Shown one piece after another: positions 1 to 64,000 of a DNA stretch of 64,000 bases. Each line of letters starts with the position of its first letter. The first letter of the stretch is position 1. A program made the position numbers and the translations under genes. This DNA comes from Laetmonice hystrix. Its lineage: Eukaryota. Location of the stretch: positions 8,680,001-8,744,000 of the forward strand of contig OZ249446.1 in assembly GCA_965235115.1 (NCBI GenBank). Reading direction: 5' to 3'. The notes under the pieces are model-generated. The model did not search any database. It had not been told where the DNA came from and worked only from the letters and a program-made list of their open reading frames with translations.

Positions 1-2301
1 CTCCATGTCGGCAGCCCACCAACCACGGACTGTTATAACGGTAGCCCATGCCAAGTCATTTATCGACGGAACTTACTGCTGGTCCTCCTGGGGAGGATGG
101 AGCGCGGAGTGTGGCTTCACAACCGGAACCTATGACAACATACCGATCATCTCCTACATCTATTATACATGCTACCTGAGCATCCTGGAGTTAACAATGA
201 GTATTGTTCTCTTTGATGGGATAAAAAAAATATCATGCAGTTGAATACTCTATATGAGTTGGTTCTTTTTCAGTTTGGCGACTACGTATATCAAATACAC
301 GTATACTATACCATTTTGTTTTTTTCCACGTATAGATCTACAAGTCCCTGCTGTGTCGCATACTTAGTGGCCCTCAGTTCCTGCCACTGGTATTCACCAT
401 ATTAGAAGATTTCCCGCCGGTTGCGCTGAGCGGAATTCCCCCCGGTCACAGTTGACGACCATTTCCAGCCGCCTTCGCTGTGGATCAGTTTTTTTTCCTC
501 CGGTTCTAAGGACCATTTTCTGCCGGTGTGCCTTCTCTGATATACTGCCAGGACCCTACGCTCCAGCAGCTGTGACGATATTAAAGTTATTCACCGACGC
601 TCGGCCCTAAGTGTGACCTACTGAGGTCAGGAGCCAGACATAGTCCCAGCCTTTCACTAGTCTCTATTTGCAGCCAAGGACAGCAAAAGGTTATTGGAGG
701 TTAATAATCCCTGTGGTACGATTCCATTACGACTTCTCCAGGAGATTTTAAAAGACGGCCAGCGGTAATACATTTAACGTGTTACTATGATAAGATTGAT
801 GCGAGCCCAGTCTACAGTCCGTGTTTATACCACCAAGCACGGTTACTATGGCGAGTGGACTACCTTGAGTACGTGTCCTGGCAGTCTTAGACCTCGGCAG
901 CAGACTGCGCTGCCTTCATTCCCAGTCGGAGCTCGTCCGACAATTGTGTGAACACCTTCTATGTCAGACATGAAACCACTGACGTGGAAAAACTGGTTTT
1001 CTTTCTTCAATGATGAAAATAATCTGAACATTTTCGGAAACGTCATTCCTAGAGTGAGTGCGTGAGCTAGTTGCAGAGTGGGTGAGTGAGTAATTGTGGT
1101 TTTACGCCGTGTCGGTATCTAAGGTCATCTTCCCGGCGAAAACAGACTGAGTTAGAATACTAAATAGGGACCTATTTTTTCCTGGGTCCCAACAGGAACT
1201 GCTGAAAAAGCATAAAGGACCTCGTTCGGTTGACTAAGCTGGTGCTAGTGGTCTGACGCATTGTTGGCACCAAAGGCCATTTAACAATTAACAGGAGATC
1301 AAACCACTGCAAGATGGAATTGCCGTCACAGTATACCTTCATTGCTGCGTGGGTTACAAAGGTTTATGGATCTCAATAGTATCATCTCATTCTGCCTACT
1401 TGGTCACATCCCGATCTGCCTTTCCGATTTATATCATACACATTAACCAGATCATATAGAACTGGCCAGACCCATCCATCGGACACGTTACGTGAGCCCC
1501 TGAGTAAAATATCACTTACTCTTCCACACTGGTCTGTCTCTCTCCTCCGGAGTCCCAATCACTTACAAATTTGTTTTTATCCGTGAACTGAGTGACCCCT
1601 CACGCTCTGTCATCCTAGATACGGATATACACATGTACATATCATAGTCCACGTCGGGATTGAGTTAGTCGACTATAAACGGTCCATGACACCATTATGA
1701 TGCCATGTTAATCGTGCTGCCATTCTCTCACCAATCGGACTGTCATTCTCCCGCCAATCGTGCTGCCATTCTCCCACCAATGGGGGAGGATGAGAGTGAT
1801 CCAAGAAACGGGGGCCTCACTATTCTGGTTGTAGAAGGCGTTCAAGCTTGACTTTACGGACAATCGTCTATGCTGGGTTTCACGTCGCCAAAATGTTGCT
1901 GGTACCATGGGAACTGTGGCTGGCCTGGAGATGAGGTGTTTCGGTAAGGTCCTTGCTGCGTGCGCTCGTTTAGCACCGTCACTGCAAGAAACTCTTTGCC
2001 AAAGATAACTTGGCTTTGTTAGTGAAACGTAGCCCTGAGATCCTGCTGTGACTGCAGTATTTGTACCGGAGATATGCGAGTTTTCACCGTACAACTGCCA
2101 TATATTCTGTCCTGATTGCCATATGTCCTCCATCGTTGCTAACCTCAAGCATGGCAACTAATGCATGGTGTTAACAACCTGAGTTAGGCTCAACTACACT
2201 CAAGTGTTACCGTGAAACAAGGCCGAGCACAAGTGGTTGTGTTTAATTGAAACCAGGGTCCAGTATCTCAAACATTCTCACATTGAGTAAAGCATTTAAT
2301 T

Positions 2302-2361
2302 AACTTACAGGCTTCTGATTGGCTGGTGTGCTTAGACCAGCCAATCAGAGGCCTGTAAGTT
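2302..2361. repeat. Near-perfect inverted repeat (26-bp arms, 8-nt loop), probably the core of a decayed MITE
   Basis: AACTTACAGGCTTCTGATTGGCTGGT-GTGCTTAG-ACCAGCCAATCAGAGGCCTGTAAGTT, one mismatch. A Harbinger-like terminus (CAG|GGTCCAGTATCTCAAAC) lies near 2254. Confidence 0.85.
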
Positions 2362-3925
2362 TACTGAAGTAGAAATAATCCATTAACCCAGGCCTGGTAT
2401 GACAAGTGGCTCTGCTACCCAGGACAGGTGGGTCCCTCTGGAGTACTCCAAAAATATAAACGTGAAAATTGGATGAAGCGCTTGCCTGGATACTTATTTA
2501 AATCCGCAAAAACGAGAACGATCCATCAGTTTTCACTTTTTGAACATGACTGAATCCTTTTCTACAGGTCAACAACAGCGAACCTGGTGACCGTTCTCCG
2601 CATTTCTGTCCCATTACACTTACAAGAGGGCGCTGCTGGCTGAGCGGTACATGAGACTCAGGTGATGGGGAGTGCGACTCGGCTCAGCTCCCCCCCCCCC
2701 CAACCCACCACCATCACCACCTGACGGCGGGTGGGCCGGGGATTGTCGAAGCCAGACAGACTCCAGCAGAGCACCCACTGATCTGCTCGTCCCTCATTAT
2801 CGTCCATGATGGATCCACCAGCCGCTCACCCAATGTCTCCCGCCCGTCACTCCGCTATTGTCGGCAATTCTTCTCAATATAATTGACATGTAGGCGTCAG
2901 ACTGAGCACAGACAAACAGGCTTGGAATATCGGCGCCGACAAAACAGAACTTTGGAACGGAATTGATACGGATCATTTCAACTTGGGTGAGGTTTTATTG
3001 GCGTGGGATTTACATGGGCCAGTCGATTTGTGAGGGTTCCTGTGTCGGCAATGACCACTTTCACCTATGTTACCAAACGTCATAGAATCATGATGTGTGC
3101 CATACCATGTTATATGGGCTGTAAATCACTCAACACTGGCTGCACCCATTATACCACAGGTCATACAGGCTGTACAAATAAACAACATTCACAGATGTGT
3201 CCACCTTTTGATGTGTACTCTGGCAGCTAAATGTTCTGTAGCCGAGGTTTCAAATCAAGTTCAAAGTTATATGAGGGAAAATAATCCATTATCTTTGACT
3301 AACTCATAACATAACTCACTCTCAACCATATAAAAAAATACATGGACAATCAAGATACATATCCACATTATTCTCAGTTTAAGGGCACACTAAGAGAAAA
3401 AAAAACTGTCAAAATGACGACCATGCTATAAAAACAATCCTGCCATCAGAATTAATGGAAACAGTTTTTTTATCCTAACAATTTGAATGGCCAATCTGAC
3501 CGTTCTCCACCTCGACAATGAACCAGTTCTGTCTAAGAGTGTCTCAAACACTGTGCCGCTGTTCTCTCTCTAACACGGCAGGTAACACTTTCCGTGTGTA
3601 CTCACATTAATTTCTATCAGGCCTCGCTATCGTTCATTATTACGTTGCTAGGCTACCACACATCCTGAATCCTCACACTCCATGTTATTAATGGCAACAC
3701 CTGTGATTACGTCACTTAATGCCCAGCTGAGGGTTTCACTGGTGGTTGGGGGGGGGGGGGGGTGAGAGGGTAAACGGTATCAGAATATTCCACAGATCTG
3801 TACCACAAATATTCCCCAAAAATCGCAGGACGCTGTGCCGCACGAACTGATACAAAACACCGACATTTTGTAGCAATCTCCTGCACGGCCCGAGTAAGGC
3901 GTAAAGATGGTTAATGTTCACTCAC

Positions 3926-4068
3926 CCCTGGTTGGCACGGTCTATGAGGCGCTGCACCGGCACGGTTAGTTTACCTAGAAACCTGCTGATGGTAGGGCGG
4001 CTCTTGGCAAACTTATCCTTAACCTCTAACTCCAGTACATCGGTCGGCAGGGCCTCAAACGTAAACTC
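3926..4068 (-). CDS. HECW: HECW-like E3 ligase exon, C-terminal half of C2 domain ([48 protein letters not shown])
   Basis: Acceptor GTGTTTTGCAG| before 4068 and donor GG|GTGAGT after 3926. 143 nt, phase 0 to 2. The peptide closely matches the vertebrate HECW1/2 segment recalled as ...[37 protein letters not shown]. It is in a different frame and strand from the ORFs in the track. Confidence 0.95.
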
Positions 4069-5003
4069 CTGCAAAACACGCAAACAACATCGTCATTTTA
4101 CGCCGACGGGACTAGTTGGATTTTTTTGTAAATCATACAAATTTATGTGGGGCTGCAAGAGAAGAATATCTAACACTGAAATAGAAGGCCCATCAACTTG
4201 CTAATCTAACATATCAACGTATAATATTTTTCCCAAGTCAAAAATCAGGAATACATTGTACATGGAAATGTTATGGAGGTCAACATTAGCAAGGTCCACC
4301 ATACACAACCCTTGCCTACCGTCTACTACATGACATCAGGCGTAAACGGCAATCAGGATTTAGGATGTCGTCAATTTAAACCAGCTAGAGCCAGCCCCAC
4401 AAAGTCACATCGGCTGTTTTATAGGCTCAATGGCACATGGGCACTTTTATTTTCATTAAATATCTCTGAATCATCCACAAACGAAAACTTTATTCATCTC
4501 AAAGAAACTTTTCCTTTTCAATCATCAGCAGGACTAACCGGTAAAAACCAATGGCGCATGTCAACCGGTGGAGCAAAAGAAAATATTGATGAATAATCTT
4601 AAAGATCATTGTAAATCGTATTATTCTGAGCTGAATTAGTCGTGTCTGTGGGCAGAGTCTGTAGGCAGTCAGGCTTGGTGTGAGCACGCCTCACATACCG
4701 GCCTTTCAGTCCATCTGATCGGGTGGTGTGTGCCGACTGCTGCCCTAACATGGTCACTTAATGAGATTAACAGAGGCCAATTCTCGTACGGCCCAACAAT
4801 TTCTGTCCATGATCAACACACAGACTGTGGCTCTGACAGGAAAATGTTTCTATTTGTACACTCATCCAGTATTATTTGTTGAGCAAGGTACCGTGGAGTA
4901 GCACGATGTATCAGCCAATACGGCTGTACATTCCTTCCTATCCATATATCCAAATGTACATTGATGAACAGAAGTCTAAACTTATCACTATTCCTGGACG
5001 AAA

Positions 5004-6008
5004 ACCGCCAGACCTTCCAAGACGTTTCTTATCCCAACAGTCCTGCCTCTAACTCTAACCCCGACCGCCAGACCTTCTAAGACGTTTCTTATCCCAACAG
5101 TCCTGCCTCTAACTCTAACCCCGACCGCCAGACCTTCTAAGACGTTTCTTATCCCAACAGTCCTGCCTCTAACTCTAACCCCTACCGCCAGACCTTCCAA
5201 GACGTTTCTTATCCCAACAGTCCTGCCTCTAACTCTAACCCCGACCGCCAGACCTTCTAAGACGTTTCTTATCCCAACAGTCCTGCCTCTAACTCTAACC
5301 CCGACCGCCAGACCTTCTAAGACGTTTCTTATCCCAACAGTCCTGCCTCTAACTCTAACCCCTACCGCCAGACCTTCCAAGACGTTTCTTATCCCAACAG
5401 TCCTGCCTCTAACTCTAACCCCGACCGCCAGACCTTCCAAGACGTTTCTTATCCCAACAGTCCTGCCTCTAACTCTAACCCCGACCGCCAGACCTCCTAA
5501 GACGTTTCTTATCCCAACAGTCCTGCCTCTAACTCTAACCCCGACCGCCAGACCTTCCAAGACGTTTCTTATCCCAACAGTCCTGCCTCTAACTCTCACC
5601 CCGACCGCCAGACCTTCTAAGACGTTTCTTATCCCAACAGTCCTGCCTCTAACTCTAACCCCGACCGCCAGACCTTCTAAGACATTTCTTATCCCAACAG
5701 TCCTGCCTCTAACTCTAACCCCGACCGCCAGACCTTCTAAGACGTTTCTTATCCCAACAGTCCTGCCTCAAACTCTAACCCCGATCGCTAGACCTTCTAA
5801 GACGTTTCTTATCCCAACAGTCCTGCCTCTAACTCTAACCCCGGCCGCCAGACCTTCCAAGACGTTTCTTATCCCAACAGGCCTGCCTCTAACTCTAACC
5901 CCGACCGCCAGACCTTCCCAGACGTTTCTTATCCCAACAGTCCTGCCTCTAACTCTAACCCCGACCGCCAGACCTTCCCAGACGTTTCTTATCCCAACAG
6001 TCCTGCCT
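5004..6008. repeat. Minisatellite, 60-bp unit, about 16.7 copies
   Basis: Unit ACCGCCAGACCTTCYAAGACGTTTCTTATCCCAACAGTCCTGCCTCTAACTCTAACCCCG recurs every 60 nt. It explains ORF 4988-5599. Confidence 0.98.
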
Positions 6009-6607
6009 ACTTGAGGTATAGCTTATACTATTGCTGCATGAATCTAACGCCTTCCTAACATTCGTGTTTTAATCGGCTGAGACGTTCCCATTCGTCCATA
6101 CTACAGCCCGATTCTAACGCCTTCCCATCAGTCGTGTTTTAATAGGTTCGGACGTTAATACACGCACAAGTCCAGACAGCTAGCGACCAACCAATTTCAG
6201 AACTTAAAGCACAAAACTCATCGTTCGCCCAAGCCAGACACTCCAATTCACCGCAGTCGGAATACGACGGCGCGTGTTTAATGACAGTCAGGCCGAACTC
6301 GCCGGGGGTGGAGAGAAAAAGATTTATTAGGAAAGAGAAGTGTGCAGTTGAAGACAATATAAGAGAGGAAGACCAATCAAGGCGGCGACCGCTTCAGTCA
6401 TTTATTGAGGACATTGCTGGGAGTGTGCCAGCACAACTCACGCCTCGCTCCGAGTTGTCTGACCATCTCATTGGTGAGTGTAGATCAAGTACGTGTCAAA
6501 GGACAGTTTGGGTCCTTATTGGATTCACCGGCAACTGGCGTTAGCTCCGCCGCCTCCAGGCTACGGCTAGCATCATGTGATTAATACACGCAACTTGATT
6601 GAACACA

Positions 6608-6989
6608 AGTCTTCAAGACGTTCACAGAGCCCAGTAAGAGCATCACAACCCCCAACCATTCCATACACCGGGTAAACTTCTAACAAACCTCTATAGACCA
6701 GTGTCAGTCTTCAAGACGTTCACAGAGCCCAGTAAGAGCATCACAACCCCCAACCATTCCATACATCGGGTAAACTTCTAACAAACCTCTATAGACCAGT
6801 CTTCAAGACGTTCACAGAGCTCAGTAAGAGCATCACAACCCCCAACCATTCCATACATCGGGTAAACTTCTAACAAACCTCTATAGACCAGTGTCAGTCT
6901 TCAAGACGTTCACAGAGCCCAGTAAGAGCATCACAACCCCCAACCATTCCATACATCCGGTAAACTTCTAACAAACCTCTATAGACCAG
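6608..6989. repeat. Tandem repeat, 92-98-bp unit, 4 copies
   Basis: AGTCTTCAAGACGTTCACAGAGCCCAGTAAGAGC... starts at 6608, 6706, 6798 and 6896. Confidence 0.95.
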
Positions 6990-8229
6990 CGACATTAATT
7001 GAAAGGAGAACTTTGGTTACTATGTTGTAATCGATACAGGTCCTGGGGTCCTTAATGACTGATTGGTATTTGTCAATCATTGGGTTCGAACCCTGACAGC
7101 AATGACTCACAGGAATCACTTTCGCTGTCCCATTAAGAAGATCTACGTCTGACGCTCCACCCGATACACATGTTCTCCTTCTTCTTCTTGAAGAAACTGC
7201 CTTGGTCTCTGCTTCGAGATGGCTATCATAGTATAACGTACATCATGTGGAGCACATGTTGGGCTAGCTGGGCGCCTGTCCTGTAGAGGGTGCAAGGAGT
7301 ACCATACGCTGGTCTCAATTTAACCCTGAAGAAGGACTTCGCACAACATGCACGTTATACTATACTGCCCTTCTTGGAGAAGGAGAGACCAAGGCAGTTG
7401 ATACTTCTTTAGGAAGCTGTGAACATGTGTACCACAGAGGATGACTTCCCCAGTAACTTTCTGGATATAAGCTTCTTTCTGCACCGATATTTTTTAATTA
7501 TCGTCAAACATGCAGAAAACCAAGCGCCCTTATTGAACGCACACTGAGGTTTCAATGAACTCAGGATATCCTTCCTGCCCCACATACGACACCCAAGTCT
7601 ACCTACTGCTATAGGTGTCAGATTCAACAACGCCCCAAGAAGGACAAGACAATACCTTCTAATTTGTAGGTTGTCTCACGACAGAAAGCGAACCGAGCGA
7701 GTGCCGGAGTACAGATCGGCCTATAAATGAAGCAGGGAGACCACTTGCCACAGGACTGCCGTTTATGTAGATGTAGTCATGCAGATCTCCCGTGTTACGT
7801 GCCCTGTTCCTGGCTCAAACCCTGCTTGGTGCTCAAGGCCTTTCATCCTTCCGCCATGCCTTAGTTGACCACATTTTCTTTCAACGTGCGATTCGGGAAT
7901 AGCGTTTGACCAATGAAGCACGGAATCCGCCCCGGCCAATGGAATCTTGTGATACAAGCGAGGACTGATGGGCATCCAATCCACAACCCCCACACATTGG
8001 TCTTGATTTCAAGCCTGGGCGAGCGCTGTGAGTTGCCTGGTTGATGGTCCATCCCTGGACCCGTTTACTGCGGGTTGGACCATTCAATGGCCCGGTCGGG
8101 TGGGCAGTGTTCAGGCTCGGGGCCAACGAACTCTCTGCATACTGACGGGGGTTCCTTTGGTACACGGCTTCCAGCAGTCAATAATACCGAACATCCTGGC
8201 CTGATATGGAAGCACCTCTATAGGCTAAC

Positions 8230-8608
8230 AATCCTCGTACTACTTTAATTAATTCAGCGATTGCCTATCACTCAATATGTCACTAAATGTACAGATAAGG
8301 CACAGGTCACATATGATCCGTGTAATTCTCGGACTACTTTAATAAATTCAGTGAGTGCCTATCATACATTATGTAATCAAACTGGTCACTAAATGTATAG
8401 ATAAGGCACAGGTCACATATGATCCGTGCAATCCTCGTACTACTTTAATAAATTCAGCGAGTGCCTATCATACATGTATTCAAACTGGTCACTAAATGTA
8501 CAGATAAGGCACAGGTCACATATGATCCGTGCAATCCTCGTACTACTTTCATAAATTCAAACTGGTCACTAAATGTACAGATAAGGCACAGGTCACATCA
8601 TGATCCGT
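8230..8608. repeat. Diverged tandem repeat, about 76-106-bp unit, 4 copies
   Basis: AATCCTCGTACTACTTT...GTCACTAAATGTACAGATAAGGCACAGGTCACATATGATCCGTG starts at 8230, 8324, 8430 and 8533. Confidence 0.9.
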
Positions 8609-9708
8609 ATCGATTTAACACGGATTTCACGTTGATTTTCACCACGATATCTACAGGCATCAATATGTCGGGTCCTGGTGACATTTTAATCGGATTTCCC
8701 TGACTTGGTAGCTCAAGTATATTAAACAGCATTTCGATCTGAACACTGAGCTGTAGCTGTTCAAATCTGTGTTAGAGCGTTCATACCTTGATCATAAACC
8801 CCTATATGTACCAATTGTCCTCACCACCAACGCCTACCTACCTACATTCATAGAGATCCTATTCAATGTATACATCCTCCTATAATAACTATAATAGAGT
8901 ATTGGCTGCTGAGAACAACAAAGGGGGTCATACCAGTACTATTGATACAGTATCCGTCAAACCTGACCTACAATGAAACGTGTGGATTCAGACAGCAGAC
9001 CGAGCACGTGTCGCGGATTGTTCTGTCCTAAGTATAAACGACTTCTGTTGAAAACAGATGCATACAGGTGGCTTTTTCTGATGCAGGAACAAAATACAAG
9101 GTCGTGCATCAAAGGTTACAATGGTTCTCGGAGGGACTGCTGACTGCAAGGCATTCATTCCTGGACAAACCATGGTCATTTGTCCGTCTCCCCGAGATGG
9201 GTAGTTAATGTGCAGGCAACCTTCAGCCACAGTGGCACAATGACAGATGTGGGCTCTTCGTTCTCGGCAAGGCTGTTCCCAGACCTGCAGGCACCAGACC
9301 TGCAGGCACCAGCCCTCAGGGCGGGTACCAGCCTCTCCCCCGGGTACCAGCCCTGGCCCCAGCCCCCAGCCCCCAGCCCAGGCCGCCGCCCTTGATGCCC
9401 CCAACCTAGCGAGGTCCACCCACCCATACGATCCGCCGTATGGCTAGGTCAATGATCCACGATCAGAGGATGAGAGAGAAAAGACAGAGAGAATCAATGA
9501 CAGCCTGAATGTTGATACCCTCCGCCTGTTCCTTCGTCAAGGATAGCACATAATTGTGTACCACTACCTTTCATCTTCACCAAACATGAATTATTTGATA
9601 ATCTCTGAATACAACAACTACCATTACGACCTCCTCTACAAGGATGTCACTCAAACAAGTTTTTGTGTCCAAGACAAAGAATTCTTGCAGAGGTCCAAAC
9701 ATTACCTG

Positions 9709-10801
9709 AGGTCGTTAAGAGTGTAATCTCACAGGGCAATGTTCCTGAAGACCTGGCTGGTCTGCTGTTCCTTCTCTCACAGGGCAATGTTCCTGAAGAC
9801 CTGGCTGGTCTGCTGTGTGTAATCTCACAGGGCAATGTTCCTGAAGACCTGGCTGGTCTGCTGTGTGTAATCTCACAGGGCAATGTTCCTGAAGACCTGG
9901 CTGGTCTGCAGGTCGTTAAGAGTGTAATCTCACAGGGCAATGTTCCTGAAGACCTGGCTGGTCTGCTGTTCCTTCTCTTACAGGGCAATGTTCCTGAAGA
10001 CCTGGCTGGTCTGCTGTGTGTAATCTCACAGGGCAATGTTCCTGAAGACCTGGCTGGTCTGCTGTGTGTAATCTCACAGGGCAATGTTCCTGAAGACCTG
10101 GCTGGTCTGCTGTTCCTTCTCTCACAGGGCAATGTTCCTGAAGACCTGGCTGGTCTGCTGTGTGTAATCTCACAGGGCAATGTTCCTGAAGACCTGGCTG
10201 GTCTGCTGTTCCTTCTCTCACAGGGCAATGTTCCTGAAGACCTGGCTGGTCTGCTGTTCCTTCTCTCACAGGGCAATGTTCCTGAAGACCTGGCTGGTCT
10301 GCTGTTCCTTCTTTCACAGGGCAATGTTCCTGAAGACCTGGCTGGTCTGCTGTGTGTAATCTCACAGGGCAATGTTCCTGAAGACCTGGCTGGTCTGCTG
10401 TGTGTAATCTCACAGGGCAATGTTCCCGAAGACCTGGCTGGTCTGCTGTTCCTTCTCTCACAGGGCAATGTTCCTGAAGACCTGGCTGGTCTGCTGTGTG
10501 TAATCTCACAGGGCAATGTTCCTGAAGACCTGGCTGGTCTGCTGTGTGTAATCTCACAGGGCAATGTTCCTGAAGACCTGGCTGGTCTGCAGGTCGTTAA
10601 GAGTGTAATCTCACAGGGCAATGTTCCTGAAGACCTGGCTGGTCTGCTGTTCCTTCTCTCACAGGGCAATGTTCCTGAAGACCTGGCTGGTCTGCTGTTC
10701 CTTCTCTCACAGGGCAATGTTCCTGAAGACCTGGCTGGTCTGCTGTGTGTAATCTCACAGGGCAATGTTCCTGAAGACCTGGCTGGTCTGCTGTTCCTTC
10801 T
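9709..10801. repeat. Variant-repeat minisatellite: 22 units of 48 or 57 bp with a constant core and three interchangeable tails
   Basis: Core CTCACAGGGCAATGTTCCTGAAGACCTGGCTGGTCTGC plus tail TGTGTGTAAT (A), TGTTCCTTCT (B) or AGGTCGTTAAGAGTGTAAT (C). Order BAACBAABABBBAABAACBBAB. Confidence 0.97.
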
Positions 10802-12423
10802 CGTACGCTGTCACGACTGTGTGTACACGGAAGTGACAGTTCGTCACGCTTCCCTGTCACGACGTGAAAGGCCACCCTGTTTCTACCTTACTTTCCACCT
10901 TTTTCTTTCATTTTAACCGCAGAAACTGAAATCCCCTGGGAACTTATCTCAAGTTCAGTAGGGGGCATCTGTTCAACACGGATGCATCAAACCCAAAGAA
11001 TTCTGCCTCTCCCCAAACGACGCAGATTTTCTGCCTCAAGACCTACCGGTATCATAATTATATTAGCGTCTGTATTCTAGATATGCCTCTTCTCTTGTGC
11101 ACCGGTACGTACCGGTACATTATGTGTAACCACTCAAGCGTGACCTCAAATACACCATGATATTCATAGTTCTTACCTTTTCTCTGAGTTTTTCTCTTCA
11201 ATATACAAAGGTCGTTCTCATTCGTATTTAGTTGTTTGTCAAGTAGGATATGATGTCCCTACCCTCAAATATGTACATGTACTTGTCATCATGCATGTAC
11301 AAATATAATGTTGGCAAACAAAGAGGAAATACCAAAGCTCGCTCTATGATGAGGAGTCTAAAACACATAACAGATACATAAACCACGTCCGGTTAGCCTC
11401 AACATTGAACCTTCCTGTAAAATGACCTTAGATTTCAACCAATGACCCCAGCTCTATATCCCACTCCCAGTATTTATACAGTTCGAACACAAATCACGGG
11501 CGTTATCCGTTCAGACTGTTGGCAGTCGACTCGCTCCGTGTATGGAAACATATTTTAATGCCCCAGTAATCACCTTCGATCTGTACGGCCTACTGACCCT
11601 GCTAGGTATACATTACAGGTTACTGTTACAAGGGTTTGTATATCACAACACAAAACACCAACATACCTTGGGTTTGGTTAACCGTGTCTTGCTACAATAC
11701 GTTACCGTACGTCAAACTGTGCTGGCCGCTGGCACGTCCCTTACACTGACCGCCACGGACGTGGCCTGGGTCAGGTTTTGGATCCCGGTCACAAACCTTA
11801 TAATGTTCGACCTGATGACACACACTACAGTTATCATAGGCTACAGTCACTAGTCCTCACCGCGCCACACTCCCACCGGCCAGTGCTCCATATTTATCAC
11901 GTTTTCAAACACGCCCGGCTGTTCCGTATAGACAAGCGTTCCACTCTACTGCTCTCGCAACCAATCCATGCCACACGATCCAGGGACGTCCATCTCACAT
12001 TGACTGGGTCCGAGGATGATACGGAGACTGGCCCGTCTCCTGTCTACACCAGCCACCGGTTGGCCCTCCCCTCCCGCTCACCAACACTGACTATCAAAAG
12101 TCTGACTGGATGAGTTCATGGTGTAGGAACCAGCCAGGCCGCCAGTAGCGATGATAATTATCGGCTGACTGCATGTACAGTTGGTGATCGATCCGGACTC
12201 GATGATGTTTCTTCCCCTGATGTCAGATCTCACAGGCTCCCTCCACTCCCCCTCCCAATCAACACTGCTGCTGCCCCCTCGTGGCTCATTACTCAACTAC
12301 ACCACTCTCACCGTCAATGTTAACATGATTGCATTAACATTTTCTATATTCCCTCGTGCTTCACTGAACGACAGCTAACAAAACCATCCCTCTGACTATC
12401 ACGGGATAACAGGAACATATGAC

Positions 12424-12677
12424 CTTTGTTTCTGACTATATCCCCAAATAACCGGCCGACTTAACTTTGTTTGCGACTATATCCCCAAATAACCGGCCGA
12501 CTTAACTTTGTTTGCGACTATATCCCCAAATAACCGGCCGACTTACCTTTGTTTGCGACTATATCCCCAAATAACCGGCCGACTTAACTTTGTTTCTGAC
12601 TATATTCCCAAATAACCGGCCGACTTAACTTTGTTTCTTACTATATCCCCAAATAACCGATCGACTTACCTTTGTTT
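12424..12677. repeat. Minisatellite, 41-bp unit, about 6 copies
   Basis: CTTTGTTTGCGACTATATCCCCAAATAACCGGCCGACTTAA repeated at a 41-nt period. Confidence 0.95.
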
Positions 12678-14779
12678 TACCTTGGACTTTATACATATAC
12701 AAGTAAGGGTTATACCCGATAACGTTGATCACAGATAAGGAATCAGGCTTGGGTTAGGTGAAGAGTCGATAGGACGGAGAGAGGGTGTAAGGGCGACTGG
12801 CGTACACGTCTAACTGATATGGCAACACCATTCGATCTACTCTATGGCAACGATACAGTGGACTAATATAAGAGTACAATGTACTTCATAAAGTTTCTCA
12901 TAAATCAATATGCAGTCGGGAACTTAGCAATTGAACATCACAATAAAGACAGATGTAACAATAGTACCATTGTCATAGCTATCAATTTTAGATGTCAGTG
13001 ATATTCTCTTGTCTGTTATTGTCTTGTATTGGCAGACTTTCAGATGAAAAGCGGCTTTCTTTAACTTGAATAACTACTTCTGTTCTAGACAAGGACGTAT
13101 TGGATGAAACTGTTACCATGACAACGATGGATGTTAACGGCGCCACTCGATCCTATCCCTGGTCAGGTAATGGTTTACCTGCATTTTACGTGACATCAAT
13201 ATCTTTGTTGTCTGCCCAGTCATTATATCCATACAAATAGCAAATTATAAAAGTTTTAATTTGCTACACGATCCAAATTGTCAAGCCTACAGTCCCGGCA
13301 ATGTCGGGCGTTGTAGTCACAGATCATATAACCCCATATATAAGGAGAAAAGAAACATATAATAGCCACAAACTAGAAGTATGTTACATAAGAGTATACA
13401 ATGACACTGCTGTTAAGCACAATATCCTCTTGAAGATGTGGTTACCCATTGACATGGCTGCAGGGATAGAATACCATCCTAGGATATTCTAGATTAACGA
13501 CACTCTTATTCCTCTTGACAACATCTCGCAACTACATCTTCCGTATGACTACACATCTTCATTCTCTCCTTTTTATCACAAGAATTACCAACATTTAATC
13601 TATTTATCCACTGAAGATAGCAAGTCACATCGTGGCTTTTTCCTTTTCAATCAAACTTTAAATTAGATTACCTTCCAAAGCACTTCATTTAAATGAACAG
13701 TAGGTTTAAGAAAACAGAGACTTGAGCGGAGATCTCGGATGACTCATTTAAACAGAAACAGGTATTACAGCGGTGTTAAAAATTCCATGATTACCAAACC
13801 CTTCTGGGGACTGTTTGGTTTAAAAATTATTTCGATTCCTTGTAAATAAACTTCTGTCACTCTCTGTTTCAATCAGAGCGTGTAGTCTTTCATCTTTTAA
13901 TTTCCATGTAAAAATCTACTGATCCTATCTGCATGGAATATTGCTATCTTTCTGTGAACCAATTAATTTCTCTATTTTATCATTAAATGAGACAAACTAA
14001 AACTGCATCTGCACGAGTTTAATCGAAGCCGGAGTTAATATTGCGGCCTTTTACTCCTTCAAATAACAGCTGAGCAGTTTTGGAATCTGCCAGGTTCTTT
14101 TCACACCACTGCAGTAGTGGCTAAAAAAAGAAATTAATGGATAACTTCATAAAGCGGACCAATGAACTGAAGAAAATGCCGCTGATTTTGTGTGGCTAAA
14201 ATTCGAGTAATGAGTTGGCGGATTGAATAGTGTGCCGGTTGAGTGATCCGTACGGGAGTCCGGGTGACCTTGCCAAGGTTTTTACCTGGTCGTCTGGTTT
14301 CTCTTCACACAGGGATCGTGGATTGATATTCACGGTGACTTTAACACAAGGCTGAGGTTCCACGACCTGTCTGTAAGCTCTCTGTCTGTCTGTCTGTCTG
14401 TGATTCTGTCTCCACCAGCTCTCGGCGCTGCTGGTCAGGGTTCGAACAATCTCCGCTCACAGCACACCACTGCCCCCTGGTGTCAACCACCAACATTAGC
14501 TGCGAACCTAACTCAGAGCTCTGGGCATGTGGTGACGTTTTGTTAACCGGTGTCTTAATTAATCCACCTCAACAAACACAGAAGTCAAAAAACCTTGCCT
14601 TCCAGTACGCTCAATAATAAGCATCTGTGGTATTTAGAACAGCCTGACTGCAAGTAGAAAACATCGCAAAACTGTGCGTTTTTCTTAGGGAATCTAAGTG
14701 TATCAATAGAGAATCCACTAAAGCCATTGTCATTGCGATTCTGCCATCGCCAACTTCTGTTTGTAGGGGCAGTACTCAC

Positions 14780-14949
14780 CTCACTGTTCCAGGTGGGGCT
14801 GGTAGTATTTGGTTGGATAGACGTCCGAGTCTCCTGGCCGTGATGGGTGAGGCGAGGGAAACTCGATCGTTTCCCGGGCTGGATCGACATCTTCACGTAC
14901 GGGTCAGGGTTGAAGAACATGCCCTTCTTCAAGTATTTGGAAGTCATGT
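14780..14949 (-). CDS. HECW: HECW-like E3 ligase exon, N-terminal half of C2 domain ([57 protein letters not shown])
   Basis: Acceptor TTGTGTTGTTTCAG| and donor GAG|GTGAGT. 170 nt, phase 1 to 0, joining the 4068 exon in frame. The [19 protein letters not shown]...HHGQE.R motif is diagnostic of HECW1/2. Confidence 0.96.
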
Positions 14950-15587
14950 CTGAAACAACACAAGCAGATACATACAATCAGACACCCGCTGAGCAGTACC
15001 CGTGGAGGAAACGTCTTGGATTAGCTGGAGGCTCTCGTGAAAACGAGGCAATCACTGCTTCCTCTGAAACTTGATCGCTCTAACTCTACACACACCGGCG
15101 ACCACTGGGACATGAAATCACTGGTTGCAGACGTTACGGATAGAAGCAATTTCCACGAGGAACCGACACCGACTTCTGGTAATGAGTAGTGTATCGTACA
15201 ATCTGACTCGTGCAAGAAGACACCGGGACATCGTTACACCTACACCCATCAGCTAGTACTCCACAGATCTGTTACCACAGATCTCTGCCTTCGCCTTATG
15301 ATGATAATAATGGCGGGATTTCAAGGGAAAGGATTCCATGTAAAACTGAGGCACCAACTGTTACCCAATCCCTTGCGATCTGAAATAAAGAAATAACCAC
15401 CTGAACTGTCGTCAAACTTCCACTTCAACTTCTCAATTTTAAAGTCACAGCAGCAGATATCATCAAATTCTTCATGTATGAGCAATTAAATGCAGACAGC
15501 AATCTGAGAGGACTTCTCTGATTATAGACCGAAGCGCAGGGTAAAACATTTGGCTCTCGCCAAGCTCCGATTGCAAACCAATTATAC

Positions 15588-17308
15588 AGACGTCACCTAT
15601 TGCCATCACTCTCCGTCCCAGTAAATTCACAGTCCATCTTCCCCTAAATCTATAAACGTACGACTCTTACTTCAGTTGGACCCAGAGATTTGGTCAGACG
15701 GATTCTGGACGATATCTCTCCGTACTGACGTCACCTATTGCCATCACTCTCTATCCCAGTACATTCACAGTCCATCGTCTCCTAAATCTATAAACGTACG
15801 ACTCTTACTTCAGTTGGACCCAGAGATTTGGTCAGACGGATTCTGGACGATATCTCTCCGTACTGACGTCACCTATTGCCATCACTCTCTATCCCAGTAC
15901 ATTCACAGTCTATCGTCCCCTAAATCTACAAACTCTTACTTCAGTTGGACCCAGAGATTTGGTCAGACAGATTCTGGACGATATCTCTCCGTACTGACGT
16001 CACCTATTGCCATCACTCTCTATCCCAGTACATTCACAGTCCATCTTCCCATAAATCTATAAACGTACGACTCTTACTTCAGTTGGACCCAGAGATTTGG
16101 TCAGACTCTGTCCGTACTGACGTCACCTATTGCCATCACTCTCTATCCCAGTAAATTCACAGTCCATCGTCTCCTAAATCTATAAACGTACGACTCTTAC
16201 TTCAGTTGGACCCAGAGATTTGGTCAGACGGATTCTGGACGATATCTCTCCGTACTGACGTCACCTATTGCCATCACTCTCTATCCCAGTACATTCAGAG
16301 TCCATCGTCTCCTAAATCTATAAACGTACGACTCTGACTTCAGTTGGACCCAGAGATTTGGTCAGACTCTGTCCGTACTGACGTCACCTATTGCCATCAC
16401 TCTCTATCCCAGTAAATTCACAGTCCATCGTCTCCTAAATCTATAAACGTACGACTCTTACTTCAGTTGGACCCAGAGATTTGGTCAGACGGATTCTGGA
16501 CGATATCTCTCCGTACTGACGTCACCTATTGCCATCACTCTCTATCCCAGTAAATTCACAGTCTATCGTCTCCTAAATCTATAAACGTACGACTCTGACT
16601 TCAGTTGGACCCAGAGATTTGGTCAGACTCTGTCCGTACTGACGTCACCTATTGCCATCACTCTCTATCCCAGTACATTCACAGTCCATCGTCTCCTAAA
16701 TCTATAAACGTACGACTCTTACTTCAGTTGGACCCAGAGATTTGGTCAGACGGATTCTGGACGTTATCTCTATGTACTGACGTCACCTCACGTAACTCTC
16801 TATCCCAGTAAATTCACAGTCTATCGTCTCCTAATAAATCTATAAACGTACGACTCTTACTTCAGTTGGACCCAGAGATTTGGTCAGACGGATTCTGGAC
16901 GATGTCTGTCCGTACTGACGTCACCTATTGCCATCACTCTCTATCCCAGTACATTCACAGTCTATCGTCTCCTAAATCTATAAACGTCCGACTCTTACTT
17001 CAGTTGGACCCAGAGATTTGGTCAGACTGTGTCCGTACTGACGTCACCTATTGCCATCACTCTCTATCCCAGTACATTCACAGTCCATCGTCTCCTAAAT
17101 CTACAAACTCTTACTTCAGTTGGACCCAGAGATTTGGTCAGACGGATTCTGGACGATGTCTGTCCGTACTGACGTCACCTATTGCCATCACTCTCTATCC
17201 CAGTACATTCACAGTCCATCGTCCCCTAAATCTACAAACTCTTACTTCAGTTGGACCCAGAGAATAGAGATTAGGTCAGACGGATTCTGGACGATGTCTT
17301 TCCGTACT
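15588..17308. repeat. Tandem repeat, about 120-140-bp unit (138-bp consensus), about 13 copies with indel variants; each full unit carries TGACGTCA
   Basis: CGTACTGACGTCACCTATTGCCATCACTCTCTATCCCAGT...CAGTTGGACCCAGAGATTTGGTCAGAC repeated. It explains ORFs 15676-17347. Confidence 0.97.
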
Positions 17309-19232
17309 TGGGGAATTGTTAGCAGTGACCCGGACATTATGACTTGACCTTCACTCCCAGATTGAGGGGTGTCAATCACAATAGTTAGCGGGTAACTGGT
17401 CCTGTCACTCCGCCTGCCTACTAATTATACCCAACTGACCTAAAACAAGCCTAATCAGGTGTACATCAAAGGTATAGAGTAGGCACACCTGTAGACAACA
17501 TAGAGTTGGAGAAAACACCTGCATATATATGCTACCCACTTCCCGCAACGCTTGCCATCGGCTTTAGCTTTATGGGAGTGACTTTAACTTCCTCATCATA
17601 CTCGATATCATATGCGTTGCATTCAAAATATTTCCCTAAAACACAGATTTTCTTCTAGTTCTCTAACTCCGAGAGCTTTTCCCAGGCGATATAAGGATCA
17701 AAGTAACCTGAGTGCCAGAGACTGAGATGGCAGATAACATAATGACGGGTTGTCGCCCTGTGAGCTATAGTTCCAGCCGGCAGTTCGTGTCGTGATAACT
17801 TACATCGTGCGCACGTTATGATAACACTGTAACATGGCCGCTACAGCATCTGGACCCCTCCCCCCTTACCGCCTGCTCAATATGTCTGAAATCAAAGCGT
17901 TCGCTGACAAAGGCTGGAAACAATGCCGTTTTACCGTCAATACACCGCCTGACAACCACCTGAAGGAGGCTTGGGATACTCCGCCAGGCCAAGGTCAAAA
18001 GGTCCATTACTGCCGCTCTCGAAGGTCAGAGTTGAAAGCAATTCACATGGATTGGCAAAATGTGAAACAACATGCTAAGCATTTCTGATCTATTCTTTTC
18101 ATGTAAGCGCTTTGAATATTCACACAAAGACCTAGGAAATGCATCAATATTGAAACAGCCCCCAGACGTCACCCCGTCACGCATGGCCGGGTCGGGGGTC
18201 AGAGGTCATCGACAAACATTGTCCAGTTTATTGCACATATTTTTCACAGCCTCGAGTGGATTCGTAATTTGCATGTTAGCCATGTTCAAAGGTTTCTTGG
18301 CTACTGGTCAGATCTCTGAACTGTCTCTTCCTGCAGTCCCTGGTCTTTCCACCCTGGACGCCCTCTTCACCCCGACCGTGGGGTTACACGCCCCACAATA
18401 CCCGCTGCCCTTTCCCACATTTCGCAACAGTTAAGCCCAGTTTCCTGGGGCTGAAGTGGAGGTGGCCCATGTATAGCTCCCAGCCCGACACTTTATTTCT
18501 TCAATGTGCCCATTCAAATCATTTGGTTATGTTACATTCTTTATTTAACACGCTTCAAAGCTTTATACAATTGTCATTCTACTTAGCTGGCCATCGACAG
18601 TATCAATTTGGCCTACGTCCAAGGTTTCTTTTACCCTCTGTGCAACCCCTAACCGTGACGATATTCAGTTCGACAGGTACTAGCTCCTCCGTAACGGTAA
18701 CTAAACATCATCATATTAACCAAACCTTCCGACACATTACTACTTACATGGTGACACAAATCCACGCAAGTAAACCTCAATGACACAAGAACAGCGATTT
18801 TCAATATTAAGTGCCCATGAGGAGGATATAATGATTATGTTTTTGTTAATCGAGTTTAATACCTTTGTTCAAACTGCAACCACCAAACATACATTTACAA
18901 ACGTCCTATTTCATTCATAAGCTGACAAAGATCAGTCCAGCGGCAGTGACCCCTAGCTTACCTCCAGATATATATACAATATCTTCTAAGAGAAGTCCCC
19001 GACAGAGATCCCCCCCCCCCCCGCTTTTTTTAACCCAGGTCAGCGGTGGCGACCCGGCGACCTGGGGACAAGGCTGGCTTGCGACACATTCTAGAGATAG
19101 CTGTGGTCAATTAGAGACAGTGGACGACAGAGACGACTGGTTCGTACAGCCAGGAGGCATGTCGCAGGGTCGTGGGATGGGGGGCCACCTGTGACATGGC
19201 GGCCGGCGTACGACCGACAGCCCTGAGAAAAC

Positions 19233-19546
19233 TCGGACCCCGGCCGGTGGAACACCCCCCCCCCCCCCCGACCGACACACCCAGTCATACTCGGACCCCG
19301 GCCGGTGGACCCCCCCCCCCCCCCGACCGACACACCCAGTCATACTCGGACCCCGGCCGGTGGAACACCCCCCCCCCCGACCGACACACTGTGTAATACT
19401 TGTGTCACCCCCCCTCCGGCCGACGCACTGTGTCATACTTGTGTCACACTCGGACCCCGGCCTCCACCCCGACCGACACACTGTGTCATACTTGTGTCAC
19501 CCCCCCCCCTCCGGCCGACGCACTGTGTCATACTTGTGTCACACTC
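19233..19546. repeat. C-rich mosaic tandem repeat (ACTCGGACCCCGGCCGGTGGA-Cn-GACCGACACAC and CTGTGTCATACTTGTGTCAC modules)
   Basis: Two modules alternate with variable poly-C runs. Confidence 0.88.
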
Positions 19547-20303
19547 CCTTTGAAGACGTCCTGTCTTTGAACCCGTGCTGGCCGACCAGATTGGATGGGG
19601 TAGGGACAAACGGTGACCTGGTTCCCGCGACCTCTCTCATAATACCCCAGGTAGACTACCCTATCGTCTGCGGATATATATATATATATATCACCTTCAG
19701 GATGGTTCGTGTTCAAGTCGGCAGTGCATGAAATTGTTTGGTATGAAAAAAAACAAAGACAAGGCCCTCCACGAAATGACAATACGCCACACAAACTGAT
19801 TACAATAGAGTATACTAATTCTCAGCGTTATTCATAGTGAATCTAACCGAAAAGTGGGGGGGGGGGGGGCTGAGGTCCTTAGGTCAAGGTCAGGCAAGGA
19901 CATGTGTTTGGAGGGGGGGGGGGCGCTATAATTACAGGTAACAACGGAGCCCACGGGGGAGGTGTCGGTGGCTATACGTATCCTGGGGTTAATCCCCGCC
20001 ATCAACAATAGAGTTCTCAAATACTCTCTCACAATCCACTTCAGACAAGGTCATATTTTTCTAATCAGTGCCAGTACAGCAATCTGATACCATAATCTTG
20101 ACCTATTTTCCTCTTCGCTTTCTATTCAAGCTCTATAAGTTCTCCTCAAGTTCCTTTCATCCGCCATCTTTATTATCGTCATGACGATAAACGTGATAAA
20201 CGTAATGACCGATTTCTTATAATGTTTTTGACTTGTGACCCGGCATGCTGTACTTTACGAGACAACAGGAACACACGTGTTACCAAACTGTCCGTTAATG
20301 ACT

Positions 20304-20464
20304 TACACAAGCAACATGTGTACAATATACATGTCCTCCCGCTTGTCAAACTCTCCAGGAACCAGGTAATTTGGTTTCTACTCCTACACAACCAACATGT
20401 GTACAATATACATGTCCTCCCGCTTGTCAAACTCTCCAGGAACCAGGTAATTTGGTTTCTACTC
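20304..20464. repeat. Direct tandem duplication, 81 bp x2
   Basis: TACACAAGCAACATGTGTACAATATACATGTCCTCCCGCTTGTCAAACTCTCCAGGAACCAGGTAATTTGGTTTCTACTC at 20304 and 20385, nearly identical. Confidence 0.93.
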
Positions 20465-23400
20465 TGTGAAGGTTCTCTTACGTACAACGTCAACTCCTTG
20501 TCACACAGAACCTACAAGGAGTTCCACCACAAGTCTGTCTGCAGGTCTAAATTCAGAGCACATGGTACATTGTAAATAATTTATCGCAATTCTCGTCTTT
20601 TCAACTCTCTGAAAACGCTGACTTGAGCAAACTTTCACAACATTTAGTTAAGAAGCCCTGACACAATTAAGTCCCCTCGACTCGGTACTTAATTGCCCGC
20701 CTTAAAGAGCGTCCCCCATTTATTGTCGACTGTCGCTGTTAAGTCGTAAATGAAGAGCCCGACACGTTCACCCTGGGACCTCGTCTTGTCCGAGTCCCTT
20801 TACGACAGATGTGCTCTCGTGAAACACCATTCGTCGGACGTCAATTTTTAATGGAGTCGTGAAAACAAAAATTGTACCATGAAACGTTGTTTACTTCGTC
20901 ATGACTAATGGAAGAGCGGGTGCCAGACTGTAGTTTTGAAGGCCCTCCCTGGGAGCAGAGGCCACCGAGCACTGTGAGCACTGAGCACTCGGAGGTCCCA
21001 CACCACTCTACGTGAAGCAGTCTCCATAATGTGGTCCTTTTCATGCCCACTCTATAGCCTTCCGTTATATACAAACCGAACATGAACTCGAGATAGCTGG
21101 TATTCATATTAGATATGGCTACATCTGCCAGGTCCTAGGGACTCTAAACCGCTGGGAAATGTTACAGGGCCGGTATCAAAACATCAGTAGGTGTAGGGTC
21201 TAAGGATGGTACAGTACGAAGTTGTATAAGACGGTGCCAGGCTGGGCTGCCAGTCAACAGCAGGTGTTTTCTTGGCGGGTATCCTAATAGTAAACTGCGT
21301 CACAAGTCTCAAGTCTCTGGTGGGTAGGGGGTGGGGTTAGACAGGGAGGGGGGTGTCATTAAGCACTGTGGGGGCTGCTGATTGCCACCTGGGTTGTCAA
21401 GGGTACAGAAACACTTCACCTGGGGGGTTACAGATATGGGGGTTTAATACGCCTAATAACCCCTGATGTAATTCAAGTCTAAAAAGCCACTTGAACCTTT
21501 AATAGGGTACAATCACACGGGTTTGGCGGGGCTGAATTTTCATGAAACTGATTTAATGAGGGACACCGACAGTGATGTAACAAAAGGCCCCTGCCATTCG
21601 CCAGGCCCTTCTCCTGTCATTAATTACAAAGGCACCACTTTTTCCAATTCCACAGAACAACGGATTTTTTAAGGGGCAACATGCGTGCAAAAATACAGGG
21701 TGTTATGTAAGCTTAGATTATAGGTGCTTACAATGGGTTTTTACATGAGAGGCAGTGCTGTGATAATGGCTGTGGAATAGAAACGTCCCCTGGCTGCATA
21801 TCGACCCTGATAGAGTCTGCAGATGAAACAAGCCGACTGATAACTGATGGTAATGTACTAACTAATGATTGAATGCTGGCGTGTGAGAGTAAATCCTGCT
21901 GCAGCACAGGTAACCTGTCATTGATTCCAAAACGTTAAGTCTGGTCAGGGAAACGTTACGATACCATACAACCGTAAATCACATGTAGGTCATGATAATA
22001 ATCAAATCATAGATATTATCAAGCTAAGAGAGTAATATCAAATATATGTACCGACTGATAGCCTCAAAGATGGGCATAACTACTATTGTAATAGTGTATA
22101 AACGAAATCAGAACTGTCATAATAACATTTCCGTATCAAACCTATTGTAGGTATGAAGATGGAAGGTTAGCCCTAGCTTCCCACCAGCCTGGGGCCAGGT
22201 GCACCTAACCCCCATTCCTCTAGCAATCAGCCGGCGTCAACACATTTTGACAACCCCTCAAATATCCTTTTGTTAGCTCCAATGAACCACTAACCACCCC
22301 CACTTTCCTTCACATAAATAATGAGACCTAAGGTGATGTCGAGGCTGTGCAGCACTGGGCTGTGCAGTCCGGGGCCAACTTTCCATGCTGGCCCGGCCGA
22401 GCCAGGCGGGCGGGTGGAGCAACGGCCAGAATGACTAACGTGTGACTTCTCCCTCAACTCTGAACCGGGGGTTACTGGTTGTAGAGGAGGTGGAAGAGTT
22501 GACAATAGTTGACCTTAGACGTTCACGAGATGACACCTGGACTGTGACGTGTCCTCAGTGCCCCAGAGACAATCACGCTCCAACCTTTTGTAATTGTCCT
22601 GACTTTGGTCCTCTTCCCGCCAAGGACCAAAGTCAGGTGACATCCGAGGTTCTGCGGGAGGCTGGCTGCAGCTGGTCCAGCTCGGCGACACGCGACAAAT
22701 TTAATTAAACATCCGTTTGAAATAACCTGACAATTCCGGGCCACGGATACCGGCCGGCCCGCGGGGAGATCTAACTCTCAACTTCCGTATCGGAACATGT
22801 CTAGTAATGCCCTCGATAACACATCCAAATAGATTTTCCCGGCAAAACAACGCTCAGCGCAGACAATCTAATGAAATGAAGCACTTGAGAAAACAGCAGT
22901 GGGAGTGGGATGGACGATGTTATCCGTGCCCAAGTTATACCAGGCCCACGGGGAACTTGGGAGGCGTGACCTCCGGCCACATGGTCTCCACAGTGATGAT
23001 ACAATCGGAGATAATTAAGGCTTTACGTGAGTCGGGTCTGCCCAACCTCCGTGCCTCCTGCAGTGTTACATGGGGCCTCCTACCAACCACCTCTTTCAAT
23101 ACGAGCCTCCTGCCTGTTTAAACTTTAACAGCCTCCTGCTTTCGTTGGAAGCCTCTTGCTGACTGCTGGATGGCTCTCACTAACTCCTTGTCTCATGCAT
23201 GAAATCATTCCACATCACGGTTAGTACCGTTACAACTTTCCCATATCGTTTTGAGTTACATATAGCACCTGGCTACTCCACCATTCCTTCAATTGCTTAT
23301 CAAAAACAGTAGGAAGTAGCCTACCCATTCTATTACCCAATACTTATCTGTGTCACAATCCAGCGATGTTGCATAATCGCAATACTACCCCCCCCCCCCC

Positions 23401-24909
23401 CACTGCCACCCCCACACTATGGGCGGAATAAGGATCACTGCTAGTTCTGATTACTACTGGTGATGTTACGTAGAATTACCCGCCCCCCATGATATCCCGG
23501 CAAAACTGAGAAACTATTTTCTTGCGATCCAATAGCAATAAATGAATCAACGCAGCGCGGATGTTCGCGATACAATAAGATATTTTTATCGTTTTCACCT
23601 GACGAATTTACGGACGCGCCCTGACAGTCGCATTATTATTTACGGACTCAGATCCGTCAGATTAGGTCGAACTGATCGTGAATGTCAAAAGTCATTAACG
23701 GTAAAAAAGAATAATACAACCTGGCATTACCAGAAAGACATAAAAATTTAAAGGGGCACGTTATGATATAACAGTGGCATCCAATTAGTACACAGCAGAC
23801 CGTTAAATTTAATTGCTACACTACAACAGAAAAGTGCATCATTATCGGAAAACCATTTTACCAAAACTCCACTCTAAATATGAGCCACAAATATTACAAT
23901 GCAAACTCCCAATACTAATGGCATACCTGAATAAAACAGTATTGAGATCATAATAGGCTATTTTCGTTTATTCCTCACATGAACAATTCAAATGGACCTC
24001 AGCCATGTTCTTCCTGATCTAATTACTGATTTCCAACATTAGTTTCAGCTGCCATTGTTTCTCCCCCTTAAGTGTAATAATGGGGCAGAATTCAACCTTT
24101 GACCTCATAATTGGAGCGCCAGTCATGTGATCATTGCTATCTGTGGACGCCAGGCACGTGACAAATCACGTGACAACTTTACCCAATGATTAACAAGGAT
24201 TAATGCTTAATGAAAGACGATTACCCACGGTCGTCCGATTTTTCACCTGACAAACTTCTCATAGCAGATGATAATTTAAACTTCACCTACATGGTTAGAT
24301 TTATCGCTGTAGCATTATTTGCCTACCGTAATCATGAAATGTACACGGTAAATAGGTTCACGTTAAAACGTGGAGGTTTATTTACTCAGCACCATGATAC
24401 AGTGATCAAAGAATTATAATGACGGCGTGGGTGGCCGCTCGAAAATCGATACCACGGTTATCAGAAAACACTGGTACCGCCTAGATTTGTTCCTCCCAAT
24501 TCATCTCCGTCTACCACGTGGAAACGTTCCCAGTGGAGGAAGGAAACGCTACATCATTACCAAGCTTCAAAAGAATCTCACCAAACATGGCCACTGTCTC
24601 CAACAAAAACTATCTTCCATTTTCACGTCAGTGAATTTCCAACGGCTGCACATTGCGCGCCAAGTTGGTTGAACGCGCTGAGAGTTACCATATATTTAGC
24701 GCAAGTCAACATGTCAATAACATTTTAAAACCCTGGATTCTAAAATAAACTGACAGACACTGGATTTCGAGGGCGACCTTCCGTACTTGAAGAACGCGTG
24801 CTTTGTTACCAAAGGTCACGAGAGTGAAGCAGAAGGTCGCTACACCGGAGGAATAATTTTCCACACCACGTCCGTGGTCACTACGAGTATGTCTGGACAC
24901 AGACAGCAG

Positions 24910-25482
24910 GGCCCGGTTTCTCGAAACATCTCAAGGATTTTTGAGAACGTATGCTCAACTGGCGTGCTCAATGGCGTACTCAGCGGTTCTTAGCCGTTTC
25001 TCCAAGCATCTCAGGCTTGAGAACCCGTTCTCAACTCTAGACAATGCAAGATTCTATTACGTCACTGATGACAATGAACGACGTCACTGACGACAATGAA
25101 CGACGTCACTGGTGACAATAGATTACGTCACAATAACAATAAGTGTGTCAAGTTGTCTGCTGGCGCGTATTTTTATACACGACTTGCAAAATGTTCCTGC
25201 CGACTTTTGCGGTCGTTTTTTCACATTATTATTTCACAAAGACACTCATGAGGGGCAAAGTTGGGAAAGGAAGGAAGAGGGCTGCTAACTGGAGTGTGAA
25301 AGATGAGTTAATTTTAATTTTAGATGATGGTGCTCAGAGTTGAGCATGCTATGGTAGCATGCTCAGAATCAGGCCGTTGAGCACATGCTTAAGTACGTGA
25401 AAAAGTTTCGAGAAACGCCTCCGTGCTCAATTTGAGCATAAGGTACTTAAGTACGCCTTGAGATGTTTCGAGAAACCGGGCC
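24910..25482. mobile_element. PIF/Harbinger-type MITE (non-autonomous DNA transposon), about 573 bp
   Basis: Perfect 27-bp TIRs GGCCCGGTTTCTCGAAACATCTCAAGG / CCTTGAGATGTTTCGAGAAACCGGGCC, flanked by CAG and CAT (CWG-type 3-bp TSD, one mismatch). No internal ORF; internal 21-bp repeats at about 25057-25130. Superfamily assigned from terminus and TSD style only. Confidence 0.8.
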
Positions 25483-26337
25483 CATGCAGCTCTGACCATC
25501 TGTGCCTAATGAGCCTCGATGGTAATTAGCCCGTGATGTAAATTACGGGGTGTTGCGCCGCCTCCCGCCCTCCTCCCCTAACACAAGCCCCCATGTCCCC
25601 GATGACTACACACATGCACAATGAGACATGCCGATTTTATCGACCACCCTAGATTCATTAAATTTAACCGATGCAATCTGGGGTTGGAGTCATCTCACAA
25701 AAACGATGTAGCGATAAGAGCCAATTTCGAGGGCGATAAAAATCTCAGGGCCATGCAAGGCTCCCTGGCACCCCGCTGTCAAATACCAGTCCGTGCGCCG
25801 ACTGGCTTGAATGGTCAGTTACAGGTAATACTTTGGACATTTCACACCTGGTTCATACAATAGATGACCGGTCGATGTCGCGCGGTCCCGCCCGTCATTA
25901 CTCCGCCGGACTGTATTAGCAGGCCCTCAGTGTGACGTGACGTTTTTCAACTGTTGACCGGCATGACTTGCGCGCTCGGCCGGGTAAATTGGACAGGAAA
26001 TGAAGTAGATTGGACGGAGAATGACATGATGGGAAGCAGTAATACCAGTAATATAAGTACCAGGTAGTTTAACTCTCCACCAGGTGTTCGTCCACTACCG
26101 TCACTCACTTCCCTGTACTTCAAACTGGGACACTTTCTTCCTCTCTCCCTAACAGGTCTTTAAAAATCTATACCTGATACTGTAGTACCCAATTCATCAA
26201 TTCATATCCTTTTTGCATGATTTCTTTTATGGAATGCTGCTCTCATCTGATGTTCTCTAAGACCCATTCTCTCGACACAGAACATTAGACTTGGCTAAAC
26301 GTGGACCTCAAGTTCACAATAACATGGGCAGAACCAG

Positions 26338-26477
26338 GGGCCGGTTTCTCAGTCACATTTGAGACCCCCAAATAGTCACCGTCCTTACATAACCGTTTGT
26401 TTCTGACAGGCAGTTGAACAGATCTTTCATGCCCCAAGTTAGGCAAGGGGCTTGCCCAACGATTGATAAACCGGTCC
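26338..26477. mobile_element. Small PIF/Harbinger-type MITE, 140 bp
   Basis: TIRs GGGCCGGTTTCTCA / TGATAAACCGGTCC (12/14 match) with CAG on both sides (26335-26337 and 26478-26480). The terminus resembles that of the 24910 element. Confidence 0.6.
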
Positions 26478-27757
26478 CAGCCAAGATCTGCGCAAGCGCC
26501 CCAAGCCCCGGGAGGTCGGCACAATTTAAACTCAATCCCTGCAAACCAACACCAACAACAGTTAGACATTGCTGGCTACAAGCAGATCTATACTACTGAC
26601 TACCACATCCAAGCGGTCATTAGAACCTTTCTATAAGTCCAGCCGTGTCATGGAGCCTGAATACAGAGGGCGCTGTGACCAGGGGGGTTGGGGCGGAGGT
26701 GAATGCTGACTATCACATTATAATCCCACGGTTGATGGGGACTATGACCCTCTTTAGGCAAGAACGACAGCGGGGGGTAAAAGAAATCAATGCCAACAGC
26801 GACAAGATTGCCATCATGCTAGCCTTGCTGAAGGCGGAGAAAATATCGTCGCTATCATCACGGAGGTCTGTCTGTATTCTTAGTTACGGCCATGTACTTA
26901 CACCGCTAGTGTTTCCATCTACTTGGTGCCTCAGCTTTACGATAACATCCACCAATGCAGAAAATTGTCGATGATCACTTGGGCTGATAGGGTACCGGTA
27001 GCTGATGACAAGTAAATCAAAGGGTACCAAGAGCACTACAAGATCCTTGTAACACAGCAAGGTCGTTATGAATAACGTGATCAGGTAAGAGTTAACAGGT
27101 ATGGCGGTTTCAACCCATCTGCCTGTCATTGTTATACCTGCTCAAGTTTCCTTGCATCAAACACAAGCTGAGGCGTCTCCACCATGTACAGGTGACACAG
27201 GGGTGTCATAAAACTGTCTCCCCAGCCTAGTGGGACCCGCTTGTCTTCCCCCGGGCTCCACTGGGGCACACCCCGAGTGCCAACCCTCCACCCGCCCCCA
27301 GCCCACCCCCACCCGCCCCCAACCCACCCGCCGCCGGCCCCAAAAACCATTAAGGAATCTATAAAAAGCGCCTTCATTGTGGCTCGATCCTGTCAATGTC
27401 ATGAGCCCTCTAAGGCCGTGTGTCCCCCTCCCCGCCGGCTCCGAGCCCCAACAATCCCCGACCCCTCAGGGTCATACCTAAACCCCCGTCCCTCCACACC
27501 CCGGCACCCTCAGAGGTGGGATCGGGCCACCACCATCCCCTACACCCATCACAGACAACATTCGCTACCATTATACCACACCTGGCAATATTATCCACAA
27601 TACATATCGTGTGTCAGCGACTTCCATGTCAGCAGTCTCTCAGTGGTTGACAGGGGGCGTTCACAGTAACACGACATGATCCATCATTCGCTCCAGGATC
27701 TTAGAACGTGAATTAAAGCCACCAAAATTAGACAACTCGACCTTGCCATCTGTCTTT

Positions 27758-27760
<3 letters not shown>

Positions 27761-27793
<33 letters not shown>

Positions 27794-27804
27794 ACATCTT
27801 TATT
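27761..27804 (-). mobile_element. Poly(A) tail (31 nt) with AATAAA 7 nt upstream: 3' end of a retroposed (LINE/SINE-like) insertion
   Basis: The minus strand reads ...CCTGAATAAAGATGTGC-A31. I could not delimit the element body or a TSD. Confidence 0.5.
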
Positions 27805-28519
27805 CAGGAAATATGTGTTCACAACACGGTCTGATGACCGAAGTTAAAGTTGTGTCCTGATAAGTTCAATTTACTAACAACCTTTAATGAAATGGAAATG
27901 CGTGGAGAATATGAAAATGGAATGGAGTATTAGTGGGCTATATGAATGGAGCGAGACTACAACTGTATCCCCTATCACCCTACCATTTACAAACTTGAGT
28001 GAATCTGACATAATCAAGTTGGGACCGATCCGCATGCATGGCGGACCAAACTGAAAAGTGAAAAAGGTCCTTCAAACGTCTTTTGGCAAACAAGTGATCT
28101 TTCAATTTTGACCTTTACACACTGCAGAATTTTGTCAGACTGAAAGAAAATCTAATCAAATACCAATTATGGCATTAAAAAGGAAACCGACGCGATATTA
28201 ATTAACACTTTGAGTCGGTGCCCGCCTGTTGTCATTGCGCTCCTCACTGGGATCAGAGAACTGGTAAATGTTTTCATTAAGTCTCATTAACGGTTACGTA
28301 AGTGGCTTTCATGTTGGGTGCGCGTTGTTCGTGTCAGTTAGTCTGGAGGTTAGGGATCGATGGGTGGGTGGGTGGGTGGGTGGGGGTCGGGCCCTGTCAG
28401 CCTGACTCACACACAGCAGACTGGTCTTTCACTCACAGCTATTGTCTGCCTCGATCAGTGGCGGCGCCCCATTGTCTCCACCTCTGGTGAGTGACGGGAG
28501 AGGTACGTACCAGGGGTAT

Positions 28520-28785
28520 ATATGCTGGCTATTGTGGCACAGGTGCTGTCTCACACACTGGGTTTTTCACATTCAATGTACTATTTCACACACTGAGCGG
28601 TGTGTCACACTCACTGGCCATGAATTTCTTACATACTGGGTATGGTGTCACATACAAGGTGCTATCTCACACACAGTGTTATATCACAGGCAAGGGATGC
28701 CTTAGCACTGGGTATAACACTGGGTATGGCGTCACAATACTGGGTGTTCTGTTCCACAGAGACAAGGAACTGACTCACACTGGGA
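28520..28785. repeat. Degenerate tandem repeat (CACACACTGGGTATGGTGTCACA-like modules)
   Basis: Recurring ACACTGGGT..GG.GTCACA / TCTCACACAC motifs with irregular spacing. Confidence 0.6.
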
Positions 28786-29947
28786 CTCAAAGACCAGTCA
28801 TTCTGTTTGCCAAATCCATTAATATTCTGACTGGTCTATGGGACGTTTATTACTCTCAAACAACGTCCAATCAGTCAGGTGACCATTTGAACAACTAGAG
28901 CATGTGTTGATTAACAAGCATGTTGACACAGCCGCTAACTGAGGTGACTGACCTCACCTGGCGGGGACTACTCCCTGACCGCCCCCACCCTCCCATTCCC
29001 ACTCACAGTAAATCAATCTCATGAAATCATGCGATCATTAATCACACAAACCAAGCACGAGGACTGCCTTACTGCCTGACCCACCTGTCCAGACCGCATA
29101 CCTTGGGTACTAAATTACTCTACGACATGATGACCACAGAGTTGTGGTCGTGTGACCGATTACCCAGTACACACCAGGTCACCAGCTACTACCAACAACA
29201 TGGAGTCATGACCCCCATGTTGATCGTACACATCACACAGGACGAGCGGAAATCTAATTTAAGGCACAAAGTCAGGGAGCTGCTATCATTGATCAGATCC
29301 AGGTACTCAGCCACACCTAGGCTTGGAAAGTAACCTGATTCTAATCAAACCATGAGGGGTATCAGCATCCTTATGATCAGTATTTATAAAAAATCATATT
29401 GGTAGGCCTACTGAAAACAAATTGGATCACCGATCAGTATGAAGATGATTTGTATCAGTACCAAAAGATCAGTGTCAAAAGACAACCTCTTTAAGTACCA
29501 AATACCACCTGTTGAAGTATCAAAAGTCAACTTGCATCAGTATCAAAATTCCACCTGGATCAGTGTCAAAAATATAACCTGCACAAGTATCAAAGGAAGA
29601 CAGAGCATGAGTGTGAAATAGTGAAATCCTGGACGGTCGCGGGTGTATTTGTATAGTTATCACACAGTGAGACGGCCTGCGGTAGGGCGATCTCTGTCTG
29701 CCTACCCTAGATCCTGGCGCTCTCTTTCTCTTTCTCTCCATCTCTCTACCTCTCTCAACCTCATGTACCTGATGCTGAGACCTAAAAACAGTCCTCAGCA
29801 ATGACTGATACACGCTGGTTTACACACAGACCCTTCTATACGCAGACATGCCCCCAGTCTCCCCATTCTTTATCTGTCATTGAAAATTAAAGAGCCCAAG
29901 AAGAATTCATGTGTTGTTTGACGCCCTCTTTAATCATGTCGACTCAC

Positions 29948-31742
29948 CTGAATCCTCGGACAAGTTGATGGGATCTAGAGACTCGGCCGAGTCGGACTCA
30001 CTCGACTGACTCGACTCACTTGAGGACCGACTTTTCACCGACTCGTCAATCATATCTGAGCTGCTCTCCAGGGTAAGACCCTGACCACTGACGGCATGTA
30101 GCACGTAATCCTCTGACCCGTTCATGAACGTAATCTCCGTCTCCAGTCCTCCTGCAGGCTCCAAATGTATATTTTCTACCGAATTCCCCCCACATGGCGG
30201 CGGGGCAATTACCTCAAGTTGACCACGTCGTAATTCACCGGATTGGTTTCCGCTATTGCAGGTCATAGACTGTGGGGGAGGACTAGACTTATACGTGAGA
30301 GGTTCCCTGAAGCCATTCTGGCAAGGGGTTAGGTTGTTATCAGAGGCATGTTGGCAGGGTTGGGAATATTGAACGATATCACTGCTACGAGCTGCCATCG
30401 AGATCTGGCTGTCCCCATGCTGATAAGCAGATGACTGACCACGGAGACCATTACACCTTCCTGGCTCTCTCGTCCTCTGGGACAATGCCTTCTCAGTCAG
30501 GGACACAATTGCTTTTTGTGCTGCTTTTAATTCGGCAAGGAAGCGGCGGCCCATTTCCCTGCTGTACTTTGGGGGTTGGTCTGGCAGGGCTGATGCTGTT
30601 GGCGGTCTTGCCTCTCGGCAGGGACAAGACATGGGACATGGGTCTGGTTGTTGTAGTTGGGACTGTTCACCGTCAGAGGACCATGAGCTAGGGTATGTCC
30701 AGTTATTTGGGACACTGATGCGGTGAGTTGCGGGGTAGGACCTCATTAATCGGATCCTATTTAGGGGGGTGGGTGCCAGCCAGGCGTTACCTGGTACATC
30801 AATCAAACCCGTCAATTCGCCCTGGTCCGGACCCGTGTGGCTGTGTCGGACACCGCGGGCAACAGTCGGTGTGGAGCTAATTGGACCCCCAGCCTGAAGC
30901 TGGGACCACATTGCCTGGTTCATCATCAGGGTGGTGCCAGCGGTGCTGCTGGTTGTGGTGGTGGTGGCTATGGTGGTGCTCATTTCAGTGTTACCATGGT
31001 GAGGAACACCTGCCTGGCTGTGCATCATTCTCATTACCGTGTCCCTAGATACGACAGACTGAGGTCTGCTGTCAATGGGATGTCTCCTGTATCTGACAGC
31101 AGCCCTGCCCACCCGCCCCCCTCCACACTCAGCCTCCTCACCTAACACCTGAGCTCGGGGCACTCCTGCCATCAACTGGTGCCGATTGTACACTGTCTGC
31201 CGGAGAAACTCACACGCTGGACACTCGAGCGGACCCTGCTCGCCCGGGTTGTAACAAGTTGACCTTTGTTTTACCTGCTCCGGTCGCTCTGCCTGCTCGT
31301 ACTGGACCGCCGGGCCTGGGGCAGGGTCCGTCCCACATGTCTGTCTGTAAGCATTAAACTGACCCGTCACAGCATGAGGGTGGGGGTGACCGTCGCTGTG
31401 ACCACACCGACCGTACGTTCGGTCACACTGACACGGTGACGGTTGGTCGTCATCGTTACCGTAACAACGCTGACATTCGTAATAGTCATTACGATATTCT
31501 TCCTCCCTGGGACAGCGCCTGTGAGAGTCGTGCTGCGGTTGGTGATGATTTTGTTGTTGTTGCTGTTGTTGTTGCTGCTGCTGCTGCTGCAGTTGACAAG
31601 AGCAGGCTCCAGCTGCACACCTGGCCTGGTCCGTAGCTCCAGACTCCGGCAGTTGCTGCTCCTTGTACCGAATGGTCATCACGCAGTCAGGCAGGCTGTA
31701 GACGCCGATGTCGTAGTTCGGGATGAACGCCTTCCCCTCCAT
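29948..31742 (-). CDS. Putative alternative first coding exon of the HECW gene: 598-aa low-complexity N-terminus (polyQ, Cys/His-rich patch, PPKY motif, Ser/Glu/Asp-rich end)
   Basis: 1795-nt stop-free stretch, by far the longest non-repeat ORF here. ATG at 31742 follows an in-frame TGA at 31748-31746. It ends at TCAG|GTGAGT in phase 1, which is the entry phase of the 14949 exon. Same strand as the host gene. Splicing to 14949 is inferred, not observed. Confidence 0.72.
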
Positions 31743-32100
31743 CTTTCACCCGTTGCGTCCTCCTCAGGACCACATCAGCCGACGGTGGATGATGTTGTAA
31801 GATCTGTCATTGTGGGAAACCACCTCATCCTACGTGCGTACGTCTGTACGGCCGGGTAGTTGACGGAGGCTGGCTGGCTGTGCGGCTGACTGCGGGCTGC
31901 ACGTCGTACCGCGTGAGAATGAGCCCCCTACCGGCTGGGCTGGCCTGGGCTGGGCTGGCTGCCTCGCTCTCCCTCCCTCTCTCACACACACACGGCCAAT
32001 GTAACATGCACCACCGCTCCGCTAGCCCGCCACCACCGCCACCGCTGCCGCCGCCACCGCCGCAGCGAGCCAAACTGCCACCGCCAGCCTCGACGAACTA
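31743..32100 (-). promoter_or_regulatory. GC/CpG-rich leader or internal promoter region of the putative alternative first exon
   Basis: (GGC/GGT)n tract, (GT)n/(GA)n runs, CCAGC repeats and high CpG density directly upstream of ATG 31742. No good phase-1 acceptor found at the start of the ORF. Confidence 0.5.
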
Positions 32101-33619
32101 CTTTGTGGAAGGTTACATGACGTGAAAAGCACTGTCACCAACTGCTTGCCACTGACATTACAAGTTCTCAGGCTATCGTGGCGGCAACTATCGAGGCAGA
32201 TTGCCGGATTCAGTCTGAGCTGCTATGGTTACCCTTAGAAAAAACCTCCCAGGTGAATCCTGGCGCTAAGTTGTTACCTTGGCAACCAACATCCTGGTGC
32301 ATTGTAGTGTAACAAAGCCGGGAGCGTGGGCCCCTGATGTTGTCTTAGATAATAGACTCTACATGACACTATATGGATCCACCAGCCTTGGAAACGGACA
32401 CGGCCGGCAACAACTGCTGGCACAGTTTTTGTGTCCCTTTTATAATAAAGGGATTACAATGAATTAGATGCGGTCCCCTGGGGATGACAACCCTCCGAGT
32501 GACCAACCCGTGAGCTGTGAGGGTTAATCCTTCGGTGCTGCAGTTATGAGATAATCCATCACAATTGCCGCCCTAATCTACAGGTCAACACACAGTCCCA
32601 ACCAATCATGCACGTTAACAGTAACCATCTTCACACACCAGCCGTCACCAAAGTGGTAGCGACCTAAGCTCACCGCCAGATCTTCCGTTTCCATGGCAAC
32701 ACATAAAGCCTTGAGACGTCTTTCAATTGCGTGTTGGCCGTTCAAGCCCCCATGTTGTGCCGTTTGTCGAGTACCCAGAAGGCAGTACGTCAACCATTGG
32801 AGACTGGTCGTCCTGGGGATCCAAGACAAGTGTTGCACAGTTGTCCTCTCTCATTAGGATGTAGGCGTCATGCCGTCTCTACAGCGACTTACTCCTGCCA
32901 CCAACGCCTCCCAACCACTACCGGACTTGTCGTTGTGACTCACGCCTTTACTCTGTTAACAGTGGCAGGCCTGGGTGGCTTGTGGCGGGTTGGGGGGTGG
33001 GGGGTGGGGGTTGGTGCAGACGACACGTTTACCCTCCGGTTGGTGTGCTCTGTGTACAACATTTCCTCTGTGTGGTAAACCCCTCCCCACTGCTATTTCC
33101 TGGTTCTCTCATGTTCAACACAAACCACTTTAGCCTCTGACACCGTCTCAGACGTTTTTCTTTGTTATTCTTTTTTTTTACTGTTTTAGAGTTCGTACGT
33201 GTACAGTACGTGTTGCCAGTGGAAGGTTAGTGAAGGTTTACACTCATTTACCACATTTGGCCCTGGGTGGGTGATCATTGTGGGTTCGACCTGAGATGGG
33301 GCTGTGATAAGGTACCTAAGGACTCACGCCGCAGATGACAATACCTCAAGGCACTCCCCTCAGAACAGGCTAGTGCCTGCGGGTAAAACCTCGCCCAGAC
33401 ACAAACTTTTGAAGTACCTTTTATATAGGTCTATATCATAGTGCTTCACTCTATGTCCTTGCTGTGTTTAATATTCATTGATTATTGGAAGTTATCATAA
33501 CATCATGATGAACGACCTTGTTACATTTCATGACAACCACACCACAAAATATCAATACTCGAGCGGTGTGTCTTCTCTTGGGGACGAGATGCAAAACTTC
33601 ATTGGTAGTAGTTTTTTTT

Positions 33620-34640
33620 AGCTGTGTACTCAGCCGCTGCGACCTTCATTGGCAATCTTCGGCTGTGTATTAAGTCGCTGTCAGTCTTCATTGGCAGTCT
33701 TTAGCTGTGTATTCAGCCGCTGTCAGTCTTTATTGGCAGTCTTTAACTGTGTATTCAGCCGTTCTCAGTCTTCAGCCGTGTACTCCATTGACCTTCATTG
33801 GCGGATGGCAAAGCTGTACAAGATGCCGAGAAAGCAACCTTCATTGGTCCTTTATCGGCAGTTTGTCGATCGAGGAATGCTGCCAATAGATGTCACCTTT
33901 CCCTAAGAGAAGCGCAGCTGTCTCACCAAGCTCGTCCGATTGCAGTCTGTAGAGCTTTGTCTGCTGTCTGAAGATCCGTAGGATTGTCTATATTCTGCCA
34001 TCACAACACCTTCCACCTGCCGTTCGGGTCTGTATCTGTGTCTGGTCGGGATGACGATTGTTGCTGCCACCATGAGCCGACCATCTCCTTACCACCGTGT
34101 CAATAGCAGGTCGATGGTGGCCACCTGCTGCTGTGACCTCTCTCTCTCTCCCCCTCCTCCTCTCTCTCCTCCTCCTCCTCCTCGCCCCCAGACGTCCTGT
34201 GATCACCATGCCAACCCAAGACGTTCCGATCTCCCACGTCACGCCCCTCCGCCGTGTCCAAACTGCCGATACTTCCACCAATAAGTCACCGCCAACGGAA
34301 CAAATCCCTATACATAAATCTTAGTGATAAACTGTTTGACCACATGGCACGTCCAACTGTGACGGCCCTGTTCAGTGATGCTCCCATGTATCCCGACGCT
34401 TGCTCTAACACTGTATGCCCCAAGGTCAATCACAGAGTCATCCTTGATGTCATACTGTCTCAGTCACATTCGAGTAATTCCCTACCGATATCCTTTGGTA
34501 GTTGTATGTTTATATCCCATTTTAACCAATCCCAATCTCCAAGCTGTGCCTTTCATAAAAGCCGATATCAAACACCCAATCAATGGTGATCACCGGCTGA
34601 GCTCGACCTCACAGAGATTCCACTGGGTAGCTATACATTT
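33620..34640 (-). pseudogene. Possible decayed coding block: ubiquitin-like segment (34638-34422) followed by heptad/14-aa coiled-coil-like repeats (42-bp units, 33620-33790)
   Basis: By-eye resemblance only (NGI*TYNYQRISVG...LRQYDIKDDSVIDL vs ubiquitin EGIPPDQQRLIFAG...LSDYNIQKESTLHL; RLNTQLKTANED*Q repeats). Needs stops and frameshifts; could be a transposon relic. Confidence 0.25.
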
Positions 34641-35168
34641 CCTCTTTCAGGACACTCCGAATGTTAATTGGTTCAAGCCTGATGTCCGCGCGTCGTGAAA
34701 AATGGAGTTCTTCTACCCTTAAAATAGCACTGTATTTTGGATCAAGTAAGCGTGGGTTGTGGAGAGTATAGGACGCTGGGTTACCTGTACAAGGTGGATT
34801 GAATGATTGCCAGTCACCGACACCGCCGGTTGATCCCCTGAGCTTATCTTTGAATGATCCACCCATCAGGGCTGAGTACATCAAGCTTCATAACTCTTGA
34901 CACTGGACTGATCCAGTCGACTGTCCGACAGGAGAGAGTGTGGCTCTTGCCAAGAGTCAATTGCTGAGAGAGCGGGAAAGACTTTGATCCTTTCGGATTA
35001 AGGGGTGGCTTGGCAGGTTGGGACGCAGAGTGTGTACTGGTGGGTGTTTTAACACTGGTGGTCCCTACTCCAGCCAAGTCACGTACAGCCGCGCGTTGGA
35101 TGTCCTCGTATTAGGTTGCCCAGAGTCACGTCTCTAAAGGACCTGGCATTACCGAAGTCATGGCTTTA

Positions 35169-35468
35169 CTGGATCCTGTTCCATTCAGGGTCACGCCTCC
35201 TGTCCTTATTCTGGGACACTGGATCCTGCTCCATCCTGAGTTACGCCTCCTGTCCTTATTCTGGGACACTGGATCCTGGCCATCCTGAGTCACGCCTCCT
35301 GTCCTTATTCTGGGACACTGGATCCTGCTCCATCCTGAGTCACGCCTCCTGTCCTTATTCTGGGACACTGGATCCTGCTCCATCCTGAGTCACGCCTCCT
35401 GTCCTTATTCTGGGACACTGGATACTGCTCCATCCTGAGTCACGCCTCCTGTCCTTATTCTGGGACAC
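35169..35468. repeat. Minisatellite, 50-bp unit, 6 copies; 4 copies contain TGAGTCA
   Basis: CTGGATCCTGCTCCATCCTGAGTCACGCCTCCTGTCCTTATTCTGGGACA at a 50-nt period. Confidence 0.96.
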
Positions 35469-38400
35469 CAAGAGTTCCCTTTCTGGTGTGCATGTCCTGG
35501 GGTCCTGGAACCCCCCTCCCCTCCTCTTTCTGGGCCCTGGGACTCCCCCTTCTGTGTGTCCTGTAAGTCCATCCCCTCTGCCCCGAGACACCCCCCTCCT
35601 ACGTGTGGGAACCCCTCCTCCTGTATCCTGGGAGTCCAACCTCCTGTATGTCCCGGTCCCTGTGTCTCTTGCCATGTGTTGACCCGGCTATCCGGCCGTA
35701 TAACACCCCCCGGGATCGGTTGAACGGTTCATACAACCGCTCACACGACTTCATAAAAGTCAGCAACTCTAAATAAGCCATGCAAGCATTCTGCCGCGTC
35801 TCCAGCGCTGCCCCCCTCCTCCCCCTCCCCAACACACGCCAAGGGATGCCCCATGCCACCTGCCCACCCCCAGCCTCAAAACGCCCCCTGCCCCTCCCCC
35901 AGGGCAATCACCCCCATTGTCCTCACCAGTTGTACGCCCCATCCGTGTCCATTGTTTGTGGTAGACTGGGAGCGACCCTGACTGAAGGCAGTCCACACGC
36001 CACCAACCTCACCAGTAAATGATTGCCCAGTACAGCAAGGCCACGTGGTAAACACACACAGCTTTCTAATATCTCTTCCATGTAACAGTCTATTTGAATA
36101 ATCATTAAAACGGACCGAGTATTTCTAACGTGCACGCCATCATGTTTGCAAACTCTATGGATACAGTGTACTTTTTCTCCCAACGCTCTGCTATGTTAAT
36201 ATTCTCATTCAAACATTGGTAACATTCTGTGACAAATCAAACGAACGAGCATCCTCCATTCCCACTTGATGACTTTCGTCTCCCTAGAGTCTCCTGCTGC
36301 ATGAGTTCATACTCAACATCTAGGAGTCTCCTTAACCTCCCCATCGGCAGCAGGCTATGGAGTGGACTCCCTCCTTCCCTCTGGGACTCCCCGCTTGTTT
36401 TAAAAAAACATCTCCTATAGAGCATATCTGCTGACACAGACCACAGCCTGGCGTTGGTGATTTAAGTAAAAACTCTGAGATGGTGGACTTGACCACAGAC
36501 GGGACGATACAAGATGGCAAGGACATTGGGTCATCTCCTGCTGGCTATAACGTCCAGCAGCACTCTCCTGATTCCGGCCGCACGTTTACATCCGGTCCGT
36601 ACCAATATACCGATTATAAGCAGCAGATACTGAGTTATCCATCTAATGATGGGTTAGTGCAGTACTTATAGCATACGGACAAAAGCACAGTACGATTTTT
36701 GTCTCTTACGACTATCTGGAATTCATCTTTGATCATTGATGATCAAATAGCCGTATAAAAATAAGTAGCAATCTGTTTCAACAACAGCTGTATTTTAGCC
36801 TGTCCTGGCACCGCGACAGAGAACAGACCCCTCCTCCCTCTCTCTCTGGCAATAGTACCAGGCCTCAGTCCACCACCATACACTCCCGATCCGTCCTTAC
36901 TGAAACCCGTACGTACATACTGGAGCCGGAGTCAAACCGGACCAGTGACGCCATACTGAGACCGACTGCCGTCCCCCACTCGACTCGAAGCCTCCTCACA
37001 ATGAGCGGGGACCGTCTCATTACTTAATCATTTACTTCCTCCTCCTCTGGGACTATTCACTCCACCGCATCGCAAACCTGAGCAAACGCAATACCACATG
37101 TCGATTTCAATATTCACAAATCAAGCCTCCCGCTCGCAATTACCGTTCCGACATTTCAGAAAAACTGTGATTCCAGCCACTGATTTAAAACGCCTCTATC
37201 TAATCAATGTGAACCGATTCGGTGGCTGTTACTGTGATTGTATACCTGTAGCTTCCCCCACCCGACGTTTTCATTTCGTCCTCCTCAAGTCGACGTCTAC
37301 ATGTATTATACAGCGCTGGGACAGGGCGATTGCTCAGGTTACTGAGGAAGGAAGACGAGTGTGCGAGAAGTGTAATTCCCCGTCGAAGCACGTACACGTA
37401 CATAGTTGATCTACCTAGTTCATAGCCATGTTATTTTTGCAATCAAGCAGTCCTAAAACCTCTATCATTGTCGTTATCCCATAATTCTGCCCATATCTTT
37501 CCATGTCGTTGCTTCTAGCAAGAATCTAATACAATCAGAGTGCAATATGACTTTTAAAAATAACCGTCAACGGGGAATCATAACACGACTTGATTCCAGA
37601 TTATTAAAATTTATTGACGGTTACATAAATACGCCGACGTCATGACATGGTATACCGTATAATTCAGTAAGTCGTTGGTCGTCCGCTTCCAGCCCTGTCC
37701 CCCGATCCTATTCAGACAATATAATATTGATAACCCTCCAGCCCTTATACTCCACCGTATCTAGTAGTTAAAGCTCAGCCGCCTAGATACAGCACCGCTA
37801 ACGCTAGGAGACACGTTAATGGTGCTATCTTGTCGTCAGCGTCTCTACCAGGAAAACCACGTCCCCTGGAGAGACAAGGTGTCTACATATTCCCCATCAC
37901 ACATCAAAGAGATCTGCTGAAGATCTCCGATGATCCAGCAACGCGTCATCAGCAGCCGTGGAGAGCTGCTCCAGGACGTGTAGTTATTCAAGAACAACTA
38001 ATAAACAAAGGGAATTTATTCATCTGTTTTCTGGCTAAGTGACCACGGCAATCTGCACGACAACAAAGAGATACATTATCGTTCACTTTCTCAATGTGCT
38101 ATACATGCCGTCACTTCAGGCCATATCCACTGATTCTTCTCTCCCTCAGCTGGTCTTCTATGGTTACCAAACCATGCACCACTAATTTCCTGTAACATAA
38201 AGAAGAGGCAGGGAGCCGCCTGACTGGCTGGCGGTCTGGTATAAGGGGCAGTCCGGTGGATGGCCACTGTAAGATAACGTCTAGGATCAATCATAATGCT
38301 GTGGGTCCTTCAACATCAAGCCCAGCTATATCAAAACAGAAGAAAGAAGTAGTCTGGAAAGTATAATGCAGTAAATTACCTTTTCCTCACTTATCCATGA

Positions 38401-38980
38401 TAGGCCATTGCTAGTGATTTTCATAACTTCCGTGCTGCATCATGATGCATTGGTTCAATGTTATAAAGAAACTGTCCCTGGCCCCAAAGGTTTTTTTATA
38501 ATCATATAGTGAATCCTGCAAGATGATTGATGTACTCGCCTTCATAACGTGATCACTGATGCAAGAATTTCGATACGGTTCGCAGATTGAGTGTCAAAAA
38601 CTAGTATAACAAATCGCCCCCCCCCCTGAATCCCACCACCTCTGTCATTGCAACTGGTATCGAGGCATCTTTGTCCGTAACAAAGCAGAGGGTTTGCACG
38701 ACTGTAACTAGTTTATAGTCTGTCAAATACCACGGAGTCAATAACAGGATCGTTGGTTTGCAAGAACAGTCTAAAAGATATCACGTATGGTCGATCCGTT
38801 TTTTTCTGGCCCCACTTTCTCTTCAAGGGTCCGTATGATTGGAAATGCTTTCTTTCTATCATATAATTAGGTTACCCTAAAACCTGCCTGACAGCACAAG
38901 AAAGGTTGTTAGAGACAAATCGTCACAGGAATAATACAAGGTTGCTAGTGACAGTTTGTGTTTCTCTAAAGTGTGCGTCT

Positions 38981-39397
38981 TAAGACCTTATGTTAGTCAT
39001 CATCTGAGCATAGTTCCACTTGCTACCAGGTGATAGTTACAGTAAGACCTTATGTTAGTCATCATCTGAGCATAGTTCCACTTGCTACCAGGTGATAGTT
39101 ACAGTAAGACCTTATGTTAGTCATCATCTGAGCATAGTTTCACTTGCTACCAGGTGATAGTTACAGTAAGACCTTATGTTAGTCATCATCTGAGCATAGT
39201 TCCACTTGCTACCAGGTGATAGTTACAGTAAGACCTTATGTTAGTCATCATCTGAGCATAGTTCCACTTGCTACCAGGTGATAGTTACAGTAAGACCTTA
39301 TGTTAGTCACCATCTGAGCATAGTTCCACTTGCTACCAGGTGATAGTTACAGTAAGACCTTATGTTAGTCATCATCTGAGCATAGTTCCACTTGCTA
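38981..39397. repeat. Minisatellite, 62-bp unit, about 6.7 copies
   Basis: TAAGACCTTATGTTAGTCATCATCTGAGCATAGTTCCACTTGCTACCAGGTGATAGTTACAG at a 62-nt period, near-identical copies. Confidence 0.97.
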
Positions 39398-42300
39398 GCA
39401 TGTGATGGTTATTGTTTTCAAAGTACATTATTATGTCACTAAAGGGGGCACCTCTGTAGTAGTTCATGGTGAAAAAAACAAGTTTCACCAGGAATGTTAC
39501 TTGCGACCTTGTGTTATTCACGGGACGAAATGATGAATATGAGACATAAAGATGTAAGAGAGAAAAGAAAACACAAAGAGAAAGCAATATTGTAGATACC
39601 GACGGTCTCTCAATCAAACAAGACGGAGCTGTTCCTACACAAAACGAGATAGATCTGTACAAAACAAGATACATCTCTACAAACGATCTCCATTCTGTCT
39701 ATCACTCCGACTGACCACGACTTCACCTGATCACCCCACGGCACCGGGAGATCTCATTCAGTATGGATGAGAACCTGTCTCTGCAACCTCCCAATTCCCA
39801 ATACTACTCCCATCATCTGTAACCCATCATCTGTAAGCCCGACATTACGACATGCCCATGTTGACTGATGGTGATCTGGCTATTGGCGGGGACACAGAAC
39901 CTAGGAACAGGACCGTTATAATGAGAACAATGACTGGCCATGCGAACACTCCCATCGATAACATCTCTGGGATGTTGAATCATGACACAGCAGAGGTCCC
40001 CGACCCCACCTGTAGACGGTCCCGGTGGGCTAACGGAGGAGGAGGCCGGGGACTCAGCCTCTGACAGAAACGATGTCTCTCCCGGTAAATCGGCATAACT
40101 TCAGACTACTGTAGTATATTCTCAATGGGTCTTAAACTTACTCGAGATCCCGTTAAAACCTCCAGTCTTATTTTTGTCGGAAATATACATAATATTGTCT
40201 AATATTCCATGTAAAGACCAGTGCCACTGGCTTTGCCCGCCTTGGGCGCGGCTGACGACCTCCAGACATTGCCCTTGGAGTCTGTCTACTTTAAGTCTAC
40301 ACTTCCCACACACAGCCTGACGGTTCAAGTCAAGTAAGTGCCAATTTATTGTGACCCAACAGCCTGCTCTGACTTCAACACGAAGTCTAAAGGGATAAGT
40401 TAAATTAGACGTCAAAAAAAAACCCACGTCAACGGTCGCTTGAAGGATCTAACGACCCAACTGCTCTGGGAGACCGAGTACTGTCTGTCTAAACAAAATA
40501 ATGAAACGAGATAGGTTCTATACTCGTTGTTTCCACCAACCTCTGTAAACACAGCTCCAAGTCAAGATTACCCATTCCCTATCCCTATGTGACGTCTCCC
40601 GGCTTTGTCACCCAATTTCCTGATTTCTCATATGTAACAGATTTCTGTGGCTTATCATTCCCTTAATGAATCCCCACAGTAAATTATGTCTTAACTGTAT
40701 TCTTAAACCTGACGTTCTGTCCGGAGAGTTTAACCAGAATACAAGACGTGATCTAGCTACAATCACTCCTGCTTGGACAGCTTAGCTCCTCTGATATACA
40801 CTGTAAACTGTATTTATAAATCCCCGTACCGGCAGCATCCCATTAACAAATCAATACGGCATCCCGCTGTTAGATGTGACGGCAGCCTTTCAGGCTGACC
40901 CGAACCAAGCTTAATTTTCTCATTCCCAGAATGCAATTGGCTTTAATTGACATGAAAAAAGGCTTTCTGAGTCGCAGACTGCCCCGGTATGTGATCGGCC
41001 GTCTGGTATGGCCGGCCACTGAGTGGAATATTGAGCTTAGCCAGTTCTACTAACGTCATTGATTGCACCGGAGTCTTATTGTCATCATTTCTAAACTTAC
41101 TTGTTCCCGCCCTCGACTAATAATGAGAAACAAGGGGCGAGAAACACGCTAAAACAACTCTCAAATTGATCGCTGGGCGTGCGGAAGACATGAAAAAGCT
41201 CTCGTGAATGTAAAAGTTACTGTAAAAATGCAGTGTTTTCCCCTGGGCACAAACTGCGCCGAGGTTGCGTGCTTTGAGAAGGTGTGAAGTGTTATACGGG
41301 AGACAGAGAGACTTGGGAATAATGATAACGGTACGCATTCAAGTCAACGTGTTTTCGGTATCTTTATGTTAGAAATCCTTTTTTTCCGATTTCGTTCTAT
41401 ACTTTCAGAATCTTCAGCATGTTCGGAATCCAAGAATCCAGATTCTCATAGACCTCCTACAGGAAGGATGTCGGGAAATATATGCCGTTTATTTGGGGCC
41501 CGTCTCACTGTTCCCTTACTGACAACCTCCGCACTCTGGTGACCTTGGCAGGGAAGTTTGTTCTCATTTCCCTTGGGAGGGGGAGGGGAGACAATATATA
41601 TAGTGAGACCGACCATGGACGCGGTAACACCACTCAAAGGAAACCGTTAAATCTGGCAGGAATCAGGAGACAGCCAAGGGGTATCAACCTGTGCAGCCCT
41701 TGCCGTGCGTGAGATAATTTCTTACCGTATCCTGTACGGTATTATCTGGCCATTCAGTACATACACATTGTTCATGACTCCTTGACATATAACAAAATGG
41801 CTGTTGAGAAAACGACCCCTCATTTGACCTAACGTTTTTATATCGAATTGCATGTAGCCATTGAACATTTCTCACGTGATAAAGTTCCGATGTCTGTGCA
41901 TGCATGTCGACACATTCTCAGGTGTGACAAGTTCAATCCGCACCTGGGCCGACCGTCAACTTCAAAGGACGGTTCTTCTTTGATGTTGGCCTCACCTCAC
42001 CTACCGGCAGCCGGGGCAGGGATGGGAGTCAACTGTTGCTGGTCAGAGATTGGTAGGTATAGAAACGGAACTCCAGCATTGAGACGGTCCCTCGCCAGGC
42101 TGTCACTGTCCGGACCAATCAGCCTTGAACGATCATTCTTTCTGGATGATTCAACTCAAGAGGAAGTTTGCCATGCTGACCCCTACAATTCATCACTGCC
42201 GTTCACAGTGATAAATCTGGGAGTATCACAGCATTCTGCCTCAACTGTCTCTTAGTAAATCTAGGATAAACAGGACTAAGGAATCTCATGGAAGCGCACA

Positions 42301-42445
42301 GAACAAGCGCTCGCAGGTTTCATAATCGAGTCTTTATAGAAAACAGAACCACAGTATTTTAATTAAACAATCTACATGTAGATACATTGTAATTACAACT
42401 CACACCGTAGGAGTAGTTGAAGCTAGCCCGACTGATGTTCTACAA

Positions 42446-43340
42446 CCGTGTGGTGGTGGTGGTGGTGGTGGGGGCATCTCCCGAGGAGGAGAGTTTGGTA
42501 GCCGTGTGGTGGTGGTGGTGTTGGTGGTGGTGGTGGTGGCATCTCCCGAGGAGGAGAGTTTGGTAACCGTGTGGTGGTGGTGGTGGTGGTGGGGGGGGGG
42601 GCATCTCCCGAGGAGGAGAGTTTGGTAACCGTGTGGTGGTGGTGGTGGTGGGGGGGGGCCATCTCCCGAGGAGGAGAGTTTGGTAACCGTGCGGTGGTGG
42701 TGGGGGGGGGGCCATCTCCCGAGGAGGAGAGTTTGGTAACCGTGTGGTGGTGGTGGTGGTGGGGGGCATCTCCCGAGGAGGAGAGTTTGGGAACCGTGTG
42801 GTGGTGGTGGTGGGGGGGGGGCCATCTCCCGAGGAGGAGAGTTTGGTAACCGTGTGGTGGTGGTGGTGGGGGGGGGGGCATCTCCCGAGGAGGAGAGTTT
42901 GGTAACCGTGTGGTGGTGGTGGTGGTGGTGGTGGTGGTGGTGGGGGGGGGGCATCTCCCGAGGAGGAGAGTTTGGTAACCGTGTGGTGGTGGTGGGGGGG
43001 GGGGGGCATCTCCCGAGGAGGAGAGTTTGGTAACCGTGTGGTGGTGGTGGTGGTGGGGGGGGGGGGCATCTCCCGAGGAGGAGAGTTTGGTAACCGTGTG
43101 GTGGTGGTGGTGGTGGTGGGGGGGGCATCTCCCGAGGAGGAGAGTTTGGTAACCGTGTGGTGGTGGTGGGGGGGGGGGGCATCTCCCGAGGAGGAGAGTT
43201 TGGTAACCGTGTGGTGGTGGTGGGGGGGGGGCATCTCCCGAGGAGGAGAGTTTGGTAACCGTGTGGTGGTGGTGGGGGGGGGGGGGGCCATCTCCCGAGG
43301 AGGAGAGTTTGGTAGCCGTGTGGTGGTGGGGGGGGGGGGG
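42446..43340. repeat. Compound array: 15 copies of a constant 32-bp core separated by variable (TGG)n-(G)n tracts
   Basis: Core CATCTCCCGAGGAGGAGAGTTTGGTAACCGTG. Spacers are only GGT triplets and poly-G of varying length. It explains the Pro/His/Thr-rich ORFs 42400-43447. Confidence 0.96.
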
Positions 43341-45091
43341 GAGGGGGGCAGAGGGAGTGTGTATCGATCACCCGGAAGCGGATGTCTGTAAGATGGCTGA
43401 TCTCCGAACAGCTGTTTGTTTGATGTACCGGCACTAAACATTATCATGCGGCCTGTGATGTATGCTGCTCATTAGTGCAGACAATGTCCACGATTGCCAC
43501 GTTATCGACCATTCATCAAGGACCGTTGACAAGTCACCACCGGGCCTTTCGCTCAGATCCCGCCGGGCCGGGCCGGGCCGGGGGCTGGGGTAATATAGGC
43601 ACAAACAAAGCGGTAGAAACAACACCCACCATATTGACCACATATTGAAGAAAAAAATCCATTTACTTAACCTTTTTGAACATTTCTGATTTACCTAGAA
43701 AGACATTTCACACATACTGACAAACTCTACGATACCAACTGTCACCAGAGCAAAAACTAGGCCATAAAGGGGTGCGTCGCCTAACATCCGAAACAAACTA
43801 TCCTAACAATTCAAATAAACACCCTGACAATTCAAAGGTTCAACCTCTTTGTAAGGACCGACTGTGTGTATGAGATAGAAACTATTTTTCTAAATGAACC
43901 TTCGCACACTTAAACCGACTGACTGATGACACATTATTACAGGTCAGATGTTCAACCAAAACATGAGGTGAGTCTTTTTAAATTGTAGTTCAACTTTACG
44001 GCTTTCAAATTAAGTGAAACATAACGGAGGTTTCAAAATAACTCAACGCTGAGAGCGAATCACAGTTATGATACTTAGCTACAAAATATAACCTTACCGT
44101 TTAGTATTAGTATAACAATATTCAGTATGATAAATGATAGGATTCATGGCAAGCCATTCTTTAAGCACAATAAATGCTAATTGCAATTCTATTTCCATAT
44201 AATGATCTATTAAAGCCACCTGGCTGTTAGGGTTGGGTAACACCTTTGACTAACGGGCGACATGACCATCCATACAGGTTGGCCTGGGAACGTCACACCT
44301 CCGGGCATCCCGCCAGATGGCGCCTTACATGATCTCTGGGTGACCCCTACCCGCCTTTAGTCTACTAGTTCAAACAGTTCATTCTTGGTGTTTAGTGCGA
44401 GGATCAGTAAATTGCTTTCAATATCACCAAGTAATAGCTTTGCTGGGGTTACTCACATTCATAGAGATAAATACCAGCATATCAGGGTTGAAGAAATAAA
44501 CATAAATGCTGAATCTGGGAAGACGATACAAGCCAGAATTCAGCGTAGCTACCTGTGACACAGACACGATGAAAAACGATAGTGTACTGTATTGCTGCAT
44601 CTCAGATTCCCCGCTCGTTATCACCCGGTACCATGATCAGACACACCCAAACACTGACATTGTTCTCCTAACATCCAGATTCGGACTTTCTTTTCTATCT
44701 AAAATCTGTAATACTCATTTTACCATACCGGAAGCACCTATTTAGTACGAGAATTAAAATGAACCATGGATAAACGCTGGTTGTGAACATGTTGCGGCCT
44801 TGGCAGTTTCCGGCCTCCCGTGCGAGTCCCCAATAAAACCAGCTGTTTCTAGCCATGCATGATAACCTTAGTTAAAAACTTACAACCATATTGTCAATCA
44901 CAAATCTTCCTTTGGCAGTGCTGCAAAAACATTTATTCTTTCACAATTGGAAAAGTCTAAAAGCCTATCTGGCAGTCTTCTCCACAACACCCTAACGTTG
45001 GCATCTTTATAGGAGACCCAAATAGTGGTTCCTACTTGACATGATCACATCATGTGAAAGCCTAGAGTAGGCGAGGTAAGACTGAACCTAC

Positions 45092-45167
45092 CTGAGATGG
45101 TAAAACGGAGTAGGGCGCCTGGTTCACTGGGTTGGGCCTTGCCACGTGCTCGTCCATGTGACCCACC
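45092..45167 (-). CDS. HECW: HECW-like exon: linker plus first beta-strand of C2 (GGSHGRARGKAQPSEPGALLRFTIS)
   Basis: Strong pyrimidine tract TTTTCTTGTGTTTTCTCTCACTACAG| and donor TCAG|GTAGGT. 76 nt, phase 0 to 1, the phases required between the 50998 and 14949 exons. LLRFTIS|D parallels HECW LVSFTLS|D. Confidence 0.85.
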
Positions 45168-47653
45168 CTGTAGTGAGAGAAAACACAAGAAAACCGAAGG
45201 TTATTTAATGTGGTAACCACTCCTGATGTCCCATCACGACAATGGGTCCTTAATACCACCTTCGAAATATGTACATTCACATTTCTGGACTCGAATTGTC
45301 CCAAGACACTGTCTTGTAGCATAGCTCAATTTTTACATTCACAGGAAATGTGAAAATGCCTTAAATCAACACAAGGCTTTTCTTGAGACTGAGGTTGACG
45401 TTTTAATTCAGGTCCAAGGGAATCCATTAGGATACAATGTACTCGGATTTTATACCATATAATCCCAGTTAATTGGTGGTAAAAAAAAGACAGGGACAAG
45501 AGGCGGTAGAATTCATTCATCTTGGTGTCACCATTACTCACCATCCTGCAAACCATGGCTGGAGGTCAGCGACAACCAATCTACTCCCAGCTGGACTGGC
45601 TACCTATCTCTGCAGTCAAACCATGGCAACCGGCATGCTTGAGAGAAGGCCGTGTTCCTAGAATGAGCGCCTCACTCTACCGCCTCATTCTACCGCCTCA
45701 TACCTTCTCCAGCCAGGCCGTAGACAGCGGTTAGCGATACAAGTCGAGGTTGAACACCACTCACAGGAAACAGTCTGTCTGAGCTGCCGCCACATGGCAA
45801 TGCCGGTTATATATCATTAACCGTAAAAAACAGCCGACATATCCAACTACAGCCACCAGGTGAGCCTGCAACCATTGGGTCAGACATCTGTATATACTTT
45901 TTATATATATTCTGACCACAGTAGCCAAATGGCACCAGACCATACTGTACCACTGTAACCCATTCCACAGTCTATCTCTTCAACCAGTGGATACTTATAA
46001 TGATGCTTTTCTGACCTTACGATTTAAAAGGTCATTAAGTTCTGTTTGAATTGCGCACTGTTCCTCCTGTTCCATGTCTCTCATCTCAGTCCAGCTCAGT
46101 CCTCGGCACAGAGTCCTTAACACAACCATCCTTGTACCGCCAGACTTGGCCGTCGTTTTACAAAGATATCAGGCACACACAGATCGGATGAACTACAAGT
46201 CAGCGTACATCGCTCAGCTTTCTGAGGGCCGCTATCCCTGCTACGAGTCAGTCTTCAAACGATTGTCGGGTCCCTCGAGGTCTCAAATAAACTGTTAGCT
46301 CTTCCACAATCAGTTCATGTCAAGACGACATTGAGAGGGTTTTCCTCACTGTGTTCACATGCGGCAGTTCCCGGCCGGCCGTCCACTGCCACAGACGACC
46401 GAGTTTAGATCACACCAAGTCCTGGCCCGGACAATCTCAGTAACTTGGAACCGAGTCTCAACCATCCACTAGTTGAGTTTTCTTGACCGTCTCGTGGATC
46501 AGACTGATGTATAGGACGTTTGAGGTGGAAACATGTTGCCATGGTATCAGCATGTAAAGCCAGACATACTTCCTGAGGTTGGGTCGTTGACGGTGGGTGG
46601 GTGGTGTCGGTAACAGCTGGCATAGTGAACTCGCACTGTTGCTGAACTCTGTACCAATTTCTCCCCGTGTCTCACTGGGTCAATAGGTAATCATGTTGGA
46701 TTTGAGGCGAGTTAAACAGTCCACATTTTATACTCATCCTTTAGTCCAGGTCTTTGTCTCTTTGCACTTTATTTCTCGTCAACATATTTTCTCTCACCCT
46801 CCCCCCCCGCCCCCCCCCACCCCCCAAAAAAAACAGTACCAGACACGAAATTGTATGTTTTCAAAATTGATTACTTTCTGTAACACAACTACGATGAAAG
46901 TAATTTCAATCGAAATTGATCAAAGACTGGCAAACATTCATACCACCCTAAATAATTAAACACTCTTAGTGAATTTACCGGCAGTAAAATACAATTTCAT
47001 TGCTGCTATCGCCTTCTATTTTTCATTTGAAACCCTGGGGTTACGTTTTGGTAAAAACCAACCTTGATATGATTGGAGTATTATGGTATCGAGTAATTAG
47101 AGTTAATTGAAATCTCCAGCCTCCTCCACAGTGCTCTAAACAAATTACTATCCTGATGAGGTTATATGTACGGGGTAATCAAAAGGTCGTACATCCCTTC
47201 TGTTGATCTCAAATAGCAGTGACACACACACACTGGCCAATCCTGAATGGATACCGATATCTACTTAAACTCAGACGTTGTGATTCTCTGTCATATTTTG
47301 GCAAGGCCCCACTCGACCAGACGTTTCGTGTTGGCACCCGGTTCGAGGTAAGGTGGCGTACAATTGGCGCCCCCAATGACATGACTAGGAATGTTTTAAT
47401 AACTCGTTTTTAATCCCACCGTGTGTGACAGCCGCTGAGAGCGTGTAGACACTGACAGGTCGGTAATAAAGGGTGGTGGTTTTTGTGGTCACCTAGCCCA
47501 CCCGACTCTAGCAACCAGTCTGTATGTCGGGAAGGGGGGGGGACAGGTCAGGACAGGGACAGGTTTCTCGACCACACCACATTCCAACCATTCCTCTATC
47601 ACAGATCGCCACCGACTCATTTCTCCATAATTTTTCTTTTACTTTTCATCTAA

Positions 47654-48077
47654 GCGTTCATTCGGAGTTCAACCAGAATGTAGATCTGGCTTCCGAGCGT
47701 TCGTTCCGGAGTTCAACCAGAATGTAGATCTGGCTTCCGAGCGTTCGTTCCGGAGTTCAACCAGAATGTAGATCTGGCTTCCGAGCGTTCGTTCCGGAGT
47801 TCAACCAGAATGTAGATCTGGCTTCCGAGCGTCCGTTCCGGAGTTCAACCAGAATGTAGATCTGGCTTCCGAGCGTTCGTTCCGGAGTTCAACCAGAATG
47901 TAGATCTGGCTTCCGAGCGTTCGTTCCGGAGTTCAACCAGAATGTAGATCTGGCTTCCGAGCGTTCGTTCCGGAGTTCAACCAGAATGTAGATCTGGCTT
48001 CCGAGCGTTCGTTCCGGAGTTCAACCAGAATGTAGATCTGGCTTCCGAGCGTTCGTTCCGGAGTTCAACCAGAATGT
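47654..48077. repeat. Minisatellite, 44-bp unit, about 9.6 copies
   Basis: GGAGTTCAACCAGAATGTAGATCTGGCTTCCGAGCGTTCGTTCC at a 44-nt period. Each unit holds a small CCAGA..TCTGG inverted repeat. Confidence 0.97.
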
Positions 48078-50997
48078 ACGTCCTTTCGTTAATGTCCTTT
48101 CCCTGGTAAATATATTTTACCCTCCAGCTTTCTGTTTTTAATTGTTTACGTTCCTATATTTGAGCACGACACTGCGATAAAGGACTGCACAGCTGGTGAC
48201 CTTGGCACACACAGCAGGGACAGACCTAGGATTTTGAAAAGGGGGATCCAGGGAGGAAATCAGTTAAAAGGGGGGGGGGGGGGGCAGAATAGTAAATTCA
48301 AAAAAGGAGGAAAACTGTAAGCAAAGGGGATCTTGACTGGCTGACCCCCCCCCCCCCCCCACCCCTGCCCAGATGATGAAGCCCCTCCCCCTCCGCCCCA
48401 CTCAGTGTTCAGCGGGTGTTTGACCGCTACATTTAGTGAGCTCATCACTCCCACGGCTGATCATTCAACCTTAATGTACACAACCTTCTGCTCCGTCTAG
48501 TCAACACATCCATTCAACACCAGCTACTTAAAAAATATACCTTGATCTTTTAGCTCATAACCCATTTCATATCAGCCTAACTTTCTAATTTCAAAATTCC
48601 CAGGAAAAAGATAAATGTACTGATTATATCATCATTAAGGCTGGCCTGCAGGTGTTCCGGTTGTGTATGTTTGTCTGAGGCTGAAAAAGGGGCCAGTCAT
48701 AAAAGCAATCGCTGACGGCCAGAGTCCGTGCTCAATGTGCCCGAGATGTGTTATGTGAAAATTGCCTATTCTCACAGACCCTCAGCTCAACAACAAGCTT
48801 CAAATCGGACAGGAAATACTTTTTTCACTTCCTTTCTTCCACATGTTCTTGTCACAGAACTGTGAGAACGGTGTGAAAAAGACGAGTGTAATAAATACAC
48901 CTCTGCCTCGGGCTACTTCCAGACCAGACTCGAGCTCTCATAGATTCTTATTTGAAGAGCGAACAATACGAAATAAGAAAATTATTAAAACTGGATTGAA
49001 GAGGAGGAAAACCGCCTGTAAATCACACGAGGGAGTTGAGGAGCAATTAAAACTCATCAGCTCGGCTCATGGTATAACATTAACAATACTACAGCCGTAT
49101 AATTATGACAAATTAACACTGTGCAAGAGAAATCGGTTTAAAAAACTAGGCCAAAGCAAGGGTTGCCTTCAGATTCAGTGTAAGTGGTATGTATAGTCCT
49201 TCTAACCTGACTTAGCAACCAGGCACAGGTCGAACTAAGATTTCGACCGAAAACCCCCATGTAAGAACCCTGATTCAAACAGTACAAAGCAACAACCTGT
49301 TCTCCATTGGCCTAGGTTTGAGTACCGTATTGATTACAGTACTTGGACGGCTGCATCACTTGACCTGTGTTCTAGGTAAGCGCACGAACAAATATGTCTG
49401 CCACCCTCGATCTGGACAATGTACTTGTTTCACTCTGATCGATATGCTACAATTCTCAACCTGACCGAAAACAGACACGGTGCTCCTTGCCAAGGTAAGA
49501 CAGCGCCAGTCCAAGTCACTTTAGGTCATCCTTTTCTGACCCTTGCGGTCGGCTGGCGTTGAGGTAGGGGCACAGAAGGGGAACGAACGTTTAGAATTCA
49601 GTGACTGCCCAGTCTCTATTAAAATTACTGACTAGATTCAGTGAGAGGGGTACTAAAGAATCTATCCCATTTGAGACTGGTAACAAAGAAATTGGGGGGG
49701 GGGGGGGGGTGAGTGATGGAACAAAAATCGCCTAAGGACCAGGTACCCTGGCCCCTTGTCAGCCTCCAACCTCACGTCTCCCCTAGCCTGGGGTACAGGT
49801 CGCTAAGCCTCCAAGGTAGCCTTCCTTAGTGAAGCGCTCCCATCCCCAGGCTATTCCTGAGGCCAATTTGTGCGGCCATCTGGGTTATATTACACATAGC
49901 ATCCTTCTTGATATTGCACAGCGATTACATCACAACTCCCCTGAGAATCATGTTACTCTATACATCTTTCATGAGCCACATGCAAGCCTAGATTTAAGGC
50001 CACTGATTTAGCGCAGGAGAATTCTAAAGTGCCACATGTTGGCCTTCCTTCTATCTTCATTGCGTATGCAGCGCTTCCCCTGATTCATTTATCTCAAATT
50101 GCTGCTATATCCAATTCTGACAAGTGGCATTAATTTCCAGGAAATTATATTTGTCAGTATTCAATTGTCAACAGTCGGACTGTCATTGTTGGTATCGGTT
50201 ACTGTCAGGAAGACTCACATGCTGTTTAGTACAGAAACCTTTTCTTACATTTTCCGTTTCGTCAGGTTTCAGTGTCGTTCCATGATTTACTATGATTTCC
50301 TTATGAATAAAATATTTTTGTATATAATCGCTTGAATCTATTTCTAATAAATGGACAATCCTTTTCAAATCATCCTGTAGACACTAGTCCAGCACGAGAT
50401 TTGAATTTACAACTGCTAACGGTTCTTATAAATAGTTATAGGAGATGAATTAAGTTGACAGGACCATCACAAACAATCGCACACATTACCAGAACGTCGG
50501 CGCGGAAGTTTTGTTTCAATTCCTGACACCTGTCACATTTATCATTATCGTTCGACATGAGGCGGTCTGGTAGCCAAAAGATACGGCCTAATGCAGTGAT
50601 AAATAATTGTTGGGTAAAGAACACCCGTCGGGATTGTTGGGGGAAGGAAAACACTAATCAACAGTGAGAACATGTTTGAGTGAATAAACCGTGAACGGGA
50701 CCGTTGTGTTCAGTGTCGGCAACGCTACAAGTCTGCCGCCTGGTGGCAAACCTACAAACTAGGCTCCTGTCTACAATGCCCCCTGTGTATACGAGTTGAA
50801 ACAAGAGCAAGTACTCGTTCATTGAATATAAAAAGTCATTTATGGAACATCAATTGTTTCTCAAATGCATAAAGAAACAATTGCAATCAAAAAAAGGCAT
50901 ACACATTTATGATTTACTTCTGTTATCAAGATATAACATTGTAATGATATTGCAAACAGTGGCGGACAAAATTACACTTCATGAGATCACAACTGAC

Positions 50998-51095
50998 CTT
51001 ATCAACCGTAGGATTTCTGACGATAATTGCCGAGCTCGCAGCAATAAGTGCACCTGTCGACCCCTGGTAGTAACGGAAGCACACTCTGGTGGCAG
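50998..51095 (-). CDS. HECW: HECW N-terminal domain exon (AATRVCFRYYQGSTGALIAASSAIIVRNPTVDK)
   Basis: Acceptor TTTATTTCGTTGTTTTCAG| and donor AAG|GTCAGT. 98 nt, phase 1 to 0. Matches the HECW motif KICFKYYHG.SGALRATTP.ITVKNP. Confidence 0.92.
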
Positions 51096-51417
51096 CTGAA
51101 AACAACGAAATAAAACGCTAGTATTGTTAGACATATCCTTAGGGTTACTCCTGCAAGCAAACAAACGGCCTTCAATCAAACAACATTCACCCCAATCATA
51201 ATGACTACATCTTCTTCGATGGCTATTCTGAAAAGATTCAGCACATCTCGCAGCACTGGACTGGTTTATCTTAGAGGTTAAAATATCAACTAGGGGAGGC
51301 CCCGACTCTTCGCTACGTTTGTCATCTTATTCCGATGTTCTTATCACATAAGATTATGCTTCACTGCGTCTTGCTGCATGATCTGCAAGAGTCGGCGAAC
51401 AGGGCTCGCCTGTGAGT

Positions 51418-51464
51418 GTCGCCATCTGGTGGGGACGCCGACCTGTGCCCACCAGGTGGCAGCA
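51418..51464. promoter_or_regulatory. Divergent pair of CTCF-like motifs in the short intron between two HECW exons
   Basis: Minus strand CCACCAGATGGCGAC (51432-51418) and plus strand CCACCAGGTGGCAGCA (51449-51464). Both match the CTCF core and form a 12-bp inverted repeat with a 16-nt spacer. Motif match only. Confidence 0.4.
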
Positions 51465-51686
51465 CGGAATTCGTTGCTGTCCCGACAAATTTTAAGCACG
51501 CTCGCGCAAAATGGCCAATGGTAAAAAAATATCCAAAGAATGTCGTTTGCTTTCACGGAAAACCCATTTTCCTTACATATTTTTTTACAAAAAATGTTAC
51601 CATACCTGAAACATTCTATAAATCAGCAAAGCAAACCCTGGTAATGCTTGAGAAAGGTGATACCTGAGGCTGAAAACTGAACTTAC

Positions 51687-51797
51687 CATCTGCAAAATTG
51701 TGCTCGACGTTATCAATGCACCACGGTATCTCGCCAGTCTGAGCGACATTGGTGCCGCGATTCTTCTGATCAATGAAGTTGGTGGGTGAACTGCCAT
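51687..51797 (-). CDS. HECW: HECW N-terminal domain exon (DGSSPTNFIDQKNRGTNVAQTGEIPWCIDNVEHNFAD)
   Basis: Acceptor TTACTTTTTGCAG| and donor ATG|GTAAGT. 111 nt, phase 1 to 1. Matches HECW SP.NF.D.KNRG..G.Q.GQI.W.I. Confidence 0.92.
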
Positions 51798-54564
51798 CTG
51801 CAAAAAGTAATTTTATACATTATCTCTAAGGAGGTGACGTCCACATCAGAAAGCAACATGGTTATATAACAATACAACGTTGGATACAGGGGCCTATTTC
51901 AGCCTTATTTTGAGATATCCACCGCCACCCCAACCAGCAATGTTCGCAATAATATTGAACAATTTATTATGTGAGCAAAGACGGACATTCTGGTCAGGAC
52001 TTTCGCAAATGTCCACATGATGACAGTAGGTAGGCCTATAGGTCTAACCCTGGTAGATTTTACCCTCTGTGGGGTCCTGCTCGTAATGACATCAAACTTT
52101 GCCTCGGTGAGGACATCAATTTCTTATCCCCATAAAGATACTGGGAGTTTATTGGATTGTTGATGAACTTTACCGTTTAAACTTCCTCACGTGCTACAAC
52201 TCGATCCTCCCCCATCATGGTTATCAATAATCATCAGACGATGCTAAGATAATCTAAGATAAGTTACGGTAAGTAGCCAAAGTATCAATCAAGCGTATAT
52301 AAGCCAAGTCTGGCTTCAGTCTGAGACCCAGATACATAATGAGGTTATATCCAAGTTGGTTATTTGGACCAGAAATAAAAACCTACATGTAGGCCTACTG
52401 ACTTTCAATGACAAATCTGTCAATATTACGGTAAGCCTCCCTAGTTCAAGTACCCGTCATATAAACAGTACACTGTATTGTGTACACTCATAATAACGTG
52501 TAGGCCTAGGCCTACTAGTAGAGGTTACCAGACATAGTGAATTTACTAATTGATTTTTGTAAAGGCCATCCCTGATGACCGTAATCAAGCGACATGTACA
52601 TGCATTAGCCAGATGATATGCCGGCCATGATGATCGAGTCCCGTGTAACAATCTATTTGTTTCCGTCCCCAATGATACTCTGTCCTAATAACGAGTCACA
52701 CAGCATGTCTATGATGTTTTCTGCTTTAATGAAAACACGACTGACAACTGAGGCCACTCGGTACGACTAGCGAGTGAGAGGACCCACGACAGACATACTA
52801 ATACCACCATTACAGTTAGATCGCTTCTTTCGTCCTTTTTATAGTTTCCATATTAATCATTCATCACGCGATATATATAGTTGATCTCCCGCTTAGGTCA
52901 TCTAAATGATAACAGATAGTTTTATCAATTTCAAACACTAATCCTTCACAGGACAATATTTAGTTAACCGGCCAGGCTTATCTACATGTCAAAACTGTAT
53001 GGGATTTTTAAACGTGAATTAGTTATTTTCTGATGTGACTAGCGATAACCCCCCCCCCCCCCCCCATGCTATTAAACCCAAGTCACTCTATTGCTAAAAA
53101 ACTAGTAGGAAATCAACACATAATCCAGCAGTTCATAAGAAATATATGATTTTCTATGTGTACCGAGGTTTTGTTTAGTGCTAACTTTGTTCGTTTTGAT
53201 TACCAAACCTGAGAGAACCTTTGTCTTATAGCCTGACTCTTTAATATTCTTTAAAAAAAATTGATATTCTTGATCTTATCAACCTGTGAATGTAATTACC
53301 TGTTTCAACCCAATAGAACAAAATTGCTAAGTCGGCCATGAGGTTGTCTCCTGCGAGCAGCTAAAACCATTACACCATCATAAAAAGGTGGCGCCGCAGC
53401 CCTGGTGCCTTTTTCTCATCTCGCTCTCGAGGTCCGAGTTTTTTGGCCACTGACGTGTTTCTCGCCCCCCCCCCCCGGACAGAGCTATATTAATTTTGTT
53501 ATACTCAGTACTATAACACCTTTGTCTAGGTCGCTCGCACACCTCACCTAGTCATGTTATGTAGGTAAGGAGTCTAAATCTTTGCAAATTTTACCGCAAT
53601 GTATTCGGGACCAAACTGACTTATCCTCTTCTTAAAGACCAAGTATGTTTTCACATTTACCTTTTTATAAATCGGAAAAAAATGCAGACAAGAGCGGAAC
53701 TCCCCTTTGAAAACTGAAATATAGGGCAAGAATCCAACTCTTTATGAAAGAAATTTTCTAATGCCAGTAATTGGAGAGTAAAGCAGTCGTTATGAAAGGA
53801 ACATTAAGAAAGGAAACCATTACAATCCCTCAATCCTGACAGTCTCAGGACTTGCTCTATGATGTAGTGGGAGGTAACGTAATAGGGAAGAAACATGACA
53901 CAAACATATATCTAACTTGATCACTTGTGGCCCTAACCAAACAAACCTAGTCAATAAAACTAAAACGGATTAAAAGATAACAGGAACCGATTGTATCCAT
54001 GGCAACAAAGGACCACTCCTAGCATCAATGGGCTGCGAACTTGACACCTGTCATTTATGGAGTGATATTGATCACTCAGATTACCATGGTAAGCCTGAAT
54101 ATGCCTTCTTTGCAATAATGGGCTAATCCGTTTGGAGAAACCCAATCAGATGGGGCCTTGGAGGCAAGACATGGCCGAGCAACCTGGAGGCCGACGGATG
54201 TGACAGTGTCTCATGAATAATACCCTCAGATATCACCGCCAATCAACCAACCACCATAGGCTGTCCTGATAGGGGGACAATATTCACCGTGACATGAAGA
54301 AATCCTCTCTACTGATCATATTGAAACCAACAAAGTCATTATCACAATGATATGGCATCACAATATCGCAAAATATCGGATGATTTAGAAACGTAATACG
54401 AGGGTACCTAATGATATCACTCAGAATACGATAATAGTTGTGAAAAACCGGCCATTTGGTGGAGTGGCCTAAGGATAGCCTCATGGCTGCCTGTATCAAC
54501 ATGTCCACATTGTACTGGACCTCAAATCTGGGTTGTACTATTTCAAGTATTTGATTTCCAGACT

Positions 54565-54825
54565 GTGTATGGACCTCCAAGCTTGAAAGGCCTATCTGGC
54601 CTCCAGATTTGGTATTGGACCTCCAGGCTGGCTACGCCTATTGGTACTCCAGGTTACTAAACGGTTAGGTATTGGATCCCAAGGCTTGGTATTGGACCTC
54701 TAGGCTGGGCAGGCCTATTGGACCTCCTGGATAGGCAGGCCTAGTGGACCTCCACACCGGGCACTGGACCTCCAGTCTAGGAACACCTCTTGGAAACTGG
54801 GTAGGCCCTAATGAACCTCCAGGTC
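54565..54825. repeat. Old degenerate repeat of about 20-25-bp units (GTATTGGACCTCCAGGCTGG-like)
   Basis: About ten imperfect GGACCTCCAG / GGCCTA cores in series. Confidence 0.7.
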
Positions 54826-55724
54826 AGTGAGTCTGGGCAGTCAGTGTATGTACCGGAGTGACCGGCCACTAACAGACTGTGACAGGTTGAATTAGTAGTT
54901 AGTTACACTATGAGTATGGATTACTCGACTTTACGTCATGGTTCATTACCTGACCGTGTCACTGTCTACCTGAGAGCACAAGAACACCCATAGAAGGCCC
55001 CACCCTAACACACAAACATCGCCAATAATTACCAACGGCCTGCTAATACTTCAACAACCACTAACACCGCAACTCAGGCTGCCAAAGGTCGAACATGCTC
55101 CAGTGTATTTTTATACCGTAAACGTTATGGCCAAAATTACGACCGATACTTCACATCTCATAAAGTGATGTCTACAAGTGATGTCTACAAGATAAATTCT
55201 GCTTCAAATTTACTTCTACATGACCAAAATCGATTTTACTTAGTTATTCACGTACAAATTTGATATCAGCCTAGCAGTAATCAGTAACGCCCGAGGTCTG
55301 AACCAATCAGAGCTGTCAATAAGCCCAAGGCCCAAAACGGCCAAACTCTAACTGGATGAAGGAGGGAATGAGGCCTTAGTTTGTGGTTGGCCCCGTTATA
55401 AAACTGTCACTGCTGAATAAATAAACCAAGAAATGAAAGATACCGCTGAACCTGCTTCCTTAAAGGTCATTTAAAAATAATTCTCAGTTGCTAGTTGTAA
55501 AATGGCAGTGGCTACAATTTCCCAATTTTATATACTACTAAGTACTAGCATATTGTCATGACATTCGAGGGGACGAAAACACTCACAGTCATTTCTGAAT
55601 TATCCATGCCACATTCATCAAGCCAGTGTTTATAATGTTCCTTCCACTGCTAAGCTGCTAATCTTCTTTCTTTTGAGGGGGTGGGGGTAAAATAGAACAT
55701 CTAATCCGAAATGACGAGTCTTCA

Positions 55725-56254
55725 ACCACCTGAAGTGTTCCTACCATCATGATAATGTCCTAAATTCGACCACCTGAAGTGTTCCTACCATCACGATAAC
55801 GTCCTAAATTCGACCACCTGAAGTGTTCCTACCATCACCATAACGTCCTAAATTCGACCACCTGAAGTGTTCCTACCATCACCATAACGTCCTAAATTCG
55901 ACCACCTGAAGTGTTCGTACCACCACGATAACTTCCTAAATTCGACCACCTGAAGTGTTCCTACCATCACGATAACGTCCTAAATTCGACCACCTGAAGT
56001 GTTCCTACCATCACGATAACGTCCTAAATTCGACCACCTGAAGTGTTCCTACCATCACGATAACGTCCTAAATTCGACCACCTGAAGTGTTCCTACCATC
56101 ACGATAACGTCCTAAATTCGACCACCTTAAGTGTTCGTACCACCATGATAACTTCCTAAATTCGACCACCTGAAGTGTTCGTACCACCACGATAACTTCC
56201 TAAATTCGACCACCTGAAGTGTTCCTACCATCACCATAATGTCCCAAATTCGTC
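55725..56254. repeat. Minisatellite, 44-bp unit, about 12 copies
   Basis: GACCACCTGAAGTGTTCCTACCATCACGATAACGTCCTAAATTC at a 44-nt period; unrelated to the 47654 array. Confidence 0.97.
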
Positions 56255-57339
56255 CCCCCCCTCTCAATCATCATGTTGACTGCACCCGACCTGTCTACTC
56301 TCAGTCTTAGCCTGACCTTCACTGGGTCAGCTTTCTTGCATGCTGAATGTTAACCTACCTGTACGAGGTTTCAATTATTAATGAGTTCTCCTCGAGTTGT
56401 CAATGTGAAAGTAATGACCTCCCCTGAAGTCGCGATGCTATTACTCAAGTGTTGCACAGAAAATCTCATCATTTGAATGAAGTCGAATCTTATAAATCTA
56501 CTACCGGGTACTAAACAAAACATTTATACTCTACATAAAGTGTTATTCCTTCTGTCCCAGTCACCGAAACATAAAAATTACCAAAATACTTGACATAGTT
56601 TTCCCATAAAGACTGCAATGGGCGAGAATTTATCAACGTAGAAATATACGAAATCTTTGAAAAAAATCATTGTAAAATCTCCTATGGAGTGCGCCGGTTA
56701 CTGGTGCTTTCGCCAGTAGCAAGACTGGGTGCTGACGACTTGAGTCTGGATGGTAAATAAATGTCGCCAGCCGGGCTGTGTCCACCCTGCTCAACCCTAC
56801 AGCTGCTTCCACAGCCACTGTCAAACAACCATTTACCGGGGTAGTGGACCCAGTTAAACAACTCGTAATTCCCCCCACTTGTACTCGCCAGACCGGGGGA
56901 ACTTGTTTTCTTATAAACCGGGGAAAGGCACGCATGGAATCAAAAGTCAAAGAAAGGTCCTTTTAGCTGCCCTCAAAGATGACAACTGACGCGAGGGAAA
57001 AGGTTGAATTTTGAGCTGACGTTTCTGACGAGGTCGCAGGTCACTATTGACCAGAGTGTAAAATGGCAGGAAATCCCGGCTTGACTGTAAGTTTACAAAT
57101 TAACTCAGGCGCTAATCTAACATTGTGCAAAATTTCTATTCTCAGCTAATTCGTGGTTCTATTTATCGGTTTCAATTAGCAAGCAGTCTAAATATTGGCA
57201 TGTGTTGATGGCTAGGCCCTGGAGAGTCAACGGATCAGGAACTAATGGAAAGCTATGTCAACGCGGAAACTGATACTGGTAGTACATGTAGTACGGGTAC
57301 TATGTGTGCTGGTTCTGTTGGCAATTCGTTCAGTTAACC

Positions 57340-57705
57340 ATACTGCACCTCCTGTATATTGCACCGATTGCACCATAACTACTCCTGCATACTGCACCGA
57401 TTATACCATAACCACTCCTGCATACTGCACCGATTATACCATAACCACTCCTGCATACTGCACCGATTATACCATAACCACTCCAGCACACTGCACCGAT
57501 TATACCATAACCACTCCTGCATATTGCACCGATTATACCATAACCACTCCTGCACACTGCACCGATTATACCATAACCACTCCTGCACACTGCACCGATT
57601 ATACCATAACCACTCCTGCAAACTGCACCGATCAGTTGGCACCGATTATACCATAACCACTCCAGCATACTGCACCGATTATACCATAACCACTCCTGCA
57701 TATTG
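57340..57705. repeat. Minisatellite, 33-bp unit, about 10-11 copies
   Basis: ACTGCACCGATTATACCATAACCACTCCTGCAT at a 33-nt period. It explains ORFs 57255-57737. Confidence 0.95.
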
Positions 57706-60297
57706 CAGCAGTTGTAACCACTAAGGACTGTATACACTCATACTGCACCAGTTCTAGCTACTCCAACAAATATAGCTCTGACATCAAATAATGTAAAAAT
57801 ATCATGTCAAAAAGTATGTTATACTAATTCACGCATTTACTGACAAAGCTTGTCTGAAAACCTGTCTAACTCTGGTCCTTGGTAAAGTATTTTTCTGAGC
57901 CTAATAGAACCCACTCCCCCACTACACTCAATAACAGGCTGTCAGGCCTGGAGTAGCGGGCCGCAGCGAACAACCCTGCCACAGCTAATGACCAGCCCTG
58001 CTGTATGGGTTAACGACCTATAAGAGACCCATCGTAACATTCCAGTAATAAAATGGAGGCCGGTGGTGGTAGTGGTGCAGGCGGTGGTGGTGCAGTGGTG
58101 CTGTATATTGATGGGGAGCTGACATGACATACTAGAGGCCAACACATGGGTGCTCGGACTGGAGCTCTGTCCCAAGTGTTACAATGGCCGGGTAATCTGC
58201 CGACTATCAATATGTGGACAGCTCCCTTTGTGCTATATGATCTATGTCTGGAGGCGGTTCACAATACCTCACGGTATCTGTAAGCAATATATCCCAACAC
58301 ATACCTGGTGCATGCCAACCACAGGTGTGATACAATATTGACTATGTGTACAACCTGCTCCCAAATTAGGGGTTAAAACCTAATGTGTTTATTCAACAAA
58401 CTCTCTCTCTATCCCTTGAGAAGAGCAAATACACAGGGTCATGGTTTGATTAAGTAGGCATGGCAAGGTTTACTGTTCCTATAGGGCCCGATAATGCAGT
58501 TTTTCCACGGTGCCCGTTATTCCTCGCTCAGAGTTTTCAAAAATTCTAGACACTTTTTGACAGAAACACGGTCTTCCATGTTATCACTTATCAGTGATAT
58601 AACTATATCCTCAGGGGTGGTCGCGGTGATAACGATTCTCGCTGTCTCTATTACCTGCAACCTAGCCTAACCTTTACCTAGATTTATAATGTACTCATCC
58701 ACTTTTTGGATGCCTCAAGGGTCACCAAAGGTCATCAAGGGCACTGGAATAAAGCCTAGCATTTTAAGGCTTTCTTTTCTCAGAATGTGCTAGGATGTGA
58801 CCTAGAATGATTCCTGTGGGATCAGCGAGTTACTGCAAGAACTCTCTGCCTGTAACTGCCTGAGGTATCTTTGTTTATGTCCACAGATCCCAGGCCAAAT
58901 GTTACAAAACACGCACGTCTGTAAATAATCCGGGCTCTCCGTTCATTGATAGATTCCCACAGGAAAACAAATCGGATGCTGATTAGAATATTTCATCACC
59001 CATGAGCTACTCTCTACAGGTTTGCGTCATTTACCATACTGTTCGTGCCATTCAAATGGCAAACACTAATTTCCATATAAAATGATAATCTTAATCCAGC
59101 AATAAATTTTGATTAAAATCACATGAATGTCGTGGCAATAGCTGCATGGTGAACACAGTTTTATTGAGAAATACATTTCTATGCTAACTCTGATTGACAC
59201 AATCTGGCTATTGCACTATGGCTTCAATATTCAACAGAAACACTCATTATCTTACGAGACACTTAGTATTCCTGAAAACTCCCAGGCTCATAGATAATTC
59301 AACTTTGAGACATCTCATCATGCTCATGTAATCTGTCAATGTCAAGTGCAAAACACACATTAAATATCTGATTTTGATATTTTTCCTATCATGTTCCCTT
59401 CCTGCAGAAATTACTTCTGAAATTGTTATTATTATAAGGATGGTTATGATTGCAATATCCTACTACATGTATATTTTTAAGACTATTTAACACTCATCTT
59501 CCCTCTCCCTCTTCCATATTTTCTGTTCAGATCCTGAACCCGGAATAACGGAAAATAAAAACTTAATAAAACGTTACCATAAAAAATATATCTTTCATAT
59601 TAATTCAATATATTCAACAATTTCAAACTATTGATCAGTGAACCAACCCTGCGACAATTTGACAATTCTCTAATTATAACGCTCATCAACCAAACATGAG
59701 ACCTGAGGTCAAATGACCATGTTTTAAACATGACCTCAATTAGTGTCCCAAAGCATGATGCATTCAACCGTGTTTGGATAACATGTAATTAAGAGGGGGT
59801 TGGCTCCGTGTGATCTAGGGACAGATGGTGGGTTCCTATTTCACCCAGTTATGGGGGTGGTGAGCGTTTCTAGGGCAGGCCACCACATGACCTGACCTCG
59901 GGTCAGAACCAACGGGTTTCCAGAACTTGGCAAACAGGAGTTGCATATTAAAGAGAAACAGTTGCAACTTGCAAGCGCATCTGTCTGTTGAGCTACGGAC
60001 ACCTAGTATAAGCTGGAACGATCAATTACTTTTTCAAATTTTCTGATTGAAGGTGAGGATTATTGGGTTAACTAGTAGAGAACCCTTTAATGTCTTTTGA
60101 TGTTGAAAGCCGTTGGGTTGATTATTAAATGAGTCCCCCCCCCCTTGGTGTTTGGGCTGTAACAAAAAGCTGAGCAATAAGGAAGACGCCTTGTTTTCAC
60201 CCAAGTCACACACTCCTCCACAATTCTGTTAGCAAGCCAAGCTGACCCCAGCGTGAAGCCAGCATGACCCCAGCATGCCCCCAGACGTGTGACTTAC

Positions 60298-60593
60298 CCA
60301 GTAGGAAGAGTCCAATCCAATCACTTGCGCTGACTGTCTCCTGGATGTCCCACGACACGACCACGTTGTCGCCTGACCCCAGCATGTAGTCATGCCTGTT
60401 GATGGCGAGGCTCGAACGGTTCTGGAAATTGTGGTGGGCCAGACTTGTGTCGCTGTTAGCACGATCGTGAAGGTTCAGACGTCGCAGACTCACCATACTC
60501 CCGGAGCTCGAGTGGTGGTCATCAAACATTTCTTCAGCTCGAGCCACAAAATCTGAGCTCATACTATGTCGTATTGGACGAGATGCCGCCATA
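60298..60593 (-). CDS. HECW: HECW exon with start of HECW_N domain (MAASRP...RANSDTSL...RSSLAINRHDYMLGSGDNVVVSWDIQETVSASDWIGLFLL)
   Basis: RANSDT and WDI.E.V..SDWIGL are HECW1/2 signatures. Donor CTG G|GTAAGT is phase 1, matching the 51797 exon. The 5' boundary could be CAG at 60596-60594 or TAG at 60614-60612 (both in frame); translation could also begin at ATG 60592. Confidence 0.93.
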
Positions 60594-62703
60594 CTGACAT
60601 CAACCTTGTTTCTATGTTTTGAAATTCAATATTCAACAGATAATATACTGATAATATTTTGAGTGGAGATAATTTTTTTACAGGGTGCCAATAGACAGCT
60701 GCAAACTGAATAACAGCAAATGATTTCCTGTAATGTTCTCAATGGTATCCAGTGTGCTAATCAAGTGAGCAAACATTGTATCAAGACGGTCCAAACATTG
60801 CCAATCAAGCGCCCTGTCAAGAGGTACTTTTCCTTTATAGGATATGCAGAAAGCAAACATCAGGCCGTGTTGGAAGAAGAAATGTGACCCAGTCTGTGGG
60901 CTGGCAACCTGATTCAGCAGTCAAGTTAGCAGGTGTTTGTACTAGATGCCGTTCACACAGCAATGGCCCCAATTTAGGGCACCATAAAATACTGATCCTG
61001 GGACGTAAATCCCTTTAAATGCCGATGAGTCCGGGGCTGCAGATCAATATGGCCTAATACTTTGCCCACTTGTCATCATAGTAGGTTCTCCCAACTGTCC
61101 ACGGCACACAACTGACTGATCCCTGAGTCTCATGTGTCCAATATATACTACATCTGTGCACATCTGAGGGCCAATAAACAACAGATTATCACAAACATCC
61201 ATAACACTTCAGCTGTGCAGACCGTCACTTGCTAAGTCTGTACTGTAATATTGTTTCTCATGATGGATTCTAGTCGGAATTCAAGTGTTTTTTAAACACA
61301 GCTTGTCTAGATCTGTCTGAAGGAAACAATGAGAAGCTACTGGTCTCCAGTTTGTCTTCCTTATCCTCTTCTGTTCACCCCATGTTCCTTTCATTCTCTG
61401 TAAGGAAAACACAAGGACCAAATAAAGTACAAACGTATGAACTAGCTTAATTTTATATATTAAAGAAAGACATAAAATTATGGCCAGAAAGAGTCTAATG
61501 TCCACACAGGGTTGTTTGCTAATGACTAATTTTATAGCTACCTAGTACATGATTAGATTCTCCTAAGTCTAGGATCGGTAACTAGTCTGGAGGCCCAACA
61601 TCTACCAAATACCAAGTATAAATGCTATTCTTTTTTTAAATGCAGTTTCGATTTTTAGGGGCCGACTGACATACTGTATAGTCAGACCTTGTTTATTCTG
61701 TTAATGTTATCTGTACCTGTTATTTATCCAGTTCTTCTTCTGGTAGTTTTCTGACCCTGCTGGTTGCCTCTTCTAACAAATGTGACGTTAACTAACACTG
61801 CAGAAATTAAAGTGGGGAATGCTACCTTCTATGCTACGCAGCAGGACCAGTTGGTAGATTGGTTTTAAACAACCTACACGTTTCTGCCCACCCTTTGTCA
61901 TGTTTTACTTAGCTTTACTAACATTGTCAGATTTTAATTAATCCAATGTTAGGAATGTTAAGGGGCCAAGCTGTGGCACAGGTTCATTCTGATTTCTGAC
62001 TCAATGGCGACCCAATGGCTCTGGCTAACCAAGAGGTGTGAATGAAGCTAACCTCAAGGCCTAGTGGATAATGGGCCCGAAACAAAACTGCACTGAGGAC
62101 CGGGCATGAAAATGAAAGTTTAGGCAATCTTTTTATTCTTTGACTGAAACATTTACAAGGAAACTATAGCCAGATTAAGAAAACCACTTTGACATTGCAT
62201 ACGTACACCAGAGTTCATAACTGTCCATGTAGAATTTCATGTTCTGTTTTGTTGCAAAACCTCAATTGTGACCTCTGACTTACTGAATAGGCCTACACAT
62301 CCTCAGCCAGTGGAGCCAATTAATTTGGAAAGTTAAAACAGACAGAGAGACAGGCTGAGTGAGAAAAACACCCTCCTCTTTCTTATGCCTTTTTTTAATT
62401 TTGTGTGTGCAAAATCTGAGAAAATGTTTATGAATTTGACCTGACAGTATATTTAATTATTTTAATATTTCACATGTATAACAAACATCCCAGAGAAGTA
62501 AAAATCTGAACGCTTTATAAACAATATAAAACAAATTCCGGATCCGTGTCGTCGACGGGCATGGACCATAATCTTACTTCAACTTGCTTGGCCTGGCTTG
62601 GCCTCGCCCCACCCACTGACCCAGGGCCAGGCCTACCCGTCATTGACACTGTCTGGCATACTATTTGGGCAACTATCGCAGCTATTGTAGTATGCGTACG
62701 TAC

Positions 62704-62741
62704 TCTTCAGTTACACTTAATCTGTAGTTGTCCTCCAACAT
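62704..62741 (-). CDS. HECW: Probable first coding exon of the HECW gene (MLEDNYRLSVTE...)
   Basis: ATG at 62741 sits behind a CpG-rich stretch. Donor AGA|GTACGT is phase 2 (GA|) and joins either candidate acceptor of the 60593 exon in frame (GA+T = Asp or GA+A = Glu). No homology support, so inference only. Confidence 0.5.
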
Positions 62742-62930
62742 TGTAACTAGTAACGGCTTATCCCGACGTCGCCTAAATACGGGCAGGGGGAGCCTGCTTG
62801 AGGACGGCCACTTGCGGCGAGTCGGTCCTGCCGCTCGGCCGAGGCTCTGCCTCTCGGCACGTACCCGACCGAGTGAGCCAGAAAGGAGCCTTGTAATTAA
62901 AACAACGAGCGCAGATAACACTACATTTAG
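62742..62930 (-). promoter_or_regulatory. CpG/GC-rich putative 5' UTR / promoter-proximal region of the HECW gene
   Basis: Locally GC- and CpG-rich (about 62760-62880) against AT-rich flanks, directly upstream of the candidate first coding exon. Confidence 0.4.
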
Positions 62931-63227
62931 GATGCAAAAGGTGTAACTGTCAGCAACGTGTGGTTTTCCAATAAGTTCGATAACAGTAAGACATGCTGGG
63001 CATCAAACGCAGCAGAACAAGTGTGCTATTTACCTTAGCTTCTGACCCTCCTAGCCCGAGTTCGCCATGACACACTTTCGAGTATTGCATGCTGGGAAAG
63101 ATCATATTAGTTCTATCAGTTTCCGCCAGACGTCAGCACTGACGCTCTGTTGGCGAATCACAGACAGAGGGCGCACTGCGTAGGCCTATGCCACGCCTGT
63201 GGTGTGTAGGCCTAGGCCCTATGTAAA

Positions 63228-63608
63228 CAGGGGCGTAGGAAAAGGGGGGCAGGGGGGCCATGGCCCCCCCACTTTGAAATGAGGGGGGCCAGAGTATCTT
63301 TTGGCCCCCCCCACTTTTTCCCTCCCCTTGACTTTTGCCATTGGAAGTGTATGGAAGTCTATGGGGGGAGGGTATTTTCTCATATTTCAGACCTTATTTT
63401 GTGCTCTAAGATGCACCAAATGTCACCAAATTACACTATAAATTTCAAAATGTTTCGGGGGGGGGGGGGCATGCCCCGGACCCCCTAGCATGGCTTCGCG
63501 CCTTCGGCGCTCGACCAGTCCCCCGCCAAACTGTAATCCCCCTCGAAAAGTCCTGCACATGGCCCTGTTGGCCCCCCCCTCACTTTTAAAGTGCTTCCTA
63601 CGCCTCTA
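63228..63608. mobile_element. hAT-type MITE-like element, probably composite or nested
   Basis: Termini CAGGGGCGTAGGAA / TTCCTACGCCTCTA (12/14 inverted match) with subterminal GGCCCCCC..ACTTT on both sides. A second terminus-like motif (..GTCCTGCACATGGCCCTG) ends at 63567. No 8-bp TSD found. Confidence 0.55.
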
Positions 63609-64000
63609 GATCCTCTCTCCATCTCTATCTCGGACCCATTTAATGAGGATGTGTCAGGTGCTTGTCAGTAGAGGGCTTTGGTCCAAATCAGAATTAAAGG
63701 GGCATGCTATGAAACACGTTTTGGAGGATTTCCGGCAATTATCCAACATGACCGTGTACTAGGGATCCAAGTAAATACTCCTACCACAGCATTTTGTCCT
63801 CCGACGTGTTTTCGCTGCGTATGCAGCACAAGTAGATCGTCCGGCATCAGAATGCCACCCAAAAAATATTTTACGAAATCGACAGAAAAGCAGGCAAGGG
63901 AGCTTCATAAACTTCGATTTCTCACACAAAATGAAACTGATAAGTCTGTCTTTGTTTACCACGCAATATTAATGAAGGATCTCTTTATGAAAACAGCAAA

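What the first reader, a model, noticed from the sequence alone, without database searches (positions are those of the whole stretch)
29948..31742. Hidden 598-codon alternative first exon that would give a HECW E3 ligase a completely different N-terminus
Seen: a 1795-nt non-repetitive open frame in the middle of the 30-kb intron 45091-14950, on the gene strand. It begins at an ATG with in-frame stops just upstream and ends at a consensus CAG|GTGAGT donor in phase 1. The flanking exons demand exactly phase 1 (45092 ends TCA G|, 14949 begins |AC ATG), so the junction would read ...[30 protein letters not shown]/CpG-rich leader precedes it and no credible phase-1 acceptor lies at its start. Established: alternative promoters that change the N-terminus are known in NEDD4-family ligases (e.g. 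NEDD4L C2-plus and C2-minus isoforms). I do not recall a 600-aa swap of the HECW_N domain in HECW1/2. Inference: a second transcription unit makes a lineage-specific ligase isoform with a long disordered N-terminus (polyQ, Cys/His patch, CPACEF, acidic Ser-rich end).
Basis: partly seen in the sequence, partly recalled or inferred. Interest (0 to 1): 0.8.

Follow-up and report, generated by a model that had tools for sequence, protein, structure and literature searches.

The report
Orphan coding exon inside HECW intron
A real, evolutionarily maintained 598-codon protein-coding exon sits inside a 30-kb intron of a worm's HECW ubiquitin-ligase gene and is built to splice in frame onto the ligase's C2 domain, which would swap the ligase's normal N-terminal domain for a long disordered one, but no RNA data could be brought to bear to show that this splice is actually made.

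Summary
Window 29948-31742 (minus strand) is a 598-codon ATG-started open frame. A stop lies two codons upstream, and the frame ends at a perfect CAG|GTGAGT donor in phase 1. That is the phase of the HECW exon at 45092 and of the C2 exon at 14949.

It is coding sequence, not chance:
- It is single-copy in the genome.
- Its codon usage matches the other HECW exons.
- Polymorphism is skewed to synonymous changes and it has no indels.
- One other species has a 576-aa homologue (50% identity) with about 26 in-frame gap runs and near-invariant blocks. Similarity stops at the donor.
- That homologue lies on the same 207-kb contig as the relative's HECW exon.
- More distant relatives lack it in the orthologous intron, and no other homologue exists among 1.84 billion representative proteins. 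It is a lineage-restricted orphan.

The product is predicted disordered. It has a conserved PPxY motif followed by a helix.

What is not shown is the splice to 14949. No RNA run held the exon.

Best reading (about 0.57): an alternative first exon giving a HECW isoform without the HECW_N domain. Main rival (about 0.3): a separate nested orphan gene.

The parts
29948..31742 (-). 598-codon first coding exon (ATG to phase-1 donor). It encodes a disordered Ser/Gln/Pro-rich region.
   Evidence: ORF, ends; single copy; homologue P0001, 50% identity, in-frame gaps only; 6 synonymous: 4 nonsynonymous SNPs, no indels; codon-usage score.
31740..31742 (-). Start codon in a strong context (GAAAGATGG), with TGA two codons upstream.
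   Evidence: The relative's protein starts at the same residue, and residues 1-27 are 24/27 identical.
29942..29950 (-). Consensus 5' splice site CAG|GTGAGT, phase 1.
   Evidence: Similarity to P0001 ends here. P0001 reads ...A-G-E-L, which is compatible with GCAG|GTGAG; the relative's DNA was not seen.
30480..30581 (-). Most conserved block (residues 388-421, 33/34 identical): DQPPKY (a PPxY motif, 30564-30575) followed by a predicted helix.
   Evidence: conservation; helix 395-422, the only part with pLDDT above 50.
31743..32150 (-). GC-rich leader and possible promoter region (GC 0.63, CpG o/e 0.84). It contains short uORFs.
   Evidence: No TSS data.
32438..32444 (-). TATAAAA, the only TATA-like element in the 1.5 kb upstream of the ATG.
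   Evidence: Function untested.
29929..29934 (-). ATTAAA poly(A)-signal-like hexamer overlapping the read-through stop, 14 nt after the donor. It is relevant to the nested-gene rival.
14787..14949 (-). First C2-domain exon of HECW, with a strong phase-1 acceptor (ttgtgttgtttcag|AC). This is the proposed splice target.
   Evidence: The acceptor position is conserved in L002, L003 and L004.
45092..45170 (-). Canonical exon 4 (linker ...ALLRFTIS) with a phase-1 donor. It normally joins 14949.
   Evidence: The orthologous exon, with the same phase, is at L002:825-905.
60290..60463 (-). HECW_N domain, part 1 (canonical first coding exon; ATG near 60592).
   Evidence: PF16562 positions 1-56, E 4.5e-11.
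51685..51816 (-). HECW_N domain, part 2.
   Evidence: PF16562 positions 48-90, weak, E 0.125.
51004..51102 (-). HECW_N domain, part 3.
   Evidence: PF16562 positions 88-120, E 1.2e-3. The orthologue is at L004:44-136.

Best explanation
The stretch is an alternative first coding exon of the animal's single HECW-type HECT ubiquitin-ligase gene. The exon arose in one annelid sub-lineage and has no detectable relatives elsewhere.

Proposed mechanism:
- Transcription starts at an internal promoter in the GC-rich region just upstream (about 31.8-32.4 kb).
- Translation starts at ATG 31742.
- The consensus donor at 29948 pairs with the next functional acceptor downstream, the C2 exon at 14949, in frame.
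- The product keeps C2, the long linker, both WW domains and the HECT domain.
- It replaces the HECW_N domain (exons at 60.5, 51.8, 51.0 and 45.1 kb) with a 598-residue disordered region.
- That region carries short conserved motifs. The best conserved is PPxY followed by a helix, which could bind the ligase's own or another NEDD4-family WW domain.

Shown: a coding exon under selection, a first exon, the donor, the phase match, linkage to HECW in a relative, restriction to one lineage, and predicted disorder.

Inferred: the promoter, the splice to 14949, and any role of the PPxY motif.
For: (1) It is real coding sequence.
- It is single-copy.
- The frame-0 codon-usage score is +0.09 per codon. 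The other five frames score -0.12 to -0.21. 2000 random intron pieces average -0.27 (sd 0.06, maximum -0.10).
- There are 6 synonymous and 4 nonsynonymous SNPs over 406 and 1388 sites, so pN/pS is about 0.2 (binomial P = 0.012). The ORF has 0 indels against 6 in 3.8 kb of flanks.
- The homologue P0001 has E 2e-97 and 50% identity over 1-597. Its blocks are 24/27, 24/30, 29/39, 33/34 and 15/17 identical, with about 26 gap runs that all keep the frame.

(2) It is a first exon.
- The ATG is conserved.
- A stop lies two codons upstream.
- No acceptor was found.

(3) It is spliced.
- It has a perfect MAGGTRAGT donor, a motif found 6 times in 108 kb.
- The donor sits exactly where similarity to the relative ends.
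- Read-through gives 4 codons here and 25 unrelated codons in the relative.

(4) The target fits.
- The C2 exon has the same phase.
- Canonical pre-mRNAs already skip every cryptic acceptor in this intron, so 14949 is the first acceptor known to be used downstream. This step is inference.

(5) Linkage is kept. The relative's HECW linker exon (P0093, 63% identity) lies on the same 207,021-bp contig of the same sample as P0001.

(6) There is precedent. NEDD4-family ligases use isoform-specific N-termini, for example Drosophila Nedd4-long (PMC3215714, PMC4791135).
Against: - No RNA evidence exists. No RNA-labelled run holds the exon.
- Run X4 has 59 Mb of contigs and is possibly RNA from the same sample. 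It holds 21% of the words of the constitutive HECW linker exon but did not reach 5% for this exon.
- Several uATGs lie in the 90 nt before the ATG.
- An ATTAAA lies 14 nt after the donor and could end an unspliced mRNA.
- In the relative, the strand and the position relative to the C2 exon are unknown because no DNA was obtainable.
- A phase match alone has a 1-in-3 chance.
- No annotated HECW protein in the searched libraries carries this N-terminus.
Confidence: 0.57

Rival explanations
1. It is a separate, lineage-specific orphan gene nested in the HECW intron on the same strand. Either the mRNA is unspliced, ends at the ATTAAA right after the stop and gives a 602-aa protein, or the donor joins private downstream exons inside the 15 kb before the C2 exon. 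Its PPxY motif could still make the product a WW-domain partner, acting as an adaptor or substrate of NEDD4-type ligases.
For: - The ORF is complete on its own: ATG, then a stop 4 codons past the donor.
- ATTAAA overlaps that stop.
- The only homologue was called as a free-standing 576-aa ORF.
- No RNA or protein record links it to HECW.
- The possible RNA run X4 has some HECW exon sequence but not this exon.
- Orphan genes nested in long introns are common (general knowledge).
Against: - A perfect donor within 12 nt of the stop is unexpected for an unspliced gene (about 8e-4 by the local rate).
- A strong U1 site just upstream would tend to suppress the ATTAAA (established U1 telescripting; inference here).
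- The C-terminal tails after the donor are unrelated in length and sequence between the two species.
- The phase matches the C2 exon.
- A private terminal exon would also truncate canonical HECW transcripts.
- Linkage to HECW is kept in the relative.
Confidence: 0.3
2. It is an internal cassette exon of HECW, inserted between the HECW_N domain and the C2 domain rather than replacing HECW_N.
For: The donor of exon 45092 and the acceptor of 14949 are both phase 1, as the cassette's donor is.
Against: - The frame is closed by TGA two codons before the ATG.
- No phase-1 YAG with a pyrimidine tract exists in or upstream of the ORF.
- Conservation with the relative begins exactly at Met1.
Confidence: 0.03
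3. It is a non-functional open frame: a chance ORF, a decaying pseudogene or a transposon remnant.
For: - No Pfam, PDB or Atlas match.
- The predicted structure is almost entirely disordered.
- The composition is low-complexity (polyQ, Ser/Thr runs).
Against: - It is single-copy.
- It stays open over 598 and 576 codons in two species at 50% identity, with only in-frame gaps.
- Polymorphism is skewed to synonymous changes.
- It has a codon-usage signal in one frame only.
Confidence: 0.03

Closest known systems
Drosophila Nedd4-long (dNedd4Lo) versus Nedd4-short
   Same: One NEDD4-family HECT ligase gene gives isoforms with different N-terminal sequences ahead of the C2 domain. The isoform-specific N-terminus is Pro-rich and non-globular and changes biological function (PMC3215714, PMC4791135).
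   Different: - The dNedd4Lo-specific N-terminus is short (bp 1-189, PMC3215714) and no folded domain is lost.
- Here 598 residues would replace a whole conserved domain (HECW_N).
- The gene belongs to the HECW subfamily.
- Expression is unproven.
NEDD4L (NEDD4-2) alternative-promoter isoforms with and without the C2 domain
   Same: Internal promoters and first exons in a NEDD4-family gene change which N-terminal module the ligase carries. This is recalled from general knowledge and was not checked in a paper here.
   Different: Those isoforms add or drop the C2 domain using short exons. Here C2 is kept, HECW_N would be dropped, and a long orphan sequence added.
PPxY-motif adaptors of NEDD4-family ligases (NDFIP1/2, ARRDC family, Commissureless)
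   Same: It has a conserved PPxY motif, the motif that WW domains of these ligases bind (PMC3215714 introduction). This gene has two WW domains.
   Different: - There is no sequence similarity to any of them.
- It has no transmembrane or arrestin domain.
- Binding is untested.
- Under the favoured reading the motif would sit in cis on the ligase itself.
Canonical HECW1/HECW2 (NEDL1/NEDL2) architecture: HECW_N - C2 - linker - WW x2 - HECT
   Same: The host gene has exactly this architecture. The HECW_N/C2 exon junction is in the conserved place.
   Different: No library protein with an N-terminus of this kind was found. The orthologous intron in other relatives is 9 kb or less and lacks the exon.

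Membership tests
HECW-type NEDD4-family E3 ligase (host gene) | HECW_N domain (PF16562) at the N-terminus | tested here: met
   three exon-wise matches at C12 8740290-8740463, 8731685-8731816 and 8731004-8731102. They are the only ones in the genome.
HECW-type NEDD4-family E3 ligase (host gene) | C2 domain followed by two WW domains and a C-terminal HECT domain on the same strand | tested here: met
   - The C2 exon is 81-87% identical to relatives' C2 exons, some of which carry PF00168.
- WW1 and WW2 sequences were read.
- HECT exons lie at C12 8638316-8640892.
Alternative first exon of the host gene | The exon begins with a start codon and cannot be entered by splicing from upstream coding exons | tested here: met
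   TGA two codons upstream, no phase-1 acceptor, and conservation starting at Met1.
Alternative first exon of the host gene | A functional donor in the phase of the shared downstream exon | tested here: met
   CAG|GTGAGT in phase 1, and the acceptor at 14949 in phase 1. This is a sequence-level test only.
Alternative first exon of the host gene | Transcripts that join the exon to the shared downstream exon | not testable with these tools
   - No RNA holder was found.
Alternative first exon of the host gene | Its own transcription start or promoter | not testable with these tools
   Only composition (GC 0.63, CpG o/e 0.84) and one TATAAAA at 32444 are available. There is no CAGE or 5' data.
Protein-coding sequence under purifying selection | The frame is kept between species, with synonymous-biased variation | tested here: met
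   dN/dS between species was not computable because the relative's DNA could not be fetched.
WW-domain ligand (PY-motif protein) | A conserved PPxY motif | tested here: met
   PPKY at residues 390-393 here and PPRY in P0001, inside a block that is 33/34 identical. The expected chance count of PPxY in this composition is about 0.14 (own arithmetic).
WW-domain ligand (PY-motif protein) | Binding to a WW domain | tested here: inconclusive
   The complex prediction of WW1 with residues 375-428 gave no verdict. It is not evidence either way.
Transposon or retroelement ORF | Multiple copies, or similarity to transposase, RT or gag families | tested here: not met
   Single copy in 627 Mb, no Pfam family, and only one homologue cluster in 1.84 billion representatives.

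The most novel reading that the evidence does not exclude
A recently born orphan coding exon has been captured as a new first exon of an ancient ubiquitin ligase. It replaces the conserved HECW_N domain with a disordered arm whose conserved PPxY-helix module acts in cis on the ligase's own WW domains. This would be a built-in, NDFIP-like activator or autoinhibitory switch. It would be a natural example of de novo sequence rewiring the regulation of a HECT E3.
Probability: 0.12. Interest if true: 0.7.

Novelty: new variant of a known kind. Interest (0 to 1): 0.45.

Why it matters
If the splice is real, one ligase gene makes two enzymes with the same catalytic and substrate-binding core but different N-terminal modules. 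One of those modules is an orphan sequence found in only two known species. That would be a clean case of a young coding exon being grafted onto an old, conserved enzyme. It would also offer a handle on what the poorly understood HECW_N domain does, because nature has made a version without it.

If instead it is a nested gene, it is an unannotated orphan protein with a conserved WW-ligand motif sitting inside a WW-domain ligase gene, which is also worth annotating.

Either way, a 600-codon conserved coding exon is likely to be missed or mis-joined by automatic annotation.

Tried and rejected
- **RNA evidence.** The look-up of sequencing runs with kind rna on 29900-31900 and on the constitutive linker exon as a control returned no run on record as RNA. 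It gave polymorphism data but no junctions. X4 appeared only afterwards.
- **Family and structure searches.** The ORF had no hits in Pfam, the ESM Atlas or PDB sequences.
- **AlphaFold2.** With the two-sequence alignment, mean pLDDT was 30, so no fold search was worthwhile.
- **Complex prediction.** WW1 with residues 375-428 gave no verdict (score 0.07). It is not used as evidence.
- **The relative's DNA.** The sample file for contig ERZ26222911 was too large. The donor, the strand and dN/dS could therefore not be checked.
- **The relative's C2 exon.** I looked for it as an ORF call to pin the distance. It was not found on that contig.
- **Other relatives.** tblastn of the exon against 20 kb upstream of the C2 exon found no homologue. 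I read this as lineage restriction, not as evidence against the exon.
- **A 692-aa ORF upstream of the C2 exon in L003.** It looked like a possible counterpart, but its sequence reads like a retroelement protein and is unrelated.
- **Literature.** I found no paper describing HECW alternative promoters or annelid HECW.

Full report
**Observation**

On the minus strand an ATG at 31742 opens a frame that runs 598 codons to base 29948. There the sequence reads GAT TCA G|GTGAGT. A TGA lies two codons before the ATG, and the ATG sits in a strong context (GAAAGATGG).

The exon upstream in the host gene ends ...ATC TCA G|gtaggt at 45092. The next canonical exon begins tttcag|AC ATG ACT at 14949. All three sites are phase 1, so both junctions give a GAC codon followed by [17 protein letters not shown], the start of the C2 domain.

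The frame is the only long non-repetitive open frame in the window. The other long ones are minisatellites open in every frame.

**The host gene**

The window is C12:8680001-8744000 of a 627-Mb, 35-contig assembly. Notes from other agents in this scan call the animal an annelid. I did not test that.

The gene is the genome's only HECW-type ligase. Its parts are:
- HECW_N, in three exons at window 60290-60463, 51685-51816 and 51004-51102;
- a linker exon at 45092-45170;
- the C2 exon at 14787-14949;
- an 870-codon open frame holding the disordered linker exon at C12 8653831-8656440;
- two WW domains and the HECT exons at C12 8638316-8640892.

The 30-kb intron that holds the finding therefore separates HECW_N from C2.

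**Is it coding?**

Five independent lines say yes.

1. It is single-copy in the genome, so it is not a transposon ORF.
2. A codon-usage log-odds score was trained on the other HECW exons against this gene's introns.
   - Frame 0 scores +0.09 per codon.
   - The other five frames score -0.12 to -0.21.
   - 2000 random intron pieces have a mean of -0.27 (sd 0.06, maximum -0.10).
3. Three DNA runs of one sample give polymorphism data.
   - The ORF carries 10 listed SNPs, 6 synonymous and 4 nonsynonymous, over 406 and 1388 sites. pN/pS is about 0.2 (binomial P = 0.012).
   - It has no indels, while the 3.8 kb of flanks carry six.
   - This is modest evidence: one sample, contigs rather than reads, and eight variants of the region not listed.
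4. HMMER against 1.84 billion representative proteins finds exactly one relative, P0001. It is a 576-aa ORF called on a 207-kb ENA contig (E 2e-97, 50% identity over residues 1-597).
5. The alignment to P0001 has near-invariant blocks separated by diverged stretches.
   - The blocks are residues 1-27 (24/27), 156-185 (24/30), 326-364 (29/39), 388-421 (33/34) and 571-587 (15/17).
   - About 26 gap runs all preserve the frame.
   - Neutral DNA at this divergence would not stay open.

**Exon boundaries**

Conservation starts at Met1 in both species, and nothing upstream is open. No acceptor-like site exists at the 5' end or in the 760 nt upstream. It is therefore a first coding exon, not a cassette.

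At the 3' end, similarity stops at the donor. After ...SED-S here and ...SEE-A in the relative, both read G-E, as a GGTGAG donor would encode. Then this species has 2 more codons and a stop, and the relative has 23 unrelated, hydrophobic codons.

The full consensus MAGGTRAGT occurs six times in 108 kb of the gene strand, and two of those sit in a minisatellite. One within about 15 nt of the end of this frame has a chance of roughly 8e-4. I conclude the exon is spliced at 29948. The relative's DNA was not obtainable, so its donor is inferred from the protein only.

**Where is it found?**

The relative's HECW linker exon (P0093, 63% identical to ours) lies on a contig of the same length (207,021 bp), in the same sample, as P0001. 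The orphan exon and HECW therefore remain linked. Their gene lists do not overlap, so they are more than about 20 kb apart, and the strand is unknown.

More distant relatives lack the exon:
- In L002, exon 4 (825-905, same phase, ...CTAG|GTGAGT) and the C2 exon (10091) are 9.2 kb apart, with no similarity to the exon.
- In L004, the third HECW_N exon (44-136) and the C2 exon (6956) are 6.8 kb apart, again without it.
- A further 10 kb upstream in L002 (L011) and in L003 (L012) is also empty.

The exon is thus confined to the lineage of this species and its closest sampled relative. It has no homologue elsewhere and no paralogue in the genome. The search library keeps one protein per 50% cluster, so other close copies could hide behind P0001.

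**The product**

There is no Pfam, PDB or Atlas match.

AlphaFold2 with the two-sequence alignment gives a mean pLDDT of 30. Only two helices appear, 175-191 and 395-422, and the latter is the only part above pLDDT 50. The region is rich in Ser, Gln, Pro and Gly.

The best-conserved block reads DQPPKYSREMGRRFLAELKAAQKAIVSLTEKALS. That is a PPxY motif followed by the helix. PPxY is the ligand of NEDD4-family WW domains (PMC3215714, introduction), and this gene has two WW domains.

From the composition, a PPxY is expected by chance about 0.14 times in such a sequence, so its presence in the most conserved block is suggestive, not proof. A complex prediction of WW1 with residues 375-428 gave no verdict, and I draw nothing from it.

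Other conserved features are several Cys residues (CPACEF, CPxxCPCR) and an acidic Ser-rich end.

**What does the donor join?**

This is the open point. I found no RNA. Both searches for runs returned only four runs of a single study and sample. The three I laid were DNA.

A fourth run, X4, has only 59 Mb of contigs and so may be RNA. It holds 21% of the sampled words of the constitutive linker exon but did not reach the 5% listing threshold for the orphan exon. That weakly suggests the exon is not strongly expressed in that sample. With HECW itself so thinly covered, it decides nothing.

Arguments for the C2 exon as the target:
- The phase matches (1 in 3 by chance).
- Canonical HECW pre-mRNAs already ignore every cryptic acceptor in this intron, so 14949 is the first acceptor known to work downstream of 29948.
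- A private terminal exon would also truncate HECW transcripts.
- Linkage to HECW is conserved in the relative.

Arguments for a separate nested gene:
- The ORF is complete by itself, with a stop four codons after the donor.
- An ATTAAA overlaps that stop.
- No database protein links the sequence to HECW.

I put the alternative-first-exon reading at about 0.57, a nested orphan gene (unspliced or with private exons) at about 0.3, and the rest on a cassette exon or a non-functional frame. The two main readings are not exclusive, because intron retention would give the free 602-aa protein.

**Comparison with what is known**

Isoform-specific N-termini are established in the NEDD4 family. Drosophila Nedd4-long has a unique, Pro-rich N-terminus that changes its function in muscle (PMC3215714, PMC4791135). 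NEDD4L uses alternative promoters to include or omit C2 (recalled, not checked here).

This case differs in four ways:
- its size (598 residues);
- the loss of a whole conserved domain (HECW_N);
- the orphan, lineage-restricted origin of the new sequence;
- the WW-ligand motif it carries.

I found no paper on HECW alternative promoters of this kind. I rate it a new variant of a known kind, with moderate interest because expression is unproven.

Noticed in passing
window 12424-12677 (minus strand): A 41-bp minisatellite (6.2 copies) whose unit contains a donor-like CAAAG|GTAAGT. Two of the six perfect MAGGTRAGT matches in the 108-kb gene lie in it. It resembles the splice-junction-seeded 'mirage' minisatellites that other agents noted in this genome, but I did not find the exon it would have been copied from.
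   Followed up: partly
window 42444-43341, 9726-10796, 5004-6008, 15585-17308, 57349-57707: The HECW introns are packed with long minisatellite arrays (periods 33-138 bp, up to 22 copies). Several are open in all three frames and mimic 250-390-aa ORFs.
   Followed up: partly
C12:8638943-8640086 (L005:2943-4086), minus strand: An 83-bp tandem array within the HECT-domain part of the gene. Each unit starts an overlapping 65-codon ATG-initiated frame (MSKYYPLDNCSTACLSPHKPMY...). The relative's contig shows a similar run of small ORFs about 82 bp apart, 3.5-4.5 kb downstream of its HECW linker exon.
   Followed up: no
L003:1310-3388 (+), flanked by L003:225-962 and 3563-4255: A 692-aa ORF lies in a relative's HECW intron, with no Pfam hit. 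Its sequence looks like a retroelement polymerase with a GIY-YIG-like C-terminal part (Penelope-like, by eye). It is bracketed by two similar TG/TA-rich microsatellite blocks.
   Followed up: partly
window 31743-31830 (minus strand): Three short upstream ORFs (17, 11 and 3 codons) lie within 90 nt of the main ATG. If they are in the 5' UTR they would damp translation. Alternatively the start site lies downstream of them.
   Followed up: no
P0001 locus, about 10 kb upstream of the relative's exon: A 401-aa product with a PEG10/retrotransposon gag capsid domain (PF03732) lies on the opposite strand, about 10 kb upstream of the relative's copy of the exon. It shows that the interval is a target of retroelement insertion there.
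   Followed up: no
run X4: A fourth run of the same sample has only 59 Mb of contigs, a size more like a transcriptome. It holds a fifth of the constitutive HECW linker exon. It is the obvious data set for testing the junction.
   Followed up: no
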